Below are positions 1 through 64,000 of a stretch of DNA of 64,000 nt, piece after piece. Positions within the stretch are counted from its first letter, which is position 1. Every line of letters begins with the position of its first letter. The notes beneath the pieces are model-generated. The model searched no databases. It saw only the letters and a program-made list of their open reading frames with translations, and had not been told where the DNA came from. A program made the translations under genes and the position numbers. Where the stretch lies: IMG/VR virus record IMGVR_UViG_3300029258_003221, positions 170,632-234,631 of that record; one strand, given 5' to 3'.

Positions 1-222
1 TGGTTGAATTTCGGATGGCCAAAACTCTGGTTTATCGGGCCAAGTTGTCTTACAAATCTCTGACCAGACTCTGAGTATTGCTTGATAAAGCGGTTCTCCG
101 TCCTTCGGCTTGTGCCAGTTGTTGTAGTCAAGCACAAATCTGAATCGATCTTCTTCAAGAAGATAATAGACCGATTCAGTTCGTCCGTCGTTGTATTTAA
201 TTCGGGTTGTGTGTTGAATCAT
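1..222 (-). CDS. hypothetical protein (runs off window start)
   Basis: ATG at 222 overlaps the upstream stop; open frame MIQHTTRIKY... to the window edge. Confidence 0.7.
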   Translation of the reverse strand, partial: MIQHTTRIKYNDGRTESVYYLLEEDRFRFVLDYNNWHKPKDGEPLYQAILRVWSEICKTTWPDKPEFWPSEIQP

Positions 223-497
223 GCTTCACTCACAGGTGGGTTCCGTCTTGAGATAAGTCTCATTTCAGATATGTGGGTGTCACAAGTGACATCACCCCAC
301 CAAACCACATAACAATCGGGATCACCTTCCCGTGGTCCGTCTCCGTCAACAAAGGTCACATCAGGATTGTAATAATCAACATCGCTTCGTCTTCGGACTT
401 CGCCCAGTGTTCCCAACGGAACTTCCATGTCAGAATTAGGGTCTTCACTGACCAACCTTTGTGTGGCTTTGACGATATCGCCAATTTGGTATTGCAT
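219..497 (-). CDS. hypothetical protein
   Basis: 92-aa ORF in the packed minus-strand array. Confidence 0.75.
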   Translation of the reverse strand: MQYQIGDIVKATQRLVSEDPNSDMEVPLGTLGEVRRRSDVDYYNPDVTFVDGDGPREGDPDCYVVWWGDVTCDTHISEMRLISRRNPPVSEA

Positions 498-499
498 AT

Positions 500-736
500 T
501 TATCCCTCTGCTGGAAAACCCTGAGCCAACAAAACTTCAGCTACTTTTTTAGAGATCCTCAAGCCTTTGGATTCACCATCATGGTAAACGACATTAAGTC
601 GGCAACCATTGAATCCGGGCGGGAGACCCACTGTCACATGCTGCATTTTTGGAAGAATGCGAACGCCATCTGTGTGACAGGCATGTTCTGAGCTTGTTGA
701 AGGGAGGTTTTCATTCGGTTCAAACATTTGAAACAT
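500..736 (-). CDS. hypothetical protein
   Basis: 78-aa ORF with GGAG SD. Confidence 0.75.
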   Translation of the reverse strand: MFQMFEPNENLPSTSSEHACHTDGVRILPKMQHVTVGLPPGFNGCRLNVVYHDGESKGLRISKKVAEVLLAQGFPAEG

Positions 737-771
737 TTTTACTTCTCCAAAGGTAGAAGGGTGTCAAGAAA

Positions 772-1311
772 TTAAATTGCTACTTTGTCCCACCATTGAA
801 CATAAGTGCCATCAAGCATAGCGTTCCAGTCACGCCATGCAGCAGGATCAATTCTTTTGGACCATGCCATGCTTTCAGGTCCAGTTTTGAGAAAAGCCCG
901 GTACTTGGCGTAATTGTACTTCTCCTGTGCCAATTCCTCAACAGTTTTGTTGAGTGCTTTTTTGGCACCCTGTACTGAGATTGTGCAGGCCCGACTTTTC
1001 CAATTTGGATCAGCAAGATTGGTTTTAGATAATTCGATTTCTCGTTCAGCACGTTCAACAAAGTAATGCCAGACCTTTGCTTTATCGGCAGCTTGCTTAT
1101 CTGCTTCGGCAATTGCTTCACGAACTGTTCGGAATGCACCGATTGTTGACATTCCTTCACGGAGGACACAACGCTGATCTTCAGTCAGATGCCAGAGTTT
1201 ACGTTTGTCAGATAGTTTCGGTGTAATGATCGTGAAGTTTTCACATTCACTACGTCGAATGACGATCTCACAATTCTTTGTTTTCTCTTTCGCAGGCTGA
1301 CTGAATTTCAT
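772..1311 (-). CDS. hypothetical protein
   Basis: 179-aa ORF with GGAG SD. Confidence 0.8.
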   Translation of the reverse strand: MKFSQPAKEKTKNCEIVIRRSECENFTIITPKLSDKRKLWHLTEDQRCVLREGMSTIGAFRTVREAIAEADKQAADKAKVWHYFVERAEREIELSKTNLADPNWKSRACTISVQGAKKALNKTVEELAQEKYNYAKYRAFLKTGPESMAWSKRIDPAAWRDWNAMLDGTYVQWWDKVAI

Positions 1312-1339
1312 GTCAAAAGTTCTCCATTTGTTGCCAAGG

Positions 1340-1436
1340 GACCGGGTGCGAGCCGGACTGACTTCCCTACTCCCCCCCTGTCTGGGGGAGAGTCATCCCT
1401 ACCATAGTCAGCAATGGTCGCACTAAGGAAGCGGTC
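1340..1436 (-). ncRNA. candidate structured RNA (nested rod-like hairpin)
   Basis: nested stems GACCG/CGGTC, GTGCGA/TCGCAC, CTGACT/AGTCAG and 10-bp ACTCTCCCCC/GGGGGGGAGT; GC-rich intergenic with no ORF. Confidence 0.5.
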
Positions 1437-1651
1437 TATGCCTCATTCTCAGTGCTTAGGGTTTGTATCTTTTTCTGAATAGCTTCAACCACCTGATCCA
1501 TTGTTGGTGGAAGTGAGTCTTTGTGTTTTGTTGTTATGAAGGTGTCCACAGATGCAACCCATGTCTTCACAGTCCAACCTCCGGTTTGACCATCAGCTCG
1601 AAAGTGAACATCACCCACATTATCTCGTATCCAATCAGAGTGTTTCATCAC
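1436..1651 (-). CDS. hypothetical protein
   Basis: 71-aa ORF, ATGA overlap. Confidence 0.7.
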   Translation of the reverse strand: MMKHSDWIRDNVGDVHFRADGQTGGWTVKTWVASVDTFITTKHKDSLPPTMDQVVEAIQKKIQTLSTENEA

Positions 1652-1995
1652 TTTGCCTCTGGTTTCAAAATCACTTCAAAGTGCTTCAGAACATCTTTCA
1701 CCTTTTCAGGTGTCAAACCTGTCTTCTCAGCGACTTTGTTGATTCTTTTGTCATGAATTTCATTTAGGCTATTCATGTAGCCTTCATCAATGATGGTTTC
1801 AACATCAATGTCTTCTCCACCATATTCAGTTGGATGGTGAACAGAAGATGAATTCATCCACTGTTGAACTCCAGCATCACAAAGTGTTTTACCCATATTC
1901 AGACAACCCTCACGAGTGCAAGGGAATACCAGCTCAGGTTCACCACAATGGATTTTACCATCTTCAACGTCAAGGTAAGAAAACATATCACTCAT
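1648..1995 (-). CDS. hypothetical protein
   Basis: 115-aa ORF. Confidence 0.75.
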   Translation of the reverse strand: MSDMFSYLDVEDGKIHCGEPELVFPCTREGCLNMGKTLCDAGVQQWMNSSSVHHPTEYGGEDIDVETIIDEGYMNSLNEIHDKRINKVAEKTGLTPEKVKDVLKHFEVILKPEAK

Positions 1996-2004
1996 ATCAC
2001 TATC

Positions 2005-2562
2005 CTAATCCCGTGTTTGTTCTGAGACATATACGTGGGCACGTCGCCCAACGATGATGCGTTCGTTCTTTCCCGGAAATCTCAACGGAGGATGTGTTTC
2101 GTGAAAGATGAACTGCTTGTCATGATCTATCAGGTGTCCTTGAGGAAGTTCAGGGAACTTCGGTCCACGACCTTTAACAAGGGCAATGTCCCCCTGTCGC
2201 TGAACGATGTTGTTTGCTCGACCATTCCAAATCCATTGAAGAGCCGAAAACACTTGTCTACAATCAGAGGGAACACAATGTGAAAAGTAAGTCCCTGCCT
2301 CGTTTCTCCCAACGAGAAATACAGACTGTGAATGGTGAGGGCCGAACTTATAACTTCTGGCATAAATCCTCTTGCGATGAACGGCAATGAGACCTAACCC
2401 TGCGCCGCCCATATCACAAAATGGTGCCGACTCCGCTTTCTTGGGGGCAACAAAGTCAAGAGCCTTGGTTGTGTGATAATCACCCTTTGCACTTCCATGT
2501 TCATCATAGAATTGTTCTGCAAGACGAGCCAGCTTTAGTGTCCGTTGAACAGCAGTTGCCAT
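2005..2562 (-). CDS. hypothetical protein with RQGD motif (paralogous domain in 12349..13488)
   Basis: FLVGRNEAGTYF...QRQGDIALV aligns with YLIGQDE-GTYF...LRQGEWFFV. Confidence 0.75.
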   Translation of the reverse strand: MATAVQRTLKLARLAEQFYDEHGSAKGDYHTTKALDFVAPKKAESAPFCDMGGAGLGLIAVHRKRIYARSYKFGPHHSQSVFLVGRNEAGTYFSHCVPSDCRQVFSALQWIWNGRANNIVQRQGDIALVKGRGPKFPELPQGHLIDHDKQFIFHETHPPLRFPGKNERIIVGRRAHVYVSEQTRD

Positions 2563-2612
2563 GATATTTCCTTAGACAAAAATTTTGATTAGTCACTGAA
2601 TGATGATTTCCA

Positions 2613-2849
2613 TCATTCTCTTGACAAAATGAGATCCGTTCCATCATCCACCAATACGGTGTCTTTGCCATACTTAGCTTGGAGTCGTTCTTTAACTTCA
2701 TCAAAGTCTAAGTGAACACACATCTCTGCGGTAAATCCACCAGTGTAGCCAGTAACGAACTGGTATTTCCCATTGTTTCTGTAGTCAGGAGTAATCCGGG
2801 TCAATTCGCCGCCGAATAGACGGTCCATCGTGAGTTGTCTTTCACTCAT
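2613..2849 (-). CDS. hypothetical protein
   Basis: start moved to ATG 2849 (MSERQL...) after GGAG SD, which avoids overlap with the upstream gene. Confidence 0.7.
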   Translation of the reverse strand: MSERQLTMDRLFGGELTRITPDYRNNGKYQFVTGYTGGFTAEMCVHLDFDEVKERLQAKYGKDTVLVDDGTDLILSRE

Positions 2850-2850
2850 A

Positions 2851-3438
2851 TCACTCTCCAAGAATGAGCATTTTGTTGTCGATAGGAATAAATCCGGGAA
2901 TACCAACATCTTCAGCAACCCACCTGTAAATGGGTTCTGCCAGATTTCCCAGATGGTGAAGAGGCTGACTGGCAATCCAGCCAACACGTTGAGCACACAG
3001 GGTGTCATCATCTGTTTCAAACACAGACTGACAGTATGCTTTAACTGGCCCTTCAGGCAGCTTGTATTGATTTTGTTCCGGTGCGTGTGGTGGTGGAGGG
3101 AGCATGAATACTTCTTTCAGCCTATTACTTCCAAAGTCGTAGTTGGTATTGTTGGCTGTGTCCACAAAGATGTAGGGTTCAACATCCTCAAAGACCCATC
3201 GTGTAGGATCAACAAGGGTGTCCCCATCGATGATCCAACCATGATGATGAAACTCAAACCTGCCAAATCGGGAAGTTGGAGCAATCGGCCCACAATACTG
3301 ACCATAGACTGCCTTGCCGGGAATCAACTTGTGTTTGACCAGTTGACAGGCAATGCCGTAGCAATTGCCTGCCCACTCATCTAATGGCCAGCCGATAAAC
3401 TCAGCAGCTTTAGCTGGATTCAATGGGTGCTTTGACAT
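2851..3438 (-). CDS. hypothetical protein
   Basis: 195-aa ORF. Confidence 0.8.
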   Translation of the reverse strand: MSKHPLNPAKAAEFIGWPLDEWAGNCYGIACQLVKHKLIPGKAVYGQYCGPIAPTSRFGRFEFHHHGWIIDGDTLVDPTRWVFEDVEPYIFVDTANNTNYDFGSNRLKEVFMLPPPPHAPEQNQYKLPEGPVKAYCQSVFETDDDTLCAQRVGWIASQPLHHLGNLAEPIYRWVAEDVGIPGFIPIDNKMLILGE

Positions 3439-3441
3439 AAC

Positions 3442-3624
3442 TCAGATTCCATCTTCTTTTAGAGTTTCGTAATCTTTTCGCAAATTTTCTGCGTCTGTTT
3501 CAAAACCGTTTTTCAACGATGGAACTTTGAACTTGCGTCTTTGTTTTGGAGGAAACAACGTAAATGTTGCCATGCCCTCCATAATCGAAGCCATGCCTTT
3601 GAGGATGAACCGAAACCAATTCAT
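3442..3624 (-). CDS. hypothetical protein
   Basis: 60-aa ORF, ATGA overlap. Confidence 0.6.
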   Translation of the reverse strand: MNWFRFILKGMASIMEGMATFTLFPPKQRRKFKVPSLKNGFETDAENLRKDYETLKEDGI

Positions 3625-4208
3625 GCAATTGCCTTGCCGTCATGAAGTTGTTGAACATGAGCAGCAAATCGGAACTGATAATCATCAACCTGAATCAGAA
3701 CCAGATCAGCCGGGTTTTCAGCACTGTCGGCACAATACTTTTCACCCAAACAAAGTTCAGCATACTTTTCAGCAACTTGTTCGTCGTTCAACTTAGTGAT
3801 ATTGGGAATGAAAGAATCCAATTTTCCACAACGAACAACCTCAAGAGTGTTCTGTGGATCGTTGACAAGAACATCTCGCCAAAACTCAACCAACTCTGTT
3901 TTTGCCTGAGTAAGTGTGAGGATCTTGGTGTTTTTGAAGGATCGTCTTTCCTGAGCTTTCAGGAATTCATCCCAATTGTCGTAGTCTTCCAGTTCGATCT
4001 GGAAGGGGCCATCCCAGTCACGTATCCACTGAGGGGTGCAACCTTCGTTACGAAGAGCATTACGCCGCTCATGTTCTTCGTGAAAATCGAAGTCGATAAC
4101 ATTGACTGGCACAGACCAGATCAGGCATCTGTCGCCACCGGGGGAGACAATAGCCTTGTTTTCGGTCTCCCATGCTTGGGGAATGAATCGAAGTCGGATG
4201 GTGTTCAT
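3621..4208 (-). CDS. hypothetical protein
   Basis: 195-aa ORF. Confidence 0.8.
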   Translation of the reverse strand: MNTIRLRFIPQAWETENKAIVSPGGDRCLIWSVPVNVIDFDFHEEHERRNALRNEGCTPQWIRDWDGPFQIELEDYDNWDEFLKAQERRSFKNTKILTLTQAKTELVEFWRDVLVNDPQNTLEVVRCGKLDSFIPNITKLNDEQVAEKYAELCLGEKYCADSAENPADLVLIQVDDYQFRFAAHVQQLHDGKAIA

Positions 4209-4260
4209 GTTAATTTATCCTTTTGATAAAAGTGATTCGATGTTTGTTAGATGGGTGTCA

Positions 4261-4533
4261 TCAATAGTCGCTGGGCATCAAAATCGTAGTCACGCTTCGA
4301 TCCCATTCTGTGATGATCCATAGAGTGCCACCACTGGTATCAAAAGATGACATGACACGTGACCCATTTTCAAGAGCAGCATCGTTTAGCTTGATATCGC
4401 CTGTACTTTGATTGCCCCAATCACCAGCAAAATGACGATTGAGAAGTTCCCTTCCATCAATGCTGTGTTCTTCCATGAAGTCAACAGCATTGGATGTTGC
4501 CACAGTTTGTTCGGATGTGAATTTTGGAATCAT
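4261..4533 (-). CDS. conserved plasmid/phage small protein (RH..GDWG...WIITE.DRS.TTIL.P.DY family)
   Basis: LLNRHFAGDWG...LWIITEWDRSVTTILMPSDY matches a widespread mobile-element family of unknown function. Confidence 0.8.
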   Translation of the reverse strand: MIPKFTSEQTVATSNAVDFMEEHSIDGRELLNRHFAGDWGNQSTGDIKLNDAALENGSRVMSSFDTSGGTLWIITEWDRSVTTILMPSDY

Positions 4534-4590
4534 GCTGCTTTTTCCGCTGCTTTAGTTCTTTCAAGTCGGTGAAAAACTTTGATGTGCATT

Positions 4591-4848
4591 TTAGTTCACC
4601 AAAATAGCGTTACAGAAATTGAGAGCAACTCGTTGTTGGGTGTCCGTTTCCGGTGCATGGTAGTCAACAACAAGAAATTCATCCTTGCCATCAAACTCTG
4701 GTCCTTTGACCTTGCAGACCTTTGGTGCAATGCTGGTGACTTTACCAACCATACCGGGCTGGAACACGATTTTGGGAGTGATCCCATAACCGCTGTAATA
4801 TCCTTCCACGGGCAGCTTGCATGTCACTTTGTCACCAACACCAATCAT
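4591..4848 (-). CDS. hypothetical protein
   Basis: 85-aa ORF. Confidence 0.7.
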   Translation of the reverse strand: MIGVGDKVTCKLPVEGYYSGYGITPKIVFQPGMVGKVTSIAPKVCKVKGPEFDGKDEFLVVDYHAPETDTQQRVALNFCNAILVN

Positions 4849-5351
4849 TATTCTGCCTTTATCAAAGTTTTGATGTCATCGGGAACGTGCTGGATTTCTT
4901 CATCAATCCAAACAGACAATGACCATTCAGGCATTGTCGCTTTCACGTATTCTTCATAGGTGTCGTAACTGTTCGTTTTAGGCTTTGTTTCACCAACACC
5001 ATCATCGATGATTCTGGCATCAAAATGAACAGCCAGTGGTTCCCTTAGCTCACGTTCAACCCACCATAGAAAATTCCAGTTGTGACCATGCTGGAATTCA
5101 ATACAGGGCATCTCTGTGTAATCCTCAGCTTCCTGATATTCTTCATCAGGATTGAATGTCTTGCCTGTCCAGAACTGGAGAGCGATATGCTGTTCCAGCT
5201 TGTGTCGGAGGGTCCAGATTGTATAGGTTGGTTTCTCGTGACGAACCAACATGAATTGAGGGAACTTCTTACGAACGATGCCCTCGATGAATGAGTGAAT
5301 TTCATCATCAGAGGGCATCGTTTTTGGAATCACAGCAGCAAGATTTGCCAT
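4848..5351 (-). CDS. hypothetical protein
   Basis: 167-aa ORF. Confidence 0.8.
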   Translation of the reverse strand: MANLAAVIPKTMPSDDEIHSFIEGIVRKKFPQFMLVRHEKPTYTIWTLRHKLEQHIALQFWTGKTFNPDEEYQEAEDYTEMPCIEFQHGHNWNFLWWVERELREPLAVHFDARIIDDGVGETKPKTNSYDTYEEYVKATMPEWSLSVWIDEEIQHVPDDIKTLIKAE

Positions 5352-6119
5352 TTAGATATTCAGATCGAAGCCTGAAAACTCCTCAGAGTAAACTTCGTTT
5401 CCGTCCTTTCCTTCTTTTTCCTGTTCGGCGAGATACTGATCTCGTGCCCAGATGACGAACCAACTCTGAGCAATATCGGTCAGTCTCATCTCAAAGTAGT
5501 TCTCACCGTCGATGACAAAACTCACCAGTCGCTTTTTGACCTTAGCAATTCGTTCATCATCAACGAACTCATTACCTTTCATCTGGGTGTCAACAACTTG
5601 TTCCAAGGTGTTCTTGACGGCTTCTCGGAACTCTTCGTTATCGCCGTAATCACGGTCGTGACAAGCATTGTGAACAACCTGACCTGCCAATGGCAAAGAA
5701 TCCAACAGGTCACCATAACCATCGTCACCTTTGTCCTCGACCACATTAAACAGAGGCTTGTACAAAGCTCGTTTGTAATGCTCCCATGTCTTAGCGAAGC
5801 GAAGTGCTTCATCAAAGGTGTAGGGGCATTCTTCGTAGCGATAGCCGCCTCTGGAATCCCAGACCTGAACCTTGCCAGCAGCACTCTGCACTCGGAAAAA
5901 CTCTGAGATAGCATCCTTTGCTGCATCCTGTCGGGTGATTCGTTCGACAACGAGCGGTCGGAAATACTTCTCAAGGATTTCCCAAAACCGATCACCATCC
6001 AACACAGGCAGTTCTTCCATGTAGTGGCGAAAGGCTTTACCAAACTTGGCACCGACACGGTTGTATTCCAGTGCCAGTTCCTGTGCATCGATTGTTTCCA
6101 TATCAAACAGTTTGGTCAT
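5352..6119 (-). CDS. hypothetical protein
   Basis: 255-aa ORF. Confidence 0.8.
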   Translation of the reverse strand: MTKLFDMETIDAQELALEYNRVGAKFGKAFRHYMEELPVLDGDRFWEILEKYFRPLVVERITRQDAAKDAISEFFRVQSAAGKVQVWDSRGGYRYEECPYTFDEALRFAKTWEHYKRALYKPLFNVVEDKGDDGYGDLLDSLPLAGQVVHNACHDRDYGDNEEFREAVKNTLEQVVDTQMKGNEFVDDERIAKVKKRLVSFVIDGENYFEMRLTDIAQSWFVIWARDQYLAEQEKEGKDGNEVYSEEFSGFDLNI

Positions 6120-7089
6120 TGTTTTCCTCTCTTAGTTTGAATCGTGAATAGATGAATTCGCTGCCACTAAGCTTTTCATAATCAGGAAAATCATAGTAGT
6201 GCTCGAAATCCCAAGTGCCATGAGGAACATTCAGCTTCACAGTGTCCTGTTTGCTCTTCACTTCCTTGTACCGGGTGTCACCAATAGTATTGAGATCAGC
6301 GGCTTCCCATCGCCAGACATCAAGACAAAGTTCGCCAATCTTCTCATGCCCTTCAATCAGTCCGTATTCTTCCTTTTGATCTTCTGTAAGATCATTATAT
6401 TCCTCTTGAGACATATTATCGAAGATTTGATCCTGTTTGTAACAACACCCCATAATAATTGATGTAGAGTCATTAGGGTGCGTATAGATACCAACACTCA
6501 TGTTGCCCATTTGACCACAGGCTACATTTTGATCGGCTTTGTATTTTGTGACATTGATTCGGCCACGGATTGCGTTAAGAGACCAATCCTCAGTGTATTT
6601 CTTGTCCTTCGGACAATCATCAACGATTCTGAAAATGTTAGCAAATATCAACGGACTCTGAACATTGATGCTGCCAGTGAGTGGTCTTGGCTCATGCAAT
6701 TCACAAAGGGTGTCTAAAGGCACCTTCAGATGCTCTCTCTTTTCTGGATCGAAGTAACCACGAAGAGTCAATCTATCGCCATCAAAAACCCATTTGAGAT
6801 GACGCCCACAGTTAAAGCAAAAAACGCCATCTGAAGCCCAGTTTTCCTTAACTTCATCTCCCTCTTGCACCTGCTTGTCTAAAAGAAGCTGATAGTGTGA
6901 ACGCATCTGAGCATCAGATACATTTCTCCAATTGCCATCATTAGATCCATTTGCTAAAGCTACAGTGTCATCACAGTCTTCAATGAACCGCAATGGATTG
7001 ATGTTGTGACCTTGGGTGTCAAGAACAATAGAACCATCCTTGACTTTCTCAGCTATTTCCTGAAACCTCATACAAGCCTCGCTTTTCAT
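6103..7089 (-). CDS. hypothetical protein (CxxC-containing)
   Basis: ~328-aa ORF with FCFNCG; start set at ATG 7089. Confidence 0.8.
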   Translation of the reverse strand: MKSEACMRFQEIAEKVKDGSIVLDTQGHNINPLRFIEDCDDTVALANGSNDGNWRNVSDAQMRSHYQLLLDKQVQEGDEVKENWASDGVFCFNCGRHLKWVFDGDRLTLRGYFDPEKREHLKVPLDTLCELHEPRPLTGSINVQSPLIFANIFRIVDDCPKDKKYTEDWSLNAIRGRINVTKYKADQNVACGQMGNMSVGIYTHPNDSTSIIMGCCYKQDQIFDNMSQEEYNDLTEDQKEEYGLIEGHEKIGELCLDVWRWEAADLNTIGDTRYKEVKSKQDTVKLNVPHGTWDFEHYYDFPDYEKLSGSEFIYSRFKLREENNDQTV

Positions 7090-7097
7090 TTTCCATG

Positions 7098-7619
7098 TTA
7101 CCAATCCTCGTGATAGTCGTAATCACATTCGAGTTCAATGTCGTGAATCTGATCAGTGTAGAAGTCAAACAACTGCTCACCGACCTCCTTTGTCAGTTGA
7201 AGGGTGTCCCCATCGCATGTCGTGACATACGCATCGTCATACAATCTCTCATCATCCCCTTCTGGTGGATAACCTAGATTATCTGGACCACCATACATAC
7301 TTCCGGGATCGTTGAACCCGGAACTCAGAAAGTCGATGGTCAGTTCACCTTCAACAACAGGTGTGTGACAACGAAGTAGAGAGTTGGCGAGTCGCCTAAT
7401 CCAACTTTTGGATTGGAGGCAAGGTGACACAAAGTTGATTTCATTCCCATCAACATCGAACACCTTACCGTTGCCAATCATAGTGATTTCGATATTGAAC
7501 TGTCCCGATACGTTACGCCATTGAGTTTTCATCTTCCTGTCCTTTCGTAGTAGGATAGGATTGTATTGGGTGTCTTGTTTTAGGAACAGTTCTATTGTTG
7601 ATGGCATAAACTCACCCAT
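7098..7619 (-). CDS. hypothetical protein
   Basis: 173-aa ORF. Confidence 0.75.
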   Translation of the reverse strand: MGEFMPSTIELFLKQDTQYNPILLRKDRKMKTQWRNVSGQFNIEITMIGNGKVFDVDGNEINFVSPCLQSKSWIRRLANSLLRCHTPVVEGELTIDFLSSGFNDPGSMYGGPDNLGYPPEGDDERLYDDAYVTTCDGDTLQLTKEVGEQLFDFYTDQIHDIELECDYDYHEDW

Positions 7620-8238
7620 TAGGGTGATAGATGACTTGAAGAGCCTCCAGAATCTGTGTGCCTGTCAGTACGTCACCATAGTTTGCTCCGGTGACTTCAC
7701 GAAAAGACTTACAAGACCCTGATTCGTATCGTTCGCCCCATACTTTGAGTTCATATTGTGACTCTTTGCCCCAAATAGGACTTTCAGCAAGACTAAACTT
7801 ACCATTTCCTTCAAGAGAAATCACTTCAAACATATACAAAAATATACCATCGCCTGAGACAGCAACATAATTGTCGCCCAACTCATAACGAATAGCAGAA
7901 GCACATGGATAGGAGATTGACCAAATGCCAATCTTCTCAGAAGTAGAGATCGTCTCGTGCCACTGTTTCAGGATTGATGGATAATTGTTTACCCTTTCTT
8001 TGAACCACTTATCGTGGTCATCCATTCTTTGTTTGAAAGCAAGTTCTTTTTTGGCACTCAACCCAAAGTCTGGATCATCTTTGAGTTGTTCCAGAAGATC
8101 ATAGCGATCTGCCAAACCAAGTTGATCTGTGATTTCTTCAACGAAATCTTGAGGCGTTCCAGCAAGGTCCATGACTTTCTGTAAAGTCAAAGATTCGTCG
8201 CTGTAAATCGCATCAATAAATTCTTGGTTCAACTCCAT
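7612..8238 (-). CDS. hypothetical protein
   Basis: 208-aa ORF. Confidence 0.8.
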   Translation of the reverse strand: MELNQEFIDAIYSDESLTLQKVMDLAGTPQDFVEEITDQLGLADRYDLLEQLKDDPDFGLSAKKELAFKQRMDDHDKWFKERVNNYPSILKQWHETISTSEKIGIWSISYPCASAIRYELGDNYVAVSGDGIFLYMFEVISLEGNGKFSLAESPIWGKESQYELKVWGERYESGSCKSFREVTGANYGDVLTGTQILEALQVIYHPNG

Positions 8239-8266
8239 TTTTCAACTCCATTTTTCAACTCCAAAA
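8228..8266 (-). repeat. 13-bp tandem repeat x3 spanning SD and start codon
   Basis: TTCAACTCCATTT, TTCAACTCCATTT, TTCAACTCCAAAA on +. Confidence 0.9.
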
Positions 8267-8451
8267 ATGACACTGGCAGGACTGGTTACCTGCAATGCTT
8301 CTGGTGGACGTAGCTATCGTCATGTATATACCCTCCAGCTCCGCCTGTCATTGACGTTCTGGATTGTGGGGCAGCGACCCCCTTTGCACCTCCACAAACC
8401 TCTTCTCTGGATTTCTCCTCCAAGTGCGTTAGGTTTCCGCCACAGTGTCAT
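8267..8451 (-). ncRNA. candidate ~185-nt multibranch structured RNA
   Basis: 9-bp closing stem ATGACACTG/CAGTGTCAT; internal stems GGTTTGTGG/CCACAATCC, GCAGG/CCTGC, TGGA/TCCA, GACG/CGTC; followed by T-run. Confidence 0.55.
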
Positions 8452-8458
8452 GTACGCA

Positions 8459-8702
8459 TTATGTCGAATGAACGATTGCGATGCAACCCTCTCCGATCTC
8501 CATCACCCCATCATCAAGGGCAATTTCCAATTCATCTTCAGTCACATCAGGATTAACTGAACGGCACCACTGTCGAAACAGTGCTTGTGCCACCTGCACG
8601 TTTTCCGGGGTGTCCTCATAGGACACAAGTTCATCGATCAAAAAAATTCTCACTGTTCCTACAGTCAATAACATTGACTGTGCTGATTCGCTTGGCTGTC
8701 AC
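8459..8702 (-). pseudogene. small gene frameshifted at a T7 run (or programmed slippage)
   Basis: AGGAG + GTG at 8702 reads VTAKRISTVNVIDCRNSENFFDR*; one T fewer joins the 8459..8674 frame (ENFLIDELVSYEDTPEN...). Confidence 0.55.
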
Positions 8703-8755
8703 TTGATTGTCTCCTGATTCACTTCTTGGATTGAGAGCAATATCCCACAAAACAT

Positions 8756-9163
8756 TCATGAAACGATCTCCTGAACTCGTCTACCTGAAACAAGGTAGTC
8801 TTTCTTGTAGTAACGGACATACTGTCGTCGGTTATGACGAACACGCTGGTCTGCAATTTTGATGAGTGATTGCAGTTCGTTGATTCTATCTGAATCAATT
8901 TCAAACTCAATATGACAACCACCCATCATCAAACCAGAAGTTGCCTCAACTCGTATGCCATGTTCTTTAAGAACTTCATCCCGAAACATGGCTTCCAGCA
9001 TGTTGTCAACTGATTCAGTAGTGGGTGTTCTTGTTTTGGCAATACGATCACCTTGGAATGATGAACCAAGCTCCGTATACACCACATCCACGTCGGATTC
9101 AGGCCAAATCACATGCAGCTTGAAACCGATGTTGCCGAGTGTTGTTTGAACTGGTTTAGTCAT
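8756..9163 (-). CDS. hypothetical protein
   Basis: ATGA overlap start at 9163. Confidence 0.75.
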   Translation of the reverse strand: MTKPVQTTLGNIGFKLHVIWPESDVDVVYTELGSSFQGDRIAKTRTPTTESVDNMLEAMFRDEVLKEHGIRVEATSGLMMGGCHIEFEIDSDRINELQSLIKIADQRVRHNRRQYVRYYKKDYLVSGRRVQEIVS

Positions 9164-9750
9164 GCTGCGAAATCCAATGGGAAGTAGTATCGATGACAAG
9201 GATTGCCCCAGTCAAACCTCTGACGAGGGAGTTTGTATTTAGCTTTCAGCTTCCTGAACAACACTTTGTTGGGCGCTGTCCTCATGTTAGACAGATAAAA
9301 CTTCATGCCTTTGTTGCGATAGTATTCCGCAGCATAAAGCAACATCTGTTCCGCCAGTCCCTGACGACGAAATGGCTCATCGACACTGATGAATTCTTCA
9401 AAAGGTTTGTCCACGAAAAAATTCTGGAATGAACGAAAGTCATCTTGATGATGTTTGTTCATGTAAGCTAATGCTTCTTCACGGGACAGTTCCTTCCTGT
9501 GGTTAATCCATCCCCAGTATTCCGGCTTTCCACTTTCAAACTTTTCGACAGCACCACACCAGCCATTGACCTTATCCAAAAAGCTGACAATTCCAAGAGG
9601 ATAAAACTTGGGAATGTTCTCGTGAGGAATGTATGAGCACTTCAGATAGGCAATTTCTTCACCTTCATGGTGAACACTAACCCGATCCACAACCCAACCT
9701 CGATTGGGACGTTCTGTATCAAGTTTTATTGAGAAGTCATACATCAACAT
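9160..9750 (-). CDS. GNAT-family acetyltransferase
   Basis: motif A FISVDEPFRRQGLAEQML; LFRKL helix. Confidence 0.65.
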   Translation of the reverse strand: MLMYDFSIKLDTERPNRGWVVDRVSVHHEGEEIAYLKCSYIPHENIPKFYPLGIVSFLDKVNGWCGAVEKFESGKPEYWGWINHRKELSREEALAYMNKHHQDDFRSFQNFFVDKPFEEFISVDEPFRRQGLAEQMLLYAAEYYRNKGMKFYLSNMRTAPNKVLFRKLKAKYKLPRQRFDWGNPCHRYYFPLDFAA

Positions 9751-10301
9751 TTCCTCAGTGGAAAAAGTGAATAATCAACATCAACCCAAGTGATTTCGAT
9801 ATGAGGCACAAAGAACTCAGTTTCATGAGGGAAGATTTTGATCAATTTTCTCCACAGTGCTTGTGCTTCTGTTGTGGCACTGTGATATGATGTTTTCAGT
9901 TTGCCGTACTTTTTCAGTATGGTGCTGTAAGCCTTTGTTCCAATCCCACGACCAATTAGTCGGGTGTCATAAATGTCTGAGTGAATAAATCCACCACACA
10001 CTTCAAACAGACCAACCACGGATCGAAATCCTTTCGGGCATTTACCATCCTGAAACTGAAGCTGGAAAGACTCTTCATCTTCATGGTCAAGTTGAACCAA
10101 CTCTAACCGTTCCATGAAATCGTCCACCAAAGGCTTATACCTCACCTTTGGTGGACGCAATGAAGTGAAGCGGATTTTTTGACTCTTCAACCATTGACGG
10201 CACTCTGCTTTTGTGAAGAAGTACCTTGGTTGATCTTCAGTGACAAACCAGTCTTTGCCTGATTTGTATGACCAAAGATGTGATTCTCGAAAAGCCTTCA
10301 T
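9744..10301 (-). CDS. GNAT-family acetyltransferase-like protein
   Basis: motif A-like RLIGRGIGTKAY; TTEAQALWRKL. Confidence 0.6.
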   Translation of the reverse strand: MKAFRESHLWSYKSGKDWFVTEDQPRYFFTKAECRQWLKSQKIRFTSLRPPKVRYKPLVDDFMERLELVQLDHEDEESFQLQFQDGKCPKGFRSVVGLFEVCGGFIHSDIYDTRLIGRGIGTKAYSTILKKYGKLKTSYHSATTEAQALWRKLIKIFPHETEFFVPHIEITWVDVDYSLFPLRKC

Positions 10302-10310
10302 GATCCACCT

Positions 10311-10961
10311 TCAACAAAAGTCATTGATGTACTGGCAGATGGTCCATCCTTCAGCGCCTTTCAACGGGAAGTATTCATCGTAGGCATGAGTTTGCGTTCC
10401 GAATCCTTCTTCCCATGTGATGTTGCCGCCATCTTCAATAAACTTTTCAACAGCAGCAACAACCTCTTTAGGAGGCAGGTCTTCATCGGGCCATCTTATA
10501 TCGCCCCACGTATTGTGAAATCCCCAAGATTCGCCCTCTGGACTTTTGAGACAAAACCAATCGGAATTGTCACGCTCCCAGAGATAAGCAGCCTCTTGGT
10601 TTACTGCTTCAACCAAATCCCAGAAGTCTTTGGTTGTCGCATTATCATGTAGGGTGTCACCGGGAACTTCGGCATCCGATCCCTCGACAATTGAGGAAAC
10701 AGAAACACCCACTATTTCTTGTCCAGCGGCACGCATATCATCAAATGACCCAAGTTTCCCAAGATCATCGCAGTACAACCATATCGGATCATCTGCTTTC
10801 GGTCCATCACTGTAACACGGTCGTGCTGGGTGATCTCCCGGAAGGTTCTTGATCAGAAATCCGATACTTGGTCCACAGTCTGTGTATTTGTAGACCGTGC
10901 GGTAAATGTACCAAAGGTTGTCTGCACCAAATTCTTCAGCTAAATCCTGTACAAGTTTCAT
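10311..10961 (-). CDS. hypothetical protein
   Basis: 216-aa ORF with GGAG SD. Confidence 0.8.
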   Translation of the reverse strand: MKLVQDLAEEFGADNLWYIYRTVYKYTDCGPSIGFLIKNLPGDHPARPCYSDGPKADDPIWLYCDDLGKLGSFDDMRAAGQEIVGVSVSSIVEGSDAEVPGDTLHDNATTKDFWDLVEAVNQEAAYLWERDNSDWFCLKSPEGESWGFHNTWGDIRWPDEDLPPKEVVAAVEKFIEDGGNITWEEGFGTQTHAYDEYFPLKGAEGWTICQYINDFC

Positions 10962-10974
10962 GTCTTTTCTCCAA

Positions 10975-11160
10975 TGTTAGGTGTTGAGCCTAACGGTGGA
11001 GAACCGCTATTAACATTAGCAGCGACCCACAAACTGTACCGTGGTCCGTCCTTGCAAGCAGAGGGACTGCAACCATTGATCGGCCTTTATTTGCTCACCG
11101 GACTTTGGACTCTTTCGTTCCGATTTCCAGTGAATCCCCACCGATTCGGCAGGGACGGGA
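10975..11160 (-). ncRNA. candidate structured leader RNA
   Basis: long-range stem CCGTCCCTGC/GCAAGGACGG; hairpins GAATC/GATTC, GCAG/CTGC, GCTA/TAGC and GTTAGG/CCTAAC just before the SD. Confidence 0.5.
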
Positions 11161-11163
11161 AGA

Positions 11164-11190
11164 CTAGCGAGTGCGAGTGATCATAGTCAT
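11164..11190 (-). CDS. candidate leader peptide MTMITRTR
   Basis: AGGAG SD, 7-nt spacer, ATG, 8 codons, TAG, directly upstream of the structured region. Confidence 0.5.
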   Translation of the reverse strand: MTMITRTR

Positions 11191-11254
11191 GGCATGTCTC
11201 CTATGGGTTTGAGTTTGGAAGTTGATCAATATCTGGTTTGTTGTTGGGTGTCGC

Positions 11255-11443
11255 TTATTGCACTTTTCTGGCAATAGAAACAGCTACTTGTCGATTGGCC
11301 TCGGCAAGATTGTTCAATGATTCACTTATTTGCGAACCAGCCACAAGTAATGCTGCCGCTATGATCCTTGAATCTGATGACGCTATCGAAATTTTTTCAG
11401 AGACATGCTGATATGCCTCATCGAAATCATCTTTTTTAATCAC
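11255..11443 (-). CDS. hypothetical protein
   Basis: GGAGG SD + GTG start at 11443. Confidence 0.65.
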   Translation of the reverse strand: MIKKDDFDEAYQHVSEKISIASSDSRIIAAALLVAGSQISESLNNLAEANRQVAVSIARKVQ

Positions 11444-11930
11444 TATCAACCTCCCCTTCGATCTCTGGAACACCAACAAGCAACTCCCTGATTTGTTCCT
11501 GAGAGACTTTGATGTCAATTACCTTGAAAACCCCTTCCCCTTCCAGCTTTTCCTTTTCTTGTTTTTGCTTTTCAATGAACCACTCGGGACTTTCTTCATT
11601 AGTGTATTCATCAACGACAGCAAGTGCTTCAGGAGCATATTCGCCATCGTATGATTCATTGCGTTGGAAAAACAGAACGTGGAGTTTCATTGTTGGTTCC
11701 TCGTCTTCTTCGATAGGCGTTAGAAACGGGTCTTCTGTGTAAGCATGTTGCTCTCCCTCATCCAACAATGCTATCATGCCAACCATAAGAGCATGAAGAG
11801 CATGATGCTCTGGCTCCCTTTGTTTCCTAGTGAGTTGATCAAAAACCTCTTTCATTTGCACCAAATGATCATGGGCATCATGTTGGGTTTTGACGTACCC
11901 CATTGGAGTTTTAAGAAGTCTTGATTTCAC
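11436..11930 (-). CDS. hypothetical protein
   Basis: 164-aa ORF. Confidence 0.75.
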   Translation of the reverse strand: MKSRLLKTPMGYVKTQHDAHDHLVQMKEVFDQLTRKQREPEHHALHALMVGMIALLDEGEQHAYTEDPFLTPIEEDEEPTMKLHVLFFQRNESYDGEYAPEALAVVDEYTNEESPEWFIEKQKQEKEKLEGEGVFKVIDIKVSQEQIRELLVGVPEIEGEVDSD

Positions 11931-12349
11931 ACCATGACTCCACTTGGGATGTATCTGTCACAAACATCAGAAAGCATTGATGCCCAGCGTGCAGCCTCCA
12001 TCTCATCTGCACGTTCATTTGCGTTTTGACGTTGCAGGATTTTAAGCTGCACTTCCTCAAGTTCACGTCTGCGTTCTGAATCCGAAACAGCAAACTTTGA
12101 TTGATCTCTTGAGATCTCAAGCTGTACACGTTCCTGATCTTCTCTGAGTTGCTGAAGGGTGTCTATTTGTTTAAGACGCCTTTGAACCAGCTCATTTAAC
12201 TCAGATTGAATCTGTTGACAGGCATCATGCCAATGTCCTGCCTCACGAACAAGTCGAAGATTTGCTCGAATGTATTTGACCTGTGGATAGAAGGTCAAAT
12301 TTTCAAAAGCTATCCGATCCTGTTCGTCTTCCAGTTCTTCTTCTGTCAT
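11927..12349 (-). CDS. coiled-coil protein
   Basis: heptad-rich Q/E/L/R sequence. Confidence 0.7.
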   Translation of the reverse strand: MTEEELEDEQDRIAFENLTFYPQVKYIRANLRLVREAGHWHDACQQIQSELNELVQRRLKQIDTLQQLREDQERVQLEISRDQSKFAVSDSERRRELEEVQLKILQRQNANERADEMEAARWASMLSDVCDRYIPSGVMV

Positions 12350-13488
12350 CAATCAACTCCATCAACACTCACGCTACGAAGTGCAGTATTTTTGTGCAAA
12401 GCATACCAACCTTCAGGCTTCACGGTTGCATGATCATCGTGTTCCATCCTTGGATCGTGACAATAAATCGTGCCTTCATGAACCATGCCTTCGCCGAAAA
12501 GATAATGCCTGTTCGCATTTTCATCATCAATTGGCATAATGATGCTTTCTTCAAATAGAGCATCGCAACCAACTTCAGATGGCAAATTCTTTCTGGAAAC
12601 AGGAACAAAGAACCATTCACCTTGCCTCAGAACATTTCCTTTACGTGCTTCCGGTGGTTTCAAACACTCATAGGCATCTTCAACAGATGTAACTCGCTCA
12701 GGCAGAACACAACCGAAGTAAGTCCCTTCGTCCTGACCAATCAAATAAGTTTCGTCATTTTTGTTATTGTAAAGAACGACTGTTGCTGAACAGTGCCAAC
12801 AGTGACTAAGCAATGTAAAGCCCTGTTTAGGTGGCTTTAATTTGTATTCTGGCTTACCTGCTTTTAGATGTTCCTTGTCAGATTTACGGAGGTCAATTCT
12901 CTGATCAGGGATGTATGCAAGAATTGTCAATTCCATTGACCGCAACATCTTAACAACATCTTCAACATGGGCACCTGTCAGTTCGGAAAGACAACGAAAA
13001 CTAACAGTGGGCATAGCTTCCAATCCACTGTCTTCGGCAATGGGGTACTTACAGGAATTCTCTTCCATAGCCCCATCCCAACCTTCTTCTTCAGCGTCCC
13101 CATTGAGAACAACAACATGCTTGTGTTTCTTGTTGAATTTATTGACGGGGTATTCTTTGAGCAAAACAGCACTCGGGACTTGATCAAAAGACAATTCAAA
13201 GTCGCCATATTCAAATCCATAGAAAGCCCCATCGTACAATGCAACCAAATAATTGTCAGTAAGGTAAACAGGATAAACTGGTCCTTTTTGTTCTCGGTAG
13301 GGCCTCATTGCTAAATTGGTTGAAATATCTTCCAGCAGAAATCGCCCAAGATTCGTTCTCTTGTAAAGTTCCCTTCTCATGTCATCTGTGATATTACGAT
13401 AAACAAGCATCATCCCTTTATCACTGAGAACAAAAGGGTTTGATGTGAAAATGTCATGTTGTTTTTCGGCTTTTGTCAGACGTGGCAT
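12349..13488 (-). CDS. hypothetical protein with C-terminal RQGE domain
   Basis: 379-aa ORF; C-terminus homologous to 2005..2562. Confidence 0.8.
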   Translation of the reverse strand: MPRLTKAEKQHDIFTSNPFVLSDKGMMLVYRNITDDMRRELYKRTNLGRFLLEDISTNLAMRPYREQKGPVYPVYLTDNYLVALYDGAFYGFEYGDFELSFDQVPSAVLLKEYPVNKFNKKHKHVVVLNGDAEEEGWDGAMEENSCKYPIAEDSGLEAMPTVSFRCLSELTGAHVEDVVKMLRSMELTILAYIPDQRIDLRKSDKEHLKAGKPEYKLKPPKQGFTLLSHCWHCSATVVLYNNKNDETYLIGQDEGTYFGCVLPERVTSVEDAYECLKPPEARKGNVLRQGEWFFVPVSRKNLPSEVGCDALFEESIIMPIDDENANRHYLFGEGMVHEGTIYCHDPRMEHDDHATVKPEGWYALHKNTALRSVSVDGVD

Positions 13489-13499
13489 GATGAATGTCC

Positions 13500-14168
13500 T
13501 TAAAGTTGAATGTTTTTTGAATTTCCAATGAGTTCAAACGGCATAACCACGTTATCCGTCCACCCTTTGAGTTCACGCTCGGTGTCCAATAACAATTGGT
13601 CAAAAGAATAAGCTTCAAACCTCAGAGTTTTTTCTCCTATGAAACTCTGTCCGCTGTTATTTTTTGTGCATTTTATAGACGTGCCTCTTCCCCCGCTTCC
13701 GGGAAAGATAAGAAGACTGGACTCATAGAAGTCATATCGTTCACCGACCTTTGATTTCCAAAAGACAGTAACTCCTCTGTCAGTGACATAATCATCAATT
13801 CGTTGATCAGGCACAAATTGAACAAACGCATCCGAATAAAAAATGAACCATCCATGTTCAACAAAAATGTCGAATGAATTTCCTCTGACAATCAAGCTGT
13901 CAATGCCTCTGGACTCATCCCCATATTCACCAGTGAGATAATGAGTTTCAATTTTCCCATAGACATCTTTGTATGCACGACCACCGGCTTTTACATCATC
14001 TTCAAGAATGCGTAACGCTTCCTCAAAGTTAATGGATTCCCCATAGTATTTTTCTGATTCTCCCTCTTTCTCCAAAGAAAGGACACGAAGACCTCCACCA
14101 GAGCGGAATCCGTGCAACTTAAAGCCATCAAAGAGAGCGACTTGAATTGATTCACGCTTCGATTGCAT
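13500..14168 (-). CDS. hypothetical protein
   Basis: start set at ATG 14168 (MQSKRE...). Confidence 0.75.
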   Translation of the reverse strand: MQSKRESIQVALFDGFKLHGFRSGGGLRVLSLEKEGESEKYYGESINFEEALRILEDDVKAGGRAYKDVYGKIETHYLTGEYGDESRGIDSLIVRGNSFDIFVEHGWFIFYSDAFVQFVPDQRIDDYVTDRGVTVFWKSKVGERYDFYESSLLIFPGSGGRGTSIKCTKNNSGQSFIGEKTLRFEAYSFDQLLLDTERELKGWTDNVVMPFELIGNSKNIQL

Positions 14169-14580
14169 CAAGTTCAAAATCCTCCAGAACGTGTTCATCC
14201 ACAGCATCAGTGCGGATTTGTCCATTTGGGAACACGTTCAAAATGTAGAAGGTGTCTTCTTTGTGCAATTCTGATTGCATTAGATATGCCACCTGCTTGA
14301 CTGCATCTTCGTAGGAAAGGTGAGGGTATTCAGTGTCACCATCAATGCCCCACTGCATCAACTCACCAGAGCCACAGGCAGCAGCAACCCAAAATCCAAC
14401 CTGACCACAATCAGTCTGGTCAAGACAATCTTCTTCAAGATTGTGAGCAAAGACTTCTTCACAGTGGCCTTGATCTTCCCTGATCTCAATACAGGGAGCA
14501 ACTGTACTAAACTGAATGCCTTCGTCAACATCAATGTATGCCAAAAGGTGACCTGTATTGGTGCAAATCTTGAGTTTCAT
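14152..14580 (-). CDS. hypothetical protein
   Basis: 142-aa ORF. Confidence 0.75.
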   Translation of the reverse strand: MKLKICTNTGHLLAYIDVDEGIQFSTVAPCIEIREDQGHCEEVFAHNLEEDCLDQTDCGQVGFWVAAACGSGELMQWGIDGDTEYPHLSYEDAVKQVAYLMQSELHKEDTFYILNVFPNGQIRTDAVDEHVLEDFELDAIEA

Positions 14581-14852
14581 GCTACTGCCTTTTTGGTCAA
14601 AAGTTCAGCCACACCATAAGCGTATTTTGAAGTGTAATCAACGTGGCCTGATGAAGTGGTTTCAATGCGAAACAAATCTTCGACAGATGGGGGTTTCACC
14701 CCATTTTGTTCTGCCCATTTAATCGCAGCTTGATGAATGGCGTTTCTTTCATTTTCAATCCATTCATCGGACTCACATACTGAACGATACTCCTGTTCCG
14801 CAACAAGAGCATCGTACAAAGTCCGTGCTGGTTCAAAATGAGGACGGAACAT
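14577..14852 (-). CDS. hypothetical protein
   Basis: start set at ATG 14852 (MFRPHF...). Confidence 0.7.
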   Translation of the reverse strand: MFRPHFEPARTLYDALVAEQEYRSVCESDEWIENERNAIHQAAIKWAEQNGVKPPSVEDLFRIETTSSGHVDYTSKYAYGVAELLTKKAVA

Positions 14853-14862
14853 AGTTTTTCTT

Positions 14863-15237
14863 TCAGGCAACTTTGTCGTAAACGGCATCCAAAGCAGTTT
14901 CGATAGCCTCTTCGACAACCAGTTTGATATGACCTTCAACGGGTGTCCCCTTTTGTTCAAAAGCATTTACTAAAGCAAGAGTGAAACTCTCAATGGTGTT
15001 GAGAGCCGTGTTGTATTCAGCACGGGCGATAATTTCATCTTCAGATTCACTTGCTGAAGGATTGTATGCGTCGTGGGTATATTCAGCTTTTGATCCATCA
15101 CAACTGTAAAAACAATTTGATGTATCACAATGAGGGCAAACTTCACGATCCAAATCACTGACGATGGAACCGCCACCTTCGCCATCAGTGTCAATTGTCA
15201 GAGTCATGCCATGGCAGGAAAGGTTAATGATCTTCAT
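14863..15237 (-). CDS. hypothetical protein (CPHC..CFYSC zinc-binding-like)
   Basis: 124-aa ORF with GGAG SD. Confidence 0.75.
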   Translation of the reverse strand: MKIINLSCHGMTLTIDTDGEGGGSIVSDLDREVCPHCDTSNCFYSCDGSKAEYTHDAYNPSASESEDEIIARAEYNTALNTIESFTLALVNAFEQKGTPVEGHIKLVVEEAIETALDAVYDKVA

Positions 15238-15288
15238 GTTGTACTCCTTGTGAGAATTAAGTCATCAAGATCCATTAAATGGGTGTCT

Positions 15289-15729
15289 TCAAGCGTTGTT
15301 CACAATGTCGAGCAGCGGATTCTTCAACGGTTCAATTTCACGAACATCCTTCAGGTAATCCAACCACTCTGGTCGGTCATGGTTTCGGACATTCAGTTTG
15401 TTGTCTACCCATTTGGCAGCATCTTCCAATACCTGTTCTTTTGTGTCTACGAGATTCCATCCGGTGTCATGAATGAGACAATTGCTTTTGAAACGCCAAC
15501 CCCAACAGGTTTTGCGTTCTACGACCTGCGGGACAGAATCCCCAATGGATCGCTTGGGCAACTTAAAGTCAATTTGACAAACTTCGTCGCCAGCAGCGAT
15601 GACAATAAATGCTGGTTCAATGTGAATCCCAACTTGACTCTTTCGCTCATCGCTCATGTCAGCATCGACATAACCCCAGCGAACCCATTCACCATGTTTG
15701 ATCTGGATGTGCCAACCGTCTTCATTCAT
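15289..15729 (-). CDS. hypothetical protein
   Basis: 146-aa ORF. Confidence 0.75.
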   Translation of the reverse strand: MNEDGWHIQIKHGEWVRWGYVDADMSDERKSQVGIHIEPAFIVIAAGDEVCQIDFKLPKRSIGDSVPQVVERKTCWGWRFKSNCLIHDTGWNLVDTKEQVLEDAAKWVDNKLNVRNHDRPEWLDYLKDVREIEPLKNPLLDIVNNA

Positions 15730-15793
15730 GGTTTTTCCACGTTTCCTCGTCGAAAGATTGCATCAACTTTTTCATCATCGACGAAAGTTTTGG

Positions 15794-15952
15794 TCACTGA
15801 AATGCCACGTTGTTTTCGGTATTCCTGAATGTCAAGAACAGCCTGTCGCCAACGTGGATAAAGTGGATCGGGGCGGCATAGCCTATCTTGAGCATCGTGC
15901 CAATAAACGCTGTTGCATTGGCACAGGCTGAAATGAATGTTCTTCGTTTCAT
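15794..15952 (-). CDS. small ORF with twin-arginine-like N-terminus
   Basis: ATGA overlap; MKRRTFISACANATAFIGTMLKIGYAAP..., 52 aa; a competing open frame lacks a start. Confidence 0.35.
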   Translation of the reverse strand: MKRRTFISACANATAFIGTMLKIGYAAPIHFIHVGDRLFLTFRNTENNVAFQ

Positions 15953-16230
15953 GTCACGATTTCCTTAACTTGTTCCCAGTTGTATGGGGAGTCGCCAATA
16001 AAAATTGTCAATTCATCTTCCTGAATTTGACACAAAAGATTGTCAAGAACGATGTTATTACGACGATCTTCCATGATCAACCGAAGAACATCAAGATCAT
16101 CATCTGGAATTGAATCCCAGAGATTTCCATAGGCTGATCCGTAGTCATCGTAAATCCGATAACCAAAGGAAACATGCCCTGTTCTCACGTCTTCAAATTT
16201 AGTTGGCTCAATGCAAAGTCGGTTACTCAT
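15949..16230 (-). CDS. hypothetical protein
   Basis: 93-aa ORF. Confidence 0.75.
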   Translation of the reverse strand: MSNRLCIEPTKFEDVRTGHVSFGYRIYDDYGSAYGNLWDSIPDDDLDVLRLIMEDRRNNIVLDNLLCQIQEDELTIFIGDSPYNWEQVKEIVT

Positions 16231-16246
16231 TCAGATAGCTCCTGAT

Positions 16247-16519
16247 TTAGATTTTAGGCGAACGAGTTGTTACAGGAACACCTTTGAATTTCTTCTCAGT
16301 GTTCTTTGGAAGAATACCTGAAGTGATCAACTGATCTTCAATGTCTTCAAGCATGGAATCTATTTGATCGTCCATGTCGTTGTAGAAGAGAACACCACTC
16401 TCAATAACATCATGATTCAGATTGCCATGAATCTCTTCAATTTGATCTTGCGAGAGATTTAAACCATGTGCATCAGTGACAATCTGAATATCATCGATTG
16501 TAGTTTCCCAAGCTGACAT
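16247..16519 (-). CDS. hypothetical protein
   Basis: 90-aa ORF with AGGAG SD. Confidence 0.75.
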   Translation of the reverse strand: MSAWETTIDDIQIVTDAHGLNLSQDQIEEIHGNLNHDVIESGVLFYNDMDDQIDSMLEDIEDQLITSGILPKNTEKKFKGVPVTTRSPKI

Positions 16520-16537
16520 AAATTTCTCCTATTCTGA

Positions 16538-16693
16538 TTATCTGATCCCATCAAGCTTTTCTTGAAGAATGATTCTTTCTTTTTCGTATTCACCAATAGT
16601 CGCTTTATGTGATTGAGTTTTCACAAACAGCAACACAATGATTACAGCCAGCACAAGGATGAACAGGACATTTGATTTCAGCCAATTCCACAT
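16538..16693 (-). CDS. small single-pass membrane protein (below ORF-track cutoff)
   Basis: AGGAG SD; MWNWLKSNVLFILVLAVIIVLLFVK..., 51 aa. Confidence 0.75.
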   Translation of the reverse strand: MWNWLKSNVLFILVLAVIIVLLFVKTQSHKATIGEYEKERIILQEKLDGIR

Positions 16694-16702
16694 TGTTTTC
16701 TC

Positions 16703-16966
16703 CTATGCAACTGCGAGTTTTCTTACAAACTCTTCACGGGTGTCCCCAACTGTTTCCCAAAAAGACCGACCTTCAAATGAATCAAGTCTTTCTTTGACAC
16801 TGACGTTCTCAACATCAGACATCTTCAACCAACGACCGACAACATTTGCGTGTTCTTCAGATCGTGTCACAACACAAACAAAACGATCATTTGTGATATT
16901 GACAGCAACAACTGGAACACAGTTATCCAGCAAACATTTAAGTTTCAGCTCTGCAACCTGTGGCAT
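16703..16966 (-). CDS. hypothetical protein
   Basis: 87-aa ORF. Confidence 0.7.
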   Translation of the reverse strand: MPQVAELKLKCLLDNCVPVVAVNITNDRFVCVVTRSEEHANVVGRWLKMSDVENVSVKERLDSFEGRSFWETVGDTREEFVRKLAVA

Positions 16967-17009
16967 CTTGCCTTCTTTCAGTTAAAGTTTCCAAAACAAA
17001 AGGAATAGA

Positions 17010-17108
17010 CAACCGATGGCTTTGTTCTACCCGCTACGGCAGTTTTAACTATCTGGACTAGCCCTTTAGCATCAGGCACTGCTTACTTCATCCAGTTTTG
17101 CACGGTTG
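17010..17108 (-). ncRNA. candidate three-way-junction RNA
   Basis: P1 CAACCG/CGGTTG, P2 CTGGA/TCCAG, P3 CTGCC/GGTAG with A-rich joiners. Confidence 0.45.
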
Positions 17109-17117
17109 CTGATTCCA

Positions 17118-17855
17118 TTACGATTCTTCATCAGGTGTCTCATTTGGACCTTCCAGCTTCCCCTGATCATCGACATGAGGAAGCAGGAATTGCTCCAACT
17201 GATCTTTCAGGGCCTCAAGACCGAGTGCTTCAACCTTGCTGGTAAAGAACCCTTCAACCTCACCTTTTGCTTCAGTTACAGTTCGATCAATCGCCTCATT
17301 GAACTGACTCTGAATGAAAGGAACAGTTGATCGCAGCTTAGAGACAACAGCACCAACCATTCTGCGAAGTTCTTCTTTGTCTGCCTTCTTGATGGTGCCT
17401 TTTCGCTCCAGCAATTCAGCAATCTGAACCTCAAGTTCCATGGCCTGTTGTGTTGCTTCCTTAACGGTTGCGTCAAACTCGTCCTCGAATTTCTTACGCT
17501 GATTGGTGTCAGGACAATCATCAATCTTTTCACCATTCAGCCGATGAATGGTGCAGGGGATTCCATCTCCCATGTTGGGAGAGGTAATCAGGTCAATCAA
17601 CTGAGTGCCACTGATCAGCACTTCAATGTGAGGGTTCCGTTCGCCATAGTACCTGTCACTATTGAGATTTCGATACTTTGATGCAGGACGAATGGTCAGG
17701 CTGAAGACATTGGAGTGAGGAATAGACGATCCGAAAAGAATCGTTCCACCGGGATGAGTCTGGCGATTCAGACCGATCATCCCATAACATGGATGAGTCT
17801 CTTTAACACCCAACACATCAGCGTCTTCCTGAACCGGATCAATCTTGTTCGCCAT
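17118..17855 (-). CDS. conserved large-phage hypothetical protein
   Basis: HPCYGMIG...LFGSSIPH...NMGDGIPCTI motif pattern; C-terminal coiled coil. Confidence 0.8.
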   Translation of the reverse strand: MANKIDPVQEDADVLGVKETHPCYGMIGLNRQTHPGGTILFGSSIPHSNVFSLTIRPASKYRNLNSDRYYGERNPHIEVLISGTQLIDLITSPNMGDGIPCTIHRLNGEKIDDCPDTNQRKKFEDEFDATVKEATQQAMELEVQIAELLERKGTIKKADKEELRRMVGAVVSKLRSTVPFIQSQFNEAIDRTVTEAKGEVEGFFTSKVEALGLEALKDQLEQFLLPHVDDQGKLEGPNETPDEES

Positions 17856-19353
17856 CGCTATCATCACCTTCCTGATAACAAGCCCCAATGGACTCATAAA
17901 TCAAATCTTTGTTGTTTTGGATATGTTCCTTGGCCAGATCGTAATCTTCCGAGAAAACATCGTAAAAATGACTAACAAAGTAATTCAAAGCTGTTGGTGC
18001 CATCAGTCGATCTGATGTGAAACACGTTTCCACAACCTTCGTAGCCCAATCGACTACAGCATCTTCTTGGGTGTCTGAAAGTTTATGAGGGCATGAACCA
18101 GCAGGAGCGAGCACAAAATATGTCCCTCTGGTGGGACGTGGCACCCCTGCATTCAACGGGTCAGGCCGATCATAAATGTTCGGTTCGTGATTTTCTTCAG
18201 ATTCACTGCGTCTACGTCGCTTCTTGACCTTGGTTTCAATACCAAGTCGTTCAGCCTGTTTAGCAGCAGTCTGTGCTTTGAGTGGACGTGGCTGGAGATT
18301 CTTGGCCCAGTCTGTCTCCTCAATAGCAGCCCACAATTCACTCTGCCTGTTGAATTCCTGCTTGCTCTCAAGGTCATTGACAACCTGCTGAAACTCATCT
18401 TTGTCAACTTCGACTTTGGTGATGCCTTTGGTGCCTTTTGTCTTGACTTCAATGCCAAGTTCTCGGGCACGCTGATAAGCTACACCAGCAGTCAAAGGAC
18501 GTGGCTTGAGGTTCTTGGCCCAATCTGTTTCTTCAACTGCTTTCCAAAGACTTGAAAGCTTTTTGAATTCACGCTTGCTTTCAAGATCATTGACAACCTT
18601 CTGAAACTCATCTTTGTCAATGACGAGTTTTTCTTTAACGCCTCTGCCCTTGGAACTTTTGGTTTTGGTTTCAATGCCAAGTTCTCGGGCACGCTGATAA
18701 GCCACACCAGCAGTCAAAGGACGTGGCTTGAGGTTCTTGGCCCAATCAGAGTCTTCAACGGCCTGCCAAAGATCTGAAGCTTTGGTAAAGCTATGCTTAT
18801 CTTCCAGATCGTTGACGACCTGCTGAAACTCATCTTTATCGAGGACCAATTTTTGTTTTCCCCGACCAGCACCACCTTTACCTTTGGCACTTTTGGTTTT
18901 GGTTTCAATATCAAGCTCTCTTGCTCTCTGAATAGCAACGGCAACAGTCAACGGACGTGGCTGGAGATTCTTCGCCCAGTCTGTTTCTTCAACTGCTTTC
19001 CAAAGATCTGAAAGCCTTGTGAATTCCTGTTTGTCTTCCAGATCATTGACAACCTTCTGGAATTCATCTTTGTCGATGACGAGTTTTTGCCTTCCACGAG
19101 ACATGGAGTTTTTATTCTCGCCATTTCTCGGCTTAGCACTTTTGGTTTTAATCTCAATGCCAAGCTCCTGTGCTCGTTGAGAAGCAACAGAAGCAGTCAA
19201 CGGACGTGGCTCAAGATTTTTAGCCCAGTCTGTTCCTTCAACTGCTTTCCAGAGTTTGGAGAGCGTAGAAAAATTCTCAGACGATTCCAGATCACTGACG
19301 ACTTTCTGAAATTCATCTTTGTCAATAACCAGTTTTTGTCTTCCACGAGCCAT
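17839..19353 (-). CDS. protein with five tandem ~73-80-aa repeats plus a unique C-terminal domain; putative nucleic-acid binder
   Basis: repeat KLVIDKDEFQxVVNDLE...LWxAVExTDWAKNLxPRPLT...QRARELGIExKTK with basic linkers. Confidence 0.9.
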   Translation of the reverse strand: MARGRQKLVIDKDEFQKVVSDLESSENFSTLSKLWKAVEGTDWAKNLEPRPLTASVASQRAQELGIEIKTKSAKPRNGENKNSMSRGRQKLVIDKDEFQKVVNDLEDKQEFTRLSDLWKAVEETDWAKNLQPRPLTVAVAIQRARELDIETKTKSAKGKGGAGRGKQKLVLDKDEFQQVVNDLEDKHSFTKASDLWQAVEDSDWAKNLKPRPLTAGVAYQRARELGIETKTKSSKGRGVKEKLVIDKDEFQKVVNDLESKREFKKLSSLWKAVEETDWAKNLKPRPLTAGVAYQRARELGIEVKTKGTKGITKVEVDKDEFQQVVNDLESKQEFNRQSELWAAIEETDWAKNLQPRPLKAQTAAKQAERLGIETKVKKRRRRSESEENHEPNIYDRPDPLNAGVPRPTRGTYFVLAPAGSCPHKLSDTQEDAVVDWATKVVETCFTSDRLMAPTALNYFVSHFYDVFSEDYDLAKEHIQNNKDLIYESIGACYQEGDDSDGEQD

Positions 19354-19364
19354 GGTGTTTTTCC

Positions 19365-19592
19365 TCAAATTGGAAAGTCATTGAATTCAGAACGAGTTTC
19401 ATCCTGAACATCAAGAACTTCAATGTGATTGTGACCTGTTGATTCAATACAGATGCAAGTGCCATCAGTGAATCGAATGTTCAAACAATTTGATGACCGA
19501 TCAGTAGCTTCAATTGTTTTCCCTTCAAGGAAATCAATGGTGTCTGAACTGTACGGAACCATCTTGTATTTGTAAAATTCTGAGGGTTTCAT
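19365..19592 (-). CDS. hypothetical protein
   Basis: 75-aa ORF. Confidence 0.7.
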   Translation of the reverse strand: MKPSEFYKYKMVPYSSDTIDFLEGKTIEATDRSSNCLNIRFTDGTCICIESTGHNHIEVLDVQDETRSEFNDFPI

Positions 19593-19670
19593 TTAAGCTT
19601 CCTGATGACCACATGAATTACAGAAACCATCATCATCACAACTGGTCAAATGTTGATTTGATGTGCGACA

Positions 19671-19850
19671 TTAACTAATGTCCATGTAGCTGTCACAACC
19701 GGTTTCTTCCTCTGCCTGTGTTCTGAGAAAATCCTCAAAGGCAGAGTCAGAGTTTTGGTTTTCGATATACTGAAGACACAGTGACAGCTTAGAACTGTCA
19801 TTCCAGCCCTGTTCTTCGCCGATCTCATCAAGAATTGTTTCAGCGGACAT
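19671..19850 (-). CDS. hypothetical protein (below ORF-track cutoff)
   Basis: AGGA SD; MSAETILDEIGEEQGWND..., 59 aa. Confidence 0.7.
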   Translation of the reverse strand: MSAETILDEIGEEQGWNDSSKLSLCLQYIENQNSDSAFEDFLRTQAEEETGCDSYMDIS

Positions 19851-19861
19851 AGTGGTTCCTT

Positions 19862-20452
19862 TCAGCAGGTTTGTAGTTGTCTCTTCCCAGTAAGGTGTCT
19901 AAGACGGTCAAACCATGCTTTTTGAAAAGCATCAAAAGAGTGAGTAGTTTGGCTCAAGCCATCGACTTCTTCTGCCAACGCAGAAAGTCTGGACTTGTCA
20001 TCGCCTATTTTTAAAGATGATCGTTTGTAGATAGTGAATGCTGGCAGCCAAACAGCAGAAGCTACCACTTCAGAAACATTTGTTTCCAGTCCATAGTGAC
20101 GCATCAGAGAAATCTGGTACGCCCAACATCGTCCTTCACGAACCACGGATTGATCTGTTTGTGGCTCGTAACCCCAACTTGTCCCAATTTGCCAGAATTG
20201 GCCCTGTCCATAGCCCCAGCCACCATTGGGAAATTCTTCCAGCTTATCTTTTTCACGGTCAGCAAAGTGTCCCATTTCATGGAACAAATTTGGCATCTCT
20301 GGCTCTGGCCCAGCCCAAGGGCCAATAATGTAACGACCTTCATCATCAATTTCCTGTCCCTCAATCGATAAATCAATCTGAATTGCTGAATCAGATGGAA
20401 AGAAATCTCGTTTCACTTGAGAGACAAGAGGATGATTGAATGAGCGTGTCAT
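19862..20452 (-). CDS. HExxH putative zinc metallopeptidase
   Basis: LFHEMGHF with downstream E (VREGR). Confidence 0.55.
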   Translation of the reverse strand: MTRSFNHPLVSQVKRDFFPSDSAIQIDLSIEGQEIDDEGRYIIGPWAGPEPEMPNLFHEMGHFADREKDKLEEFPNGGWGYGQGQFWQIGTSWGYEPQTDQSVVREGRCWAYQISLMRHYGLETNVSEVVASAVWLPAFTIYKRSSLKIGDDKSRLSALAEEVDGLSQTTHSFDAFQKAWFDRLRHLTGKRQLQTC

Positions 20453-20727
20453 GATGTTTCATATATGTTGTTTAGTTGAATTGGAAAGGGACAAAACTCT
20501 TTGATGTGTTTCCACACACGTTCGGCATCAGTTTTGTTTCTAAACTTATACTGGACATCACGGCGTCCAAACCCCATTCCCGAACCAAGTCTTTCTGGTT
20601 CAGGAAACAAATCATCGACTAAACTATCAATGATCTGGTCTGGATGATCTGATTGATGGGTGTCTATATCTTCACCGGGATTACCATAGTACAGTTCAGC
20701 TTCGTAGCTGACAGATAGAGTAGCCAT
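20449..20727 (-). CDS. hypothetical protein
   Basis: 92-aa ORF. Confidence 0.75.
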   Translation of the reverse strand: MATLSVSYEAELYYGNPGEDIDTHQSDHPDQIIDSLVDDLFPEPERLGSGMGFGRRDVQYKFRNKTDAERVWKHIKEFCPFPIQLNNIYETS

Positions 20728-20735
20728 GTTTGCTC

Positions 20736-20909
20736 TCAGTGGGTGTCACCAAATGTTCTTGTTGCTTCGATCTTAAATTTCGTATTCATATCAGGGTTGA
20801 TGTGACTATCGATCATCCAGTCTTTTTCGACATAAACTCCGGTAGTCACAGTGCAACCCTGCATCATAGCAATAAGCATTACGCCGCCACAAAACATCCT
20901 TGAGAGCAT
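20736..20909 (-). CDS. small putative lipoprotein (below ORF-track cutoff)
   Basis: MLSRMFCGGVMLIAMMQGC lipobox-like signal, 57 aa. Confidence 0.6.
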   Translation of the reverse strand: MLSRMFCGGVMLIAMMQGCTVTTGVYVEKDWMIDSHINPDMNTKFKIEATRTFGDTH

Positions 20910-20918
20910 GTTGTTTCC

Positions 20919-21425
20919 CTACGAAAAAGGTTTATCGAGCAAGATACCAAAGAATTCTTTGATCTCTTTGTAGACCTTGCCGCTGGTACTGAAGCCAAAT
21001 CGACCAGTGGCTCGCTTTTTCACCCAATCCATTACATCACTGCCAAATTCAGATGATCTGGCTTTCCAGTCACAAACCATTTCAGCAACATAAACACGGG
21101 GCATTTCTTCAATGCCGTTCCATGCTTCTGGATGATGAAGGTTTGTAGTTGCATGAGACAACCAAGCAGCTTTAAATTCAGGAGTTCCCACCTGATCGTC
21201 ACGCAAGTGTTTGAATTCAAGCTGATTGTGGATTTTACTGGCATCATGGATCAACCCAAGTCCAATCAGGTCGATCCCCAATTGTGTTTCCCCGCCTTCA
21301 ATCAAACGAGTTCCCAACAGGTATGTGTCTTCACGAACACGATTGATGTGACGTAATACATTATGCAGGTGTCGAACATCTTCGACCGATTGATCGATCA
21401 GTTCTTCTTGAATGTCAGTTGTCAT
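20919..21425 (-). CDS. HD-like protein (DUF5662-type)
   Basis: IHDASK...HATTNLHHPEAW...AEMVCDWKARS; start set at ATG 21425. Confidence 0.6.
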   Translation of the reverse strand: MTTDIQEELIDQSVEDVRHLHNVLRHINRVREDTYLLGTRLIEGGETQLGIDLIGLGLIHDASKIHNQLEFKHLRDDQVGTPEFKAAWLSHATTNLHHPEAWNGIEEMPRVYVAEMVCDWKARSSEFGSDVMDWVKKRATGRFGFSTSGKVYKEIKEFFGILLDKPFS

Positions 21426-21762
21426 TAGATTTCTCCGACCAAGGATGAGGGGAATCAAAATGCCTTTCCCACCATTCCTTACCACGAATATCAAAGCCAA
21501 GGATGCTGTTGTCGTCCAAAACAACCTGTGCTTCTTCACAAAGTTCAACGAGCGATTCGTATTCCTCAACAAGTTGTTTGCCAATATCATCGGCAATTAA
21601 AGACTTGTCTTTCTCTGTTGCCTTCATGAAGGGTGTCAACTCTTTGATTCGATGGCGTGCAAATCCAGTAAAGCTACGGAGACTTGATTTGTCCCCGTAG
21701 CCTTCATTGGTGCCATTGCGAACACTGTCAATTCGATAGCGAAGTTCTTCAGGCATTGTCAT
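21415..21762 (-). CDS. hypothetical protein
   Basis: start set at ATG 21762. Confidence 0.7.
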   Translation of the reverse strand: MTMPEELRYRIDSVRNGTNEGYGDKSSLRSFTGFARHRIKELTPFMKATEKDKSLIADDIGKQLVEEYESLVELCEEAQVVLDDNSILGFDIRGKEWWERHFDSPHPWSEKSNDN

Positions 21763-21925
21763 AGCAAGGTTCTTTGACATCCTGAAGCTCCTTTCTCATA
21801 ACAGTTACATTCTTTGGTGCTTCAATGCCAATTTTTACCTGACTGTTTGTTGATCGAATCACAGTGATGACAATATCATCACCAATGACGATCCTTTCTC
21901 CGGCTTTTCTTGAAAGAACGAGCAT
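21749..21925 (-). CDS. csrA: carbon storage regulator CsrA
   Basis: MLVLSRKAGERIVIGDDIVITVI...QVKIGIEAPKNVTVMRKEL; AAGGAG SD. Confidence 0.95.
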   Translation of the reverse strand: MLVLSRKAGERIVIGDDIVITVIRSTNSQVKIGIEAPKNVTVMRKELQDVKEPCYDNA

Positions 21926-21958
21926 TTGTGATCTCCTTATCCAAAGGAAGTTGTTCAC

Positions 21959-21991
21959 CAAAAAATAAGGCCCGGTTTTGACGCCGGGCCT
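21959..21991 (-). terminator. intrinsic terminator
   Basis: AGGCCCGG/CCGGGCCT stem followed by T-run on minus strand. Confidence 0.75.
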
Positions 21992-22077
21992 CTGATGCGA
22001 TGGGCAAAGTTCCAATCCATCGCACATGACCCTATTTATGCTTCAGTCAGCCAACTTATCGGCTTTACAACCAAAAG

Positions 22078-22869
22078 TCAAGAATCTGTTGCACCATTCA
22101 CAACCGTTTCTCGCTGTTCTGCAAGAATCGTGTCAAGAATCGGCAATTCATTTGGTGGGTGTCCAATTCGGTTTTCAACATAAACCTTACCTTTGCTGCT
22201 CACATCCTTTTCGTAAACAGCACCTTCTGCCCCATTTTCCTGTTTGGCAAAAATGGTCACAGAGTATCCACCTGATGCTTGTGGGCATCCTTTGACAAAT
22301 TCCTCAGACGCACTGATCGCTGCATCTAAATCAGAAAATTCTTTAGTATTCTTTTCAGGTGGAGGACCAACCATTTCATGTTGACGACGTTCCATTTCTG
22401 CATAATCAACATCTTTGTAGTCAACACCTTCCCACAGCTTATCAGAAGCTTCTTCTGCTCGCTTCTTCCAAGCCTCCTGATCCTGCCAGCCTGTTGGAGT
22501 CAGATACCACTCATATTTTTGACCAAGTTCCATTGGATCATCGGACTTATCACGAACAATGATTCTGATCATGTCCACAATGTACGGCTGTTCTGGATCG
22601 TACTTTTCAACAAACTCCAGCTTGGTTGCACCAAAACCCTGATTAGGAGCATGTTCACTCGGAGTTTCATCCAGACGTTCTTCTGGCGTAGCTTTGAGGT
22701 AGCAAGAATTGTGCCATGCAGATGGGTCATACACGTCGCTGTGTCCAGCGTCAAAACCACCAGCGCAGCCAAACCCATCATAAGTACCACGGCAACCATT
22801 TAGACGAACTTCTTCACCTTCACAAAGTTCATGTCCACAACCTTTGCATTTCCAACTGAAGTAACCCAT
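22078..22869 (-). CDS. hypothetical protein (N-terminal CKGC zinc-binding-like)
   Basis: 263-aa ORF. Confidence 0.8.
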   Translation of the reverse strand: MGYFSWKCKGCGHELCEGEEVRLNGCRGTYDGFGCAGGFDAGHSDVYDPSAWHNSCYLKATPEERLDETPSEHAPNQGFGATKLEFVEKYDPEQPYIVDMIRIIVRDKSDDPMELGQKYEWYLTPTGWQDQEAWKKRAEEASDKLWEGVDYKDVDYAEMERRQHEMVGPPPEKNTKEFSDLDAAISASEEFVKGCPQASGGYSVTIFAKQENGAEGAVYEKDVSSKGKVYVENRIGHPPNELPILDTILAEQRETVVNGATDS

Positions 22870-22920
22870 GATATTTTCCTTAGAAAGAAGATTCGAGTTT
22901 TAATGCTTGGTCACAGGGTG

Positions 22921-23418
22921 TCAGATATTGGCCATGCAACCAGTTTTCAGCCATGTTCTCATATAAGTAACAAGCAAAGAGACTTCAGCTTTGTTAAGAG
23001 AGACTTCTCTCGTCCCAATTAACATTGCATCACCCTGTTGCCGAAGAATGTTTTGTGTTCCATGTTTTGGCAAATAACAACGCCATTCAAGAGCTTGGTT
23101 ATCTGACCAATTCCATTTTTCCAAAGCATCAACAAGTTCTGCAATTTCTTCACGATTCAAATGATGATCGTCGCCAACCCACAAAAAACTACTACCGGGT
23201 CTATCAAAAGAATCTTCGTAATCACCGATAGCAGAAGATTGTGCAACAACACGCCACCCATCAAAGCCATCACCTTTCATGAGGTACTCGAAATGACGAT
23301 CACTTTCGAGAAGAACCATGTCTATTTCAAGTTCTGTTGTTTCGGTATTGCGTGTTTTTGCAGCAGCAACGACACACAACAAAACTATCATGGCAACAAT
23401 AAGTGGTTCAATCGACAC
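22921..23418 (-). CDS. hypothetical protein with N-terminal membrane anchor
   Basis: PLIVAMIVLLCVVAAA hydrophobic segment. Confidence 0.75.
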   Translation of the reverse strand: MSIEPLIVAMIVLLCVVAAAKTRNTETTELEIDMVLLESDRHFEYLMKGDGFDGWRVVAQSSAIGDYEDSFDRPGSSFLWVGDDHHLNREEIAELVDALEKWNWSDNQALEWRCYLPKHGTQNILRQQGDAMLIGTREVSLNKAEVSLLVTYMRTWLKTGCMANI

Positions 23419-23429
23419 AATAATTCCCT

Positions 23430-23630
23430 TCAGAACATAGAGTGCATTGGATTTCGACTGCGATTAGATTCTGCCGCAGACAGAAATTTATTGATTGCTT
23501 CATCAAAGTCTGCTTGACTCACTCCCAAGTCTGCACAGATATCTGCTGCCCGATAACATGACAGAGCAATCAAATCACCGCTCATCACATTCTCTGTTAA
23601 ACCTTGCAGGAGGGACAAAAGGATCACCAT
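23430..23630 (-). CDS. hypothetical protein
   Basis: start set at ATG 23630. Confidence 0.55.
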   Translation of the reverse strand: MVILLSLLQGLTENVMSGDLIALSCYRAADICADLGVSQADFDEAINKFLSAAESNRSRNPMHSMF

Positions 23631-23931
23631 GTTTGTCCGCATTTTCTCGGAGGATTGCTCGTCGATCAGCGTTGAAAAGGGTGCTGGTACATCCCTGTCC
23701 AAACGCTGGACAGAGGTACCAGAGTGGTTGCTTAACGATCTCGTCGTAGATTCCGCATCCGAATCTGGGGTTTTCTTCTTCATCGGATGTGATCTCCACC
23801 AAATGCTTGCAAGCTGATTTATCCTCATTCCACTCACCGTATGGACATGGTGCTGTACGACAGCACATCCCTGATCCAACACATGACTGGACGAGGACAT
23901 CAAGATTCAAGGGATTCCTCGAACTGGTCAT
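23575..23931 (-). CDS. cysteine-rich metal-cluster protein (YkgJ-like)
   Basis: SCVGSGMCC...PC...C...CGIY...CP...GC. Confidence 0.6.
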   Translation of the reverse strand: MTSSRNPLNLDVLVQSCVGSGMCCRTAPCPYGEWNEDKSACKHLVEITSDEEENPRFGCGIYDEIVKQPLWYLCPAFGQGCTSTLFNADRRAILRENADKHGDPFVPPARFNRECDER

Positions 23932-24439
23932 ATTGTGCCTCAAATTCCAAAGGAGTCAGTGCAGCAGCCCATTGCGGCATTCCCTCCCAAGAATAAGTGC
24001 AAGGCCATGGCATTCCTTTGCCGTTCTGAATTCCCTCTATTCCATGAATGAACAAATTATCAGTATCGTATTGTGTCCCACAACCACTGGTTTGTGGCTC
24101 TGGAAGTTTGGGGTCGGTGTCATAGAATTTGCCATTCAGATCTACCCAACCTGCCCGATCAAATTCTTCACCGCCAATCATATCGCCTTTACCAACAGCA
24201 AAGGCATAGTCTCTATACTCACGTTCCTCGATTTTAACAAGGTGTCCGTAAGTATCGTTGTCAGCAAATTCATCAATTGCATCACTGGGTGAATCAGCTT
24301 CAACAACAAAGTATGAAGCTTCAAAACCCATGCTTACGGCAATCAACCATGTTTTGCCAAACCAGTCACCGGGGTTGATGACTGGAGCTGTAATCTTCTG
24401 GCCGTTGAGCGTGCCGTGGGCTGTAACTGGTCGAGACAT
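23900..24439 (-). CDS. hypothetical protein
   Basis: 179-aa ORF. Confidence 0.75.
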   Translation of the reverse strand: MSRPVTAHGTLNGQKITAPVINPGDWFGKTWLIAVSMGFEASYFVVEADSPSDAIDEFADNDTYGHLVKIEEREYRDYAFAVGKGDMIGGEEFDRAGWVDLNGKFYDTDPKLPEPQTSGCGTQYDTDNLFIHGIEGIQNGKGMPWPCTYSWEGMPQWAAALTPLEFEAQYDQFEESLES

Positions 24440-24641
24440 TGGGCTTCCCTTTCCATCCTTCCAATTGACGCTTCAACTGCATTTTGAGTGCAAACAGTTG
24501 CTTGTCGTCAAGCATGTTAGATTGGTCAATAGCAAAGACCAATTTCTCTGCCATCTCATAGTTGAGTGAAAGATTGATATCGAGTGGTGTTTCGATATTG
24601 AACCTTGGATTTTCTCGATCTCTATCGGTAGTCATAATCAT
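24366..24641 (-). CDS. hypothetical protein
   Basis: 91-aa ORF. Confidence 0.6.
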   Translation of the reverse strand: MIMTTDRDRENPRFNIETPLDINLSLNYEMAEKLVFAIDQSNMLDDKQLFALKMQLKRQLEGWKGKPNVSTSYSPRHAQRPEDYSSSHQPR

Positions 24642-24643
24642 TT

Positions 24644-24993
24644 TTAGCTTTCAAGGGATCTTTGTACTGCTCCGGGAGTCAGTTGATCGGAATTGGAATC
24701 GAGTACCAGTCCCTCAGTGTACCCGAATGGAAATTTGTGTTGGGTGTCCTTGATGACAAAAAGATGATACTGATTTGAAGTGTCAACTACCCGACTTTGT
24801 GCCGGGTACAATTCAACAGCTTCATTCTCTTCGCCAATCAACTCATTCTTGATTTTCATCATATGCCGCCAATCATGTCGTGGATGACGATCCATTGACT
24901 TAATTGACAACCACCACATTTCAGGCCAACCCTCCGAGATCGGCTGAAGAACACTGGCACACCGTTTGAACACTCCGTAGAGACCATTTTCAT
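24644..24993 (-). pseudogene. 3' part of IS-interrupted gene (WLSIK...HDWR...KNELIG...AVELYP...YHLF family)
   Basis: frame is open up to the IS left end with no native start; joins 26406..26523 in frame. Confidence 0.8.
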
Positions 24994-26405
24994 CTAATTT
25001 GCGGGCAGGAAACCCCTACGGCGAAGCCGCTAGGTTGCAAAGCGAGTGAGCGTAGCGAACGAGACTGCAACCTAGCCTCTTTAGGGTAGTGGGAGGAATG
25101 CCCGCCTCCAAAATAATTAGGACAAAATTGAAATAATTTACGGCAAAATCTGTTTCTACCTACTCTATATAAGAGTGGTATATGAAACAGATAAGAACCG
25201 TTAAACTGCAATTGAAAGTTGATAGCACAATGTTCAAGCCAACGCTTGAGGCATACACCAATGCTTTCAACTATGTATGTCAAACTGCTTGGGACAACCA
25301 AGAGTTTAACGGAGTTCGTCTGCACCACCTGACCTATCACCAAGTCCGTCAAAATACAGGACTTAAAAGCCAACTTGCCATTTCTGCCAGAGTCAAAGCA
25401 ACTGAAGCACTTGCGGCAGTCCAAGCAAGAAAGAAGAAAGGAAAGAAAGTTTCCTGTCCTCAAAGTAAATGCTCGGCAATTCGCTATGATGACCGAAGTT
25501 TGACGATTGACTTTGCTAAACGAACCATCAACATCTTGACGCTGGACGGCAGAGTCAGACTTCCCATCTTTGTTCCCAAATACTTTGAGCAATATCTTAC
25601 TTGGAAACGCTGTTCGGCAGACCTTTTCCAAGTCAAAGGTAAAACATTTTTGCATATTGTATTTGAGAAAGAAACCGAAGATGTTGTGCCTAACGGGAAG
25701 TTCGTGGGGATTGATCGTGGCATTAAAAAGATTGCTGTGGTTAGTGATAATAGGTTCTTCGGTGGTAGAAGAATTAAACAATTGAGTGAACGATATGAGA
25801 GGTTGAGGGGACAACTTCAAAGCAAGAAGTCCCGATCCGCAAAAAGACACTTGGCTAAAATCAGTCGAAGCGAACGGCTTATGCGGAAGGACATCAACCA
25901 TTGCATTACCAAACAAATTGTTGAAGGTCTTGAAGAAGGAACAACCATTGTTCTTGAAAAACTGACTGGTATTCGTGGTGGAGCAAGGAAACTTAACCAA
26001 GAACAAAGACTTGAAGGTAAAAAAACTTTGCGAAAACCACAACGCAAGGAAGTGAACAAGTGGAACTTCTTTCAGTTTGAGCAATTCCTTGCTTACAAAG
26101 CGATGGCTAAGAATTGCCAAGTTGTGTTTGTTGACGCACGATACACCAGCCAACGCTGTAGCAAGTGCGGACACATACACAAAGGCAATCGCCATAAGCA
26201 AAGTAAGTTCAAGTGCAGGAATTGTGGTTTCCAACTGAATGCAGACCTCAACGCTAGTAAAAATATCGTACTCAAATATCTGGACGCTACAAGCTATCCA
26301 GATTGGGCAACTGTCAATTTGCCTAACGGCGGCTTAACGGCTGCTAATGTTCCCGCTTAAAGTGGTGCAACAAGCCCCGCCGTCTTTAGCGGCGGGGTAA
26401 TTGAC
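24994..26405 (+). mobile_element. IS200/IS605 family, TnpB-only (IS1341-like) element
   Basis: left-end hairpin GCGGGCA...TGCCCGC (25001-25105); right-end hairpin CCCCGCCG/CGGCGGGG ending TTGAC at 26405; no tnpA; left boundary after (T)TCAT inferred. Confidence 0.9.
25182..26360 (+). CDS. tnpB: RNA-guided endonuclease TnpB
   Basis: RuvC-I GIDRG, RuvC-II VLEKL, zinc finger CSKCG/CRNCG, RuvC-III NADLNAS all intact. Confidence 0.95.
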   Translation: MKQIRTVKLQLKVDSTMFKPTLEAYTNAFNYVCQTAWDNQEFNGVRLHHLTYHQVRQNTGLKSQLAISARVKATEALAAVQARKKKGKKVSCPQSKCSAIRYDDRSLTIDFAKRTINILTLDGRVRLPIFVPKYFEQYLTWKRCSADLFQVKGKTFLHIVFEKETEDVVPNGKFVGIDRGIKKIAVVSDNRFFGGRRIKQLSERYERLRGQLQSKKSRSAKRHLAKISRSERLMRKDINHCITKQIVEGLEEGTTIVLEKLTGIRGGARKLNQEQRLEGKKTLRKPQRKEVNKWNFFQFEQFLAYKAMAKNCQVVFVDARYTSQRCSKCGHIHKGNRHKQSKFKCRNCGFQLNADLNASKNIVLKYLDATSYPDWATVNLPNGGLTAANVPA

Positions 26406-26421
26406 AATACTCTACATCATC
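26200..26421 (+). ncRNA. TnpB omega/reRNA (5' end approximate); guide = flank AATACTCTACATCATC
   Basis: TnpB reRNA is known to derive from the element right end plus ~16 nt of flank. Confidence 0.6.
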
Positions 26422-26523
26422 TGGCAGGATCATAGGGTTGCCATCAAGATAAACAACCCTTTCCCTTTCAAACAGTTTCCAATGAAGTCCTTTGGGTTTT
26501 TTCTTTTTGCCACGACGTGTCAT
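26406..26523 (-). pseudogene. 5' part of IS-interrupted gene
   Basis: AGGA SD; MTRRGKKKK...DDVEY runs into the IS right end. Confidence 0.8.
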
Positions 26524-26531
26524 GTTGTTCC

Positions 26532-26903
26532 TCAATAAAAAAGTACAGCAATCAGAACCATGACAATGCAACCAAAAAAACAAACAGAAAACACCATTTT
26601 TGAATCAGAGTCTATTTCAAACTTAGAAACTGTTTCAGAATTAAACGAAGCTGTTTGGTAGCCTCTTTCCAAAAGCTGTTTGAATTTTATCGTGCGAATT
26701 TCTTCTTCTGGAATTCGAGAAATGATATGAGCATTGTGTGCTGGTGCGTCCCAGTCAGGAACAGGTGACCAAAGTTGAGTTTTTAAATAAATGTCCCACC
26801 AAGGATATTCAAATGGATCATAATCAGTGAGATCTTCAGGAACTTCAATCAATGCTGCTTCAGCATGAGGCACCAATAATTCCGGGTGCGTGATCATTGT
26901 CAC
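26532..26903 (-). CDS. hypothetical protein with C-terminal membrane anchor
   Basis: hydrophobic C-terminus VFSVCFFGCIVMVLIAVLFY. Confidence 0.7.
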   Translation of the reverse strand: MTMITHPELLVPHAEAALIEVPEDLTDYDPFEYPWWDIYLKTQLWSPVPDWDAPAHNAHIISRIPEEEIRTIKFKQLLERGYQTASFNSETVSKFEIDSDSKMVFSVCFFGCIVMVLIAVLFY

Positions 26904-27499
26904 TCCTTAGTAGGTGTAACAACACGAACTCCCTTCCGGGTTGAATGGTAGTAAATTGATTCTGCAAATTCCTTTGCTGTGTAGTCTGTGAAAGTGCCCC
27001 CTGCTTTCTGTAAAAAATTCCTTGCCATGGTTAAACTCGGCATTGGTTCAGTACCTTCAGTCTCAGTGGCAAGAATACAAACGATTTCCCATTCACAATC
27101 AGTAGATCGCTCACCGCCATTTTCCACAAGGGCCTTAGCACTGTAACAAACGATTTCACAGAACTTAGCAGGTGTCCCCGTGAAACCAAGTGCCTTTGCA
27201 TCATCAAGGGTGATGTATGTTTCAATATACGGATCTTCCCCTTTCTGTCGATAGGTCACCCGTGCTTGAACAGGCATTCCTTCCCGAAGGGGCATACTTG
27301 GAGGACAGAAAAACCCATCAGCTTCAATAGGCACAAGCACCTTTCGGTGTATGCCAGTTTCACCTGTACCGGGAATTCTCTTATCGAAATTCTGCTGAAT
27401 TCGATCAATGACTTCATCTTCTGAGATAGTGAAGTAAGAATGACCTGAACTCGGCTGATGTCGATCACGAGCAAATTGTGACCATCCGATAGTTTGCAT
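26900..27499 (-). CDS. DUF3228-like protein
   Basis: VCYSAKAL...EWEIVCI...EPMPSLTMARNFL..AGGT resembles the DUF3228 pattern. Confidence 0.55.
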   Translation of the reverse strand: MQTIGWSQFARDRHQPSSGHSYFTISEDEVIDRIQQNFDKRIPGTGETGIHRKVLVPIEADGFFCPPSMPLREGMPVQARVTYRQKGEDPYIETYITLDDAKALGFTGTPAKFCEIVCYSAKALVENGGERSTDCEWEIVCILATETEGTEPMPSLTMARNFLQKAGGTFTDYTAKEFAESIYYHSTRKGVRVVTPTKE

Positions 27500-27515
27500 A
27501 TTTTTCTTTCGTGTT

Positions 27516-27549
27516 AAACAAAAGGGGGCAGGCTGCCTGCCCCCTTTGT
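27516..27549 (-). terminator. intrinsic terminator (possibly bidirectional)
   Basis: AAAGGGGGCAGG/CCTGCCCCCTTT stem with T-run. Confidence 0.85.
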
Positions 27550-27567
27550 ATGACCAACCGGCAAATG

Positions 27568-27984
27568 TCAGGCAACTCCCTTGAGCTGTTCCTGAACAGA
27601 TTCCACCGTCTCAATGAGACCCTGAAGCTCAGTGATCCGTGAGCGGACAGCACTGATGCCACCCATGCTCTTGACTTCGGCCAGAGCCTTGCCGAAATCA
27701 GTCACGGGATTTGTTGCAACAACCTGACGCCGACGACGAGTGGTCGTTGTCTTGGTTGACTTACCCGGCTTCCTGCCACGCTTGCCAATTGGCATGTTGC
27801 GTGACTTCTTCCAGTCGTTCTTGAACGAATTGAAGCGATTTGTTCCCTTTCCATGGTCACCATAGAAATACTCGTAAACAGTCTTGCCCTTCTTCTTCAG
27901 ATGGGATTCTGCTTCACTGCGGGTCAGATCGCCCTGAGCATCGAGTACGTCGAACAGAGCTTGCGTTGTTGGGCCTTTGGCCAT
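27568..27984 (-). CDS. small basic putative DNA-binding protein
   Basis: K/R/T-rich linker GKRGRKPGKSTKTTTTRRRR; start set at ATG 27984. Confidence 0.6.
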   Translation of the reverse strand: MAKGPTTQALFDVLDAQGDLTRSEAESHLKKKGKTVYEYFYGDHGKGTNRFNSFKNDWKKSRNMPIGKRGRKPGKSTKTTTTRRRRQVVATNPVTDFGKALAEVKSMGGISAVRSRITELQGLIETVESVQEQLKGVA

Positions 27985-28079
27985 AATTACACCTTCGCTT
28001 TCTGATGCGAATTTTCGTGGAACCGCCACGATAAACGGGCCGCTGTCCAACATTGGTCACGGCGTCAGGTTCTCTCAAC

Positions 28080-28109
28080 ATTCTACGATAGTGGTTTTGA
28101 TTGTAAAGC
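28080..28109 (-). promoter_or_regulatory. sigma70-like promoter, GCTTTACA-N14-CGTAGAAT
   Basis: TTTACA-16-TAGAAT; same extended motif at four other sites. Confidence 0.75.
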
Positions 28110-28206
28110 AAAACTCACTAAGATTTTCACCAAGAAGACATAAGTTGTAATTCTACAAGAACTTACAGGAGTAAGAATTCTTAGTGATTTTCTCTTGTGT
28201 TAGATT

Positions 28207-28602
28207 CTACAAGGGTGTCTTATATGGGAAAGTTTCATCGTCCCAAGTATTTGTTCCGTAAATGATTCCCTGATGAAACTTTTCGATAGCCCACGCACTC
28301 CATCTTTGGAAATAAGCAAACGCTTCTTCCATCGAATCATAGCGACAGCTTTCAATGAATTCATCAGTCCTCGACGAAGGCATTGGCTCATATTCCCAAC
28401 ACCCATCTTTGGCAAGACAAAGACTACCATACTTTTTGATAGCCCAAAGATCATCGCCTTCACGTTGTTTGTAGCGATCAATCGTCACCTCTTCACGATA
28501 CTCTTCTGAACATTCAGTGGCGAGCTTTCCGTGCGTCACAGGCATATGGCCTGCTATGAGGCTTTTGATTCGATCTTCAATGTTGGGAATCATCAAAATC
28601 AC
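28207..28602 (-). CDS. hypothetical protein
   Basis: 131-aa ORF. Confidence 0.75.
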   Translation of the reverse strand: MILMIPNIEDRIKSLIAGHMPVTHGKLATECSEEYREEVTIDRYKQREGDDLWAIKKYGSLCLAKDGCWEYEPMPSSRTDEFIESCRYDSMEEAFAYFQRWSAWAIEKFHQGIIYGTNTWDDETFPYKTPL

Positions 28603-28810
28603 CTCCAGAGACTTTCTTTGTAACCAATCTCAATCCAATCAATGCGACTGAAAGAAAGATTAGAAAAGAGTCAAAGAGAAAAACAAAACCCAAAATCGCT
28701 TTATCTTGTCGAGATTGAATTTTGATCTCTTCGACATTGACCTGCATATAAAAAAGCAAGCCAATCATAATGAACACGGAAATGCCCAGAATGGCAAACA
28801 GTTGTTTCAT
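28577..28810 (-). CDS. two-TM membrane protein
   Basis: two hydrophobic segments. Confidence 0.75.
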   Translation of the reverse strand: MKQLFAILGISVFIMIGLLFYMQVNVEEIKIQSRQDKAILGFVFLFDSFLIFLSVALIGLRLVTKKVSGGDFDDSQH

Positions 28811-29337
28811 CGGTCAAGCTCCCAAACAGTCACATTAACGATGTCGGAAACCCATTGGTCTTGAACCATTTCTTCTATGATCGCCCAGTCGCCTCCCGCA
28901 AGGCCACTCCCAAATTTGGGAGTGATGACCTCGATGTTGTGAACTGGGTAATGCTGATTGGAGAAGTTTCTCAGCATCATTCCAATCCCTTCGATACACT
29001 TGTAGAGCGGACCATATTTCACTGGCTTAGGATTGTCAGAGCTGACCGTGTCCCGTTGACCAATCATGTTGATGGCATAAGTCAGCGAGAACAAATCATC
29101 TCCACGCACCTTGACGGTCTGAAACTGTCCCAGCTTAAAAGGCTTACCGCTTTCAATGTCGATGCCCAAACGATGCCAATCATGATATCGTTGCTTGACC
29201 TGTGGCCAATGCTTAGCAACTGCACCAGCAAAGCCTGAGCCAAATCGGTCAACGTCATTACAACAATGAGGAACCAGTTTAATTGTTGGCGTGGTCCAAT
29301 CTGTTGAAAACAGATCGCCTTGTTTGTATTCAATCAT
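28807..29337 (-). CDS. macrodomain protein (ADP-ribose binding/hydrolase, Poa1p/TARG-like)
   Basis: MIEYKQGDLF...HCCN...FGSGFAGAV...PKFGSGLAGGDW. Confidence 0.9.
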   Translation of the reverse strand: MIEYKQGDLFSTDWTTPTIKLVPHCCNDVDRFGSGFAGAVAKHWPQVKQRYHDWHRLGIDIESGKPFKLGQFQTVKVRGDDLFSLTYAINMIGQRDTVSSDNPKPVKYGPLYKCIEGIGMMLRNFSNQHYPVHNIEVITPKFGSGLAGGDWAIIEEMVQDQWVSDIVNVTVWELDR

Positions 29338-29906
29338 CAGCTTTCTCTCCGTTCCATGGGCATTGTGGGTTGATGAGGATCTCCCGACCAATCAGGATCA
29401 TTATAATCCTCATCATACCCTTCGTCATAATCGTCGTAGTCATCATAATGGATGGGAACGCCATTTTCATCATAATCAACATAGTCACAGCCACCCCATC
29501 TTACGATTTTGGAATCCGGGTTAAAAGGCCAAGGTAAGTAATGGTCCCAAAATGGAGACCCACCTTCTTCCAGAAACTGTTGCCACCCGGCATCGTTTTT
29601 CATTTCAACAGTCGATACCAGATGAAAGAAAAACCATGGAATGGTAAGTGTCAAAAACGAACCAATCAGAGGGGCAATAATGCCAACGCCGATAACCATG
29701 TCAATTTGATCTTCCAGAGTACAAACCCCATCAGTATAGCTCCAACCGACTTTTCCCTGTGGGGGCATAATCATGTAAGTCCAAAGTCCACAAATTAGAA
29801 ATCCGGGCACACAACATCGCAGGAACATCACGATACGTGGTGTCCGATTGCGACGACCAGAATAACCATTGTGGTGACCATAGTCACGTTGATTAAGCCA
29901 AGACAT
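29337..29906 (-). CDS. membrane protein with acidic D/Y-rich tail
   Basis: two TM segments; YDDYDDYDEGYDEDY. Confidence 0.7.
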   Translation of the reverse strand: MSWLNQRDYGHHNGYSGRRNRTPRIVMFLRCCVPGFLICGLWTYMIMPPQGKVGWSYTDGVCTLEDQIDMVIGVGIIAPLIGSFLTLTIPWFFFHLVSTVEMKNDAGWQQFLEEGGSPFWDHYLPWPFNPDSKIVRWGGCDYVDYDENGVPIHYDDYDDYDEGYDEDYNDPDWSGDPHQPTMPMERRES

Positions 29907-30262
29907 TATGATACCTCTTTTAACTCCGACCAATCAATACCCAAAAGTGCAAAGTTCTGAGTATTGTTTTGATTGTAATCCAAATACAAACGAGCAGCTT
30001 TCATCATGAAGACTTGAAGTCCGATCAAATCCACTGGATCATCACCGAAAACTTCTACTTCAACTGGTGCTACAAACTTACGAGGTGTCCCATTTGGATT
30101 GATGATTTCTTTTAAATCGATAGTTCTTGGATCTGAAATGAGCATTGCGTCGTCTTCATTCATAGACCAACCATGACCAGTCCAAAACTCATTTTCATTT
30201 GCTGCAAGAATGAATCGACGATGCTGCAAACTTCCTTTAGGGACCAAAGACAGTGATTTCAT
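29906..30262 (-). CDS. hypothetical protein
   Basis: 118-aa ORF. Confidence 0.75.
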   Translation of the reverse strand: MKSLSLVPKGSLQHRRFILAANENEFWTGHGWSMNEDDAMLISDPRTIDLKEIINPNGTPRKFVAPVEVEVFGDDPVDLIGLQVFMMKAARLYLDYNQNNTQNFALLGIDWSELKEVS

Positions 30263-31761
30263 ATGTTGTTCCTTCTTTCAAATCTTGATGCGAAACCATG
30301 GAATTTCTCTGGTTGGTCGAGTGCCAGACGCTTGAGCTTAGCTCCCAGAGAGCAACACTCCTCGTGAAAATCATCTGTTGCATGATTTTTCACCTTGTCA
30401 TGTGCAAGCTCATGAATAATAAGCCCGTCAAGACGAGGCGTGAAGCCTTCTTCAAAGAACTTGTTGCCCATGGTGAACTTGTTGTAGTCCAGCACATTAT
30501 CGCCATAACAGGCAATCCATGATCTGCCAACAAAACTATGACACATCACAAACCGAACAATGATACCATGGTCCAGCAATTCTGAACCCAACCATCGAGT
30601 GTATTCCTCGATTAAACCCATAGCAGGTGTCCACTTTTCCCTTGGGATCACTTCCACTGGGGTTGCATTTGGGTCATCACTGTACGCTCCTTTGCCCTCC
30701 ATGGGAAAAGCCTGAGAACTGCTGAAAAGGGCACCTGCCATCTTGGCATTAGCTCGCTGACCTTTTGTCAGTCCATGTGACGAAATCATATTGTATCCAG
30801 CCGTAATGGCTGCACCGTTTGCATCCGGGTTAGTTGGGTCAATCGATACCCTCTTAGGCCCAAACCGTTTAGTCATAAACGAATGTGTGGCCTCATCTGA
30901 ACACCGTTCATCACTGGACGCTTCATTGACCCAAGCTTCAGTGGTATCATCCTGTTCAATTTTTTCATGCATTTCATTGAGCACATGAGTACGAACAGCT
31001 TTAAGATAAGAAGGGGTCACATTGTCACGATCTACATTCAGAGGAACTTTCTGCTGAATGCTGTAATGCCATTTATCCCCAGTTTCTACAACCGGAATAC
31101 CCAATTCATAGAGACTCGGCACCTCATCAGGAAGAACATCAAAAATCTGAATTTCACACTTTCGTGCAGATGTACGAAGATCTTCACCGATCTCAGTGAA
31201 AAGAGTTTGCTCAAAAGTGTGAATTGGCTTTCTGCCTTTGATTTCATCACCATTAACAAACAGTTTTAGACCGGGACGAACAATGATTTTGTTCATGTAC
31301 TCAATAAGTTCAGTGTACTGCTGACGAGTACATTCCATGAGTGCCCAGAACTCTGTTCCATTGTCTCGCTTCCGACGAGGGTATTCATGTCGCCCTTCAT
31401 CATTGAATTCAACTGTGCCGCTTGTTGTGTGAACACGAGCTTCTTTGCAGAAAGCCAGAGCCATCTTACAGCCGACATTGAACCGACCAGCTTTAGTAGG
31501 ATCATCTTTCTTCTCAGATGGAGCATAGACTGTCCAAGCATGAGACAGATCAGTGTAACCCGGACCATTGTCAATGACGCTGATTTCAATCAATGGCTTT
31601 CCGGGGATTATCGCCACCTTGATATGACATTCAGTTGCCTCTGTGTCCATGACGTTTTGATAAAGTTCTGCCCCGATGATCCCAAAAGAACGTCTTTCAA
31701 CGAGTCGCTTGGCGACCATACGAAGACCATCTTTGTGTGCCGTAAACCAATTCTTACTCAT
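30259..31761 (-). CDS. GHKL (Hsp90/MutL/MORC-like) ATPase fused to C-terminal HExxH domain
   Basis: ELYQNVMD, IDNGPG, GRFNVG motifs; IIHELAH near the C-terminus. Confidence 0.8.
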   Translation of the reverse strand: MSKNWFTAHKDGLRMVAKRLVERRSFGIIGAELYQNVMDTEATECHIKVAIIPGKPLIEISVIDNGPGYTDLSHAWTVYAPSEKKDDPTKAGRFNVGCKMALAFCKEARVHTTSGTVEFNDEGRHEYPRRKRDNGTEFWALMECTRQQYTELIEYMNKIIVRPGLKLFVNGDEIKGRKPIHTFEQTLFTEIGEDLRTSARKCEIQIFDVLPDEVPSLYELGIPVVETGDKWHYSIQQKVPLNVDRDNVTPSYLKAVRTHVLNEMHEKIEQDDTTEAWVNEASSDERCSDEATHSFMTKRFGPKRVSIDPTNPDANGAAITAGYNMISSHGLTKGQRANAKMAGALFSSSQAFPMEGKGAYSDDPNATPVEVIPREKWTPAMGLIEEYTRWLGSELLDHGIIVRFVMCHSFVGRSWIACYGDNVLDYNKFTMGNKFFEEGFTPRLDGLIIHELAHDKVKNHATDDFHEECCSLGAKLKRLALDQPEKFHGFASRFERRNNI

Positions 31762-32134
31762 TTTCAATCCTTTTCCAATCATCTGGACCTAATGCCTTGA
31801 TTTCTTCAAGCAGTGTCAACACTTGTTCGTTGACGCTTTTGTAACATCCGGTGTCATGTTTCCACTCAAAGATACACATTCCATACACTGTGGAACAATG
31901 ACCTTCCTCATCAATTGAACCTATGACATATGGATGAATCTTAATTGATCCGACATACAAAATATCATAGGGTTCTCCGATACACAGCATCAATCTTTTA
32001 ATGTATCTCAGAGCGTCCATGACCACATCATTCAATTCATCAGAATTTGTGGCGTAGAGCTGATCAAATGATCTCCCACGAAGCCCCATATCTGTTTGAT
32101 GCACAGCCTCAACGCTGAGTTCGTATGTGTTCAT
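31754..32134 (-). CDS. hypothetical protein
   Basis: 126-aa ORF. Confidence 0.7.
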   Translation of the reverse strand: MNTYELSVEAVHQTDMGLRGRSFDQLYATNSDELNDVVMDALRYIKRLMLCIGEPYDILYVGSIKIHPYVIGSIDEEGHCSTVYGMCIFEWKHDTGCYKSVNEQVLTLLEEIKALGPDDWKRIENE

Positions 32135-32145
32135 TATTGGGTGTC

Positions 32146-32814
32146 CTAAACAGTTTCAGCTAAACAGATCGAAAACCCTTCGTAACAGTATCCATTCCGA
32201 CCTTCCAAAAAGACCTTGGCACCATGGTAGTCCTGATCAGACAGGATGCGTTCTAACTCTTCTTCCTGTCTCATACTTTCCCTGTGTGAAGCTAATTTTT
32301 GGCGGTAATCACCCCACTGCTCTTCCACAGTCTTCTTGAGATGAGGATCATCCTCAAATTCATCTGGCCTGTGTTTTGGTTGCTCTGGTTCTTCGCTATA
32401 AGATTCGTAGTACCCTTCTTCTTTTCTCTCCTGAATTACTTTCAAGCAAGCACGACCAATATGCTCAGTGGTGTTCGCTGCAAAGTATCGTTCGCCATGT
32501 TTTTCTCGCAGAACGATAATGTACTGTCGATGCAAAGCCGAAACCAAATTGTCCCACTTCTTCTGAGAGAGAACCAACTTATCATCTGTAAGCGGATCTT
32601 TATTAGAAGATTGAAAATTAAGGAGTGAAGGGACAGGAACACATATGCGTACCCACTTGTCTGCTATTGGACAAAATTGCTCAAGCTTAAACCGACGAAC
32701 GTGATGTTTGTTATGTCGAACGTATGGATCAATTTCAACAAGACGAAACTTACCACTTTGATTTTCATTAAATTCACTGATCGTCATTCCAGCACTCCTA
32801 AAGGCATTCGCCAA
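32146..32814 (-). CDS. hypothetical protein
   Basis: 222-aa ORF. Confidence 0.75.
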   Translation of the reverse strand: MANAFRSAGMTISEFNENQSGKFRLVEIDPYVRHNKHHVRRFKLEQFCPIADKWVRICVPVPSLLNFQSSNKDPLTDDKLVLSQKKWDNLVSALHRQYIIVLREKHGERYFAANTTEHIGRACLKVIQERKEEGYYESYSEEPEQPKHRPDEFEDDPHLKKTVEEQWGDYRQKLASHRESMRQEEELERILSDQDYHGAKVFLEGRNGYCYEGFSICLAETV

Positions 32815-32840
32815 TTTACTTCGATTTCATTGGGTGTCCT

Positions 32841-32871
32841 AAAAGAAGGGGCAGGTTTCCCTGCCCCTTAA
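32841..32871 (-). terminator. intrinsic terminator
   Basis: AAGGGGCAGG/CCTGCCCCTT stem + T-run. Confidence 0.85.
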
Positions 32872-32872
32872 A

Positions 32873-34033
32873 TCATGCAGAATGTTTGGCGTATCGCCGC
32901 TCATCCATATATTCTGCTGTCACCTGATCACCGGCATGTTCAATGCCACGTCGATCCAGTTCGGCAAGCCCCGCTCTTGTTAGTGTGATACCACGACTGG
33001 TAGATACAACATACGGACCATTGCCTGCAACAGACATCAATGGAGGCAGAATCACACGCTCTAACGCCTCTGCCTTACAGTTTGCCACTCTTTGGAGATT
33101 ATCCTTGGAGATTGGACGACTGCCCAATGCTTCAAGAATCTTGACTTCTCGACGGTCCATGCCGAACTCATCAAGTCCCAGATTGTCAGCAACGATTCTG
33201 GCAGCAGTCTGCCAATCATTGCCGTGCTGATTTTTAGTCATCTCCATAAGTCGAGCGAAATCCTTCGCCAAACGAGGAACAATTCGATATTTGGCAACTG
33301 CGTTACACGCTTCTTCGGAGAAGTGCGGGTAATTAAGCTTGATGATCTGAGCGATCTCTTTCTTACCAGCAGGTTGCCATCTCAAAGTTGTACCCAATCG
33401 CTGTGCGAAAGCATCGAACAACTTACCTTCCTCAGTGGTAGCACCGACCCAACAAATTTCTCGGCAGTCCACTTTGAAAGTTCTAGTTTTCTTTCCTGTG
33501 CCGGTCGTGATCTTCATCCAACCGTCACCATACTCCATGCCGTTCAGAAGACCACCCTGCATGAGTGATTTACTTAAAGCATGTGCCTCATCAAAGAACA
33601 GAATACACGGAGGAATCTGATACTCATCTTTGGCAACTTCAACGATCTTGATGCCCTTCTTAGCAAAGGTTTCACAGATCAATTGAAACAAGTTGTAGGT
33701 GCTGGAAAGAGCATCCGCCTGTACAAAGACAAACGGAATACCAATAGTTTCGGCAAACTGCCGAACAATAAAAGTCTTACCTTGGCCAGATGTCGCATAA
33801 ATTGCAAATGACATCCCACGACAACTGTGATTCGGAAGACCAAATGCGTTGAATGCAAATGTCTTGAGGGTGCTCATATTACCCTCATTTTCCTTACTCA
33901 CAATTACTTTGTTGAGTGGACATTTTGGATGAGCCAAGGCTTCACGGATTTCTTCATCAGTTGGCCTATCTGGAAAGCCGCCCGGATTGAAGAACTGAAT
34001 TTGAAGCTGCTTAGCATATTTTTTCATTAACAT
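32873..34033 (-). CDS. ruvB: RuvB-like AAA+ ATPase
   Basis: Walker A ATSGQGKT, Walker B FFDEAH, VGATTEEGKL, PRLA, GLDEFGMD...E.VILPPL...TSRG winged-helix tail; start uncertain. Confidence 0.75.
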   Translation of the reverse strand: MLMKKYAKQLQIQFFNPGGFPDRPTDEEIREALAHPKCPLNKVIVSKENEGNMSTLKTFAFNAFGLPNHSCRGMSFAIYATSGQGKTFIVRQFAETIGIPFVFVQADALSSTYNLFQLICETFAKKGIKIVEVAKDEYQIPPCILFFDEAHALSKSLMQGGLLNGMEYGDGWMKITTGTGKKTRTFKVDCREICWVGATTEEGKLFDAFAQRLGTTLRWQPAGKKEIAQIIKLNYPHFSEEACNAVAKYRIVPRLAKDFARLMEMTKNQHGNDWQTAARIVADNLGLDEFGMDRREVKILEALGSRPISKDNLQRVANCKAEALERVILPPLMSVAGNGPYVVSTSRGITLTRAGLAELDRRGIEHAGDQVTAEYMDERRYAKHSA

Positions 34034-34089
34034 CCCTTTCTGTCGTTGAAACTTTCTTGTTACGACTTTGATGGGTGTCAACTATAGAT

Positions 34090-34983
34090 TTAGGCCACTT
34101 TCTCCTTAGCAAACACGTCTTTCACTTTTTTCAGTGCTCGATCATAGGCGTAAGTTGATGCCATGCGGCTCACAGAATGCTTCTTGGATACTTCTGATTT
34201 TTTGCCGCCACCCAGAACAGTATAAAGAACATCACGCTCCAGTTCTGACAAACCGACTTCTTCAATCACAGCTCGGACCTGATCGATTTCCATGGTCACT
34301 TCGCCATCGAAACTGCTGTAACTGTAACTTGATACAAAATCTTCCCAAGCTACCTCTGGCCCATCAACTGCCACGGCTAACGCTGAAAAGCATTCTTCAC
34401 GATCAGAATCATTGATCTCCAGTTTATTTGCGGCCTGCTCAAAAGAAAGACCTTTAGACATAAGGTCTCGCAGATCTGGGAGCATACGAAGAATTCGTTT
34501 TTTGACGCTTGAAAGGAAATGATCAGTGCGAATGTAATCGATCATTCGATTCCGAATGGCATTACAGGAATATGTATCAAATTTCGCATTGCCGCTATAG
34601 GCAAACATCGAATCGGAGATTGCCCAAATCCCCTCTTGAATGAAATCTTCAATATCGACAGCACGATGACGTAATCTGTGTGCTTTGTAGAAAGGCAGAA
34701 CAATACCGGGCACAAGGCGACAATAACCCTGAAGGACAGGATACTCAATTTCTTTGACAGAGTCCATCGTCTGTTTGACGTAATCTGTCAAAGTCTGAAG
34801 AGTTCCATTGTGATATCTACGCCGAAACTCTTTGATAGAGGGATTTTCGGTGTCAAATTCTTTTTCTGCCGCCGCACGAATAATTGGCTGTGCGTCAGCC
34901 ATAATTGAAGAATATTTCTGTTCTTCTTCTTCTGAGAGAGTACGAGGTTTAATACACCCAATCATGAGGAGATTCCCTTTCAT
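34090..34983 (-). CDS. sigma-70 family sigma factor
   Basis: region 2 EDFIQEGIWAI...KFDTYSCNAIRNRMIDYIR; region 4 LSELERDVL...SEVSK...ALKKVK. Confidence 0.8.
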   Translation of the reverse strand: MKGNLLMIGCIKPRTLSEEEEQKYSSIMADAQPIIRAAAEKEFDTENPSIKEFRRRYHNGTLQTLTDYVKQTMDSVKEIEYPVLQGYCRLVPGIVLPFYKAHRLRHRAVDIEDFIQEGIWAISDSMFAYSGNAKFDTYSCNAIRNRMIDYIRTDHFLSSVKKRILRMLPDLRDLMSKGLSFEQAANKLEINDSDREECFSALAVAVDGPEVAWEDFVSSYSYSSFDGEVTMEIDQVRAVIEEVGLSELERDVLYTVLGGGKKSEVSKKHSVSRMASTYAYDRALKKVKDVFAKEKVA

Positions 34984-35112
34984 CGATTACGGAAGTTATT
35001 TTCTTGATGGGTGTCTGACATGACAAACGCTGGCCATGTTCACATGGATCACCACATTCATAGAAAACTGTCTTCGAGTCGATTTACAGGGTGTCCTCTT
35101 TTGCACCAAATA

Positions 35113-35147
35113 GAAAAAGCCGCCAACCAGTTTCCCAGTAGACGACT
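35113..35147 (-). terminator. intrinsic terminator
   Basis: AGTCGTC/GGCGGCT G-U-containing stem, GAAA loop, T5 run. Confidence 0.6.
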
Positions 35148-35169
35148 TTTTCTCGGGGTGACGTTCCCT

Positions 35170-36363
35170 TTATTTCTTACGAACCCGAAGAGTTTTCGCT
35201 TCTTCCGCCTGAATCCTTTTTTCGGATTCTTCGCAAGCCTGTTCATACGTGATGTTCATACAGGCTGCCACACCTTTGCGGAATTCAGCATTGTCTTCAT
35301 CTGTCTGGTCGAACAATTTTTGCATTTCCTTGAGCGGAATCGGTTTCGCACGAGTTGATTGGCGTGCAGTTGATTCGCTGTAATGCTGCTCACCCAGAGC
35401 TTTTCGTGTAGCAGCAGTTAAGGTCATGCGACCAGATTCCAAATCAGCCCGGTCTTTATCTGTAAGACCAGTTGCTGGTTTGATGACTTCACCTGTTTCT
35501 TCGTCGATCCTTGCTTCTTTTCGAGGACGAAGCAGAGCCTCACGGTTTCTGACCGTGCCTTTCTTCTTCTGTCCGGGATAAAGATACTCAGCAATTTCTG
35601 TTAGGGTCCACTTCTTACCAGAAGCAGGATTGATTCTGGATCGGAAGTTTTTGTAGATCGCCGCTTCCTGAAGAGCAGTCAATCGTTTGTTGCTGAGATT
35701 TTCTTCGACTGAAATCAGGAAGCCTTCATCATCATTCACCTGTTTATTGGTGGCGATGACTTCTGCTGGATAAATTTTGGCACCTTCAACTTCATCCGCA
35801 ACATCAACACGACTTTTTGCGTGGTTGTACAAAGTTGCTGATGTTCGTCGATTTCCTGCCAACAGAGTGAAGTTGTAATTACCATCACTCAGTTTATTGC
35901 CTTTACGCACCATTACCGGATGGAACTGCCCATAACGGGCAAGACGACGTGCAAATGCAACAATAGATGAAGCAGGTGGGGTCACCTGTTTGGAATCTTC
36001 GTCCTCTACCGTTGCCACGTCCAGTTCCATTGGCTCACATTCATGTGTTTCAAACAGACTGACAACTTGTCGAACCACTTCAATGTCTTCTGACAGAGCC
36101 ATGTGGATCAGTGAATGTTCTTTGTCTGAAGAATCAACCAGCTTGTAACCAAGAGCAAACAGATTTTCTGGTTCATTCCGACAGTTATCCACTGCTGTGA
36201 TTCTTGACAGTGGAATCGTCCAATGGTCAATTTTGACCTGCTTGGCCTTTGGACGATTGTCAGATTTCTTTGTTCTTGTCTTAGCTGGCTTCTTCGTTTC
36301 GTCAGCTTGTTGGGTGTCAACAACTGTTTCTTCAGCAGGAGCTTCAGCGGTTTCGGCAGCCAT
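35170..36363 (-). CDS. ParB/Srx-family (ParB-like CTPase) protein with HTH
   Basis: GQFHPVMV...LLAGNRR (GxRR) and VEENLSNKRLTALQEAAIY...TLTEIAEYL; GGAG SD before ATG 36363. Confidence 0.8.
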   Translation of the reverse strand: MAAETAEAPAEETVVDTQQADETKKPAKTRTKKSDNRPKAKQVKIDHWTIPLSRITAVDNCRNEPENLFALGYKLVDSSDKEHSLIHMALSEDIEVVRQVVSLFETHECEPMELDVATVEDEDSKQVTPPASSIVAFARRLARYGQFHPVMVRKGNKLSDGNYNFTLLAGNRRTSATLYNHAKSRVDVADEVEGAKIYPAEVIATNKQVNDDEGFLISVEENLSNKRLTALQEAAIYKNFRSRINPASGKKWTLTEIAEYLYPGQKKKGTVRNREALLRPRKEARIDEETGEVIKPATGLTDKDRADLESGRMTLTAATRKALGEQHYSESTARQSTRAKPIPLKEMQKLFDQTDEDNAEFRKGVAACMNITYEQACEESEKRIQAEEAKTLRVRKK

Positions 36364-36418
36364 TGCGGCAAATCTCCATGAGATGTTTTGATGAAAACTA
36401 CACAGTGCCACAAAAAAC

Positions 36419-36437
36419 GACACACCGTGTCACACGG
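36419..36437. promoter_or_regulatory. overlapping inverted repeats at the ParB-like gene transcription start (candidate operator)
   Basis: GACAC-ACC-GTGTC (36419-36431) and CCGTGT-C-ACACGG (36425-36437), immediately downstream of the -10. Confidence 0.55.
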
Positions 36438-36442
36438 CTGTT

Positions 36443-36472
36443 ATTCTACGTCAGTTCCGTGGTCTGTAAAGC
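36443..36472 (-). promoter_or_regulatory. sigma70-like promoter GCTTTACA-N14-CGTAGAAT
   Basis: TTTACA-16-TAGAAT. Confidence 0.75.
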
Positions 36473-36654
36473 GTAAATCCAAAATTACTTGGCAGATTTG
36501 ACCCGAAGTTTGTATCCAGAGCGTTTCACCCCTTTGGAGACTGTGCCCAAAAGCCTCAAAACAGCCATGGCTTCATGACGTTTCATTTGACGTAAATCTA
36601 GGGTGAACTTGGACTTTTCTTTTTGCAGTGGATTTTCCCTCGCAATAATTTGCA

Positions 36655-37410
36655 GTGAGTATGTATGTTAAAACAATGGAGAATACAGTGAAAAACAAGC
36701 CCCTTGTGAGATTTACGATAGGATCAGTCACTAAATTTGGTTTTGACTGCTTAAAAAGAGCAATAAAACAAATACAAAAGTTGTATCCATGCGATATCAC
36801 TGTTTGTTTCAACTGTGATAAAAAACACGTTAAATATTTAAAAAAAGAATTAAACGTCTTTCTTTTTGATCAATCCGTACACCTAAACGATGACCTCACC
36901 CCAATGGGGGTAGCTTGGAAACTTTATCCTCCAAGGCTTGATATCAACCGTCATGAGATCATTATTGATAACGATATCATTTTGGAGTCAACAATCGATG
37001 AAATCGATGATTTTCTCTCTTGTGACGATCATTGTCTCATGCTTCAGGGAATCTCACGTACCTACGGGAGATTTGAAAAACACGTACCTGCCAATCTGAT
37101 GATCAACAGTGGTTTATTTGGTTTGCCGCCCGGATTCGATTTTGCGACTTATGTAAAAAATCACGCAGGAAATAATTGGGAAGAGAATGCTACGGGAATT
37201 CACTCTGAAAGTGTGACTTTTGACGAACAGGGACTTGTTGCTCTGATTTTATCAAACCAGAAACATTTTCTGATTCCCAACACAACAATTACAAATTGCG
37301 AAAGAAAACTTATGAGAGGAAAGGGAATGCACTTTATCGGTCTCAATAGATGGAAACGACATGAGCCATATTCAGAATGGCTCATGTCGCAACAAAAATT
37401 TCACCTTTAG
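36655..37410 (+). CDS. GT-A fold glycosyltransferase-like protein
   Basis: HEIIIDNDIIL DxD motif; INSGLFGLP, DEQG; the only non-IS plus-strand gene. Confidence 0.7.
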   Translation: MSMYVKTMENTVKNKPLVRFTIGSVTKFGFDCLKRAIKQIQKLYPCDITVCFNCDKKHVKYLKKELNVFLFDQSVHLNDDLTPMGVAWKLYPPRLDINRHEIIIDNDIILESTIDEIDDFLSCDDHCLMLQGISRTYGRFEKHVPANLMINSGLFGLPPGFDFATYVKNHAGNNWEENATGIHSESVTFDEQGLVALILSNQKHFLIPNTTITNCERKLMRGKGMHFIGLNRWKRHEPYSEWLMSQQKFHL

Positions 37411-37988
37411 GGCTTCTTGACAAATTCGTGGATGCGATCCAAATCTTTCTGTGAAAATCGAATGTTGTCCGGTCTTTTATCAAGTTTCCAAGGACTGCCT
37501 TCAACATACACATAACGATTTACTCGCTGACCTTTATGGAACTGACGATCTGCCTCTTTGTTAATAGAAGTATTTTGATTTGCCTGAAGGCCCAAGACAT
37601 GAGTTCGATGCATCAATTCTTTGTACCCATCTTCAAGGGCACCAATTCTTTTCTCGGTTTGAGCATCAATACTTGGTCTCAAATCATAACTTTCAGGTTC
37701 TGAATATGGCTGTGTGTATGATTGAGGTGGTTGTTGTGCATACAATTCATTTGAATTGTCTTTGTTCATGAGTGACCAAATTCCAAAAATGGTCGCCAAA
37801 GACAACATGGTTGCAAATGCTCCCAAAAACACTGTTGCACTATTGGACCCACTAGACCCACTAGACCCACTCTGTTCTGGCTGTGATTGTGCATAAACAG
37901 GTGCCGTAAACCTACGTGGCTGACTTGGCCTCGTTCCTGCTCTCACACCATTTTTGATCGTTTCTAAATCTTGTTGACTAAGTTTCAC
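37407..37988 (-). CDS. single-pass membrane protein
   Basis: TM VFLGAFATMLSLATIFGIWSL; GTG start with GGAGG SD. Confidence 0.75.
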   Translation of the reverse strand: MKLSQQDLETIKNGVRAGTRPSQPRRFTAPVYAQSQPEQSGSSGSSGSNSATVFLGAFATMLSLATIFGIWSLMNKDNSNELYAQQPPQSYTQPYSEPESYDLRPSIDAQTEKRIGALEDGYKELMHRTHVLGLQANQNTSINKEADRQFHKGQRVNRYVYVEGSPWKLDKRPDNIRFSQKDLDRIHEFVKKP

Positions 37989-38654
37989 CTATCCTCCTTT
38001 GGTCATTTCTTCTCGCCTAGTATTTATGAGATCTCGAAGCTCTTTTCTTGGCAACTTATCGTGATTGTTATGAAGACGCCTCAATTCCCTGCAATTTTCT
38101 AAACTTATGTCGTAAGCTCCCTTGAGGTTATTACAAACACTACACATTGTTTGGTAATTTCGTAATTCATCTTTGCCACCACGACTTTTTGCAAGAATAT
38201 GATCTTTTGTCATCAGGACCAATCGACTATTCTCTTCAGCATACAAATTAAAATGTGGAGATTGGTCACCGGGATTAATATCCAAGATCATTTTTGTGCC
38301 TTCCAAACCACATGAAACACATGAAGTATTGTCTCTAAACACAAAATAACGATCTGAATTCATTCGCACTTGGTAGATTTGTCCATCTACTTCGTACTCT
38401 TTTTTTACATCTTCTTCGGTAATGTAGGGAAAGACTTCATCGACACTGTAAGTCGCCAGATGTTCCAGCTTCTTACGTTCCTTCATCTTTGCTATGTCGA
38501 GTTGAACACCAAAACCTTCAAAATCATCCCCGTGTGGTTCACATTCGAGTATGCTTTCAAGTAATTTTTTGGCGTGCTTGAGACATTCAGCACGAGGTTT
38601 GTCTGAGTCGAATCTCCACGTTATCGTAGCTATAGCCTTGTAACTGGTCATCAC
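37989..38654 (-). CDS. HNH endonuclease-domain protein
   Basis: CVSCG...TKDHILAKSRGGKDELRNYQTMCSVCNNLKG. Confidence 0.85.
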   Translation of the reverse strand: MMTSYKAIATITWRFDSDKPRAECLKHAKKLLESILECEPHGDDFEGFGVQLDIAKMKERKKLEHLATYSVDEVFPYITEEDVKKEYEVDGQIYQVRMNSDRYFVFRDNTSCVSCGLEGTKMILDINPGDQSPHFNLYAEENSRLVLMTKDHILAKSRGGKDELRNYQTMCSVCNNLKGAYDISLENCRELRRLHNNHDKLPRKELRDLINTRREEMTKGG

Positions 38655-38696
38655 TACTATCTATTCCATTAGAAAAATATTTGCATCCTTGCGAAC

Positions 38697-38725
38697 AGTA
38701 TATACAAAAACTTAGTTTTGAGCAA
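38697..38725 (-). promoter_or_regulatory. sigma70-like promoter
   Basis: TTGCTC-17-TATACT upstream of the HNH gene. Confidence 0.6.
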
Positions 38726-38726
38726 A

Positions 38727-38760
38727 TAAAAAGCACCGGATGACTTGCACCCGGTGCTTT
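38727..38760 (-). terminator. intrinsic terminator
   Basis: AAAGCACCGG/CCGGTGCTTT + T-run. Confidence 0.85.
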
Positions 38761-38885
38761 CAACTTCTTTTGTGTTTGACACACATTCCGGGTCAAGCCC
38801 GTCCCGAGTGAAGTGGCCTCGGGGGAAGCGTGGTCCGAAGACCATCACCGCACCGCCACTCTGTGAGAAGGCACAGAGAACCTAA
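38727..38885 (-). ncRNA. candidate stand-alone small RNA with possible pseudoknot
   Basis: hairpins CTCTGTG/CACAGAG, TGGTC-UUCG-GACCA, CCCGAG/CTCGGG, GGG/CCC, TGTGT/ACACA; GTGGC can pair with loop GCCAC; upstream promoter and own terminator. Confidence 0.6.
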
Positions 38886-38890
38886 TTACA

Positions 38891-38919
38891 ATAGTAATCA
38901 CCAAGCATAATCTTGATAA
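38891..38919 (-). promoter_or_regulatory. possible sigma70-like promoter for the sRNA
   Basis: TTATCA-17-TACTAT. Confidence 0.45.
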
Positions 38920-39129
38920 TTAAGTCATTGCAAGAGCGTTAGAAGGAATTATAGCTGGAGTTTTGGGCCTTACGAAAAGACCAAAAGCTGCATGTGCAAC
39001 CACGCCACTTAAACAAGGTGTGGGCTCCCAATTTCGACTTACAGACGAGTAATAAACATCGCCCATTTGAATCATTTCGCCAACATTCAGAACTCTGAAT
39101 CCTTCCGGGCATTCTGGCACTTGGCTCAT
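38920..39129 (-). CDS. hypothetical protein
   Basis: 69-aa ORF. Confidence 0.7.
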   Translation of the reverse strand: MSQVPECPEGFRVLNVGEMIQMGDVYYSSVSRNWEPTPCLSGVVAHAAFGLFVRPKTPAIIPSNALAMT

Positions 39130-39138
39130 TTTGTTCCT

Positions 39139-39624
39139 TTACGTGTCAATGATTTTTACTCCGGGGAAAATTCCACCCAGAGAAATGTTGGAGATACATC
39201 TTGGAAATTCACCATGCATAACGCCCTCATAAAGAACTTTATGCATTTGACTTGCCGCAACTATGGCAGGAAGATTTTTACTTCGAGCCGATATCTGAAA
39301 TCCACCCCAAAAGCTGAATTTCCCCACAGAAACTTTATCTTCTACAACATCCATGTTCTCTTGGTTGGCATTGATGGACCAATTAAGAGAATTTTTATCT
39401 TCACTGTTCGTTGGAAAGAACACATGAAGATTGTCTTTGGGACTGTAAACACACGTCATGCCACTCTCTTCAATAGTGGCAATCATTCCATGTGTCAAAA
39501 TCTGGTGTCTTCGCAATGGCCATCCGCAACCGGGAATGAAAGACAGAAGCTTATAGAATCTGCCAATCAAATACCAAGTTGCAAAGATGGCATATGCAGC
39601 GGAATACTGTAGAAGTTTCTTCAT
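39139..39624 (-). CDS. hypothetical protein
   Basis: 161-aa ORF. Confidence 0.75.
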   Translation of the reverse strand: MKKLLQYSAAYAIFATWYLIGRFYKLLSFIPGCGWPLRRHQILTHGMIATIEESGMTCVYSPKDNLHVFFPTNSEDKNSLNWSINANQENMDVVEDKVSVGKFSFWGGFQISARSKNLPAIVAASQMHKVLYEGVMHGEFPRCISNISLGGIFPGVKIIDT

Positions 39625-39627
39625 GAT

Positions 39628-40188
39628 TTACTTCTTGTTGTAAATTCTTGAAGCACGATCCATCATCTCATGAATTGCTGGAACCATCGTGTGAGGAATG
39701 GATTTGTTGTTCATCAAATTCTTCTGAACTACCCTTACGGACTCAGCATGATCAATTGCCTTCCTGATGCCAACATGTCGGCTGAACTTGTCGTTCGGAT
39801 GGCACATGCTCCATCCAATAACAGCATCTATTTCAGACGGACCTGTATTGATGGAAATGACCACGCCAACAATTGGGGATCGACGTGAACGCCAATTTCG
39901 CCTGACAGAAGTGAAAGCCTTATTGAAGGCTGCTTCGTCTTTGAAGCTATCTTCACCAGACAGAATGGGTTCGAGAAGACGTTGAGCCACAGCGACACTC
40001 AAAGTGTCACCAAAAGAATTCAAAATCCCCCTGATGGCTTGTGTTTGTGCTGCATTGCAACCTTCAATTGGCCTTGATCGTTTTGCACGAACATAATTCA
40101 CGAGCATTCGTTTGCTCTGTGAATCAAAATGTTCACGAACAATGCGGCGACAATCTTCGATGTACTCTGAACGTGTATTTTGCGTCAT
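39628..40188 (-). CDS. hypothetical protein
   Basis: 186-aa ORF; IGWSMCHPNDKFSRHVG motif common in phage proteins. Confidence 0.8.
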   Translation of the reverse strand: MTQNTRSEYIEDCRRIVREHFDSQSKRMLVNYVRAKRSRPIEGCNAAQTQAIRGILNSFGDTLSVAVAQRLLEPILSGEDSFKDEAAFNKAFTSVRRNWRSRRSPIVGVVISINTGPSEIDAVIGWSMCHPNDKFSRHVGIRKAIDHAESVRVVQKNLMNNKSIPHTMVPAIHEMMDRASRIYNKK

Positions 40189-40227
40189 TAGGATACCCTT
40201 CCTCGAAAAAAGAAAAACACGCAGAGC

Positions 40228-40500
40228 TTAACCGGCCTTGCGTTTAAATTCTGCTGGCGAGATCAACTGATAGTTGAGGCCAACAGCTTTAGCCATTTTC
40301 CAGATAGTCATGTGTCTCGGATAACGAGTCTCACGTTTACCCAGTTTGGCCACAGTTGAATATGAGAGACCTGCTGCTTTTGCAAGTTCGCCCCATGTCC
40401 AATCTTTTACATCACAAGCTGCGATGAAGATTTCATCTGTCTTTTTGTGCAGGTCACGAAACTTTTTGTCCTGAACACTTCCAACAACTCGAAGAGTCAT
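40228..40500 (-). CDS. XRE/Cro-type HTH transcription regulator
   Basis: TWGELAKAAGLSYSTVAKL...P...TIWKMAKAVG. Confidence 0.85.
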   Translation of the reverse strand: MTLRVVGSVQDKKFRDLHKKTDEIFIAACDVKDWTWGELAKAAGLSYSTVAKLGKRETRYPRHMTIWKMAKAVGLNYQLISPAEFKRKAG

Positions 40501-40541
40501 GTCGTCTCCTTGGTAATCAAACGGACTTCACACCATCACAA

Positions 40542-40570
40542 ATAGTAACGATGCTTTTTTGATTGTGCAA
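40542..40570 (-). promoter_or_regulatory. sigma70-like promoter
   Basis: TTGCAC-17-TACTAT. Confidence 0.7.
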
Positions 40571-40585
40571 CCGAGTTTTGATAAA

Positions 40586-40653
40586 TGCTCGTGAGGGGAA
40601 TCGAACCCCTTGACTACACGAATTTAGAATTCGCTGTCTATCCATCCACGAGC
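40586..40653 (-). tRNA. atypical 68-nt tRNA-like element, anticodon CUA, no D-stem
   Basis: acceptor GCTCGTG/CACGAGC + A73; anticodon arm GCGAA-TTCTAAA-TTCGT; T-arm AGGGG-TTCGATT-CCCCT; only 12 nt in the D region; no encoded CCA. Confidence 0.7.
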
Positions 40654-40658
40654 TAAAA

Positions 40659-40698
40659 CTCCCTGCCATCTCATCGTCCGTATAGAAATGGCAGGGAG
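40659..40698 (-). terminator. 11-bp hairpin + T-run directly upstream of the tRNA-like element
   Basis: CTCCCTGCCAT/ATGGCAGGGAG. Confidence 0.65.
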
Positions 40699-40712
40699 CG
40701 GGCCGAATGCCA

Positions 40713-41021
40713 TTAGTTTTCCAATACTTCGATCACCTCAGATCGAGAAAATTCGACAATGTCACAACAAGTAATATCCATTTCAAATCGAGGGATATTG
40801 TCCAAAATTCCACGCAGTTCTTCGTCGTTGTTTTCAGCTATGCTAGTGACAAGCACCCACATGTATTCACACTTACCACATTTCGTCGGAAACGAAAGTT
40901 TAACATGCTTACCGGCAAAGAAATCCAAAGATTGTTCAACAAAGCGAGGATCAGGTGGCCTTGTGCCTTCAGAGACAATTCCAATATTGAATGCTGGTTC
41001 AATCAAGGGAACCTCCTTCAA
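40713..41021 (-). CDS. DUF2314-like protein
   Basis: EYMWVLV...GILDNIP...IVEF. Confidence 0.6.
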   Translation of the reverse strand: MKEVPLIEPAFNIGIVSEGTRPPDPRFVEQSLDFFAGKHVKLSFPTKCGKCEYMWVLVTSIAENNDEELRGILDNIPRFEMDITCCDIVEFSRSEVIEVLEN

Positions 41022-41779
41022 TCAATCAGGTGAGAACTGGCAATGCGACGACCACGAAGAAGAATGTCCACAAGGCGATCATCTCCCATTGCCCTAACAC
41101 GACTGATGATTTCTTCCAGATCACGTTCGATAGCAAGGTAGCCATCTGTATCTGATTCGTTGTGAATCAGTGATCGACCAGAAATTCGTTTGCTTTTACC
41201 AGCACCGGCTCTTGGCCCTGTATGCTGATTGGGATCAGGAGAATCCTTCATCTTTGAACGAACGCCCCTGACCAACTCAGGCTTCACCTCAAGACCATCC
41301 AATGCACAATATTCAATGATCTTTTTGGTTGAAAGATTCGGCTTTATTCGCATAGCACGCTCAACCATCGCTGACAGATTCAGCTTGCCGTTGTGTTCAG
41401 GAATTGGATCGTTTCCGTATCGCTTCCTGATTTGATTCTTGGCAAGATAGATCTCCTGCTTCTTCAACGGATTATTTGCATTCAGTTCACTCCAAATGCT
41501 GATCAATGTGTCATTGTCAGCATGAAGATTGTGAAGAACAAGATATCGAACCAACTTCGATTTGCTGTCTTTTCCTTTAGTCTTTCTCCCTGACTTGTTC
41601 AAAGAAGCTGCCGCACGATGCACGGTAGAAATATGAACTTTGTAAAACATAGCCAATTTTTGGCGACTGACTTCGGGAGTTTTCTTTAGGACATCCCGAA
41701 TCAACTGGGTTTTATTAGCACCCGGCTTTGCCTCTGGAAAGAAAAACCCAGTTTCATTGTCGTCTTTTGGGAAATGCAT
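41018..41779 (-). CDS. putative DNA-binding protein with repeated helical modules
   Basis: ANKTQLIRDVL...LAMFYKVHISTVHRAA (HTH-like); second module NLSAMVERAM. Confidence 0.6.
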   Translation of the reverse strand: MHFPKDDNETGFFFPEAKPGANKTQLIRDVLKKTPEVSRQKLAMFYKVHISTVHRAAASLNKSGRKTKGKDSKSKLVRYLVLHNLHADNDTLISIWSELNANNPLKKQEIYLAKNQIRKRYGNDPIPEHNGKLNLSAMVERAMRIKPNLSTKKIIEYCALDGLEVKPELVRGVRSKMKDSPDPNQHTGPRAGAGKSKRISGRSLIHNESDTDGYLAIERDLEEIISRVRAMGDDRLVDILLRGRRIASSHLID

Positions 41780-41793
41780 TTAAACACCTTTCG

Positions 41794-41970
41794 TTACATG
41801 CACCATTGACTATTGGCGTAAAATGTAGGCGATTCAATCCAACAACAAGCTTCCTCTCCAAGAATCTTGCGTTGTTGATCAGTCAGGTTTATTTGGTCAT
41901 ATAAACCCTGTTTCCGAAGCTGCCTCTGTTCCTCTGTCAACAAAGACAGTGCCTGTTGCTTGTCGAACAA
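41794..41970 (-). CDS. hypothetical protein (below ORF-track cutoff)
   Basis: AGGAG SD + TTG; LFDKQQALSLLTEEQRQ..., 58 aa. Confidence 0.6.
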   Translation of the reverse strand: MFDKQQALSLLTEEQRQLRKQGLYDQINLTDQQRKILGEEACCWIESPTFYANSQWCM

Positions 41971-41981
41971 TCGACCAACTC

Positions 41982-42857
41982 CTAAGCAGCGACAGTCAGG
42001 AATTTCTTGACTGACTCTTCCATACGTGCAGCACGCTTTTCTGGCTCTTCGCCAATAGCGAACTCAAAGTTCTGACACACGATGGTGATTTTGACAAATC
42101 GCAGCAGGTTTCGCAACTGTTCGACATTCTCACAGTAGCTGCAAGCTCGCTCCATGAAACCGTCCTTGATTTTCAGGACTTTATCCATAACGAGCAACCC
42201 ACGCTCTTCATCTGTGATAGGAGGCAGACTGACATTCTTTCTGCCTTTAGCGGGACTGGCATTAAAGTAACCAAGCAGTTTTTTTGCAAGGCCCTTCTCT
42301 GTCTCATCTTTGCTGTAGTAAAGCTTGTCGAAGCTTTTGATGAGATTAAGCTGACTTTCAATGATGAACTCAGCATCGCTTTCATCACCAGATTCAGCAA
42401 CGATCTTTTCAGCAGTCTTCTGAGAAAGACCCACAAGATCACTGGTGAGAGCAGCAATCACCACACTTTCAGGTGTTTCATCTTCCTGAAGTTCATCAGG
42501 TTTAGGGATGAAAGACGCAAGAGCGTTAGTTCGAAATTTCACCATGAAGAGAAACGACATGTCTCTCACCACGGCAGAATCTTTTTGAACGACAATTCGA
42601 GGATTTGGTGGAAGCTGTTTGTCATTCCACATAGCCTGCGTCCATCTTTCAAAAAGCTTGTTGCCAACAACAGCTTTCTTTTGCTTGACCACAGGATCAA
42701 TGACTTCTGCCACTGCTGCCGAACTGATCAGATCCCTGACATCATCAATCAATTCTGTGTCTGGGTTCCAAACAGTCTCGTTCTTCTTTTTAACGTCTGA
42801 AGACTTCTTCTTTGTTGCTTTGGAAGCAACCTGTTGCAGCAAATCCGGCTTTGCCAT
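41982..42857 (-). CDS. hypothetical protein
   Basis: 291-aa ORF downstream of a promoter. Confidence 0.85.
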   Translation of the reverse strand: MAKPDLLQQVASKATKKKSSDVKKKNETVWNPDTELIDDVRDLISSAAVAEVIDPVVKQKKAVVGNKLFERWTQAMWNDKQLPPNPRIVVQKDSAVVRDMSFLFMVKFRTNALASFIPKPDELQEDETPESVVIAALTSDLVGLSQKTAEKIVAESGDESDAEFIIESQLNLIKSFDKLYYSKDETEKGLAKKLLGYFNASPAKGRKNVSLPPITDEERGLLVMDKVLKIKDGFMERACSYCENVEQLRNLLRFVKITIVCQNFEFAIGEEPEKRAARMEESVKKFLTVAA

Positions 42858-42902
42858 TTTTCAACCCTCTTTCGTGAATGTTTGAAACTTGTTTACCCCA
42901 AC

Positions 42903-42933
42903 ATTCTACGGAAGATTTTTTGGGTTGTAAAGC
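42903..42933 (-). promoter_or_regulatory. sigma70-like promoter GCTTTACA-N15-CGTAGAAT
   Basis: TTTACA-17-TAGAAT. Confidence 0.8.
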
Positions 42934-42938
42934 AAATG

Positions 42939-43406
42939 TCAATTTTCAGACAAGAATTTTTGGTAATGATCCCAAACGCCCAAGTCTTTGATGAAGTGTT
43001 CGGCAAGATCCAAACTTTTCTTTGCTTCACTTTCGGGGACTTCTGTCTTTGGTGTTACATCCTTTTCTTTCTTGGGAGCAACCTCTTCGGTTGTTGTATT
43101 GGATGCAAAATCAAAGAGTTGATCAATTGCCAATTCCTGTCTGGCCAACATCAGTTTGGCTTTCAACATAACCGCTCTTTCCTGACACAGTTTACGTGTG
43201 TCAATGATGTCACGTTCACGTTGACGGAATTGATTTTTGATATCAAGCATCATGTCATAAGCTTCATGATCTTCAGGTGGCATTGGTGCCGACTTGATCA
43301 TTTCCATGAGATGATATTCTTGATTCCGACTGAGTTCCCAGTCGGTCAATGAATCAATGAGAGTTTCAATGTCTTCTCTTGAAAATGTAGATTCAAGCGA
43401 GGCCAT
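42939..43406 (-). CDS. hypothetical protein
   Basis: start set at ATG 43406. Confidence 0.75.
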   Translation of the reverse strand: MASLESTFSREDIETLIDSLTDWELSRNQEYHLMEMIKSAPMPPEDHEAYDMMLDIKNQFRQRERDIIDTRKLCQERAVMLKAKLMLARQELAIDQLFDFASNTTTEEVAPKKEKDVTPKTEVPESEAKKSLDLAEHFIKDLGVWDHYQKFLSEN

Positions 43407-43427
43407 CCTTGGTCCTTTCAAAAATAT

Positions 43428-45128
43428 TTAAGCAGCACCGAAACAACGAGTCACAGTCATGTCTTTAGACTGCAAATGGTGCTTTTCTGCAAAGTCATGT
43501 AGGTCGTAAGCGTGATTCAGTCCCTCCTGCTCTTTGTAGGCTTCCTGAACAGCTTGTCGGAAGTCCATGATGTCCACACCAGTTGATGTGCCTTCAAGAA
43601 CATCCCGTTTCAAAGCAATCATCTTGGCACTTTCTGAAATCTGCTTCAGCATAGCACCATTGATCGTATCGGCAAATGAGAAGTCATGTTCATTGTTGAT
43701 ACGATACAACAATCGACTTCTACTAAAGATATCAGCAACTGTTACTGCTAATACCTGCTTCTTATCACCTTTGAACGGTGTATTAGAAGTATGAATCGCC
43801 ATTATGTCAAGAGCAGCATCTTCATCAGGACGATCAATTTTGATGTGATGAGAAATTCTTTCAGCACGAATCACTGCCGGGTCCAAAATATCGATTCTAT
43901 TCGTCATCAAAATGACAATTGGATTTTCTTTTGTTTGCTCTTCGTCCACGCCATCCATCTCACCCAAAAACATGGGGACCAATGTGTCGGCAATATCACT
44001 GGAACGACGTGTACCACGTTGTGGCATAATTGCATCAGCTTCATCAATGGCCAACAAAGCTGGATAACCATGTTGCCTGTAATGTTCACGTCCTCTGGCA
44101 AACAATCCACGAATTTCACCTTCAGAATTCCCCACATACATGTCAAGGATTTCCGGGCCTTTGACAAACAGATAACCTGTATCGATCACCTCTTTGCCAT
44201 GCACTTCAGCAATCAACCAAGCACAAAGACGAGCCAATAAAGTTTTTCCACAACCCGGTGGCCCATGCAAAACTGCACCTTTGGGTCTGCTCATCCCATA
44301 ATGTTCAAAAAGCTCAGGCTGAGAATAAGGCAACTCCAAAAACTCTCTGATCATTTCTTTTGGACGTTCCAGCCCACCAATACTGTCCCAATTGATGTTT
44401 GACTGATGGCCAAGCGTATATCTTTTTCGATTGTCTTTATTGAGCTTTTTGACAACCATCAAATAACCAGAGTCAACAGCTATTTTATCTCCATCTTTCA
44501 GTTCAATACCTTGTGGATTATACACAAGGTAGCGTTCACCTTTGTTGTTTATTTCGACACACTGATCAACCACGCCTTCAACAGTGCATATGGGACCACT
44601 GTTGAGATCATATTCAGCATGACCCACAATTTGGTTTTTTTCGTTTACTTTAACGAAATCACCGGGAGACAGGTCATAAGCAGGATGTTCCAACTCCCAA
44701 AGTTTCCCATCAACAATAGCAACAACAAACCGCCCATCTGATTTTTCTGCTAGATGAATTTGCTGAGGCTCATTGAGACCTATGCTGTATTGACCTGAGC
44801 CATCTTCAAAAGCAACAGTGGCTATTCCATCATTAACCTCTGTAATAGAACCAACTTTTTTGTAGTTGGGAGCTTCCTCATCGATAACCATCACTCGATC
44901 ATCTGGTTGGAAGGCAGTAACATCTACTTTGTTGTGAACAGTATGAACAACAGCGTAGCGATAAGGAACAGAACCCAATTGTTGGATAACTTCATGTTGT
45001 TCAATTAGCTTATCTTGCTGTTCCTTCAAAATAGCTCTTAAAGAGGCGACTTCTTCATTATGACGCCTTCGTTCGCTGGAGAGCTTTCTCTGTACTTCAC
45101 GTTCAATATGTTGCTGTTGTTCGTCCAT
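43428..45128 (-). CDS. ARC/Mpa/PAN-like proteasomal AAA+ ATPase
   Basis: N-terminal coiled coil + OB-like region; GPPGCGKT, VKGPEILDMYVG, IDEAD, TNRIDILDPAVIR; C-terminus CFGAA lacks HbYX. Confidence 0.85.
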   Translation of the reverse strand: MDEQQQHIEREVQRKLSSERRRHNEEVASLRAILKEQQDKLIEQHEVIQQLGSVPYRYAVVHTVHNKVDVTAFQPDDRVMVIDEEAPNYKKVGSITEVNDGIATVAFEDGSGQYSIGLNEPQQIHLAEKSDGRFVVAIVDGKLWELEHPAYDLSPGDFVKVNEKNQIVGHAEYDLNSGPICTVEGVVDQCVEINNKGERYLVYNPQGIELKDGDKIAVDSGYLMVVKKLNKDNRKRYTLGHQSNINWDSIGGLERPKEMIREFLELPYSQPELFEHYGMSRPKGAVLHGPPGCGKTLLARLCAWLIAEVHGKEVIDTGYLFVKGPEILDMYVGNSEGEIRGLFARGREHYRQHGYPALLAIDEADAIMPQRGTRRSSDIADTLVPMFLGEMDGVDEEQTKENPIVILMTNRIDILDPAVIRAERISHHIKIDRPDEDAALDIMAIHTSNTPFKGDKKQVLAVTVADIFSRSRLLYRINNEHDFSFADTINGAMLKQISESAKMIALKRDVLEGTSTGVDIMDFRQAVQEAYKEQEGLNHAYDLHDFAEKHHLQSKDMTVTRCFGAA

Positions 45129-45169
45129 CCTTGGACTCCTTTAGAGAGTGGACTTTATTAGACAACAGC

Positions 45170-45198
45170 ACTCTAAGTTTGATACTTAAAAAGGTCAA
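45170..45198 (-). promoter_or_regulatory. sigma70-like promoter
   Basis: TTGACC-17-TAGAGT. Confidence 0.65.
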
Positions 45199-45212
45199 GA
45201 TGAATCTTAGAA

Positions 45213-45249
45213 CAAAAAAAGGGAATAGGCCAAAAACCTATTCCCTTTT
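45213..45249 (-). terminator. intrinsic terminator (bidirectional-looking)
   Basis: AAAAGGGAATAGG/CCTATTCCCTTTT. Confidence 0.85.
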
Positions 45250-45265
45250 GAAAACTCATTGAAAT

Positions 45266-46000
45266 TTACGGCTCGGTGATTTTTACACCATTGTCCGTAT
45301 TTTCAATATTGAATGAATCACCAGTCATATTGGCTTCATGGAGAGTCCTACGAGCAAGTCGAAGATCACCATTTCTTTCAATCTTTCGCTGATCAATAGA
45401 AAGGTAACCCTGAAGCCCACTTGTGATGTTTGTCAGCAGGATTTCACCGTCGTTGATCACAACATTGACAGTGTCATTTGGCTCAATTTCAGCTTCACGC
45501 AGAAATTGCGTTCGGATGAACAAACCACCTCGGCAATTGGTCTTATAGGTGCCATCATCCTGCTCACCGCCAACATCATCTGCATCGTCATCAGAACCAA
45601 GCGGGCTGCTACCGCTGATTCCTGCTGGTGCAGACGTACAAACTGTCGGTGAGGAAGTTTGAGCTGCGACAGGTGATGAAGTTGATTGACCTTTGGAGTA
45701 TGAATCGGCCATTGGCTCATACTGTGAAAGATCATAGCCATTTGGGTGATAAACAAGGACTTGCGTGCCATTATGCAGCGAAGTCAGTGTTTTGTCCCAA
45801 TCACCGAAATCATCACAAAGTTCAATGAGACTGGGAATTTCATGAATCCCCTGACGATTGGGACCATGACGCATTTGAACACCTTCCCGACGACGAGTCT
45901 CAACAGTGAGATCGTAACCACTGAAAGGTCTGCCCTGCTCAACAAAGGCATCGATTGTTTTTTCGTACAAAGCTTCAATATTTGAATCTAAACGGCACAT
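45266..46000 (-). CDS. protein with two C-terminal AbrB/SpoVT-like modules
   Basis: RGGLFIRTQFLREAEIEPNDTVNV and NGDLRLARRTLHEANM swapped-hairpin-like repeats. Confidence 0.55.
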   Translation of the reverse strand: MCRLDSNIEALYEKTIDAFVEQGRPFSGYDLTVETRRREGVQMRHGPNRQGIHEIPSLIELCDDFGDWDKTLTSLHNGTQVLVYHPNGYDLSQYEPMADSYSKGQSTSSPVAAQTSSPTVCTSAPAGISGSSPLGSDDDADDVGGEQDDGTYKTNCRGGLFIRTQFLREAEIEPNDTVNVVINDGEILLTNITSGLQGYLSIDQRKIERNGDLRLARRTLHEANMTGDSFNIENTDNGVKITEP

Positions 46001-46066
46001 TTGGTTTCCTCCATTAGAGTTTCTTTGTTATCGACAAGAGCAGGCAATTTCTGTAGGACTTCTTAC

Positions 46067-46097
46067 ATTCTACGACCAAAAAATTAAATTGTAAAGC
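46067..46097 (-). promoter_or_regulatory. sigma70-like promoter GCTTTACA-N15-CGTAGAAT
   Basis: TTTACA-17-TAGAAT. Confidence 0.8.
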
Positions 46098-46106
46098 AAC
46101 ATAGAT

Positions 46107-46379
46107 TCATTTAGATGATTCTACAACAAACTGGAGAGCATCTAACGCCTTTTGTTTGTTGCCTTCACAAACCTCAATTAACCGTTCTGCCGCTTTAATT
46201 CGTCGATTATGGGGCGTTGCACCCACCCCTCTCATTTTACTCCAAGCAACCTGAAAAGCTCGTTTACGTCCTATAAACTGAGGGTATGTTTGCACAAGGC
46301 AATTCCAAGCATCATTGGCATGAATAATTGATTTGTCTTTAAGGATATTTCTCAACCCTTCAGCAACACTCTTTGCCAT
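46107..46379 (-). CDS. small basic hypothetical protein
   Basis: start set at ATG 46379. Confidence 0.7.
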   Translation of the reverse strand: MAKSVAEGLRNILKDKSIIHANDAWNCLVQTYPQFIGRKRAFQVAWSKMRGVGATPHNRRIKAAERLIEVCEGNKQKALDALQFVVESSK

Positions 46380-46927
46380 CACTGAATCCAATTCATTTGA
46401 TTCACTAAATCATCAAGTTCCATACCAGCAGTTGCTTTGAAGTTATTCTGACGAAAAGCCTCAAAACCGCTATTTGGACCATAGTTCATGATATGAACAA
46501 GCACACTCCCCGAATTCTCTGAATCAATGTGTTCGCCGGTCAAAGAACACATGCGAATTCTCTTGAGTTCTTCGTATGGAACATGAATCCCAAAACAATG
46601 CTGACACATCTTACGCTCTTTGGTGCTGTAAGAGCCAACAAGATGCACTTTGTCGATAAGGTGCTGAATGTTATAATTGACTTCCTCTTGCACTTCCCGC
46701 ACCAAAGCTTCCCGCAAAGTCTCTTCCCCATCGACTTTGCCACCGGGAAAACCAAACGTGCCATCCCACCGCAACTGCATCATCACCGTGGGAATAACTG
46801 TATTTCGGTGGTTCTCAGAAACATCTTTGTAGTTCCTGTAAGGTTTGCCATCTTCTGCATAGAAGGCTGCAAAGACACAATGAAATGCACCGGGAACCAT
46901 TTCTTCATTGCCAATCCTTATGTACAT
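46379..46927 (-). CDS. Nudix hydrolase, NUDT16/U8-decapping-like
   Basis: MMQLRWDGTFGFPGG (NUDT16 has MQMRFDGxxGFPGG); intact Nudix box GKVDGEETLREALVREVQEEV. Confidence 0.85.
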   Translation of the reverse strand: MYIRIGNEEMVPGAFHCVFAAFYAEDGKPYRNYKDVSENHRNTVIPTVMMQLRWDGTFGFPGGKVDGEETLREALVREVQEEVNYNIQHLIDKVHLVGSYSTKERKMCQHCFGIHVPYEELKRIRMCSLTGEHIDSENSGSVLVHIMNYGPNSGFEAFRQNNFKATAGMELDDLVNQMNWIQ

Positions 46928-47289
46928 CAGAAATTTGCTCCGCTACGGTGAAGTTTGTCGTAGAGATCGTTCCAGTCAATTTTATGAAACCGCTCCAAAT
47001 GATCGACAACACCATCACCCAATTTTTCCATATCGGGCATTTCACCATTGCGAATTCGATAAGCAGGTGTAGCCACAAGGCTGCAAACTTCAGCAAGTGC
47101 CGTTTGCTGATAAGAAGACAGGATCAATTGTCCAGCCAGAGCCATTTTGATCTCACGAGCAAAAGCGTTCAACACAGCCATTGCCGTGCGGAGTTCTTGT
47201 GCCTCCATCTCACCTGCATGAAGCAAGACCTCCTGCTCATTGGTCCATCGTTCAATGACTTTGTCGATCTCAGTTATGTCTTTTGACAT
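46927..47289 (-). CDS. hypothetical protein
   Basis: 120-aa ORF. Confidence 0.7.
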   Translation of the reverse strand: MSKDITEIDKVIERWTNEQEVLLHAGEMEAQELRTAMAVLNAFAREIKMALAGQLILSSYQQTALAEVCSLVATPAYRIRNGEMPDMEKLGDGVVDHLERFHKIDWNDLYDKLHRSGANF

Positions 47290-47361
47290 CGAAGCACCTG
47301 TAGAAAAGATTGACGGGGTGTTGGGGTTTTTTAGTTACACAAGCGAAGCAGCAACCCCTAA

Positions 47362-47757
47362 CTAAAAACTACTCTGATTAGTCAAACCCGCCAATCTCAA
47401 AGTTTCATTGATTTGAAAAAAGCTGTTTCTGAAATTGATTGACTCTATGGGAAATGCCAACTCTCTCAAATCGATACCGACTGTTTTCTTATCTTGTGAG
47501 ATTGACACTTTCCGAAAAACAAGATGCAACTCAGTTTCCTGTGGCAAACAGGCCACAACTCCACGAGGTGGTTTTTTGAGAAAACCTAAGAACAATCCAC
47601 GAAATGTCACAGTCTTTGAATCATCAAAACCAAACTGTTCTCTAAACCATGGGATGATCGTATTCTCTTCGTTGACAACTTCAAACTCAGCCCACTTGTT
47701 GATGTACTTCTTATAATGACCATATAGCCAACCAAGAGATGGAGCATTAAAAGTCAT
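47362..47757 (-). CDS. hypothetical protein
   Basis: 131-aa ORF. Confidence 0.7.
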   Translation of the reverse strand: MTFNAPSLGWLYGHYKKYINKWAEFEVVNEENTIIPWFREQFGFDDSKTVTFRGLFLGFLKKPPRGVVACLPQETELHLVFRKVSISQDKKTVGIDLRELAFPIESINFRNSFFQINETLRLAGLTNQSSF

Positions 47758-47978
47758 TCGGCGTTTAACTTTCTACTTGTCCAATCATGGAGCCAAAAGG
47801 TAAATCGATGAGGAAATAGACCAATACACATGTGTGCAAAACAGTTGTGAAACAACCACCAACAGTGGTGTTGGATCAGTGGAAACCGTTTCCCTTTGGC
47901 TCTGAATTTGTCGATACGTTTGTAGAAACGGCCCCAACTGCCGAGTTCTTCCGCTTCTTCTTCCTCAAACCCAAACAT
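47754..47978 (-). CDS. hypothetical protein
   Basis: 74-aa ORF. Confidence 0.7.
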   Translation of the reverse strand: MFGFEEEEAEELGSWGRFYKRIDKFRAKGKRFPLIQHHCWWLFHNCFAHMCIGLFPHRFTFWLHDWTSRKLNAE

Positions 47979-48156
47979 TGATTTTTCCCTTCACCGATTT
48001 TCCTGATTGCAATCGACTTTCGAGTCGCTTGACAACACAAGTGCCACAAAGTGGACCACCATCTGATGTTTTGATTCTATTCCATGTCTCATCAGAAACA
48101 ACAACGCTGACTTTGTAAGTCTTGCCACAGTTCTCGCATCGATGATCACTCATCAA
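47965..48156 (-). CDS. small zinc-finger protein
   Basis: CENC...LCGTC. Confidence 0.7.
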   Translation of the reverse strand: MMSDHRCENCGKTYKVSVVVSDETWNRIKTSDGGPLCGTCVVKRLESRLQSGKSVKGKINVWV

Positions 48157-49809
48157 TTATCTCCAAGAAACTTCTGCAAGATATTTGATCATGTGACGAC
48201 CCTTTTTGTAGATAATGAACTCGTTATTGGCAAGGTAGCCACCACTCATGCCGCCCTTACCAAACACGTGGTGAGTTCCTTTGCTGGCTGTCATACTTCT
48301 GCCGCCACCTGTACCTGCAATATCCGGCATTCCAAGACAAACATCACAAAGCATCATAAAAGAATGACGACCAGAAATTCCACCATCACCAGCATACATT
48401 GAACCCGATGCTGAACAATACTGCGAAGATTTCTGCCAGTCGTCAGCAAAGTAAATTCCCTGACCAAATGCAGCACCATTTGTAGCTACATTGACAAGTT
48501 CCTGTGGGAATCGGAAATTCTCTCTCAAGATACCAGCAACATTTACCGAACGAGTTCCGTGGAACAAAGCGGCAGTATTGGTTTCCCAATACTTTCTCCG
48601 TTGAGCTGGAGTCAAATCAGGACGCTTTTTGTCCTGATGTAACGGACGATCACCATCAGAAAGCTTTTTCATTTCTGATTTAATTTGATCCTGTGACTTT
48701 GTGAAAGTCTTGTCATCGCCATGACGAAGGACTTCCCAAAGATGATGAACGGTCAAAGAACCACGACCACCATATCTATTTTTGGTAGCTTCTTTCCACC
48801 AAGCATAAAGATACTTGCCAATTTCTGAAGTCTTAGAAATATGCTTCATATCCAAAGGCATTCCCGCCATCGGATCATTACCATCATCTTCAATGGTGAA
48901 ATCGCCAGTCTTCAAAGCAGATTCAAAAGCATCAATTTCAAGTTCCCACTCATTGATGTTATTCGCTGAAAGAATCCATGAGCTTTCATGTGCATTGAGC
49001 GGTTTGATTTTAGGAATCAACCCATACAAAGCATAAGTGATCTGCTTCAATTCCTGATCATTGACCTGATTGTCAACATCACCACCAACTTTGCCAACAC
49101 GTTTAAGTGCAGCCTGAAGCAAATCTCGACCCTGATCCAGTGCTTTCTGTGACGGAACAGTGCCTCCTTGAAGTGTGGTACGAGCGTGCTGAATCGTACC
49201 GCCAAGAAGATCACGCATTAGTTTTGAGGTTTCAATATCGCAGCGATTTTTGCTCTTGGCTTTGGTTTTCTTTTTAGAACCGTTAGATGAAGCAGAAGAT
49301 TGAGTAGAACCATCGTCAGCAGAAAGATTACGGGCATCTGGAAGACCCGTATCACGTGAGACGAGCGGCCTCACAGCGTACAGATCTTTCAGCTTACCCT
49401 TGCTATCTTTCTTTGGCACGAACATATCGATGCCGCCAACTTTATCCCATACACCTCGGGATGTATTCTTGGATTTACACTGCTTGACAAAAGCAGCCAT
49501 TGCCTCATCTTTGCTGGAGCATTGCGTAAACTGGAATGTAGGATTATTTCCCACACGACCAAACTCAACATAAAGATACCAGTCCCCATCTGGATCACTC
49601 ACCACAGCAGCGTGATAAAATTTATTTGAATCAACCTTACGAGCGCTGCCATCTTTGGAAACACCCTTTTCTTCCTGCTGAAAACAGCCCATATCGGCCA
49701 GCATACAGCCTTCAAACTTTGTATCTTCAGTGGCGACAGGACCATGACACTTAAAGTCATCAGGACCAAGACCTTTTGGGTATTCTTTTTTGTCGAGTTT
49801 AGTAGCCAT
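48157..49809 (-). CDS. poly(ADP-ribose) polymerase-like protein (WGR + helical + ART domain)
   Basis: WGR-like YVEFGRVG; helical domain ...LYGLIP; H-Y-E triad LFHGT / FGQGIYFA / NNEFIIY. Confidence 0.9.
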   Translation of the reverse strand: MATKLDKKEYPKGLGPDDFKCHGPVATEDTKFEGCMLADMGCFQQEEKGVSKDGSARKVDSNKFYHAAVVSDPDGDWYLYVEFGRVGNNPTFQFTQCSSKDEAMAAFVKQCKSKNTSRGVWDKVGGIDMFVPKKDSKGKLKDLYAVRPLVSRDTGLPDARNLSADDGSTQSSASSNGSKKKTKAKSKNRCDIETSKLMRDLLGGTIQHARTTLQGGTVPSQKALDQGRDLLQAALKRVGKVGGDVDNQVNDQELKQITYALYGLIPKIKPLNAHESSWILSANNINEWELEIDAFESALKTGDFTIEDDGNDPMAGMPLDMKHISKTSEIGKYLYAWWKEATKNRYGGRGSLTVHHLWEVLRHGDDKTFTKSQDQIKSEMKKLSDGDRPLHQDKKRPDLTPAQRRKYWETNTAALFHGTRSVNVAGILRENFRFPQELVNVATNGAAFGQGIYFADDWQKSSQYCSASGSMYAGDGGISGRHSFMMLCDVCLGMPDIAGTGGGRSMTASKGTHHVFGKGGMSGGYLANNEFIIYKKGRHMIKYLAEVSWR

Positions 49810-49866
49810 AGTAATTCTCCTTTGTCGCCATTATCGAATGATCAGGTGTCAAACTTTACTGGTTTA

Positions 49867-50334
49867 TCAAGAAACCCGATCAACCGCCTGCTCAATAAGT
49901 GCTTTTAAAGTGTTACAAGGTGTCTCGTTCGTTCTTTTTTCATACATGCGATCAAGATACCTTGTTTTAGGAGCACCATCAGGGCGACCATAAACAAATC
50001 GACCACAATTCAAATACATGCCAAATTCCACATTGGTAGTGAAAGCTGGCATGTTTTCCAATTCTCGTGGCACCCAAGCAGCAATGCAGCCTCTTTGAGA
50101 AGACAAAACCAGTGCCGCATCTTCCCAATCAACTTGGTCAATGTAAGTTTGAACAACCATTCCAAAAACCTCTGGGACAAACACGGTTCCCTTGAACCCC
50201 GTTTCTTCCAAAAGTTTAATTGCCTCTGGTCTCCATGATGGCACGCTTGGGCTTCTTGGTGTTGGCCCTACCAAGAAGATACAAGGCATCTGTTCGTCGT
50301 CAACCAAATCGCCGGGACAGATAATTCTCATCAT
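49867..50334 (-). CDS. nucleoside 2-deoxyribosyltransferase-like (NDT/TIR-like fold) protein
   Basis: IFLVGPTPR...SWRPEA...VFVPE...QVDWE...WVPR...TTNVEFG. Confidence 0.8.
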   Translation of the reverse strand: MMRIICPGDLVDDEQMPCIFLVGPTPRSPSVPSWRPEAIKLLEETGFKGTVFVPEVFGMVVQTYIDQVDWEDAALVLSSQRGCIAAWVPRELENMPAFTTNVEFGMYLNCGRFVYGRPDGAPKTRYLDRMYEKRTNETPCNTLKALIEQAVDRVS

Positions 50335-50957
50335 GATCCACCACCCACATTCCCATCGACATCAAGGTAACGACCGGGTTTGCCACGTTTGCCCTTGAAG
50401 TGTTCATTGATTTCACGATAAGCCACCCAAACATCCTGATCGTAGAATTCAGTTATCGCTTTGTGAAAGAAGGGAACAGCTTTGTTTAACACATGTGGTC
50501 GAAAGTGGTTGACATCCACTCCTACGTTGAATGAGTTCAATTGAACTTTCCAAGCTGAATGAATGTGTCCAACGAGATTGAAACGGTCGGCTCGGCCCTG
50601 TGTTGGATAGTGCGTAATCCAACAAGGAACACCTTCTACATCAATTTCAAGACCATCGCCTTCAGCAACGATTTCATCGAAATATTTTGATAGCTGTTCG
50701 TCGGTAAACACTCGGTCATGATTTCCTCGAAAGAGGATTTTCCGACCATTGAAATGACTCACCTGTGAGAGAAATTCAGGCGTGTTTAGATTTACAGCAT
50801 CGCCAACGACGTAGACTGTATCATCAGGTTCAACGAGTTCATTGTGCAGGAAAATAAATTCATCAACCATGTGCTGGGCACTTACAAAACCCGGACGCCC
50901 CATGATTTCAAATCGATCTTCGCCAAGATGCCAGTCAGAAGTAATGAAATCTGTCAT
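50331..50957 (-). CDS. calcineurin-like metallophosphoesterase
   Basis: SDWH, VGD, GNHD, THYP, GHIH, NVGVD. Confidence 0.9.
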   Translation of the reverse strand: MTDFITSDWHLGEDRFEIMGRPGFVSAQHMVDEFIFLHNELVEPDDTVYVVGDAVNLNTPEFLSQVSHFNGRKILFRGNHDRVFTDEQLSKYFDEIVAEGDGLEIDVEGVPCWITHYPTQGRADRFNLVGHIHSAWKVQLNSFNVGVDVNHFRPHVLNKAVPFFHKAITEFYDQDVWVAYREINEHFKGKRGKPGRYLDVDGNVGGGS

Positions 50958-50958
50958 A

Positions 50959-51165
50959 TCAACCCCGATAATCCCATTCCCATCGTTCATCTACGAGTTG
51001 ATTGCCATCCTTGCGACAGGAGTAACAAGCCATGGCACCATAGTCTCCTTTGAGACTTTTGGCTTCTTTGTTGCTGTCGGCAGTGTCGAAAACAGATGCA
51101 TCTTCTGTCCCCTGATCACCGCAAGCACGACTGTCATACAGAATGTATGTTCTTTCTTCAGGCAT
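50959..51165 (-). CDS. hypothetical protein
   Basis: start set at ATG 51165. Confidence 0.65.
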   Translation of the reverse strand: MPEERTYILYDSRACGDQGTEDASVFDTADSNKEAKSLKGDYGAMACYSCRKDGNQLVDERWEWDYRG

Positions 51166-51388
51166 GTTTTGATCTCGGTTCCTCAAACTTGTTGCGAAAC
51201 TCTTCATACTCACGGTAGAGCGTTTCGTGAATTTCATCGTGCCTATCGGTGTTGCGATAGACATCCATATACCATTCGTCAATCTTCTCTGGAGTGGGGT
51301 CAAACTCCGAATCGAGATTGTAGAAAATCCACCATGTGACCAGATCACGTATCTGTGGCCAAAGCTTCATCTTTGCTGCTACTGCCAT
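51158..51388 (-). CDS. hypothetical protein
   Basis: 76-aa ORF with AGGAG SD. Confidence 0.7.
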   Translation of the reverse strand: MAVAAKMKLWPQIRDLVTWWIFYNLDSEFDPTPEKIDEWYMDVYRNTDRHDEIHETLYREYEEFRNKFEEPRSKHA

Positions 51389-51410
51389 GATATCTCCTAC
51401 AAACTTGAAG

Positions 51411-51791
51411 TTAAATCCAAGAACATTTTACGAACGAAAAGTTGGCTTGTAAAGCAAACTGAAGCGTCACATTCCATTTTTCATCACATGAAGCCTCATG
51501 AGTGATTCGCAGATGAAGATCGCTGCCTCTTTTGTGAACTACCCCGACCCTAAAGAGGTCGGGGTAGTTCACCCAATCCGGCCTCATATCAGGCTTGCCA
51601 TCTTCAATCCATAATGACAAAGCAAAACAAATGCCTTCACCAAAATCACCATCGCCACCAAATTTGATATCGAATTACGGCTCAAGATATCTGGCTAATG
51701 CATAAGCAATGTGCATTGCTTCTTCATTGTGTTCAACTCCATTTTCCCAACGATCTTCAATGCGTTTAGCATAAGATTCTTTTTTAGCCAT
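51411..51791 (-). pseudogene. 126-codon gene with an internal TAA
   Basis: MAKKESY...YLEP*FDIKFGGDGDFGE...; TAA at 51675-51677 is in frame. Confidence 0.65.
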
Positions 51792-52377
51792 TATGATACC
51801 AATCAGTGTATGCTTTGATTGTTGTGTTCTTTGTGTTTCTTACAGAAGAAAGTCCTCTACATGGCATTTCATCATCATTATGACAAGATAAAGAAACGCC
51901 TTCTTCATCGAACAGTTTGATCATATTTCTTGCAGATGGCAAACAACCTAAATTTTGAGCCACTGTCGCATCTTTGTTTTCACCATCTCTAAAAGGACAA
52001 GCTTGACATCGCCTTAATGAAAATCCCTTGGATTCAATACGTTCAATAATAAGACGACGAGCTTCTGTGGTTGGTGACCAATTGTTCATTTGTTTATCAG
52101 GAATTTCACGAAAAGCACCGCCCATCCATGTTACATTGAAATCACGATCTTCACATTCAAGAAAAATTTCTAAGTAACGTGTGAGCAAGTAACCAATTTT
52201 ATCGTAAAAAAACCGTACATGTCCGGTGCCAAGCGTGAAATCCTTTGGAATTTTTCCTTCAAGGACTGCACGTCCTGAACGCACAGCATTTGGAATACGA
52301 ACAATTTCACGATGTTCTGCAAGAAGCAATTTATCTGGAAGTTCAAAAGGATGAACCCCAGCATTGATGCGTGTCAT
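51784..52377 (-). CDS. denV: pyrimidine-dimer DNA glycosylase (T4 endonuclease V-like) with Cys-rich C-terminal extension
   Basis: MTRIN...LLAEHREIVRI...FTLGTGHVRFFYDK; catalytic Thr2 and Glu retained. Confidence 0.9.
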   Translation of the reverse strand: MTRINAGVHPFELPDKLLLAEHREIVRIPNAVRSGRAVLEGKIPKDFTLGTGHVRFFYDKIGYLLTRYLEIFLECEDRDFNVTWMGGAFREIPDKQMNNWSPTTEARRLIIERIESKGFSLRRCQACPFRDGENKDATVAQNLGCLPSARNMIKLFDEEGVSLSCHNDDEMPCRGLSSVRNTKNTTIKAYTDWYHNG

Positions 52378-52387
52378 GACTTCCCTT

Positions 52388-52657
52388 TCATGTCACAGAG
52401 AGAATTTCCTCAATCGCCTGTTTGTGGTTCATTGCATTTTTCCACTCAGTGCGAACGAACTCTTTGTTTTCTTCTCGTTTAGTGGGTGTCACATTTTGCC
52501 GACCTCCACAAAAAGACCAGCCACACCCTCCACAAATCCATGTGGAGGGGTGCCAGCCATATACTTTCACCAAAAATCGCCTTTTCTTTCTACATGTCGT
52601 GCATTTGCGAACAGCACGAGCCACAAAAGATTTTGGGCGATAAATGTAAAGATTCAT
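52388..52657 (-). CDS. small zinc-finger protein
   Basis: CTTC...CGGCG. Confidence 0.7.
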   Translation of the reverse strand: MNLYIYRPKSFVARAVRKCTTCRKKRRFLVKVYGWHPSTWICGGCGWSFCGGRQNVTPTKREENKEFVRTEWKNAMNHKQAIEEILSVT

Positions 52658-52929
52658 GCCTGTTCCTCGATAACCAAAGATTCGGATTGCTCTTCGGCCT
52701 CATTTGCCCAAGAATGTAAATTCTCAGCAAAATTTCTAGCTGTCTCAGTTGTCATCTGAAAACGAATTGTATTCGTGCGTTCAACATTCACCATGCTTCC
52801 ACCATGAAATTCCATTGCTTTATCAAATGTCGTGAGCACAGCTTCAATTTCTGGAACAGTCTTTTTGCCTTCTTTCGTCTCAATCATTGTGTGACGAATA
52901 TTTCTGGCAACAGTCATCAAAGATTCCAT
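52654..52929 (-). CDS. hypothetical protein
   Basis: 91-aa ORF. Confidence 0.75.
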   Translation of the reverse strand: MESLMTVARNIRHTMIETKEGKKTVPEIEAVLTTFDKAMEFHGGSMVNVERTNTIRFQMTTETARNFAENLHSWANEAEEQSESLVIEEQA

Positions 52930-52939
52930 TAGTCGTCTT

Positions 52940-53227
52940 TCATTCTTCAGTTTCGTCTTTGTCGTCTTCCAGTGGAATGTATTTGCTCAAGTTATACTTG
53001 CGATATGCAAAACAAAAGATCACTGCACCGATAATCGAAAACAGCAATCCTGCTGGACCAAATGAACCACCAGCAATCAACCAGTTAATCATACCACCTA
53101 TGAAACTTCCTGCAACCCCAATCACCAGAGTAGCAATTAAGCCACCCGGCTCAGGCCCCGGATGTATAGCTTTCCCAATCAGGCCCGCTACGAAACCAAT
53201 CACCAAAATCCAAATCAAATAAAACAT
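52940..53227 (-). CDS. GlsB/YeaQ/YmgE (transglycosylase-associated) membrane protein
   Basis: IWILVIGFVAGLIGKAIHPG...TLVIGVAGSFIGG...SIIGAVI. Confidence 0.85.
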   Translation of the reverse strand: MFYLIWILVIGFVAGLIGKAIHPGPEPGGLIATLVIGVAGSFIGGMINWLIAGGSFGPAGLLFSIIGAVIFCFAYRKYNLSKYIPLEDDKDETEE

Positions 53228-53319
53228 ATTAACTCTCCTTGTTGTTTTGAACCACTTTATTTTTGGTCCATGTATATAGATCTTTCGCCACCGCACAGCA
53301 TACAACGAGAACCATGCCT

Positions 53320-53988
53320 TTAACTATGTCTCTTATCATATGCTCTCCTTGGGGCTATCAAAGTGAACTCAAAAACATCTGATATTTTGAGTGCCCACTT
53401 CCAGTGATCCGAGCCAAACTCATTGCCACGTAAATCACCTGTGAAAGACCATGCTTTCATGAATATATCTAGGGCTACTATTCTCTCTTTGCCATATCCG
53501 GGATCTGCCAATGTGATTTTTTGCTCGTCATAACCAACAACCACAACATAATGCCATGTGTTCAAGCCACTCCTCACAAGTACAATAGTTGGACGATTTT
53601 GACTGACATAGTATTTCAAGTGGCCAATGTTGGATCTTTGAAGTTTGGCAGGTACACCAAAATCCTTAACTGTTCTTTCAACAAAGTCTGGAGAAGTCAT
53701 TCCTACAGACTTTTCTCCATATTTAAACCACTCTGTCTTGGCGTTTTTTGCTGCATCTTCGATGCTGACATCTTTGCCATAATATTGCAACAACATAGCA
53801 CATGAAGTTGGGCCACAGGTAATCCCATCAGGTTGTTTAAAAATCGGCGAAAAATCAATATGATGAGATGATGGATAATCAACTAAAACAAACTGTTCGT
53901 AATTTATTAAGACCACAAAAAACAAAAGCATTGTAGCCAATATGCTCCATTTCTTTCGTTTGAAAAAGTCTATAAAAAAAGCGTTCAT
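53320..53988 (-). CDS. C39-like cysteine peptidase with N-terminal anchor
   Basis: Q...TCGPTSCAMLL (C), HYVVVVG (H), LADPG (D). Confidence 0.85.
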   Translation of the reverse strand: MNAFFIDFFKRKKWSILATMLLFFVVLINYEQFVLVDYPSSHHIDFSPIFKQPDGITCGPTSCAMLLQYYGKDVSIEDAAKNAKTEWFKYGEKSVGMTSPDFVERTVKDFGVPAKLQRSNIGHLKYYVSQNRPTIVLVRSGLNTWHYVVVVGYDEQKITLADPGYGKERIVALDIFMKAWSFTGDLRGNEFGSDHWKWALKISDVFEFTLIAPRRAYDKRHS

Positions 53989-54033
53989 TCCTTATTTAGA
54001 AACGAACGCTTTTATTCCCCCGCCACCATTGAT

Positions 54034-54360
54034 TTAATCAGGCATATCTATGTCTTTTGTTGAAATCGAATTGTAAACTTCATACATCATAGATGATACT
54101 ATTTTCGACATACGATAAATTTCCGGGTCCATCAAAATTGCTGGGTGATTTTGAACATAATGTTCCCAGTTTTCTGCAACCATAAAACTTCTGTCAACTG
54201 CCTCGTGACAACCGAAAGTGTTTTTGCCAAAAAGCCTTTTGATTTCATCTTCTGAATCATATGTCTCCAGAGCTTTCTGGAGATCTTCCATTCGTTCCGC
54301 TTCAGCGTATTTAATTGCGGATTGTATAACTGATTGTTCTCGTTGAGAAAGTTCCATCAT
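54034..54360 (-). CDS. hypothetical protein
   Basis: 108-aa ORF. Confidence 0.75.
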   Translation of the reverse strand: MMELSQREQSVIQSAIKYAEAERMEDLQKALETYDSEDEIKRLFGKNTFGCHEAVDRSFMVAENWEHYVQNHPAILMDPEIYRMSKIVSSMMYEVYNSISTKDIDMPD

Positions 54361-54629
54361 TCACTTCCTAATGATTCTGTTGTTTTCAAATCCATTGTGC
54401 CCAATTTTTGCAAATCACCACATTCAGGACAATACATTTCAACTTTAGTATGCGGAAGCATGTAGTGTCGAACTCGCACATGAGTGTGCTTAATGTAATA
54501 AACAAGCAGTTCATTTTCAATAAAAGCAGGCTCTATTTTTTCATGTCTTGCTTTGATTTCAAAATGACCATAAGCATTGATGCCAATCAATGCAAAAATG
54601 AGCATAACTGAAATAATATATTTAACCAT
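54357..54629 (-). CDS. membrane-anchored protein with CPEC motif
   Basis: N-terminal hydrophobic segment; H..H...CPEC. Confidence 0.7.
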   Translation of the reverse strand: MVKYIISVMLIFALIGINAYGHFEIKARHEKIEPAFIENELLVYYIKHTHVRVRHYMLPHTKVEMYCPECGDLQKLGTMDLKTTESLGSE

Positions 54630-54638
54630 ATGACCTCC

Positions 54639-54917
54639 TTAGTCATTGTTTTCGACATAATCCTTTATGTCAGCTTGAAATCTCATGTATTCTTCTTTGC
54701 ATCTTTCGCACTCAGGAAACAACCCTTCATGTTTAGCAGCAAGATGCCAAGTAATCATCTCTGTTTGCATTACTGTGCCAAATTGATTGTTTGAAACCGT
54801 GATGAAATCTTCAATGAAATCTTCACGTTCAAGTTGCTGGTGTAAATTCCAGCCAGTCCATGCAACAGCAGTTATCTGCAAACAAATAAACAACAACCAT
54901 CCTATGGTTTTCTTCAT
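54639..54917 (-). CDS. membrane-anchored protein with CERC motif
   Basis: N-terminal hydrophobic segment; H...H...CERC, similar layout to 54357..54629. Confidence 0.7.
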   Translation of the reverse strand: MKKTIGWLLFICLQITAVAWTGWNLHQQLEREDFIEDFITVSNNQFGTVMQTEMITWHLAAKHEGLFPECERCKEEYMRFQADIKDYVENND

Positions 54918-54970
54918 GTTTACCTCCGTGTAAACTTAAATTTTAGTTAACTGTGATTAGAAGATCAAGA

Positions 54971-55570
54971 TCAATAAGAAACAGATTTCAGAACCGTTTC
55001 GATTCTTTGTCTGATTTTTTCAAACACAGGTCTTCCAAACTCAGCAATGATTTCGTCTTTTCTTGCCTCAAAAGCTTCAAACAGACCCTTTGCTCTGTAG
55101 AAATACTTTCGTGCATAACGCTTATCGCCAGAATTCAAATAATCTCTGACATTGCAAAGTCTGTCAGCAATCTTCACAACTAATGCAACAAGACTCTTGT
55201 TGATAAAATCTGCAAGATGCTCTGACTTTTCTTTCTGATAATCCTGTGGCGATTCATCAGGAAGACGATCTCGAAAAGTAAGCTCACCAACGTAATCAGC
55301 CACTTCTCTATTAAGCAAATCAGCTATCACTGATAGATCTTGATCTGTACCCTCATCGACATCGTGATTAAGAGCAGTAAGCCAAATATTGAGGTGCCGA
55401 GCATCTCTGATTCCGAAATGAAAAATCTCACGCATCACATCAAGCGGATGAATAAGATACGGAACCCTTAAATCGCCTTCACCGTTTCTGAAATCGCCAC
55501 CATGCGCTTTGGCAATAAAATCAATTGCAAAGGAAATGGCATCTTGTGGTGTGTTAAACTCTGTACTCAT
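54971..55570 (-). CDS. HD-domain hydrolase, SpoT/MESH1-like
   Basis: AH...R...PYLIHP...ALNHDVDEG...VKIADRLCN. Confidence 0.8.
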   Translation of the reverse strand: MSTEFNTPQDAISFAIDFIAKAHGGDFRNGEGDLRVPYLIHPLDVMREIFHFGIRDARHLNIWLTALNHDVDEGTDQDLSVIADLLNREVADYVGELTFRDRLPDESPQDYQKEKSEHLADFINKSLVALVVKIADRLCNVRDYLNSGDKRYARKYFYRAKGLFEAFEARKDEIIAEFGRPVFEKIRQRIETVLKSVSY

Positions 55571-55606
55571 GTTTGCATGGTACGGCAAAAAGATTTGGCT
55601 GTAAAG

Positions 55607-56722
55607 TCAGGACTTCAAAGAAATTTGAACCAATTCATTTGGCGATCTGGCATTTTCCACTGGAGGAGGAACGCAATTGAATGGCTTTGGGTAAGTAAGA
55701 GGAACATTCAAATCAATTGCTCTCTGCATCGCCTTATCTGCATTTCGTTCGAAAATCTCCACATTTTTATGGTTCAAAAGAATCTCGCCAAGAGAAACAT
55801 TGCCATTCTGATCATGTGTTGGAAGCATCACCATCTTGTCCACACCCAAATCAGCGGCAGTTTCCACCATATCTGTCATCTCGGAAACATTCAACAAATT
55901 GATGTTATTCCAAATTGTAGTGATATGTCTCTCTTTGCCTCCATGTTCTTCACGAAGTTCCATATAGTTTTTGATATTTTTGATGATGTTGTTGTAAGCA
56001 TCAATTCGACGTATCTTAATGAAAGTATCTGGTGTCGCTGCATCAATTGAAAAACTGATATCTGACCAACCAACTTCTGCAAAGAATCGTTCATTTATTT
56101 TTGGAATCAACAGAGTTGCATTAGTGTTAGTTTCAAACCTGATTTGATCACGATAACGTGGAAACTCCAACCATTCAAAAACCTGAAAAACCTGATCTTT
56201 CCAAAATGGCTCAGCGATACCCAAAACACACAGGTGCTTAAGAAAAGGCATAATCGGCCTTGCTTTATCACAAAGAAAACCAGTTAAATCTTCTTGCTTA
56301 GGTTTTCGATGGTTTCTGATGCACATAATGCAAGCCGGTTTTTCATCTGATGGAATCAACCCACCGATGTTGCAATGTGAATCGGGAAGACAAATTTCAA
56401 GATATGTTGGATAAGTAAACTTCTTGTAAGCTTTGAATGGCACTGGTTCCTTTTCTCTAACAAGAAAAGGACAAACATTCCAACTCTTGCAGATTGAATG
56501 CAATTCACCTTTCATTGTAGATTCACGAATGGCCTGAGCACGAGGGCTGTTCCAAATGTCTAAAATTTCATCGTCTATCAAACTACCAAGTTGTTCCAAT
56601 TGATAGCAACACGTTGAAACATTCCCATCTGCATTCAATATGCATTTCGTAAAAGGCAACCCACAGAAAGCTTGATGCTCAACAATATCTTCATGATGTA
56701 CTGGGTTTATTTTGAAGGTCAT
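55607..56722 (-). CDS. SPASM + radical SAM protein
   Basis: N-terminal C..PF...DGNV..CC...GSL...IWNS; cluster motif C-X13-CIMC; GIAEP. Confidence 0.85.
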   Translation of the reverse strand: MTFKINPVHHEDIVEHQAFCGLPFTKCILNADGNVSTCCYQLEQLGSLIDDEILDIWNSPRAQAIRESTMKGELHSICKSWNVCPFLVREKEPVPFKAYKKFTYPTYLEICLPDSHCNIGGLIPSDEKPACIMCIRNHRKPKQEDLTGFLCDKARPIMPFLKHLCVLGIAEPFWKDQVFQVFEWLEFPRYRDQIRFETNTNATLLIPKINERFFAEVGWSDISFSIDAATPDTFIKIRRIDAYNNIIKNIKNYMELREEHGGKERHITTIWNNINLLNVSEMTDMVETAADLGVDKMVMLPTHDQNGNVSLGEILLNHKNVEIFERNADKAMQRAIDLNVPLTYPKPFNCVPPPVENARSPNELVQISLKS

Positions 56723-57450
56723 ATGAACAAGGTGTCCTCAAAATAATGTGCCAAATCTGGACGATTTTCCATAACATATGAATACAACTCACGATAATTA
56801 CTGATCACTTCGCTTTGTCTTTTAGTTTGCTGTTTCACCATTGGTATCTTCAAAGCCTTGGGTTTTACTTCAAGAAAATACTGAACTTCATTGAAAATAC
56901 CTTGTGGAGATTCATCCATGTCTTCGTAAGTCACTTCCAATATCGGCACACCCTTCATCTCTTCACGTAAGTTTTGTTGCCATTCTCTGCTGCGATTCCA
57001 CGCAAACAAAAAATGCTCTGGAGTAATTTCAACAGTTGTTTTGTATTCTTGAAAACTCCAATTGTTCTCCTGATCAGCTAACAGTTGTGATGTCATTCTG
57101 TTTAACAAATTATTACGTGTGAGATGAATTACACTCCATTGTTCTTCACGCACGTGATCCCATAAACAACGCCAATCGGGTTTTCTCGCACAAACGTAAT
57201 TCAACTTAAACCCAACCGCTCTCAAGCCTTTGTTTTTTGCGTATGTAGACAGAACGTTTTTTATGTAATTGACAGGGTTACCATTGTCTTCCAAAACAGG
57301 TATTTGCTGATTGAATAAGCTCTTTTTTCTTATTGCTTTGTCGCTACCAAATATTTCTCCAAAACAAAAAATACCGGGATGAGAGTTTAAAGATGTCGCT
57401 AACATCTGATAACCCGAACGCAATTCAGCAACAATAACAAAATTTTTCAT
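56719..57450 (-). CDS. Stf0-like sulfotransferase
   Basis: RSG..L...LNSHP....GEIF; IHLTR.N....S; YED. Confidence 0.8.
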   Translation of the reverse strand: MKNFVIVAELRSGYQMLATSLNSHPGIFCFGEIFGSDKAIRKKSLFNQQIPVLEDNGNPVNYIKNVLSTYAKNKGLRAVGFKLNYVCARKPDWRCLWDHVREEQWSVIHLTRNNLLNRMTSQLLADQENNWSFQEYKTTVEITPEHFLFAWNRSREWQQNLREEMKGVPILEVTYEDMDESPQGIFNEVQYFLEVKPKALKIPMVKQQTKRQSEVISNYRELYSYVMENRPDLAHYFEDTLFI

Positions 57451-58520
57451 AACGTAATCTGAACCAATCTATCAGTCAGTCCCATATCCAGTGGTCTTAA
57501 AAAGTTGTACGGCACACCTAGTTTTTCACACTTCTCAATGATGTCTTCCTGTGCCTTTTTGAATTTGCCGCAATTCTTTTCGTTAACGAGAATAACGTGA
57601 TTAAAACCATCTGTGGGATTAAATTCTATGTATTCTACATTAGCCTTGGCAGCGATGTTAACCATATCCAAAACCTCATGTAAATTCATGACGTTGATAT
57701 TATTGTGGATTCTAAGGAACTGCCGCTCTCTGACACGAGCTTTTGAAAAAGCATAAAGGTGTTCCAACACAGTGTCAAAAACAGGAAGAATGCGAATCCC
57801 TTGATATGTTTCAGGGCTGGCTGCATCTATTGAAAAATTGGTGATAGAATATGGAGCACGTTTCAACCACTCTTCTCTTCTTTTTTTATTGAGGGGTATT
57901 CCATTGGTCGTTGTGCTCATTGTGATGCCATCAGAATATTTGTCATATTCAATTGCATCCATCATTTCGAAAATCATATCTTTCCAAAATGGCTCAGCAA
58001 TTCCTTGTATGTGTATTTGGTGTAAATTTGGAACAATGTGTTTAATTCGTTCCATCACTTCCATGATCCGATTTTCTTCGGGCTGGAACAAAGGGTTAGC
58101 ACGCTCGCACATTACACATGCTGGATGTTCTTCATTTGGATTTTGAAGCCCAACATTACAGTGTGTATTTGGAAGATCCACTTCAAGAAAATTTGGATAT
58201 TCATTGTACGTTATATTTTCTTTCGGATAAGGCAACTTCATCTTAGTGAACGGACAACCGGGAACCTGACAAAGAGAATGCAATTCTCCTTCCAGCGTTT
58301 TCTCCCTTATTTCTTCCGCTAAATCACCAAACCAAATTTCATCAAATGGTTGATCAAATACATTTCCAATATAAGGCGATTGAGGCGCATTGTTTGTTTT
58401 CAAATGCACTAAACCAGCATCAACACTGGGAGGACGCTGAAAACAACAAAAGGCCACATTGCCTTCGGCTGTGACTCTTGCACGATTAAACGGATATGGG
58501 CAGTAAGCTTCTACATACAT
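57447..58520 (-). CDS. SPASM + radical SAM protein (paralog of 55607..56722)
   Basis: YCPYPF...EGNVAFCC...IGNV; C-X13-CVMC; GIAEPFWK; FSIDAA. Confidence 0.85.
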   Translation of the reverse strand: MYVEAYCPYPFNRARVTAEGNVAFCCFQRPPSVDAGLVHLKTNNAPQSPYIGNVFDQPFDEIWFGDLAEEIREKTLEGELHSLCQVPGCPFTKMKLPYPKENITYNEYPNFLEVDLPNTHCNVGLQNPNEEHPACVMCERANPLFQPEENRIMEVMERIKHIVPNLHQIHIQGIAEPFWKDMIFEMMDAIEYDKYSDGITMSTTTNGIPLNKKRREEWLKRAPYSITNFSIDAASPETYQGIRILPVFDTVLEHLYAFSKARVRERQFLRIHNNINVMNLHEVLDMVNIAAKANVEYIEFNPTDGFNHVILVNEKNCGKFKKAQEDIIEKCEKLGVPYNFLRPLDMGLTDRLVQITL

Positions 58521-58542
58521 GCTTTAATATAGATATCCATAT

Positions 58543-58911
58543 TCAAAACTGAACTTCTTCTTTGGGCACTTCCAAGCCACAATATGGACAATGCTTCCAA
58601 TCCAATTCAATTTCCCCTTCGCAGCCTGAACAAGTCGGGTCGGCATCATCGTGCCAATGATCTTTTCGATGATAGAATATCTGGAGCAAAATAATTAAAA
58701 CTGGAACAAAAGAGGCAACTTGCTTCACGATAAAAAGAGTTGATGAATCATGCCAAGCTCTGATAAACAACAGAGAAAACCCAATCAAAAGAAAGATGTG
58801 GTATGTTATGGAAAGGTCACGAACTTCTCGATGTACGTGAATCTTCCAAACCTGCATGAAATAACCACCTGACAAAAATAATATTGCTAACCAAGGTAAG
58901 TATTCCCACAT
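58543..58911 (-). CDS. PQ-loop/SemiSWEET-like membrane protein with C-terminal zinc ribbon
   Basis: three TM segments, YFMQVWKI...VRDLS; CSGC...CPYCG. Confidence 0.7.
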   Translation of the reverse strand: MWEYLPWLAILFLSGGYFMQVWKIHVHREVRDLSITYHIFLLIGFSLLFIRAWHDSSTLFIVKQVASFVPVLIILLQIFYHRKDHWHDDADPTCSGCEGEIELDWKHCPYCGLEVPKEEVQF

Positions 58912-58925
58912 CTTATCCTCCTGAA

Positions 58926-59687
58926 TCATTCTCGCATGTTTTGCAAGAAGTCTTTATCTAAATCTATATGCTTCATTTTATCCACGCATATGTAACGAGT
59001 GTAATATTTCTTGTCTTCTGGAAGACAATCATCTGGCATCACTTCGCCATTGGTTGCATCAACATAACAATCAAAATCAACGTGATAATGACCAAAGAAA
59101 TGAATTTTAGGACGATGAAACGCAGCCATTACCTGTAGCAATTGAGCTGTTTTGGTTTTAATTACTGAATTAGAAAAGCCGAAATTAAATGCTATTCTGG
59201 GATTCGTCACATAAGGCACGACATTCAAAGGAGCATCATGTGAGATAACAAAATCAGGTTTGACTTCTTTGTAAAGCTTTAAAGCTTCCTCTCCCTGCTC
59301 TACAGTCAATTCTTCTTCTTCCCACCAATCAACACCAAGACTACGATTTACTTTATCTATGCTAAATGCACCTCGAATAAAAAACACATCACCAAATTCA
59401 GGGATTGTATGAACTCCAAAATCCCCCAAGAAATGAGGATAGTTTCCCATGATAGCATAGTTATCATGGTTGCCAGCTAACACTTTATGGTGCTGTGGAT
59501 CAAGTTCATCCAAAACATTATACATAAAACCCAAATCACCTATCTGAATGGTGTATTCGGGTTCGGATAAACCACTGGGGCTATGTCCTTTTGTTAATCT
59601 TCTATACCACTTATGATAGCCATGAATATCCCCGACGATGCGGAGAAAAGAAGTCTTATCATGGCTGAGAGTTCGATTGATTGTCAT
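58926..59687 (-). CDS. calcineurin-like metallophosphoesterase
   Basis: GDIHG, IGD, GNHD, ISHDAP, FGHYH. Confidence 0.9.
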   Translation of the reverse strand: MTINRTLSHDKTSFLRIVGDIHGYHKWYRRLTKGHSPSGLSEPEYTIQIGDLGFMYNVLDELDPQHHKVLAGNHDNYAIMGNYPHFLGDFGVHTIPEFGDVFFIRGAFSIDKVNRSLGVDWWEEEELTVEQGEEALKLYKEVKPDFVISHDAPLNVVPYVTNPRIAFNFGFSNSVIKTKTAQLLQVMAAFHRPKIHFFGHYHVDFDCYVDATNGEVMPDDCLPEDKKYYTRYICVDKMKHIDLDKDFLQNMRE

Positions 59688-59977
59688 TTTTTCCTTTTCA
59701 CAGTTCTCTGTGTTGCCTTTCTTTTCTTCTTAGTTGGTTTTTCTTCTGGTTCATCAATTTTAGCATCTTCTAATGGTTTGAGTCTATACGGATCGCTTAG
59801 ACCATTTTCACGATCAATAATATGAACCATACGTTTCTTTCCATGTTGTTCAAACATTTCATCTGCTTTAGATTTTGCCTCGGCCAGCTTCTCTGTTTCA
59901 AATTCATACGTTGAACAACACAAATCATCCAATTTCTGTAAACAGACAACGTATCGAGGCCCATCCTGAGTAGCCAT
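59684..59977 (-). CDS. hypothetical protein with basic tail
   Basis: GGAGGA SD + ATG 59977. Confidence 0.7.
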   Translation of the reverse strand: MATQDGPRYVVCLQKLDDLCCSTYEFETEKLAEAKSKADEMFEQHGKKRMVHIIDRENGLSDPYRLKPLEDAKIDEPEEKPTKKKRKATQRTVKRKK

Positions 59978-60032
59978 GATTCCTCCAAAAGAAAAGCCGC
60001 CCAATGGACGGCTTTTAGCGTCAATTGACAGT

Positions 60033-61295
60033 TTAAGCAGCCTTGGTTTTCTTGAGCAACGGTTTGTCACCCTTCACATGAGCAGCAGTGACACGTAAAG
60101 TTTTATCACCTGTGTACTCAGGAAGTTCAAACAGCCAATCGTTCATTAGTCCTTCAATGACAGACCTGAGTGCTCTTGCACCAGTTCCCTTTTCTTTGGC
60201 AACTCGTGCAATTTCCTCAAGAGCACCATCTGTAAAACTCAAATCAGCACCTTCATAAGCAAATCGCTTTCGATATTGCTTGATCAATGCATTCTTGGGT
60301 TCTGTCATGACTCTAATTAAATCAGCTTCAGACATTTCCTGCAAAGATGTGATCACAGGAAGTCGTCCGATTAGCTCGGGGATCAAACCGAACTTCTCAA
60401 GATCTTCTGGCTCAACTTGCGACATCAAACCAGTAATCTCTTCCTTTTCTGTCTTTGCCTCCTGATTGAAGCCAATGTTCCCACCGCCAACTCGGCGTTG
60501 GATAATTTCTGGAAGATGAACGAATGATCCACCACATATAAACAGCACATTCGATGTATCAAACTGAATGTATTGCTGCTCTGGATGCTTTCGCCCACCT
60601 TGAGGAGGCACATTGGCTACAGTTCCCTCAATGATCTTAAGCAAAGACTGCTGCACGCCTTCTCCGCTCACATCACGTGTGATGGAAACGTTATTATGTG
60701 TACTTCCAATCTTATCGATCTCATCGATAAAAATGATCCCTCGTTGGGCTTTATCGATATCGAAATCGCAAGCATGAAGAAGTTTGAGAAGAAGGTTTTC
60801 AACATCTTCTCCGACATAACCTGCTTCGGTTAATGTCGTTGAATCACCAATCGCAAGAGGAACATCCAGAAACTCTGACAATGTCTTTGCCAATAGTGTC
60901 TTTCCTGTTCCTGTTGGACCCATGAGAAGCACATTGGATTTTTCAATCTCAACATCTCGCAGTTCTTTGTCGGTAATTGTATTCGAATCAAGGTCTCGCA
61001 ACCTTCTGAAGTGGCTTGTTACAGCCACGGAAAGAACACGCTTAGCGTCTTCCTGACCGACAACGTACTGACTGAGGTGATCGTATACTTCTTTGGGCGT
61101 TGGAACGGTGAGAAGTCGGTTTCGAGCAACTGCTCTCTTCCTTAACTCTTCATTCAACACTTCTTCACACTGCTCAACACAATCTGCGCAAATGTGCACA
61201 GATTTCTCTTTTGCAACCTTTGTGCCAAAAATCCCCTCGATCATTGGCTCGTTGGGTTTGCCACAAAAATTGCAATGTTTTACTCGACTTGACAT
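60033..61295 (-). CDS. clpX: ATP-dependent Clp protease ATP-binding subunit ClpX
   Basis: C4 zinc domain, [12 protein letters not shown] pore loop, IDEIDK, RKH loop, IGF loop, GARALRS. Confidence 0.97.
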
Positions 61296-61329
61296 GTAAC
61301 CTCCTTTTGGGAAACCCCTGTATGCCTAC

Positions 61330-61360
61330 ATTTTACGTCAAAAATGGGTCTCTGTAAAGC
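61330..61360 (-). promoter_or_regulatory. sigma70-like promoter GCTTTACA-N15-CGTAAAAT
   Basis: TTTACA-17-TAAAAT upstream of clpX. Confidence 0.75.
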
Positions 61361-61377
61361 AGATTCTAAAATCCGAA

Positions 61378-62130
61378 TTAATCAAATTTTTTGTTGTGTT
61401 TATCGATTTTAGCTTGGAGGCTCTCCAGTGTATCTACGGAATTCGATAGAAGATTGACATTTTCGTTCTTCTCTTCGGCCTTTTTCACAGCTTCCAGTTC
61501 ACTTTGTCCAGCTAATGCAATGAAAATTGAAATCGCAATGAGCATCACATGGCCCATCATGAAACCAAAACCGGCAAGCAACACACAGCAAACCTGACCA
61601 ATTCGTGTTGCGTACAGAGTGGCTTTCAAACGAGGCAACTTAAACTGCAATGTTGCCCTCAACAATCTACCTCCATCCATGGGAAATATTGGAAGAAGAT
61701 TAAAGAACAAGATAACGATATTTACTGCTGCAATTTTGACCCAAATGGGTTCTGGTATAAATGGTATCGTTAAAAAAGAGAAAAATGGAATCAACAACAC
61801 GTTAACCAATGGACCCGCCGCAGAAACAACCAACTCCTCTTTTGGAACTGGTTGAAATTCCATGTAAGCTGCTCCCCCAATGGGGTAAAGGTAAATATGA
61901 TGAACTTTCCAGTGATAGTATTGAGCAGCTATACAATGGCCAAATTCATGAAGAATGACAATTAAGAACACGCCCAACAAAATGACTGAATTACTGGAAC
62001 TACTTTTCAAATCCACGAACAACAACAACCCAAAGAAGATGGTCCAGCTCCAATGCAAATAAACCGGAACTTTAAACCACTTCCCAAGAGGGATGGTAAG
62101 GTAATCAAAAATGTTCTTTTTAACTTCCAT
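61378..62130 (-). CDS. M50 site-2 membrane metalloprotease (SpoIVFB-like)
   Basis: HEFGH, IGG, AAGPLVN, NLLPIFPMDGG. Confidence 0.92.
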   Translation of the reverse strand: MEVKKNIFDYLTIPLGKWFKVPVYLHWSWTIFFGLLLFVDLKSSSSNSVILLGVFLIVILHEFGHCIAAQYYHWKVHHIYLYPIGGAAYMEFQPVPKEELVVSAAGPLVNVLLIPFFSFLTIPFIPEPIWVKIAAVNIVILFFNLLPIFPMDGGRLLRATLQFKLPRLKATLYATRIGQVCCVLLAGFGFMMGHVMLIAISIFIALAGQSELEAVKKAEEKNENVNLLSNSVDTLESLQAKIDKHNKKFD

Positions 62131-63112
62131 GTCTCACTCTTCCTTTTTCGAGATAATCTTTCCATCTGACCTGCATGTATTGATGGTTGAGATCAAACGT
62201 CTTCTTGACATCGATCTCACCTTCCTGTGAAACCTGCTTAATTGTCTTGTTGCCATAATGATGAACCAAAGGTGCGTGCAGGGCATACACTTTCAATCCA
62301 GCTTCTTTGAGCCTCAGACTCAAATCAGCATCCTCACAATATGCAAAAGTCAATTGCTTATTGAATAGACCATGCTCTTCGTAAGTGTCTCTGCTGAGAC
62401 AAAGACACCAACCCATGATGTAATCAACATCATAACCAAAACCAGAATCTACTCCCAATCCTGTTTCATTCAACATTCCGCCAAGCTGGCCCACAACTCC
62501 TACGTCTTCGTGTGTTTGAAGGAAAGCAATCATTGCCGAATCCCAACCTTCAAACACAACAGTGTCGCTGTTGAGAAGAATGATATAATCTCCATCTCCC
62601 CAACCAGCCAATTCATTGTTCGGCTTTATGAAGCCAATATTTTTCTCACTTCGCAACAGCTCGATTTCACCACTGACACTCAATTGTTCAAGATACTCAC
62701 GTGTAGGGGTGTCTGAACCGTTGTCCCAAACAAACAAACGATACTCAACAGTGTGTTCTTTGATGGACTTCAAACAATTTTGAACATATTCCAGTTGATC
62801 TTTGACAACAACAATGATGTCTTTAGTTGCAACATTATTATCCATCCACTCTGCTGTCAGGTCTAATTCTTCTCTAATTTGGCGTCCGTACAGAGCATAA
62901 GTGTTTTGTCTGGTTATTTCAGGCGATTCCGCAGCATTATCTTTCCACAAAGCTGTCCCGCACTCTTCACTACAAACTAATTTGTTGAGGACTTTATCTT
63001 TCCAACGTGTAAAACTTTGGCAATGATCACAAGCTCCCAAATCGCCTCTGACCATTACCGTATGACCAAAATCATGTGAACCTCCATCGGGATATCTCTG
63101 TTCAAACTTCAT
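62120..63112 (-). CDS. GT2 glycosyltransferase with N-terminal zinc-finger-like domain
   Basis: WDNGSD, NIGF...N, LLNSD, GWCL, EDADLSLR; N-terminal CDHC...CSEEC. Confidence 0.88.
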   Translation of the reverse strand: MKFEQRYPDGGSHDFGHTVMVRGDLGACDHCQSFTRWKDKVLNKLVCSEECGTALWKDNAAESPEITRQNTYALYGRQIREELDLTAEWMDNNVATKDIIVVVKDQLEYVQNCLKSIKEHTVEYRLFVWDNGSDTPTREYLEQLSVSGEIELLRSEKNIGFIKPNNELAGWGDGDYIILLNSDTVVFEGWDSAMIAFLQTHEDVGVVGQLGGMLNETGLGVDSGFGYDVDYIMGWCLCLSRDTYEEHGLFNKQLTFAYCEDADLSLRLKEAGLKVYALHAPLVHHYGNKTIKQVSQEGEIDVKKTFDLNHQYMQVRWKDYLEKGRVRHGS

Positions 63113-63884
63113 TGTTCCTCCAACTAAACCACTTTCCTTTTCCCTTACGCTGTTCTCTCACCTTTTTGAATTCTTCAAGTGGATCAATGTTTGGGTCGAT
63201 TTCCTCTTCTATTGTCTTATCGAAAGCATTTGTGATGGCAGAAAAACAAGCCATAAAAATAGCCAAGCCAACAACCATAAAGCCCATCACAATCAAACGA
63301 CCACCAACTGTAGCTGGAGAATGATCTCCATACCCAACAGTCGTTGCTGTTGTTTCCAAGAAGTAAAGCACAGTGAATAAATCACGAAACTCTTCCTGAT
63401 GTGGTCCTTCCACTTCATAAAGAGCAAACATGGTAAACATCACGACAATAAAAGTAGTGAACAACAGAGGCTTTAAATTAAACCACGATCTGTAAAACCC
63501 GAGAGCCATCAATTGAAGTGATCGGCTGTAACGGAAGAACTTGAGCATTCTCAGACATCTGAGTGTACGCACTAAGTGCAAAGAGCTTTGTGATGCAAGA
63601 AAGAATCCTGCCCAGAATGGCACAATAGATATCAGATCAATGATTCCAAAAGCAGAAAGCGGGTATTCAAGAAATTTCCCGCTTTTCTTCCATCGTAAAA
63701 CATATTCAATAGTCATTACACCTGCGACAAATCGCTCTGACCAAAGAAAAAACCAGTGTGATTCATGACTTGTTTCAGCACCGGCGTGTATTTCCAAGAA
63801 AAGCATGATGACTGAATACCAAACCAATGGCTTAGTCACTAATGCGATGTAATCAATAACCTTATCTCTTTTAGAAGTAGTCAT
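63102..63884 (-). CDS. 6-TM potassium channel / ion transporter
   Basis: selectivity filter TTVGYGD; S4-like RTLRCLRMLKFFR. Confidence 0.92.
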   Translation of the reverse strand: MTTSKRDKVIDYIALVTKPLVWYSVIMLFLEIHAGAETSHESHWFFLWSERFVAGVMTIEYVLRWKKSGKFLEYPLSAFGIIDLISIVPFWAGFFLASQSSLHLVRTLRCLRMLKFFRYSRSLQLMALGFYRSWFNLKPLLFTTFIVVMFTMFALYEVEGPHQEEFRDLFTVLYFLETTATTVGYGDHSPATVGGRLIVMGFMVVGLAIFMACFSAITNAFDKTIEEEIDPNIDPLEEFKKVREQRKGKGKWFSWRNNEV

Positions 63885-63999
63885 GATCTATTTCTGTCTC
63901 CGTGCCGGAATACAACATGTTCCCGGCTTTGTGGAATTTGACTTTAGAGAAAAACACATCGTCATCTTCATGTTTTTCACACCAATGTTTGTATTTTCG
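63872..63999 (-). CDS. 3' end of a gene entering from beyond the window
   Basis: open frame ...KYKHWCEKHEDDDVFF...HDYF* overlapping the channel start. Confidence 0.55.
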
Positions 64000-64000
64000 A

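What the first reader, a model, noticed from the sequence alone, without database searches (positions are those of the whole stretch)
38727..38919. Stand-alone small RNA with UUCG hairpin, possible pseudoknot, own promoter and terminator
Seen: TTATCA-17-TACTAT, then five hairpins including C(UUCG)G, a GTGGC segment complementary to the GCCAC loop of a later hairpin, a TTCC/GGAA closing helix, and a strong terminator. No SD-led ORF. Inference: a ~160-nt trans-acting RNA or small ribozyme-like fold that I cannot assign to a known class.
Basis: partly seen in the sequence, partly recalled or inferred. Interest (0 to 1): 0.6.

Follow-up and report, generated by a model that had tools for sequence, protein, structure and literature searches.

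The report
Orphan hairpin-rich RNA element with terminator
A GC-rich stretch of five hairpins ending in a strong transcription terminator really exists between two genes of a huge, probably planctomycete-infecting phage, but it has no relatives anywhere, no convincing promoter of its own and no expression data, so it is at best an unproven, lineage-specific small-RNA candidate.

Summary
The described features exist, but on the MINUS strand (38919->38724). They lie between a 69-aa ORF and an HNH endonuclease gene in a 234.6-kb IMG/VR huge-phage record. Solid points: a 14-bp intrinsic terminator; a stem-closed C(UUCG)G loop, the only intergenic one in the genome; a GC peak at the 99.7th percentile; and a ~125-nt body separating the terminator from the preceding stop codon by 162 nt, where other terminators sit 7-63 nt away. 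Not solid: the promoter is an 8/12 match of a kind found 4.5 times per kb per strand. The body folds no better than shuffles (z = -1.6). The pseudoknot pairing overlaps hairpin 1 and is untestable. There is no Rfam family, paralog or homolog in 9 huge-phage records, IMG/VR, JGI metagenomes, or 151 (covariance model) and 401 (BLAST) Planctomycetota genomes. The model's two best hits were coding-sequence false positives. A 2.5%-diverged strain keeps the body unchanged behind a different upstream gene, which is weak evidence. No RNA runs hold it. Best reading: a lineage-specific structured 3'-end RNA, 3'-UTR-type or weakly self-promoted, whose terminator insulates the HNH gene. Function unknown; modest interest.

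The parts
38920..39129 (-). Upstream 69-aa ORF (context). Its TAA stop is 38922-38920. It is the last gene of a tightly packed minus-strand unit (90-aa HTH, 186, 161 and 69 aa).
   Evidence: ORF list. Gene calls in public records. No Pfam or PHROG family. Homology to the variant strain breaks exactly at the TAA.
38891..38919 (-). Promoter-like TTATCA (38919-38914), 17-nt spacer, TACTAT (38896-38891). An 8/12 match to the sigma-70 consensus.
   Evidence: Sequence. Not listed by the 9/12 scan. The 8/12 grade occurs 4.5 per kb per strand. TTACTATT is shared with the region in front of the HTH operon. The variant strain has a G>A change at 38901 in the spacer.
38859..38878 (-). Hairpin 1: 7-bp stem CUCUGUG/CACAGAG, loop CCUUCU.
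   Evidence: MFE and centroid folds.
38855..38859 (-). GUGGC segment, complementary to GCCAC in the hairpin-3 loop (proposed pseudoknot). G38859 is also the last pair of hairpin 1.
   Evidence: Sequence. Not scored as free in the body MFE. No covariation data.
38827..38851 (-). Hairpin 2 with a C(UUCG)G tetraloop (loop 38839-38836) on a 5-bp perfect stem plus a lower imperfect stem.
   Evidence: It is the only intergenic stem-closed cUUCGg in 234 kb.
38803..38823 (-). Hairpin 3: 6-bp stem CCCGAG/CUCGGG, 9-nt loop GCCACUUCA.
38789..38801 (-). Hairpin 4: CGGG/CCCG, loop CUUGA. UUGAC here is complementary to GUCAA of hairpin 5.
38771..38785 (-). Hairpin 5: UGUGU/ACACA, loop GUCAA.
38724..38761 (-). 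Intrinsic terminator: 14-bp stem (7 G-C pairs), 5-nt loop, then UUUUUAUUU.
   Evidence: Terminator scan. Fold. One of 26 strong terminators in the record by my own scan, which counts only its 10-bp uninterrupted core, and the one with the GC-richest upstream 120 nt.
37989..38654 (-). Downstream HNH endonuclease gene (context). It has its own promoter-like TTGCTC-15-TATATA in 38723-38697.
   Evidence: Pfam HNH 6.4e-08 and PHROG HNH families. Relatives in other huge phages lack the upstream element.

Best explanation
The stretch is a lineage-specific, non-coding, GC-rich RNA module on the minus strand. It consists of a ~125-nt five-hairpin body (38878->38771) and then a strong intrinsic terminator (38761->38724). 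SHOWN: it starts directly after the stop codon of whichever gene lies upstream. That gene is the 69-aa ORF in this strain and a 322-aa DUF1559 prepilin-like gene in a 2.5%-diverged strain. It ends 70 nt before the HNH gene. INFERRED: it is transcribed as the 3' end of the upstream minus-strand unit, possibly also from a weak promoter of its own. The terminator stops transcription before the HNH homing-endonuclease gene, which has its own promoter-like sequence. The stable hairpins plus the terminator hairpin protect the 3' end. A ~165-195-nt structured RNA therefore accumulates, as with 3'-UTR-type small RNAs that share their mRNA's terminator. What the body binds, protein or RNA, is unknown. 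The loops are C/U-rich, with CUUC four times in or next to loops, so a protein partner or purine-rich Shine-Dalgarno-like sites are the guesses.
For: (1) The terminator is real and strong. (2) The body is extra sequence: the stop-to-terminator distance is 162 nt against 7-63 nt for other same-strand terminators, and it has the highest upstream GC, 0.57, of the 26 strong terminators. (3) The GC peak is at the 99.7th percentile, and stability is in the top 1.2% of genomic windows. (4) It holds the only intergenic stem-closed cUUCGg in the genome. (5) It is non-coding. (6) It has the same strand and tight spacing as the upstream operon. (7) In the variant strain the module is unchanged behind a different gene that ends at the same TAA. 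(8) No substitutions occur in 164 nt at 2.5% overall divergence, P about 0.016. (9) This phage demonstrably carries structured RNA genes that standard detectors can miss: a mini tmRNA, two CUA tRNAs and a tRNA with a 91-nt insertion.
Against: (1) No expression data of any kind. (2) No homolog anywhere, so no covariation. (3) The body is not more stable than composition-matched shuffles, z = -1.6, and the opposite strand is similar. (4) Local divergence around the element is only about 0.8%, so the invariance is not significant locally, P about 0.27. (5) No predicted phage target. (6) The flanking genes are ORFans and the locus is a recombination and homing-endonuclease hot spot, so the body could be a neutral remnant.
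Confidence: 0.45

Rival explanations
1. Stand-alone small RNA gene. A sigma-70-type promoter, TTATCA-17-TACTAT, starts transcription near 38887-38883. The terminator ends it, giving a primary ~160-nt trans-acting RNA independent of the upstream operon.
For: (1) The hexamers and 17-nt spacing exist. (2) TTACTATT occurs only 3 times in 234 kb. Two are intergenic: this site and the region 40 nt before the HTH operon start, which also has a TTGCAC box 17 nt upstream. (3) The strain-to-strain homology block begins exactly 1 nt upstream of TTATCA, so the putative promoter travels with the body. (4) The variant's inserted gene carries TTGACA-type boxes, so the host probably uses sigma-70-like promoters.
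Against: (1) The 8/12 grade is at chance frequency and is not called by the 9/12 scan. (2) TACTAT is not enriched in intergenic DNA, 5 observed against 4.8 expected. (3) There is no extended -10. (4) There are no TSS data. (5) The host RNA polymerase specificity is unknown, and the phage has its own sigma-like gene.
Confidence: 0.25
2. The body has no RNA-level function. The terminator simply ends the upstream operon and insulates the HNH gene. The GC-rich hairpins are a neutral remnant, such as a recombination scar or the leftover of a lost gene or of DNA carried in by homing.
For: (1) No homolog and no covariation. (2) z = -1.6 against shuffles, with no strand asymmetry. (3) The locus is mosaic: 57 nt are replaced by 1180 nt at 38922/38923, 69 nt are replaced by 820 nt inside the HNH gene, and the variant strain has an extra GIY-YIG-like gene. 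(4) The neighbours are ORFans.
Against: (1) A neutral remnant in a 42%-GC genome should decay toward background GC, yet this one is at the 99.7th percentile. (2) It keeps five perfect or near-perfect stems, including a cUUCGg loop. (3) It is unchanged between strains that differ by 2.5% overall.
Confidence: 0.2
3. Cis-acting leader for the downstream genes. A short transcript is terminated in front of the HNH and 193-aa genes unless termination is overridden, as with lambda PR'-tR' 6S RNA and StxS, or with an attenuator or riboswitch.
For: (1) The architecture, a promoter-like site, a ~130-nt structured RNA, a strong terminator and then genes on the same strand, matches promoter-proximal termination units (PMC7547250). 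(2) ACCCGG of hairpin 4 can pair with CCGGGU of the terminator's 5' arm (read from the sequence).
Against: (1) That alternative pairing is only 6 bp against a 14-bp terminator. (2) No riboswitch or leader family matches. (3) The downstream unit is just a homing endonuclease and one ORFan before a convergent gene, not a late operon. (4) The HNH gene has its own promoter-like site after the terminator. (5) No antiterminator gene was identified.
Confidence: 0.06
4. Member of a known structured RNA or ribozyme class, or a small protein gene.
For: The multi-hairpin fold with possible tertiary pairings. A 57-59-aa frame is open across the region, 79 aa if TAG is read through.
Against: (1) No Rfam hit at gathering. 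At E <= 10 there are only terminator-driven or nonsense hits. (2) ARAGORN is negative. (3) The frame has no Shine-Dalgarno, runs through the terminator, and was not called by either public gene caller.
Confidence: 0.04

Closest known systems
3'-UTR-type bacterial small RNAs that share the intrinsic terminator of the upstream mRNA (e.g. CpxQ, SroC, DapZ of enterobacteria; named from my own knowledge, not tested here)
   Same: It lies directly after a stop codon on the same strand. It ends at the operon's intrinsic terminator. It has a structured body of 100-200 nt. It could arise by processing or from an internal promoter.
   Different: Those RNAs are conserved, Hfq-bound, and have a defined seed and targets. 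Here there is no homolog, no expression evidence, no known chaperone and no predicted target.
[quoted passage not shown]
   Same: Phage-encoded. A promoter-proximal strong terminator in front of further genes. The product is a short structured RNA that may gain a regulatory role.
   Different: Those depend on a Q antiterminator and precede the late operon. Here the promoter is unproven, no antiterminator is known, and the downstream genes are a homing endonuclease and one ORFan.
CsrB/RsmZ-type sponges of CsrA
   Same: A multi-hairpin small RNA ending in a terminator, in a genome that encodes CsrA.
   Different: Only three GGA triplets, all at the 3' base of stems and none in a loop. This is about the chance number.
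HEARO / omega RNA of IscB (HNH-endonuclease-associated RNA)
   Same: A structured RNA directly upstream of an HNH-domain gene.
   Different: No Rfam match. The HNH protein has 221 aa and no RuvC domain. A terminator separates the RNA from the gene. HNH relatives, including one 74% identical, lack the RNA.
Stable small RNAs in phage tRNA regions (T4 species C and D RNAs; own knowledge)
   Same: A phage-encoded stable structured RNA of unknown function near tRNA genes and homing endonuclease genes. A CUA tRNA lies 1.7 kb upstream.
   Different: No sequence or structural similarity was tested or is known. It is not adjacent to the tRNA.

Membership tests
Any Rfam 15 family (riboswitches, ribozymes, sRNAs, tRNA, tmRNA, introns) | Covariance-model score at or above the family's gathering threshold | tested here: not met
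   No hit in the window at gathering. At E <= 10 on 38500-39100 the best hits are sX14 (20.5 bits against 80) and ncr1015 (24.5 against 60), both driven by the terminator. ARAGORN is negative.
Intrinsic (Rho-independent) terminator | G+C-rich stem-loop directly followed by a U-run, on the strand of the upstream genes | tested here: met
   14-bp stem, 7 G-C pairs, 5-nt loop, UUUUUAUUU. Termination activity itself was not tested.
Sigma-70-type promoter | Hexamers and spacing matching the consensus better than the background of the genome | tested here: inconclusive
   8/12 with a 17-nt spacer. That grade occurs 4.5 per kb per strand. A shared TTACTATT with the HTH-operon upstream region is a weak hint.
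3'-UTR-type small RNA | Lies between a stop codon and the mRNA's own terminator on the same strand | tested here: met
   The stop is at 38922-38920 and the terminator at 38761-38724, both on the minus strand.
3'-UTR-type small RNA | A discrete stable transcript distinct from the mRNA | not testable with these tools
   No RNA run holds the sequence.
CsrB/RsmZ-type CsrA sponge | Many GGA motifs, mostly in hairpin loops | tested here: not met
   Three GGA triplets in 164 nt, none in a loop (read from the sequence). CsrA is present in the phage.
HEARO / omega RNA | RNA conserved upstream of IscB-type (RuvC + HNH) genes | tested here: not met
   No Rfam hit. The protein has only an HNH domain. The RNA is absent next to 11 HNH relatives and in their whole records.
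Group I intron carrying a homing endonuclease gene | Intron core match and a host gene split into two exons | tested here: not met
   No Intron_gpI hit at E <= 10. In the variant strain an unrelated complete gene lies between the putative exons.
Riboswitch or attenuator leader | Known aptamer, or a competing antiterminator helix of comparable strength | tested here: not met
   No aptamer family. The only alternative pairing seen is 6 bp against a 14-bp terminator (from the sequence). Ligand response is not testable here.
Conserved structured RNA (any new family) | Homologs with compensatory base changes | tested here: not met
   Only identical copies exist, in strains or samples. Model R1 found nothing in 9 huge-phage records. 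Its hits in 151 Planctomycetota genomes were coding false positives.

The most novel reading that the evidence does not exclude
The element is a genuine, lineage-specific regulatory or protein-binding RNA gene of a huge planctomycete-infecting phage. It would have a compact tertiary fold, with junction-to-loop-3 and loop-4-to-loop-5 pairings and C/U-rich CUUC loops, and would represent an RNA class with no described relatives.
Probability: 0.3. Interest if true: 0.5.

Novelty: new member of a known kind. Interest (0 to 1): 0.3.

Why it matters
If the RNA is real, it would add a small-RNA gene to the huge phages of Planctomycetota. That virus-host pair has no cultured model, and its RNA biology is unknown. 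The same phage already carries a mini tmRNA, amber-reading tRNAs and a CsrA. Small RNAs of virulent and jumbo phages are barely charted: the PhiKZ transcriptome predicted one, and Northern blotting did not confirm it (PMC8244752). If it is only a long structured 3' end, it is ordinary. Either way the case shows two things. A promoter-like hexamer pair carries no weight here. A single-sequence covariance model gives misleading E-values in GC-rich genomes.

Tried and rejected
1. BLAST of the intergenic region against INPHARED phages: nothing.
2. Close relatives of the flanking 161-, 193- and 397-aa proteins in IMG/VR: none. The word search on the 161-aa protein found only the strain variant.
3. 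HNH-linked RNA: 11 HNH relatives were fetched and none has the element upstream or elsewhere in its record. One weak BLAST hit in G001 lies in coding sequence.
4. Exact or gapped DNA words. Three IMG/VR scans gave nothing or a chance coding hit, L040. The JGI metagenome scan with the pseudoknot signature returned only the same phage at 100% identity.
5. Host-derived RNA. A DUF1559 signature gave planctomycete handles. Model R1 on 151 genomes gave two full-length hits that looked like covariation in hairpin 1. One lies inside a cytidylyltransferase-like gene. A partial hit lies inside ilvD. The third hit is a generic hairpin leader. BLAST on 401 genomes gave only 17-34-nt fragments.
6. CsrA sponge: rejected on GGA count and position.
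7. Coding reading, including TAG read-through, which was justified by two CUA tRNAs: rejected.
8. Trans target among phage translation-initiation regions: no outlier.
9. Recurrent promoter motif: TACTAT is not enriched.
10. CUUC occurring four times: P = 0.0015 for that word, but 25% of shuffles have some 4-mer four times.
11. Expression: no RNA run holds the sequence.

Full report
WHERE AND WHAT. The window is the last 64 kb of a 234,631-bp IMG/VR virus record that CheckV rates 44% complete, so this is a huge phage. There the stretch lies between the TAA stop (38922-38920) of a 69-aa ORF and an HNH endonuclease gene (37989-38654; Pfam HNH, many PHROG HNH families). The 69-aa ORF is the last gene of a tightly packed minus-strand unit of a 90-aa HTH protein and 186-, 161- and 69-aa proteins. 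Public gene callers put no gene in the 265-nt gap.

CHECKING THE OBSERVATION. Every listed feature is present:
- TTATCA-17-TACTAT at 38919-38891.
- Five hairpins: H1 38878-38859; H2 about 38851-38827 with C(UUCG)G; H3 38823-38803 with loop GCCACUUCA; H4 38801-38789; H5 38785-38771.
- The GUGGC/GCCAC and UUCC/GGAA complements.
- A 14-bp terminator (38761-38729) followed by UUUUUAUUU.

The whole 164 nt folds at -66 kcal/mol (z = -3.4), but the terminator carries that. Without it the body gives z = -1.6 (14 of 200 shuffles as good), and the opposite strand gives z = -1.3.

The promoter is an 8/12 consensus match. Such matches occur 4.5 times per kb per strand in this genome, and the tool's 9/12 scan did not list it. 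TACTAT is not enriched between genes. The one hint is that TTACTATT occurs three times in 234 kb, and two are intergenic: here and about 40 nt before the HTH operon, where a TTGCAC box sits 17 nt upstream.

In the GUGGC segment the first G is also the last pair of H1. My shuffle test did not score that pairing and instead flagged a loop-4/loop-5 complement, UUGAC/GUCAA, seen in 13 of 300 shuffles and found post hoc.

WHY THE BODY IS NOT JUST A TERMINATOR.
- Other strong same-strand terminators in this record sit 7-63 nt after the preceding stop codon. This one sits 162 nt after it and has the GC-richest upstream 120 nt of all 26.
- The 120-nt GC maximum is 0.59 against a mean of 0.42, the 99.7th percentile.
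- The body's MFE is in the top 1.2% of genomic 118-nt windows.
- Of 98 CTTCGG hexamers, only two are closed by stems of 5 bp or more, and this is the only intergenic one.

The stability comes from composition, but the composition is itself anomalous for a 42%-GC phage.

KNOWN CLASSES. Rfam 15 gives nothing at gathering for the window. At E <= 10 on the locus it gives only terminator-driven or meaningless hits. ARAGORN is negative. The phage does encode CsrA (79.5 bits), but the RNA has three GGA triplets, all at stem bases, so it is not a CsrB/RsmZ-type sponge. Reading TAG through, which two CUA tRNAs justify testing, opens only a 79-aa frame that runs through the terminator. Genome-wide there is no clear sign of TAG recoding.

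RELATIVES. The element is single-copy in the record.
- INPHARED phages: no match.
- The flanking 161-, 193- and 397-aa proteins have no relatives beyond strain variants.
- The HNH gene has relatives in 11 huge-phage contigs. None has the element upstream. BLAST (five records) and a covariance model (R1, nine records) found nothing in those whole records. The closest record, G001 (HNH 74% identical), is partly syntenic downstream but has an unrelated upstream region.
- Exact and gapped words in IMG/VR and JGI metagenomes returned only the identical phage or a chance coding hit.

HOST TEST. A variant strain carries a DUF1559/N-methyl prepilin-like gene. The DUF1559 signature hits almost only Planctomycetota genomes. 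I therefore searched that phylum.
- BLAST on 401 genomes gave only 17-34-nt fragments.
- R1 on 151 genomes gave two full-length hits with per-genome E of 8.7e-5 and 6.5e-4, one of which seemed to show compensatory changes in H1.
- On inspection that hit lies in a cytidylyltransferase-like gene, a partial hit lies in ilvD, and the other full-length hit is an unrelated hairpin-rich leader.

These are false positives. The model's E-values cannot be trusted in GC-rich DNA.

STRAINS. Eleven DNA runs from six studies of sediment and seawater hold the locus. None is on record as RNA. One strain (Logan contigs L023 and L024) differs by 2.5% over 14.2 kb. In it, 57 nt at the end of the small ORF are replaced by 1180 nt carrying the 322-aa DUF1559 gene with its own TTGACA-type boxes. 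That gene ends at the same TAA directly before TTATCA. A second replacement lies inside the HNH gene, with an added GIY-YIG-like gene. The RNA body is unchanged. The only differences are G>A at 38901 in the promoter-like spacer and one change at 38704. At the overall rate, zero changes in 164 nt has P about 0.016. At the local rate of about 0.8% it has P about 0.27. Conservation is therefore suggestive at most, and no covariation is available.

FUNCTION TESTS IN SILICO. No phage translation-initiation region pairs with the RNA better than with shuffled versions: best -47.0 against -43.6 +/- 2.8, and about 10% of shuffles do as well. CUUC occurs four times in or beside loops (P = 0.0015 for that word), but some 4-mer reaches four copies in 25% of shuffles.

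INTERPRETATION. The best-supported reading (0.45) is a lineage-specific structured RNA module forming the 3' end of the upstream transcription unit. Its terminator insulates the homing-endonuclease gene. Its hairpins would make a stable 165-195-nt 3'-end RNA, like 3'-UTR-type small RNAs.

The two differ only in where the 5' end arises. A neutral remnant plus terminator (0.2) cannot be excluded, given the mosaic, ORFan-rich locus. A lambda-6S/StxS-like terminated leader (PMC7547250) fits the layout but not the gene content (0.06). Known classes, ribozymes and a peptide are essentially excluded (0.04).

Small RNAs of lytic and jumbo phages are poorly charted. The single PhiKZ prediction failed Northern confirmation (PMC8244752). 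A confirmed case would therefore be useful, though not surprising.

VERDICT. This is an orphan candidate of modest interest, and it needs transcript mapping to be decided.

Noticed in passing
window 40586-40653 (-), with a 15-bp hairpin plus UUUU just upstream at 40698-40659: A tRNA with anticodon CUA (amber-reading) and a shortened D-arm, 29.9 bits against a gathering score of 29. ARAGORN missed it, and so did Rfam's default filters on the whole window. It lies between a terminator and the promoter region of the HTH operon.
   Followed up: partly
genome G000 5677-5751 and 5757-5914 (outside the window; L179 78-152 and 158-315): A second CUA-anticodon tRNA (52 bits). Directly beside it is a tRNA with a 91-nt insertion in the anticodon loop (33.4 bits). 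Two amber-reading tRNAs suggest TAG suppression or recoding, but a crude ORF-length test shows no clear genome-wide TAG recoding.
   Followed up: partly
genome G000 about 134420-134560 (-) (L035 15620-15760): A miniature tmRNA: 141 nt matching the 374-position Rfam model end to end (53.7 bits). ARAGORN gives the tag peptide DNEKRPMFRSCLG.
   Followed up: no
window about 21779-21925 (-): The phage encodes a CsrA homolog (Pfam PF02599, 79.5 bits, 97-aa open frame).
   Followed up: no
window 37989-38654 and 37407-37988 (-): The HNH ORF ends in TAG, and the next ORF (193 aa) starts in the very next codon in the same frame. With amber-reading tRNAs in the genome, read-through would give a 420-aa fusion.
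   Followed up: no
L023 8860-9828 and L024 4666-5325 (variant strain); junctions at window 38922/38980 and 38035/38105: This is a strain-variable hot spot. One strain has an extra 322-aa DUF1559/N-methyl prepilin-like gene typical of Planctomycetota, which is a clue to the host. It also has a T5orf172/MUG113 (GIY-YIG-like) gene next to the HNH gene.
   Followed up: partly
window 26375-26397 and genome G000 8668-8690: The same 23-nt perfect hairpin, CCCCGCCG-CUAAAGA-CGGCGGGG, with similar flanks, occurs in two distant intergenic regions.
   Followed up: no
window 1312-1435; genome G000 129591-129721 and 137436-137595: Three more GC-rich (0.54-0.57), strongly folding intergenic regions with no Rfam match even in the sensitive mode. 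They are possible further orphan RNA elements.
   Followed up: partly
window 34090-34965 (-); L023 1-139: A sigma-70 region-2-like gene (weak Pfam hit) lies 4 kb downstream of the element. A 552-aa WGR/PARP-domain gene lies upstream in the same phage.
   Followed up: no
L161 1501-1664 (Planctomycetota genome G099): A cautionary case. A single-sequence covariance model gave a 26.7-bit, apparently covarying full-length hit (per-genome E = 8.7e-5) that lies inside a cytidylyltransferase-like coding gene.
   Followed up: yes

Follow-up and report, generated by a model that had tools for sequence, protein, structure and literature searches.

In a huge phage that reads the standard genetic code, we identified a 68-nt tRNA-like gene with an amber (CUA) anticodon and no D-stem, which is conserved in related phages with compensatory base changes and therefore looks like a working tRNA of a shape so far described only in animal mitochondria. 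The window analysed here is a 64,000-nt stretch (positions 170,632 to 234,631) at the end of the 234,631-bp IMG/VR virus record IMGVR_UViG_3300029258_003221, which has 42% G+C and was rated about 44% complete by CheckV, and is thus a fragment of a huge phage. The element is located on the minus strand at window positions 40586-40653 (RNA position i corresponds to window position 40653-(i-1)), and the genes around it all run on the same strand. A preliminary description made from the sequence alone had reported a D-armless tRNA-like RNA with canonical acceptor, anticodon and T arms, the loop UUCUAAA, a D region cut to 12 nt, no CCA and an 11-bp hairpin right upstream in a standard-code phage, and direct reading of the sequence confirmed this observation apart from the length of the hairpin.

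The RNA reads GCUCGUG / GAUGGAUAGACA / GCGAA-UUCUAAA-UUCGU / GUAGUCA / AGGGG-UUCGAUU-CCCCU / CACGAGC / A, followed by UUUAUC without CCA, and all 17 stem pairs are standard. The 7-bp acceptor stem (5′ strand at 40647-40653, 3′ strand at 40587-40593) is Watson-Crick at 7 of 7 pairs and is followed by the discriminator A73 at 40586. The anticodon arm (40618-40634) has a 5-bp stem and a 7-nt loop with U33, the anticodon CUA at 40625-40627, A37 and A38, and the T arm (40594-40610) carries a canonical T loop of the UUCRANY type. In contrast, only the 12 nt GAUGGAUAGACA (40635-40646) link the acceptor stem to the anticodon stem, where they form no stem and carry G8 instead of the near-universal U8, so that the D-arm and U8 expected of a tRNA are absent. 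The 7-nt variable region GUAGUCA lies at 40611-40617.

Detection of the element with standard tools was marginal. The Rfam tRNA model (RF00005) aligned to it end to end but skipped the 15 D-arm positions, giving 29.9 bits against a gathering score of 29 (E 2.7e-4 in the local search and 3e-5 genome-wide) only with permissive filters, whereas the scan in gathering mode reported nothing. Default ARAGORN found nothing, while its mitochondrial mode (-mt) called a 'D-loop' tRNA(cta) of 68 nt. The 126-nt stretch containing the element folds with z = -5.07, and 0 of 200 shuffles folded as well. Moreover, the same 115 nt, comprising the hairpin and the tRNA, occur 100% identical in three other independent assemblies (L027, L028 and L210), so this is not an assembly artefact. 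The assemblies holding this phage came from runs DRR337537 and DRR337538 and from JGI Ga0180432.

Immediately upstream of the element, the segment 40654-40698 contains a GC-rich hairpin (40659-40698) of 14-15 bp with a 12-nt loop, rather than the 11 bp stated previously, followed by UUUU (40655-40658), A and then G1 of the tRNA. The hairpin begins 15 nt after the stop of a 102-aa gene (40713-41021, minus strand) with a weak, sub-threshold DUF2314 match. The genome has about 25 such hairpin+T-tract sites, most of them 4-60 nt after same-strand gene ends, and this one therefore looks like an ordinary intrinsic terminator, although with only four U. A homologous hairpin of different sequence occurs at the same position in the related contig L029, and a similar one lies 4 nt upstream of the canonical orthologue in another relative, L249, so that the idea of a coupling between the hairpin and D-arm loss was dropped. 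Strains 96-98% identical to the window carry an extra 114-aa gene (L027:9107-9444 and L028:457-794, versus window 40711-40718) inserted exactly between the 102-aa gene and the hairpin, indicating that this junction is a hotspot for gene gain and loss. On the other side, a 90-aa Cro/CI-type HTH gene (40228-40500, minus strand) lies downstream of the element, and a promoter-like TTGCAC-17 nt-TACTAT (40542-40570, minus strand) precedes it. Equivalent motifs (TTTACA-17 nt-TAGAAT or similar) sit upstream of the HTH gene in L029, L211, L212 and L219, but the site did not pass the consensus scan and is inferred by reading alone. No promoter belonging to the tRNA itself was found. The whole element resides in a variable island of about 4.3 kb (38655-42938, minus strand; genes of 291, 253, 102, 90, 186 and 161 aa), flanked by genes conserved in two IMG/VR phages with 50% AAA+ identity (L006 and L007). 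These two phages lack the island and carry only sense tRNAs. Just upstream of their AAA+ gene (about 9900-9995 in both), a long hairpin (GGCCCG...CGGGC followed by a T run) encloses a T-arm-like CUGG-UUCRACU-CCAG.

To trace orthologous loci, the downstream HTH gene was followed through protein collections and the contigs carrying it were retrieved. A covariance model built from the window copy alone recovered a tRNA upstream of the HTH gene in L029 (45.8 bits), L220, L225, L223, L245, L212 and, weakly, L248. Since MAFFT alignments of the family mis-registered the 5′ half, the covariance model and a motif-anchored parse were used instead. The results revealed orthologues at the same place in eight lineages of related huge phages. 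Canonical 4-bp D-stems within an 18-nt D region are present in L245, L220 and L223 (CUUC/GAAG) and in L248 (GGCC/GGUC), a weakened 3-bp stem within 20 nt is present in L212, and no D-stem is present in L225, L029 and the window, whose D regions measure 15, 13 and 12 nt, respectively. ARAGORN's drawing suggested degenerate D-arms in L220 and L223, but re-parsing showed a perfect CUUC/GAAG stem. The three D-armless copies share the acceptor feature G5-U6-G7, which suggests that the loss probably happened once. Yet their phages are far apart, with 64% AAA+ identity between window and L225, and 70% identity for the HTH protein and 58% for the 186-aa neighbour between window and L029. These three lineages are all from metagenomes, and L029 and L225 are each known from a single contig.

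Comparison of the eight orthologues showed that 14 of 17 stem pairs have double (compensatory) changes, that the acceptor stem and all 5 pairs of the anticodon stem covary, and that each sequence keeps 15-17 of 17 pairs (16-17 in the D-armless lineages). On the covariance-model alignment, which is fitted to the model and includes the canonical paralogue described below and so leans towards the structure, 96.6% of cells are paired, and the covariation score is 0.90 against 0.27 in shuffles (0 of 500 reach it) and 0.13-0.24 with slid partners. Window and L029 differ at seven pairs, six of which are compensated on both sides. The anticodon is CUA in seven lineages, with the loop YUCUAAA in all of these except L248 (CUCUAAU). 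In L245 (4011-4082), which has a canonical D-arm, the loop is CUUUAAA and the anticodon is UUA, an ochre reader. Both anticodons read stop codons, which argues that the anticodon itself is used and under selection. A73, G1-C72, the T loop (UUCGAUU or UUCAACU) and a U-rich 3′ trailer (UUUAU) also recur.

In the D-armless clade only, the surviving 3′ part of the D region is complementary to the variable loop, namely GAC (40636-40638) with GUC (40612-40614) in the window, GAC/GUC in L225 and GGCU/AGCC in L029. This pairing, stacked under the anticodon stem, is predicted in each of the three independent minimum-free-energy folds, and two of its pairs differ by double changes, while the orthologues that keep a D-arm have no such complementarity. 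The prediction rests on three sequences, and the L225 fold is not better than shuffles (z = -0.16). In addition, the GG of the D region may be consumed by the helices in L029 and L225, so the tRNA elbow may not form.

To determine how widespread the D-armless form is, several further searches were carried out. A blastn search against INPHARED phages gave no match, and an exact-pattern scan of IMG/VR for the window's own anticodon and T arm gave nothing. Two broader pattern scans of IMG/VR yielded only canonical CUA tRNAs, and none of the about 170 phage tRNA(CUA) genes thus fetched has a short D region of this kind, implying that the state is clade-specific and not generic noise. A scan of one JGI metagenome with a different and less specific pattern returned only the L029 contig, the near-identical copy L210 and canonical tRNAs. 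A pattern specific to the D-armless form found one chance match in IMG/VR, a canonical tRNA (L251), and nothing in GTDB species genomes. In an unrelated phage contig (L113, IMGVR_UViG_3300005563_000475), a 71-nt tRNA-like element on the minus strand around the CATGGTTGGGCCGC motif, with an encoded CCA, a good acceptor and T arm, a poor anticodon stem and a stemless D region, starts right at the TAG stop of a gene and is followed by a ribosome-binding site and ATG.

The preliminary description had also stated that the code appears standard because long genes are not broken by TAG, and this holds for the whole 234-kb record, although about 56% of the genome is unseen. Stop-to-stop ORFs of at least 100 aa cover 0.90 of the record under table 11, and reading TAG as sense adds little. 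Rough codon-usage-based gene calls (342 genes) end in TAA 149, TGA 148 and TAG 45 times, so that TAG ends about 13% of genes. An 840-aa portal gene is intact, and tblastn of relatives' ORFs showed no TAG-specific interruptions inside conserved alignments of real genes. Every place where coding sequence continues in frame past a TAG is an ordinary gene junction of the form TAG-GAG-N6-ATG. The longest such continuation in the record is at window 37986-37994, where an HNH endonuclease gene (37989-38654) ends GGAGGA-TAG and is followed directly, in frame, by GTG and a 193-codon ORF (37407-37988, minus strand), an arrangement that is not conserved in relatives. No TAG stop or extension is conserved among the island orthologues either. 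The in-frame TAG codons expected of a code-15 phage were thus not found in the record, and neither was a release factor or GlnRS gene.

Outside the window, the record holds other tRNA-related features that the preliminary description could not have seen. A canonical 75-nt tRNA(CUA), scoring 52 bits and detected by default ARAGORN, lies at genome positions 5677-5751, about 205 kb from the element. Its anticodon arm (GCGAG-UUCUAGC-CUCGU) resembles that of the element and its T arm equals that of the L245 orthologue, suggesting that it is probably a paralogue. It sits in a small cluster (5522-5914) between two tRNA genes with roughly 80-90-nt insertions (150 nt at 29.4 bits and 158 nt at 33.4 bits), which are too short for group I introns. 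A 488-aa PolyA_pol/CCA-adding-enzyme family protein (66 bits) is encoded at 107671-109137, its own gene ending in TAG, and the tRNA genes of the genome lack CCA. A 115-nt tRNA-like RNA at 146975-147089 (minus strand; Rfam tRNA 20.7 bits) has an acceptor GGUGCAG/CUGCAUC, a T arm, a short stemless D region and a long arm in place of the anticodon arm, and is likewise preceded by a terminator-like hairpin plus U-tract about 15 nt upstream, although its fold z is only -1.77. Default ARAGORN also called a 140-nt 'tmRNA' at 134421-134560 (minus strand) with the tag peptide DNEKRPMFRSCLG followed by a stop, but Rfam gave only a 13.7-bit T-arm fragment there, and it may be a false positive or a small tRNA-like RNA.

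Taken together, we moderately favor the interpretation that the element is a structurally reduced but functional, probably weak, nonsense-suppressor tRNA, belonging to a family of phage tRNA(CUA/UUA) genes upstream of a Cro/CI-like HTH gene, in one subclade of which the 5′ strand of the D-stem was lost and the remaining 3′ strand is predicted to pair with the variable loop. The anatomy, orthology, covariation, anticodon conservation, standard code of the 234-kb record and presence of a CCA-adding enzyme gene are established by our analysis, which is entirely computational, whereas expression, processing, charging, decoding and what is read through are inferred. In this model, the RNA would be made by read-through of the leaky terminator hairpin of the upstream operon, RNase P would cut at G1 and leave the upstream mRNA with a protective hairpin-U4 3′ end as a possible stabilising by-product, an RNase Z-type activity would trim after A73 at the U-rich trailer, and the phage or host nucleotidyltransferase would add CCA. 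A host synthetase tolerating loss of the D-arm would then charge it, and A73 with G1-C72, U35 and A36 would fit the identity rules for Tyr or Lys best. The tRNA would read UAG with low efficiency, and the read-through might concern TAG-containing genes in the unseen part of the genome, low-level extension of TAG-terminated proteins, or perturbation of host termination. Against this interpretation, the gene lies between a terminator-like hairpin and the next gene's promoter-like site, the canonical tRNA(CUA) could do the decoding, and no target was found in the record. Of the three readings offered in the preliminary description, the minimal suppressor is thus the best supported, though from sequence alone, the decoy for anticodon nucleases has no support, and the decaying tRNA is contradicted, so that its interpretation was supported only in part.

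An alternative, which we consider unlikely, is that the element is a tRNA-shaped processing signal at which RNase P and RNase Z cut the polycistronic transcript to separate the upstream and downstream mRNAs. Neither enzyme needs the D-arm, so its loss would be neutral. In line with this, the tRNA lies within 0-5 nt of the upstream stop, without a hairpin, in L212, L220, L223 and L225, and 2-4 nt before the next ATG in L212 (4753-4831), L220 (841-915) and L223 (4468-4542), which implies that it must be excised from polycistronic RNA, while in window, L029 and L249 transcription must read through the hairpin, whose U4 abuts G1 in window and L029. In L212, L220 and L223, the only Shine-Dalgarno-like sequence (GGAG or GGGGG) for the downstream ORF is the 3′ acceptor strand, and folding or excision of the tRNA could therefore gate its translation. 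However, both enzymes need only the acceptor/T minihelix, which does not explain why the anticodon stem covaries at all 5 pairs, why the loop YUCUAAA with CUA is kept across lineages sharing only about 47-64% AAA+ identity with the window phage, or why the only anticodon change is to another stop-reader. The two roles are compatible, as this alternative denies only the decoding. Somewhat less likely still, the element may be a non-decoding mimic that titrates or distracts a tRNA-targeting defence nuclease, a synthetase, a modification enzyme or RF1, or a suppressor variant reshaped to escape a host nuclease that recognises the D-arm or elbow. Phage tRNAs are reported to counter tRNA-cleaving defences, the element lies in a variable accessory island, and the coexisting canonical paralogue leaves room for specialisation, but no cellular tRNA carries CUA for it to mimic, which makes it a poor decoy for anticodon nucleases, and no defence or anti-defence gene was recognised beside it. 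Finally, a decaying pseudogene left after a deletion in the D-arm is very unlikely, because, although orthologues with full D-arms exist (the circumstance named beforehand as a possible sign of simple decay), a canonical paralogue could make the element redundant, it has no promoter of its own and default finders miss it, the three diverged D-armless lineages keep compensated stems, an invariant CUA anticodon and T loop, and the new predicted helix.

A bolder possibility, which we hold only tentatively, is that this is the first natural, translationally active tRNA without a D-stem that works with bacterial-type machinery, a phage amber suppressor that replaced its D-arm with a D/variable-loop helix, converging on the mitochondrial tRNA-Ser(AGY) architecture, and may have been selected either as a deliberately weak suppressor or to evade host factors that recognise the tRNA core. 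Our literature searches found no report of a natural D-armless tRNA in phages or bacteria. A natural, conserved D-armless tRNA in phages would show that evolution has already explored this fold outside mitochondria, provide a ready-made minimal suppressor scaffold for genetic-code engineering, explain why suppressor tRNAs go undetected in many phages, since default finders miss it, and give a testable case of nonsense suppression in a phage that still uses TAG as a stop.

Comparison with known systems places the element as follows. The tRNA-like domain of tmRNA and the bacterial Y-RNA-like (YrlA) tRNA mimics are acceptor/T-arm mimics with a reduced D region, but they lack an anticodon arm, which is intact and conserved here, and at this site there is no tag reading frame or Ro-binding stem, ARAGORN found no tmRNA in the window, and no Rfam tmRNA or YrlA match was obtained apart from a 12.7-bit fragment. 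Like the amber suppressor tRNA(CUA) of TAG-recoded phages such as crAss-like, Lak and other huge phages (Borges et al., 10.1101/2021.08.26.457843), the element is phage-encoded, has a CUA anticodon with A37, lacks an encoded CCA and sits in a huge phage with other tRNA genes, and that preprint also reports suppressor tRNAs in some standard-code relatives and predicts non-canonical phage tRNAs that escape the usual finders. It differs in that no TAG recoding is visible in 234 kb, that G1-C72 and A73 are not Gln-like, and that the D-stem is absent, whereas the about 170 phage tRNA(CUA) genes sampled here all have one. The engineered D-armless 'mini HisT' (Edelmann et al., 2024; PMC11551756) is a suppressor without a D-arm that E. 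coli HisRS, EF-Tu and the ribosome accept without adaptation, which supports the feasibility of our model. However, mini HisT is synthetic and His-specific and needed a pnp mutation for stability in vivo, with PNPase-dependent instability as the limit, whereas the phage RNA is natural and conserved, and the same paper states that all known bacterial tRNAs are canonical cloverleaves. In the cryo-EM structure of human mitochondrial tRNA-Ser(GCU), which represents the metazoan D-armless tRNA-Ser(AGY/GCU), a short D replacement loop pairs with the vestigial variable loop and extends the anticodon stack (PMC9427863), and the same kind of pairing is predicted in the folds of the phage RNAs. The phage RNA nevertheless keeps a canonical 7-nt T loop, a 7-bp acceptor stem and a longer 12-15-nt linker that contains GG, would work with bacterial rather than mitochondrial machinery and would read a stop codon, and it has an independent origin from a canonical phage tRNA.

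What the first reader, a model, noticed from the sequence alone, without database searches (positions are those of the whole stretch)
46379..50957. Phage WGR-PARP with NUDT16-like Nudix and macrodomain: a complete ADP-ribose writer/eraser set
Seen: a 550-aa protein with a WGR-like domain, helical regulatory region and intact H-Y-E triad. A NUDT16-like Nudix lies 1.2 kb downstream and a macrodomain is at 28807..29337. Established: H-Y-E ARTs such as PARP1/3 and the Herpetosiphon PARP are DNA-break-activated polymerases, and NUDT16 and macrodomains remove ADP-ribose. Typical phage ARTs (Alt/Mod) are a different, R-S-E class. Inference: the phage runs a reversible, DNA-end-sensing PARylation circuit for genome protection, NAD+ manipulation or defence jamming.
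Basis: partly seen in the sequence, partly recalled or inferred. Interest (0 to 1): 0.75.

Follow-up and report, generated by a model that had tools for sequence, protein, structure and literature searches.

The report
Huge-phage PARP enzyme with shifting eraser genes

Summary
ORF 48157..49809(-) is a 550-aa WGR / helical-domain / ART protein with an invariant H-Y-E triad. ORF 46379..46927(-) is a NUDT16-like Nudix with an intact Nudix box. ORF 28807..29337(-) is a TARG1/DarG/SCO6735-class macrodomain.

The "complete writer/eraser set" reading is only partly supported. This Nudix was found in 0 of 22 PARP-bearing relatives. It does occur in 91 cultured phage records, while the PARP matched only 6 records in that collection. 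The macro family was found in 4 of 22 relatives and in 438 phage records. Neither PARG nor ARH is present in the 234-kb fragment.

The PARP belongs to a deep clade confined to huge phages (contigs up to about 630 kb) and Planctomycetota. Its recurrent neighbours are:
- a wHTH + MraZ/AbrB-like DNA-binding protein (here 45266..46000), in 42 of 64 loci
- an ADP-ribosylglycohydrolase, 2.4-7.5 kb downstream in 8 of 23 phage records
- a NUDT5-like Nudix
- RNA-ligase-family genes

In Planctomycetota the PARP sits inside type XIII retron operons, flanked by ARH and Macro genes.

Most likely this is a nucleic-acid-break-activated, reversible ADP-ribosylation module. A role in phage-host conflict is the main rival. 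It is a new variant of a known kind.

The parts
48157..49809 (-). WGR-HD-ART PARP, 550 aa (catalytic H417, Y453, E530)
   Evidence: Pfam PARP and WGR. AF2 model plus Foldseek to PARP1/PARP2 WGR-HD-CAT. Triad invariant in 61 homologues.
49330..49809 (-). WGR domain, aa 1-160 (motif F83-G84-R85; N62 and K63 invariant)
   Evidence: Pfam WGR hit at 60-115. Beta-rich domain with pLDDT above 90. R85, N62 and K63 invariant; position 83 is W, F or Y.
49237..49329 (-). Disordered Lys/Ser-rich linker, aa 161-191
   Evidence: pLDDT below 50 at residues 167-182. The sequence is variable but the composition is 21% Lys across 40 homologues.
48907..49236 (-). Helical (autoinhibitory-type) domain, aa 192-301
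   Evidence: Helices at 192-301. The HD+ART part superposes on PARP1 catalytic fragments at TM 0.70-0.74 by target.
48160..48855 (-). ART catalytic domain, aa 319-550
   Evidence: Pfam PF00644 at 395-548. PDB alignment to the PARP1 motifs HGS and GIYFAD.
47965..48156 (-). 63-aa CxxC...CxxC zinc-ribbon protein that abuts the PARP stop codon
   Evidence: phrog_6053, E 1e-7. Zero-nt gap to the PARP. Not found next to the PARP in relatives.
46379..46927 (-). NUDT16-like Nudix hydrolase, 182 aa, intact Nudix box 63-82
   Evidence: PF22327, E 2.6e-23. Human NUDT16, E 2e-7. Nudix box confirmed. Absent from 22 relatives.
45266..46000 (-). c3: PARP-linked DNA-binding protein (winged-helix N-domain, low-complexity linker, tandem AbrB/MraZ-like C-domain)
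   Evidence: Clusters with neighbours of the PARP in 42 of 64 loci, 31 planctomycete and 11 viral. AF2 pLDDT 80.9. Foldseek to PadR-type wHTH and MraZ. F26, H45 and H53 invariant.
45217..45249 (-). Intrinsic terminator (15-bp stem plus T run) that closes the PARP...c3 unit
   Evidence: It is the only long-stem terminator-like site between 43000 and 54500.
49867..50334 (-). Nucleoside 2-deoxyribosyltransferase-like (PF15891 family) protein, 155 aa
   Evidence: Weak Pfam hit. Atlas feature score 0.97 to PF15891 phage clusters, which are often fused to Metallophos_2. The same pair sits next to the PARP in L022.
50331..50990 (-). Calcineurin-like metallophosphoesterase, 219 aa, catalytic motifs intact
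   Evidence: phrog_547, E 2e-30. Motifs DxH, GD, GNHD and GHxH present. Homologues within 10 kb of the PARP in 14 of 26 phage loci.
51784..52377 (-). T4 endonuclease V-type pyrimidine-dimer DNA glycosylase, in the same variable insert
   Evidence: PF03013, E 4.7e-10.
28807..29337 (-). TARG1/DarG/SCO6735-class macrodomain (separate locus, 18.8 kb away)
   Evidence: PDB 5e3b, E 1e-17; 2fg1, E 4e-18. phrog_335. Within 4 kb of a PARP in L023 and in Klebsiella phage FBKp34.
43428..45128 (-). Mpa/ARC-like AAA ATPase: the conserved flank of the PARP block
   Evidence: TIGR03689, E 2.5e-82. Syntenic in L002, L004, L008, L024 and L025. Present without the PARP in L079 and L080.

Best explanation
The 550-aa protein is a genuine clade-1 (PARP1/2/3-type) ADP-ribosyltransferase. 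It belongs to an old family shared by marine and sediment huge phages and Planctomycetota.

Proposed mechanism:
1. The WGR domain, helped by the Lys-rich disordered linker, docks on a nick or a 5'-phosphorylated nucleic-acid end.
2. This releases the helical domain that otherwise blocks the NAD+ site.
3. The H-Y-E centre then transfers ADP-ribose, as monomer or polymer (not decidable here), to itself, to the co-transcribed DNA-binding partner c3, and/or to the terminal phosphate of the break.
4. The mark is reversible.

In relatives an ARH glycohydrolase and a NUDT5-like ADP-ribose pyrophosphatase lie in the same gene block. In this genome that slot is empty, and a NUDT16-like Nudix lies in the same transcription unit (MPE-NDT-PARP-...-Nudix-...-c3, closed by a terminator). 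That Nudix plausibly trims ADP-ribose or recycles ADPr.

The distant macrodomain is a general ADPr-DNA / Glu-Asp-ADPr hydrolase and is only loosely tied to the PARP.

Shown: fold, domain order, catalytic and WGR residues, gene linkage and phyletic pattern.
Inferred: activation by breaks, the targets, chain length, and which enzyme erases what.
For: Identity and architecture:
- Pfam, PDB, AF2 and Foldseek all agree.
- H417, Y453, Y464, E530 and the WGR residues R85, N62 and K63 are invariant in 61 sequences, which shows purifying selection on both catalysis and the DNA-contact motif.

Linkage to ADPr erasers and recyclers in relatives:
- ARH (PF03747, E 1e-45) lies 2.4-7.5 kb downstream on the same strand in 8 of 23 phage records. 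ARG domains occur in about 5% of jumbo phages in general (PMC9503650).
- A NUDT5-like Nudix lies in the block in 5 loci.
- All 8 records that are at least 90% complete have a macro or an ARH.
- An SCO6735-like macro lies 3.4-3.8 kb from a PARP in L023 and in Klebsiella phage FBKp34.
- In the planctomycete operons the PARP is flanked by ARH and Macro.

Linkage to break processing:
- Rnl2-like and Rnl1-like ligases sit in the block.
- NAD-dependent LigA lies directly upstream of the PARP in L059; the same-cluster ORF holds that place in L064.
- A DenV-type glycosylase and a weakly PdeM-like phosphoesterase lie in this window.

Single transcription unit:
- Gaps between genes run from -32 to +106 nt, and one strong terminator follows c3.

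Precedent from the literature:
- Bacterial WGR-PARPs (Herpetosiphon, C. difficile) are reported active, and the Herpetosiphon enzyme needs DNA (PMC4245714, PMC5966428).
- PARP1-3 ADP-ribosylate phosphorylated DNA ends, and ARH3, TARG1, MacroD2 and PARG reverse this (PMC5725667).
Against: - There is no biochemical evidence for any member of this clade.
- The PARP is not universal in the phage group. G024 (459 kb, 91% complete) keeps the flanking genes but has no PARP, so it is accessory cargo in a variable slot, as conflict genes often are.
- The planctomycete homologues sit in retron (defence-type) operons.
- This Nudix and this macro family mostly occur in phages where no PARP was detected.
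- Human NUDT16 cleaved DNA-end ADPr only very weakly (PMC5725667).
- No ARH or PARG is found in this (44% complete) fragment.
- No RNA-level evidence of expression was listed.
Confidence: 0.5

Rival explanations
1. Conflict module. PARP-c3(-ARH) is the sensor/effector arm of an immune-type system: in Planctomycetota it is attached to a type XIII retron. The phage would carry an RT-less copy for one of three purposes:
- to jam or decoy the host system
- to exclude competing phages by sensing incoming DNA ends
- to drain or redirect NAD+

On this reading the Nudix and macro are stand-alone counter-defence enzymes, acting against ADPr-derived signals and DarT-type DNA ADP-ribosylation.
For: - PADLOC hits in L047: HEAT-ARM_XIII E 3e-160, SWIM_XIII E 1e-183, RT_XIII E 2e-154, immediately upstream of the PARP and flanked by ARH and Macro. 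The arrangement recurs in at least 14 planctomycete loci.
- The retron RT carries the same N-terminal domain as phage c3.
- The PARP block lies in a variable insert that is absent from a 91%-complete relative.
- The SCO6735 class efficiently reverses DarT damage (PMC9411070).
- Phage Macro and Nudix domains are argued to target soluble ADPr signals (PMC9503650).
- The Nudix gives a weak hit to PADLOC candidate PDC-S07.
Against: - Phage and planctomycete PARPs form cleanly separated, deep groups, with only 3 label changes on the tree. This is not recent capture of host defence genes.
- Phage loci keep synteny with ligases, ARH and a NUDT5-like Nudix, which looks more like metabolism or repair.
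- No RT is found in 5 phage records.
- Type XIII retrons were reported to track 16S and may have non-defence roles (PMC7736814).
- No defence activity has been shown for type XIII retrons with a PARP.
Confidence: 0.27
2. Host-takeover ART. The PARP works like T4 Alt/Mod and modifies host proteins (RNA polymerase, translation factors) independently of DNA breaks. WGR and HD would be inherited baggage.
For: - Iyer et al. suggest that jumbo-phage PARTs may act like other phage ARTs, with chains in place of single units (PMC7824862).
- The gene lies among host-interaction-type cargo: C39 peptidase, ClpX-like protein, sigma-like factor and ion channel.
Against: - Strict conservation of the WGR contact residues and of the helical domain across 61 sequences argues that regulation by nucleic acid is retained.
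- The same enzyme is chromosomal in Planctomycetota, where host takeover makes no sense.
- There is no virion-packaging fusion or context.
Confidence: 0.1
3. RNA/DNA end-capping for repair. The enzyme mono-ADP-ribosylates 5'- or 3'-phosphorylated RNA or DNA ends. This would protect them or channel them to the adjacent Rnl1/Rnl2-type ligases, in a phage tRNA/nucleic-acid repair pathway. ARH, macro and Nudix would remove the cap. This is a special case of the best explanation, with nucleic acid rather than protein as the main target.
For: - Two RNA-ligase families lie in the relatives' PARP block.
- The homologous Nudix in Serratia phage BF lies in a Sir2 / RNA-ligase / NAMPT neighbourhood, which has been predicted to be an NAD-dependent RNA-repair system (PMC9503650).
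- PARP1-3 modify DNA-end phosphates, and TARG1, ARH3 and MacroD2 reverse this (PMC5725667).
Against: - This window and fragment have no RNA-ligase-family gene.
- Human NUDT16 is poor on DNA-end ADPr (PMC5725667).
- There is no direct evidence.
Confidence: 0.13

Closest known systems
Human PARP1/PARP2/PARP3 (DNA-dependent, clade-1 PARPs)
   Same: - Collinear WGR / helical domain / ART, with H-Y-E, the second Tyr and the GR of the WGR motif.
- The best structural matches are PARP1 and PARP2 bound to DNA breaks.
   Different: - Only 16-20% identity.
- No zinc fingers or BRCT domain.
- F replaces W in the WGR motif here (most family members have W).
- Asn replaces PARP1 Tyr986 two residues before the catalytic Glu; this mapping rests on my own recollection of the PARP1 sequence.
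- A Lys-rich linker replaces the PARP2/3 N-terminal tail.
- Activity, DNA dependence and chain length are untested.
Bacterial PARPs (Herpetosiphon aurantiacus HaPARP, Clostridioides difficile CD160 CdPARP)
   Same: - A minimal WGR-(HD)-CAT architecture in which Pfam often misses the helical domain although models show it (PMC5966428).
- HaPARP is reported to need DNA and to make PAR, and it has a PARG partner (PMC4245714, PMC5966428).
   Different: - This clade is restricted to Planctomycetota and huge phages. I saw neither among the six phyla and twelve orders surveyed in those papers.
- Its partners are c3 and ARH rather than PARG.
- I made no direct sequence comparison with HaPARP or CdPARP, because no reference sequence was available in the tools.
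PARPs of cultured phages (Klebsiella phage vB_KpM_FBKp34 QQV91759.1; Stenotrophomonas phages CM1/RAS14; Aeromonas Aeh1 and Cellulophaga phi4:1 in Perina 2014)
   Same: - Phage-encoded, and annotated with WGR + regulatory + catalytic domains.
- An SCO6735-like macro ('putative phosphatase') lies 2.4 kb upstream of the FBKp34 PARP.
   Different: - Only about 32% identity, confined mainly to the ART domain.
- It falls with the distant outgroup sequences on a very long branch in the tree.
- 428 aa, with no c3 or ARH neighbours.
Type XIII retron (Mx162/Mx65 type; RT + SWIM/DEDE protein + WGR-like HEAT/ARM protein)
   Same: - The planctomycete orthologues of this PARP lie inside such operons.
- The retron RT there shares phage c3's N-terminal domain.
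- The retron accessory protein itself carries a WGR-like domain (PMC7736814).
   Different: - The phage has no RT, SWIM or HEAT/ARM gene. It is not a retron.
- An association between PARP and type XIII retrons is not described in the papers I found.
NUDT16 / NUDT5 Nudix hydrolases and TARG1/DarG/SCO6735 macrodomains
   Same: - The Nudix passes the Nudt16-like Pfam threshold and has the Nudix box.
- The macro aligns end to end with SCO6735 and BT1257.
   Different: - Relatives carry a NUDT5-like Nudix at the PARP block in place of the NUDT16-like one.
- Both families are widespread in phages where no PARP was detected.
- SCO6735 prefers DarT-modified DNA (PMC9411070).
T4 Alt/ModA/ModB and DarT/DarG
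   Same: NAD+-dependent ADP-ribosylation in phage-host biology. DarTG is a writer plus a macro eraser.
   Different: - Alt and Mod are R-S-E mono-ARTs without WGR or HD.
- DarT is a DNA-thymidine ART.
- No DarT-like gene was examined or seen here.

Membership tests
Clade-1 (DNA-dependent) PARPs | ART fold with the H-Y-E NAD+-binding/catalytic triad | tested here: met
   PF00644, E 2e-20. H417, Y453 and E530 invariant in 61 sequences. Foldseek to PARP1 CAT, TM 0.70-0.74 by target.
Clade-1 (DNA-dependent) PARPs | WGR domain N-terminal to the catalytic region, with conserved G-R | tested here: met
   PF05406, E 1e-9. F83-G84-R85 here; R invariant, and position 83 is W, F or Y across the family.
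Clade-1 (DNA-dependent) PARPs | Helical (PARP_reg/HD) subdomain between WGR and ART | tested here: met
   Not detected by Pfam. The AF2 model shows helices at 192-301, and the full-length superposition on PARP1/2 WGR-HD-CAT includes them.
Clade-1 (DNA-dependent) PARPs | Activation by DNA breaks | not testable with these tools
   Needs an enzyme assay with and without nicked or 5'-P DNA.
Clade-1 (DNA-dependent) PARPs | Synthesis of poly(ADP-ribose) rather than mono-ADPr | not testable with these tools
   H-Y-E is necessary but not sufficient: PARP3 is treated as a mono-ART (PMC5725667).
NUDT16-like Nudix (PF22327) | Score above the curated family threshold, plus the Nudix box GX5EX7REUXEE | tested here: met
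   83.2 bits against a cut-off of 27. Box at residues 63-82. Human NUDT16 is the best PDB hit.
NUDT16-like Nudix (PF22327) | Cleaves protein-linked PAR or MAR | not testable with these tools
   Substrate cannot be read from sequence. Alternatives for this family include IDP/dIDP, free ADPr and NAD-capped or m7G-capped RNA (my own knowledge of NUDT16).
TARG1/DarG/SCO6735 (ALC1-like) macrodomains | Macrodomain fold with both phosphate-binding loops; close similarity to SCO6735 and BT1257 | tested here: met
   5e3b, E 1e-17; 2fg1, E 4e-18, aligned over residues 20-192, including the NDxxxxGxGF and GxGLAGG loops.
Conserved PARP + this Nudix + this macro 'writer/eraser set' | Co-occurrence of the three genes in genomes that carry the PARP | tested here: not met
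   Nudix in 0 of 22 records; macro in 4 of 22. Both families are common in phages where no PARP was detected.
PARP + glycohydrolase pairing (any ARH or macro) | An ADPr glycohydrolase present in PARP-bearing genomes, preferentially nearby | tested here: met
   8 of 8 near-complete records have ARH and/or a macro. ARH lies 2.4-7.5 kb from the PARP in 8 records. No independent-contrast statistics were run.
Type XIII retron | Retron RT with SWIM and HEAT/ARM accessory genes | tested here: not met
   Present beside the planctomycete orthologues. No RVT_1 in this fragment or in 4 related phage records, and no such neighbours in phage loci.
T4 Alt/Mod-type phage ARTs | R-S-E catalytic motif, no WGR or HD | tested here: not met
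   H-Y-E triad and WGR/HD present.

The most novel reading that the evidence does not exclude
PARP-c3-ARH is an ancient prokaryotic DNA-sensing ADP-ribosylation signalling module. In Planctomycetota it is wired to a type XIII retron, with msDNA or phage DNA ends as the ligand of the WGR domain, to form a PARP-based immune or DNA-surveillance pathway. Huge phages carry an RT-less version as a counter-measure or for guarding their own genome. That would make it a prokaryotic and viral counterpart, possibly an antecedent, of eukaryotic PARP1-type break signalling, with c3 as a dedicated substrate or adaptor.
Probability: 0.2. Interest if true: 0.9.

Novelty: new variant of a known kind. Interest (0 to 1): 0.6.

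Why it matters
I found no report of a biochemically characterised phage WGR-PARP. In the literature I could search, prokaryotic PARPs are treated as sporadic imports from eukaryotes.

Here the enzyme defines a large, deep clade: more than 340 protein clusters were returned, and the 120 best hits all align at or near full length at 43% identity or more. The clade is confined to huge phages and one bacterial phylum. It has strictly conserved catalytic and DNA-contact residues, its own conserved DNA-binding partner, and recurrent ARH, Nudix and ligase neighbours. In the bacteria it is physically embedded in a retron operon.

That gives a tractable, minimal system of two or three genes, with an isolate available (Neorhodopirellula pilleata Pla100). 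It could be used to ask what DNA-sensing ADP-ribosylation does outside eukaryotes, whether retron msDNA can be a PARP ligand, and how huge phages use NAD+ chemistry.

For the finding as written, the correction matters. The Nudix and macro are lineage-specific additions, not the core of the system.

Tried and rejected
- Near-identical phage DNA: none in the phage collection.
- PARG (PF10021), NAMPT/NAPRTase (PF04095), RNA ligase (PF09414), ARH (PF03747) and RT (PF00078) in the window's own 234-kb record: none found. The record is only 44% complete, so absence is weak evidence.
- Pfam Macro does not detect the window's macrodomain. It gives only a weak second hit elsewhere in the record, at G000:C1:27719-27979, which I did not follow up.
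- "The Nudix is a conserved partner of the PARP": rejected.
- "The PARP is a universal core gene of this phage group": rejected. G024 keeps the flanks but has no PARP.
- "The phage captured the PARP recently from its host": not supported. The two groups are separate and deep.
- The opposite claim, that planctomycetes acquired it from phages, is suggested by outgroup rooting but is not established. Phage monophyly is not rejected (AU p = 0.40), and the outgroups are on long branches.
- Metallophosphoesterase identity: only weak similarity to PdeM (E 1e-5, below the cut-off) and to aq_1665. Its function stays open.
- c3 in sequence libraries: nothing in Pfam beyond a sub-threshold MazE hit, and nothing in NCBIfam or PADLOC. 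The fold assignment rests on an AF2 model and weak Foldseek E-values (0.01-0.1) with high probabilities.
- RNA-seq evidence: no RNA run was listed.
- Literature searches for phage PARP biochemistry, planctomycete PARP and a retron-PARP link returned nothing specific.

Full report
**Where the window lies**

The window is the last 64 kb of a 234,631-bp IMG/VR virus record that CheckV rates 44% complete. The full genome is therefore probably around 500 kb. GC content is 0.42-0.43. The stretch 46379..50990 occurs in sediment and seawater metagenome runs from at least five studies. No RNA run was listed. All genes near the finding are on the minus strand.

**Checking the observation**

PARP, ORF 48157..49809(-), 550 aa:
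- It passes the Pfam thresholds for the PARP catalytic domain (E 2e-20) and for WGR (E 1e-9).
- phmmer against PDB aligns it in order with the WGR, helical and catalytic parts of PARP1 constructs.
- I aligned 40 homologues (A1) and modelled the protein. The model has pLDDT 85.8 and pTM 0.85.
- Its layout is a beta-rich WGR domain (1-160), a disordered linker (about 165-190), a helical domain (192-301) and an ART domain (319-549).
- Foldseek returns PARP1 WGR-HD-CAT bound to a double-strand break (4dqy_C, TM 0.70 by target; also 7s6m and 8g0h) and PARP2/HPF1 on a break (6x0l) as the best full-length matches. PARP1 catalytic fragments match the HD+ART part at TM 0.70-0.74.
- H417, Y453 and E530, the second tyrosine Y464, and the WGR-region residues N62, K63 and R85 are invariant in all 61 full-length phage and planctomycete sequences. 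G84 is invariant except for one Ala.
- The "W" of the WGR motif is F here and W in most relatives.
- The linker varies in sequence but is consistently Lys-rich, at 21% K across 40 sequences.

Nudix, 46379..46927(-):
- It scores 83 bits on Pfam Nudt16-like, against a cut-off of 27.
- Human NUDT16 is its best solved relative.
- Its Nudix box is intact.

Macrodomain, 28807..29337(-):
- Pfam Macro does not detect it.
- It aligns over its whole length with SCO6735 (5e3b, E 1e-17) and BT1257 (2fg1).

**How common the PARP is**

- A word-indexed search of 5.8 billion proteins returned 346 relatives. The best 120 all have 43% identity or more, and nearly all align over the full length. Many sit on contigs of 345-634 kb.
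- An exhaustive HMMER scan of 1.84 billion cluster representatives gave 62 hits at E < 1e-30 and 1,194 at E < 1e-3.
- IMG/VR holds 25 loci, most on contigs of 100-572 kb. Eight of those records are at least 90% complete.
- Among GenBank phages, only the 595-kb uncultured phage LR756511 has a full-length relative (43% identity).
- Klebsiella and Stenotrophomonas phages match mainly in the ART domain, at about 32%.
- Klebsiella phage vB_KpM_FBKp34 is already annotated as carrying a WGR-regulatory-catalytic PARP.

The literature already records phage PARPs:
- Aeh1 and phi4:1 (PMC4245714).
- "A few jumbo phages" (PMC7824862).
- PART among the most frequent viral ART families (PMC9503650).
- "PARP1" in NAD-jumbo phages (PMC11662467).

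A phage PARP as such is therefore not new.

**The bacterial side**

A scan of one genome per prokaryote species found 44 loci. Almost all are from Planctomycetota:
- Families include Pirellulaceae, Gemmataceae, Isosphaeraceae and Planctomycetaceae.
- They include the isolate Neorhodopirellula pilleata Pla100.
- They include chromosomes of 7.8 and 8.3 Mb.
- These loci have GC 0.51-0.70 and share hardly any genes with the phage neighbourhoods.
- One exception, a 546-kb contig in a "Bacteriovoracaceae" MAG (L053, GC 0.38), shares 13 syntenic phage genes and is a misbinned huge phage.

I built a maximum-likelihood tree of 66 sequences:
- 31 of the 32 planctomycete proteins form one clade (SH-aLRT 99).
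- The window's protein falls in a five-member phage clade (support 100) with L002 (74% identity), L004, L024 and L022.
- Phage and planctomycete labels need only three changes on the tree.
- With distant outgroups the phage lineages are basal. However, an AU test does not reject phage monophyly (p = 0.40).
- The direction of transfer therefore stays open.
- The sharing suggests, but does not prove, that these phages infect Planctomycetota.

**What travels with the PARP**

I clustered all ORFs within 10 kb of the PARP in 26 phage loci and then in phage and bacterial loci together. Only two neighbour families are shared by the two sets.

First, c3, which here is 45266..46000:
- It is found beside the PARP in 42 of 64 loci (31 planctomycete, 11 viral).
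- It usually lies immediately or closely downstream of the PARP.
- Its model (pLDDT 80.9) has a winged-helix N-domain, a low-complexity linker, and a tandem AbrB/MraZ-like C-domain.
- Foldseek matches PadR-type regulators and MraZ with probabilities of 0.94-0.99 but weak E-values (Atlas leads).
- F26, H45 and H53 are invariant.
- In Pirellulaceae the same N-domain forms the N-terminus of a reverse transcriptase.
- Stand-alone c3 follows the PARP in L046, L052, L072 and L076 and precedes it in L039.

Second, an ADP-ribosylglycohydrolase (PF03747, E 1e-45):
- It is present in 9 of 23 PARP-bearing viral records.
- In 8 of these it lies 2.4-7.5 kb downstream on the same strand.
- About 5% of jumbo phages encode such a domain in general (PMC9503650).
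- Its closest solved relatives are MJ1187 and DraG.

Other recurrent phage neighbours:
- a calcineurin-like phosphoesterase, in 14 of 26 loci (here 50331..50990)
- an Rnl2-like ligase (PF09414) upstream of the PARP in 8 loci
- an Rnl1-like ligase (PF09511)
- a Nudix whose best solved relative is NUDT5, the ADP-sugar pyrophosphatase (E 2e-15), in 5 loci
- an Mpa/ARC-like AAA ATPase

- No homologue of the window's Nudix occurs in any of 22 PARP-bearing records, nor within 10 kb of the PARP in any locus.
- The same Nudix family is in 91 cultured phage records, mostly 350-kb enterobacterial jumbo phages. The PARP matched only 6 records in that collection.
- In Serratia phage BF the Nudix lies next to Sir2, an RNA ligase and NAMPT. 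Iyer et al. interpret that neighbourhood as NAD-dependent RNA repair (PMC9503650).
- The window's macro family is in 4 of 22 relatives and in 438 phage records, including T4-type Tk.4.
- The macro lies 3.4 kb from the PARP in L023 and 3.8 kb from it in Klebsiella phage FBKp34.
- The canonical Pfam Macro is in 6 of the 8 near-complete records, and the other two carry the SCO6735-like type. All eight therefore have a macrodomain, and four also have ARH.
- Microbial PARG is in one record only.
- The baseline for macrodomains in jumbo phages is 56% (PMC9503650). The macro signal alone is therefore weak, and the ARH signal is the strong one.
- SCO6735 itself removed DarT-made thymidine-ADPr from DNA thoroughly, but not the ADPr on automodified PARP1 E988Q, although it does act on Glu/Asp-linked ADPr (PMC9411070).
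- Human NUDT16 converts ADPr to phosphoribose and was poor on DNA-end ADPr (PMC5725667).

**Local anatomy in this genome**

- From 50990 down to 45266 the genes run: phosphoesterase, NDT-like protein, PARP, zinc-ribbon protein, three small ORFs, Nudix, a 94-aa ORF, and c3.
- Gaps between them range from -32 to +106 nt.
- A 15-bp-stem terminator follows at 45249..45217. This looks like one transcription unit that includes both the PARP and the Nudix.
- The phosphoesterase and NDT-like genes overlap by 4 nt. They correspond to a fusion common in phages, Metallophos_2 + PF15891. The same pair lies directly downstream of the PARP in L022.
- A T4 endonuclease V-type glycosylase lies 2 kb upstream.
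- Relatives with the order PARP-c3-AAA-ARH-c19 show that the ARH slot is empty here. The segment between AAA (43428..45128) and c19 (41982..42857) holds a 160-aa ORF with no Pfam hit.
- The small-ORF/Nudix segment is absent from the closest relative, L002.
- Two relatives (L079, L080) have the AAA gene directly after the TGA121 homologue. One of them, a 459-kb record that is 91% complete, has no PARP at all.
- The roughly 7.8 kb from 45129 to 52939 is therefore variable cargo between two conserved genes.

**The planctomycete operon**

- In L047 the order is ARH (400 aa), HEAT/ARM (617), SWIM (568), RT (643), PARP (529), Macro (178), all on one strand. The PARP and Macro genes overlap.
- PADLOC identifies three of these as type XIII retron components: HEAT-ARM_XIII (E 3e-160), SWIM_XIII (E 1e-183) and RT_XIII (E 2e-154).
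- The same arrangement recurs in at least 14 loci.
- Type XIII retrons (Mx162/Mx65 type) are known to have a SWIM/DEDE protein and a "WGR-like + HEAT/ARM" accessory protein, and to track 16S phylogeny (PMC7736814).
- They are known in Planctomycetota (PMC13712802).
- I found no mention of a PARP link.
- In L059 a NAD-dependent LigA with BRCT lies directly upstream of the PARP, and the same-cluster ORF holds that place in L064.
- The phages have no RT.

**Interpretation**

The fold, the conserved catalytic and WGR residues, and the recurrent linkage to ADPr hydrolases, an ADPr pyrophosphatase and ligases best fit a nucleic-acid-break-activated, reversible ADP-ribosylation module. On this reading c3 is a dedicated DNA-bound partner or substrate.

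In this genome the NUDT16-like Nudix is the only ADPr-processing gene in the PARP unit. It may stand in for the missing ARH/NUDT5 pair. The macrodomain is at most loosely connected.

The main rival is a conflict role. Three facts support it:
- the retron context in the bacterial relatives
- the variable-insert location in the phage
- the wide PARP-independent spread of the Nudix and macro families, for which counter-defence functions are proposed or shown

Sequence cannot decide whether the enzyme makes polymer or monomer, or whether its targets are proteins or nucleic-acid ends.

**Verdict**

The PARP is a new variant of a known kind. The added value lies in four points:
- the huge-phage/Planctomycetota clade
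- the c3 partner
- the ARH/NUDT5/ligase neighbourhood
- the retron XIII link

Noticed in passing
L047:681-10123 (Neorhodopirellula pilleata Pla100); same order in L041, L048-L052, L054, L055, L057, L060, L062, L066 and L068: Planctomycete operon ARH / HEAT-ARM_XIII / SWIM_XIII / RT_XIII / WGR-PARP / Macro. This is a type XIII retron with a PARP and two erasers attached. The papers I searched do not describe it.
   Followed up: partly
L059:977-5352; same-cluster ORFs in L064: An NAD-dependent DNA ligase (LigA with BRCT, 799 aa) lies directly upstream of the PARP in L059, and an ORF of the same cluster holds that place in L064.
   Followed up: no
window 43428..45128 (-): Phage-encoded AAA ATPase most similar to the Mpa/ARC proteasomal ATPase (TIGR03689, E 2.5e-82, below the cut-off), with an OB-domain hint. 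It is conserved beside the PARP block and is also present in relatives that lack the PARP.
   Followed up: partly
window 45129..52939: The whole stretch between the AAA gene and the Transgly_assoc-like gene (52940..53305) is missing in relatives L079 and L080, where the two genes are adjacent. It is a variable cargo slot holding the PARP, Nudix, DenV-like glycosylase, phosphoesterase and NDT-like genes.
   Followed up: yes
window 55607..58520 (-): Two SPASM / radical-SAM proteins with a sulfotransferase-like gene between them. This could be a peptide- or metabolite-modification cassette in a phage.
   Followed up: no
window 60033..63884 (-): A ClpX-like AAA protein with a zinc finger, an M50 peptidase, a family-2 glycosyltransferase and a voltage-gated-type ion channel in a row. 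This is unusual cellular-type cargo.
   Followed up: no
window 34090..34983 (-) and 37989..38654 (-): A sigma-70 region-2 protein and an HNH endonuclease lie downstream of the PARP block.
   Followed up: no
L053 (CALFYV010000090.1, 546 kb): A contig binned in a 'Bacteriovoracaceae' MAG is a huge phage: GC 0.38, with 13 genes syntenic with the phage PARP loci.
   Followed up: partly
G000:C1:27719-27979 (outside the window): A weak Pfam Macro hit (E 0.004, 284-aa ORF). It may be a second macrodomain in the same phage record.
   Followed up: no
L078:5007-5915 (Serratia phage BF gp113): The cultured-phage homologue of the window's Nudix is a longer fusion protein. It sits between Sir2 and a membrane protein, near NAMPT, a cytidyltransferase and an RNA ligase.
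   Followed up: partly
IMG/VR records G003, G005, G007 and G010: Records of 370-530 kb that carry the PARP are flagged 'provirus'. Given their synteny with the other huge-phage contigs, this may be a classification artefact.
   Followed up: no
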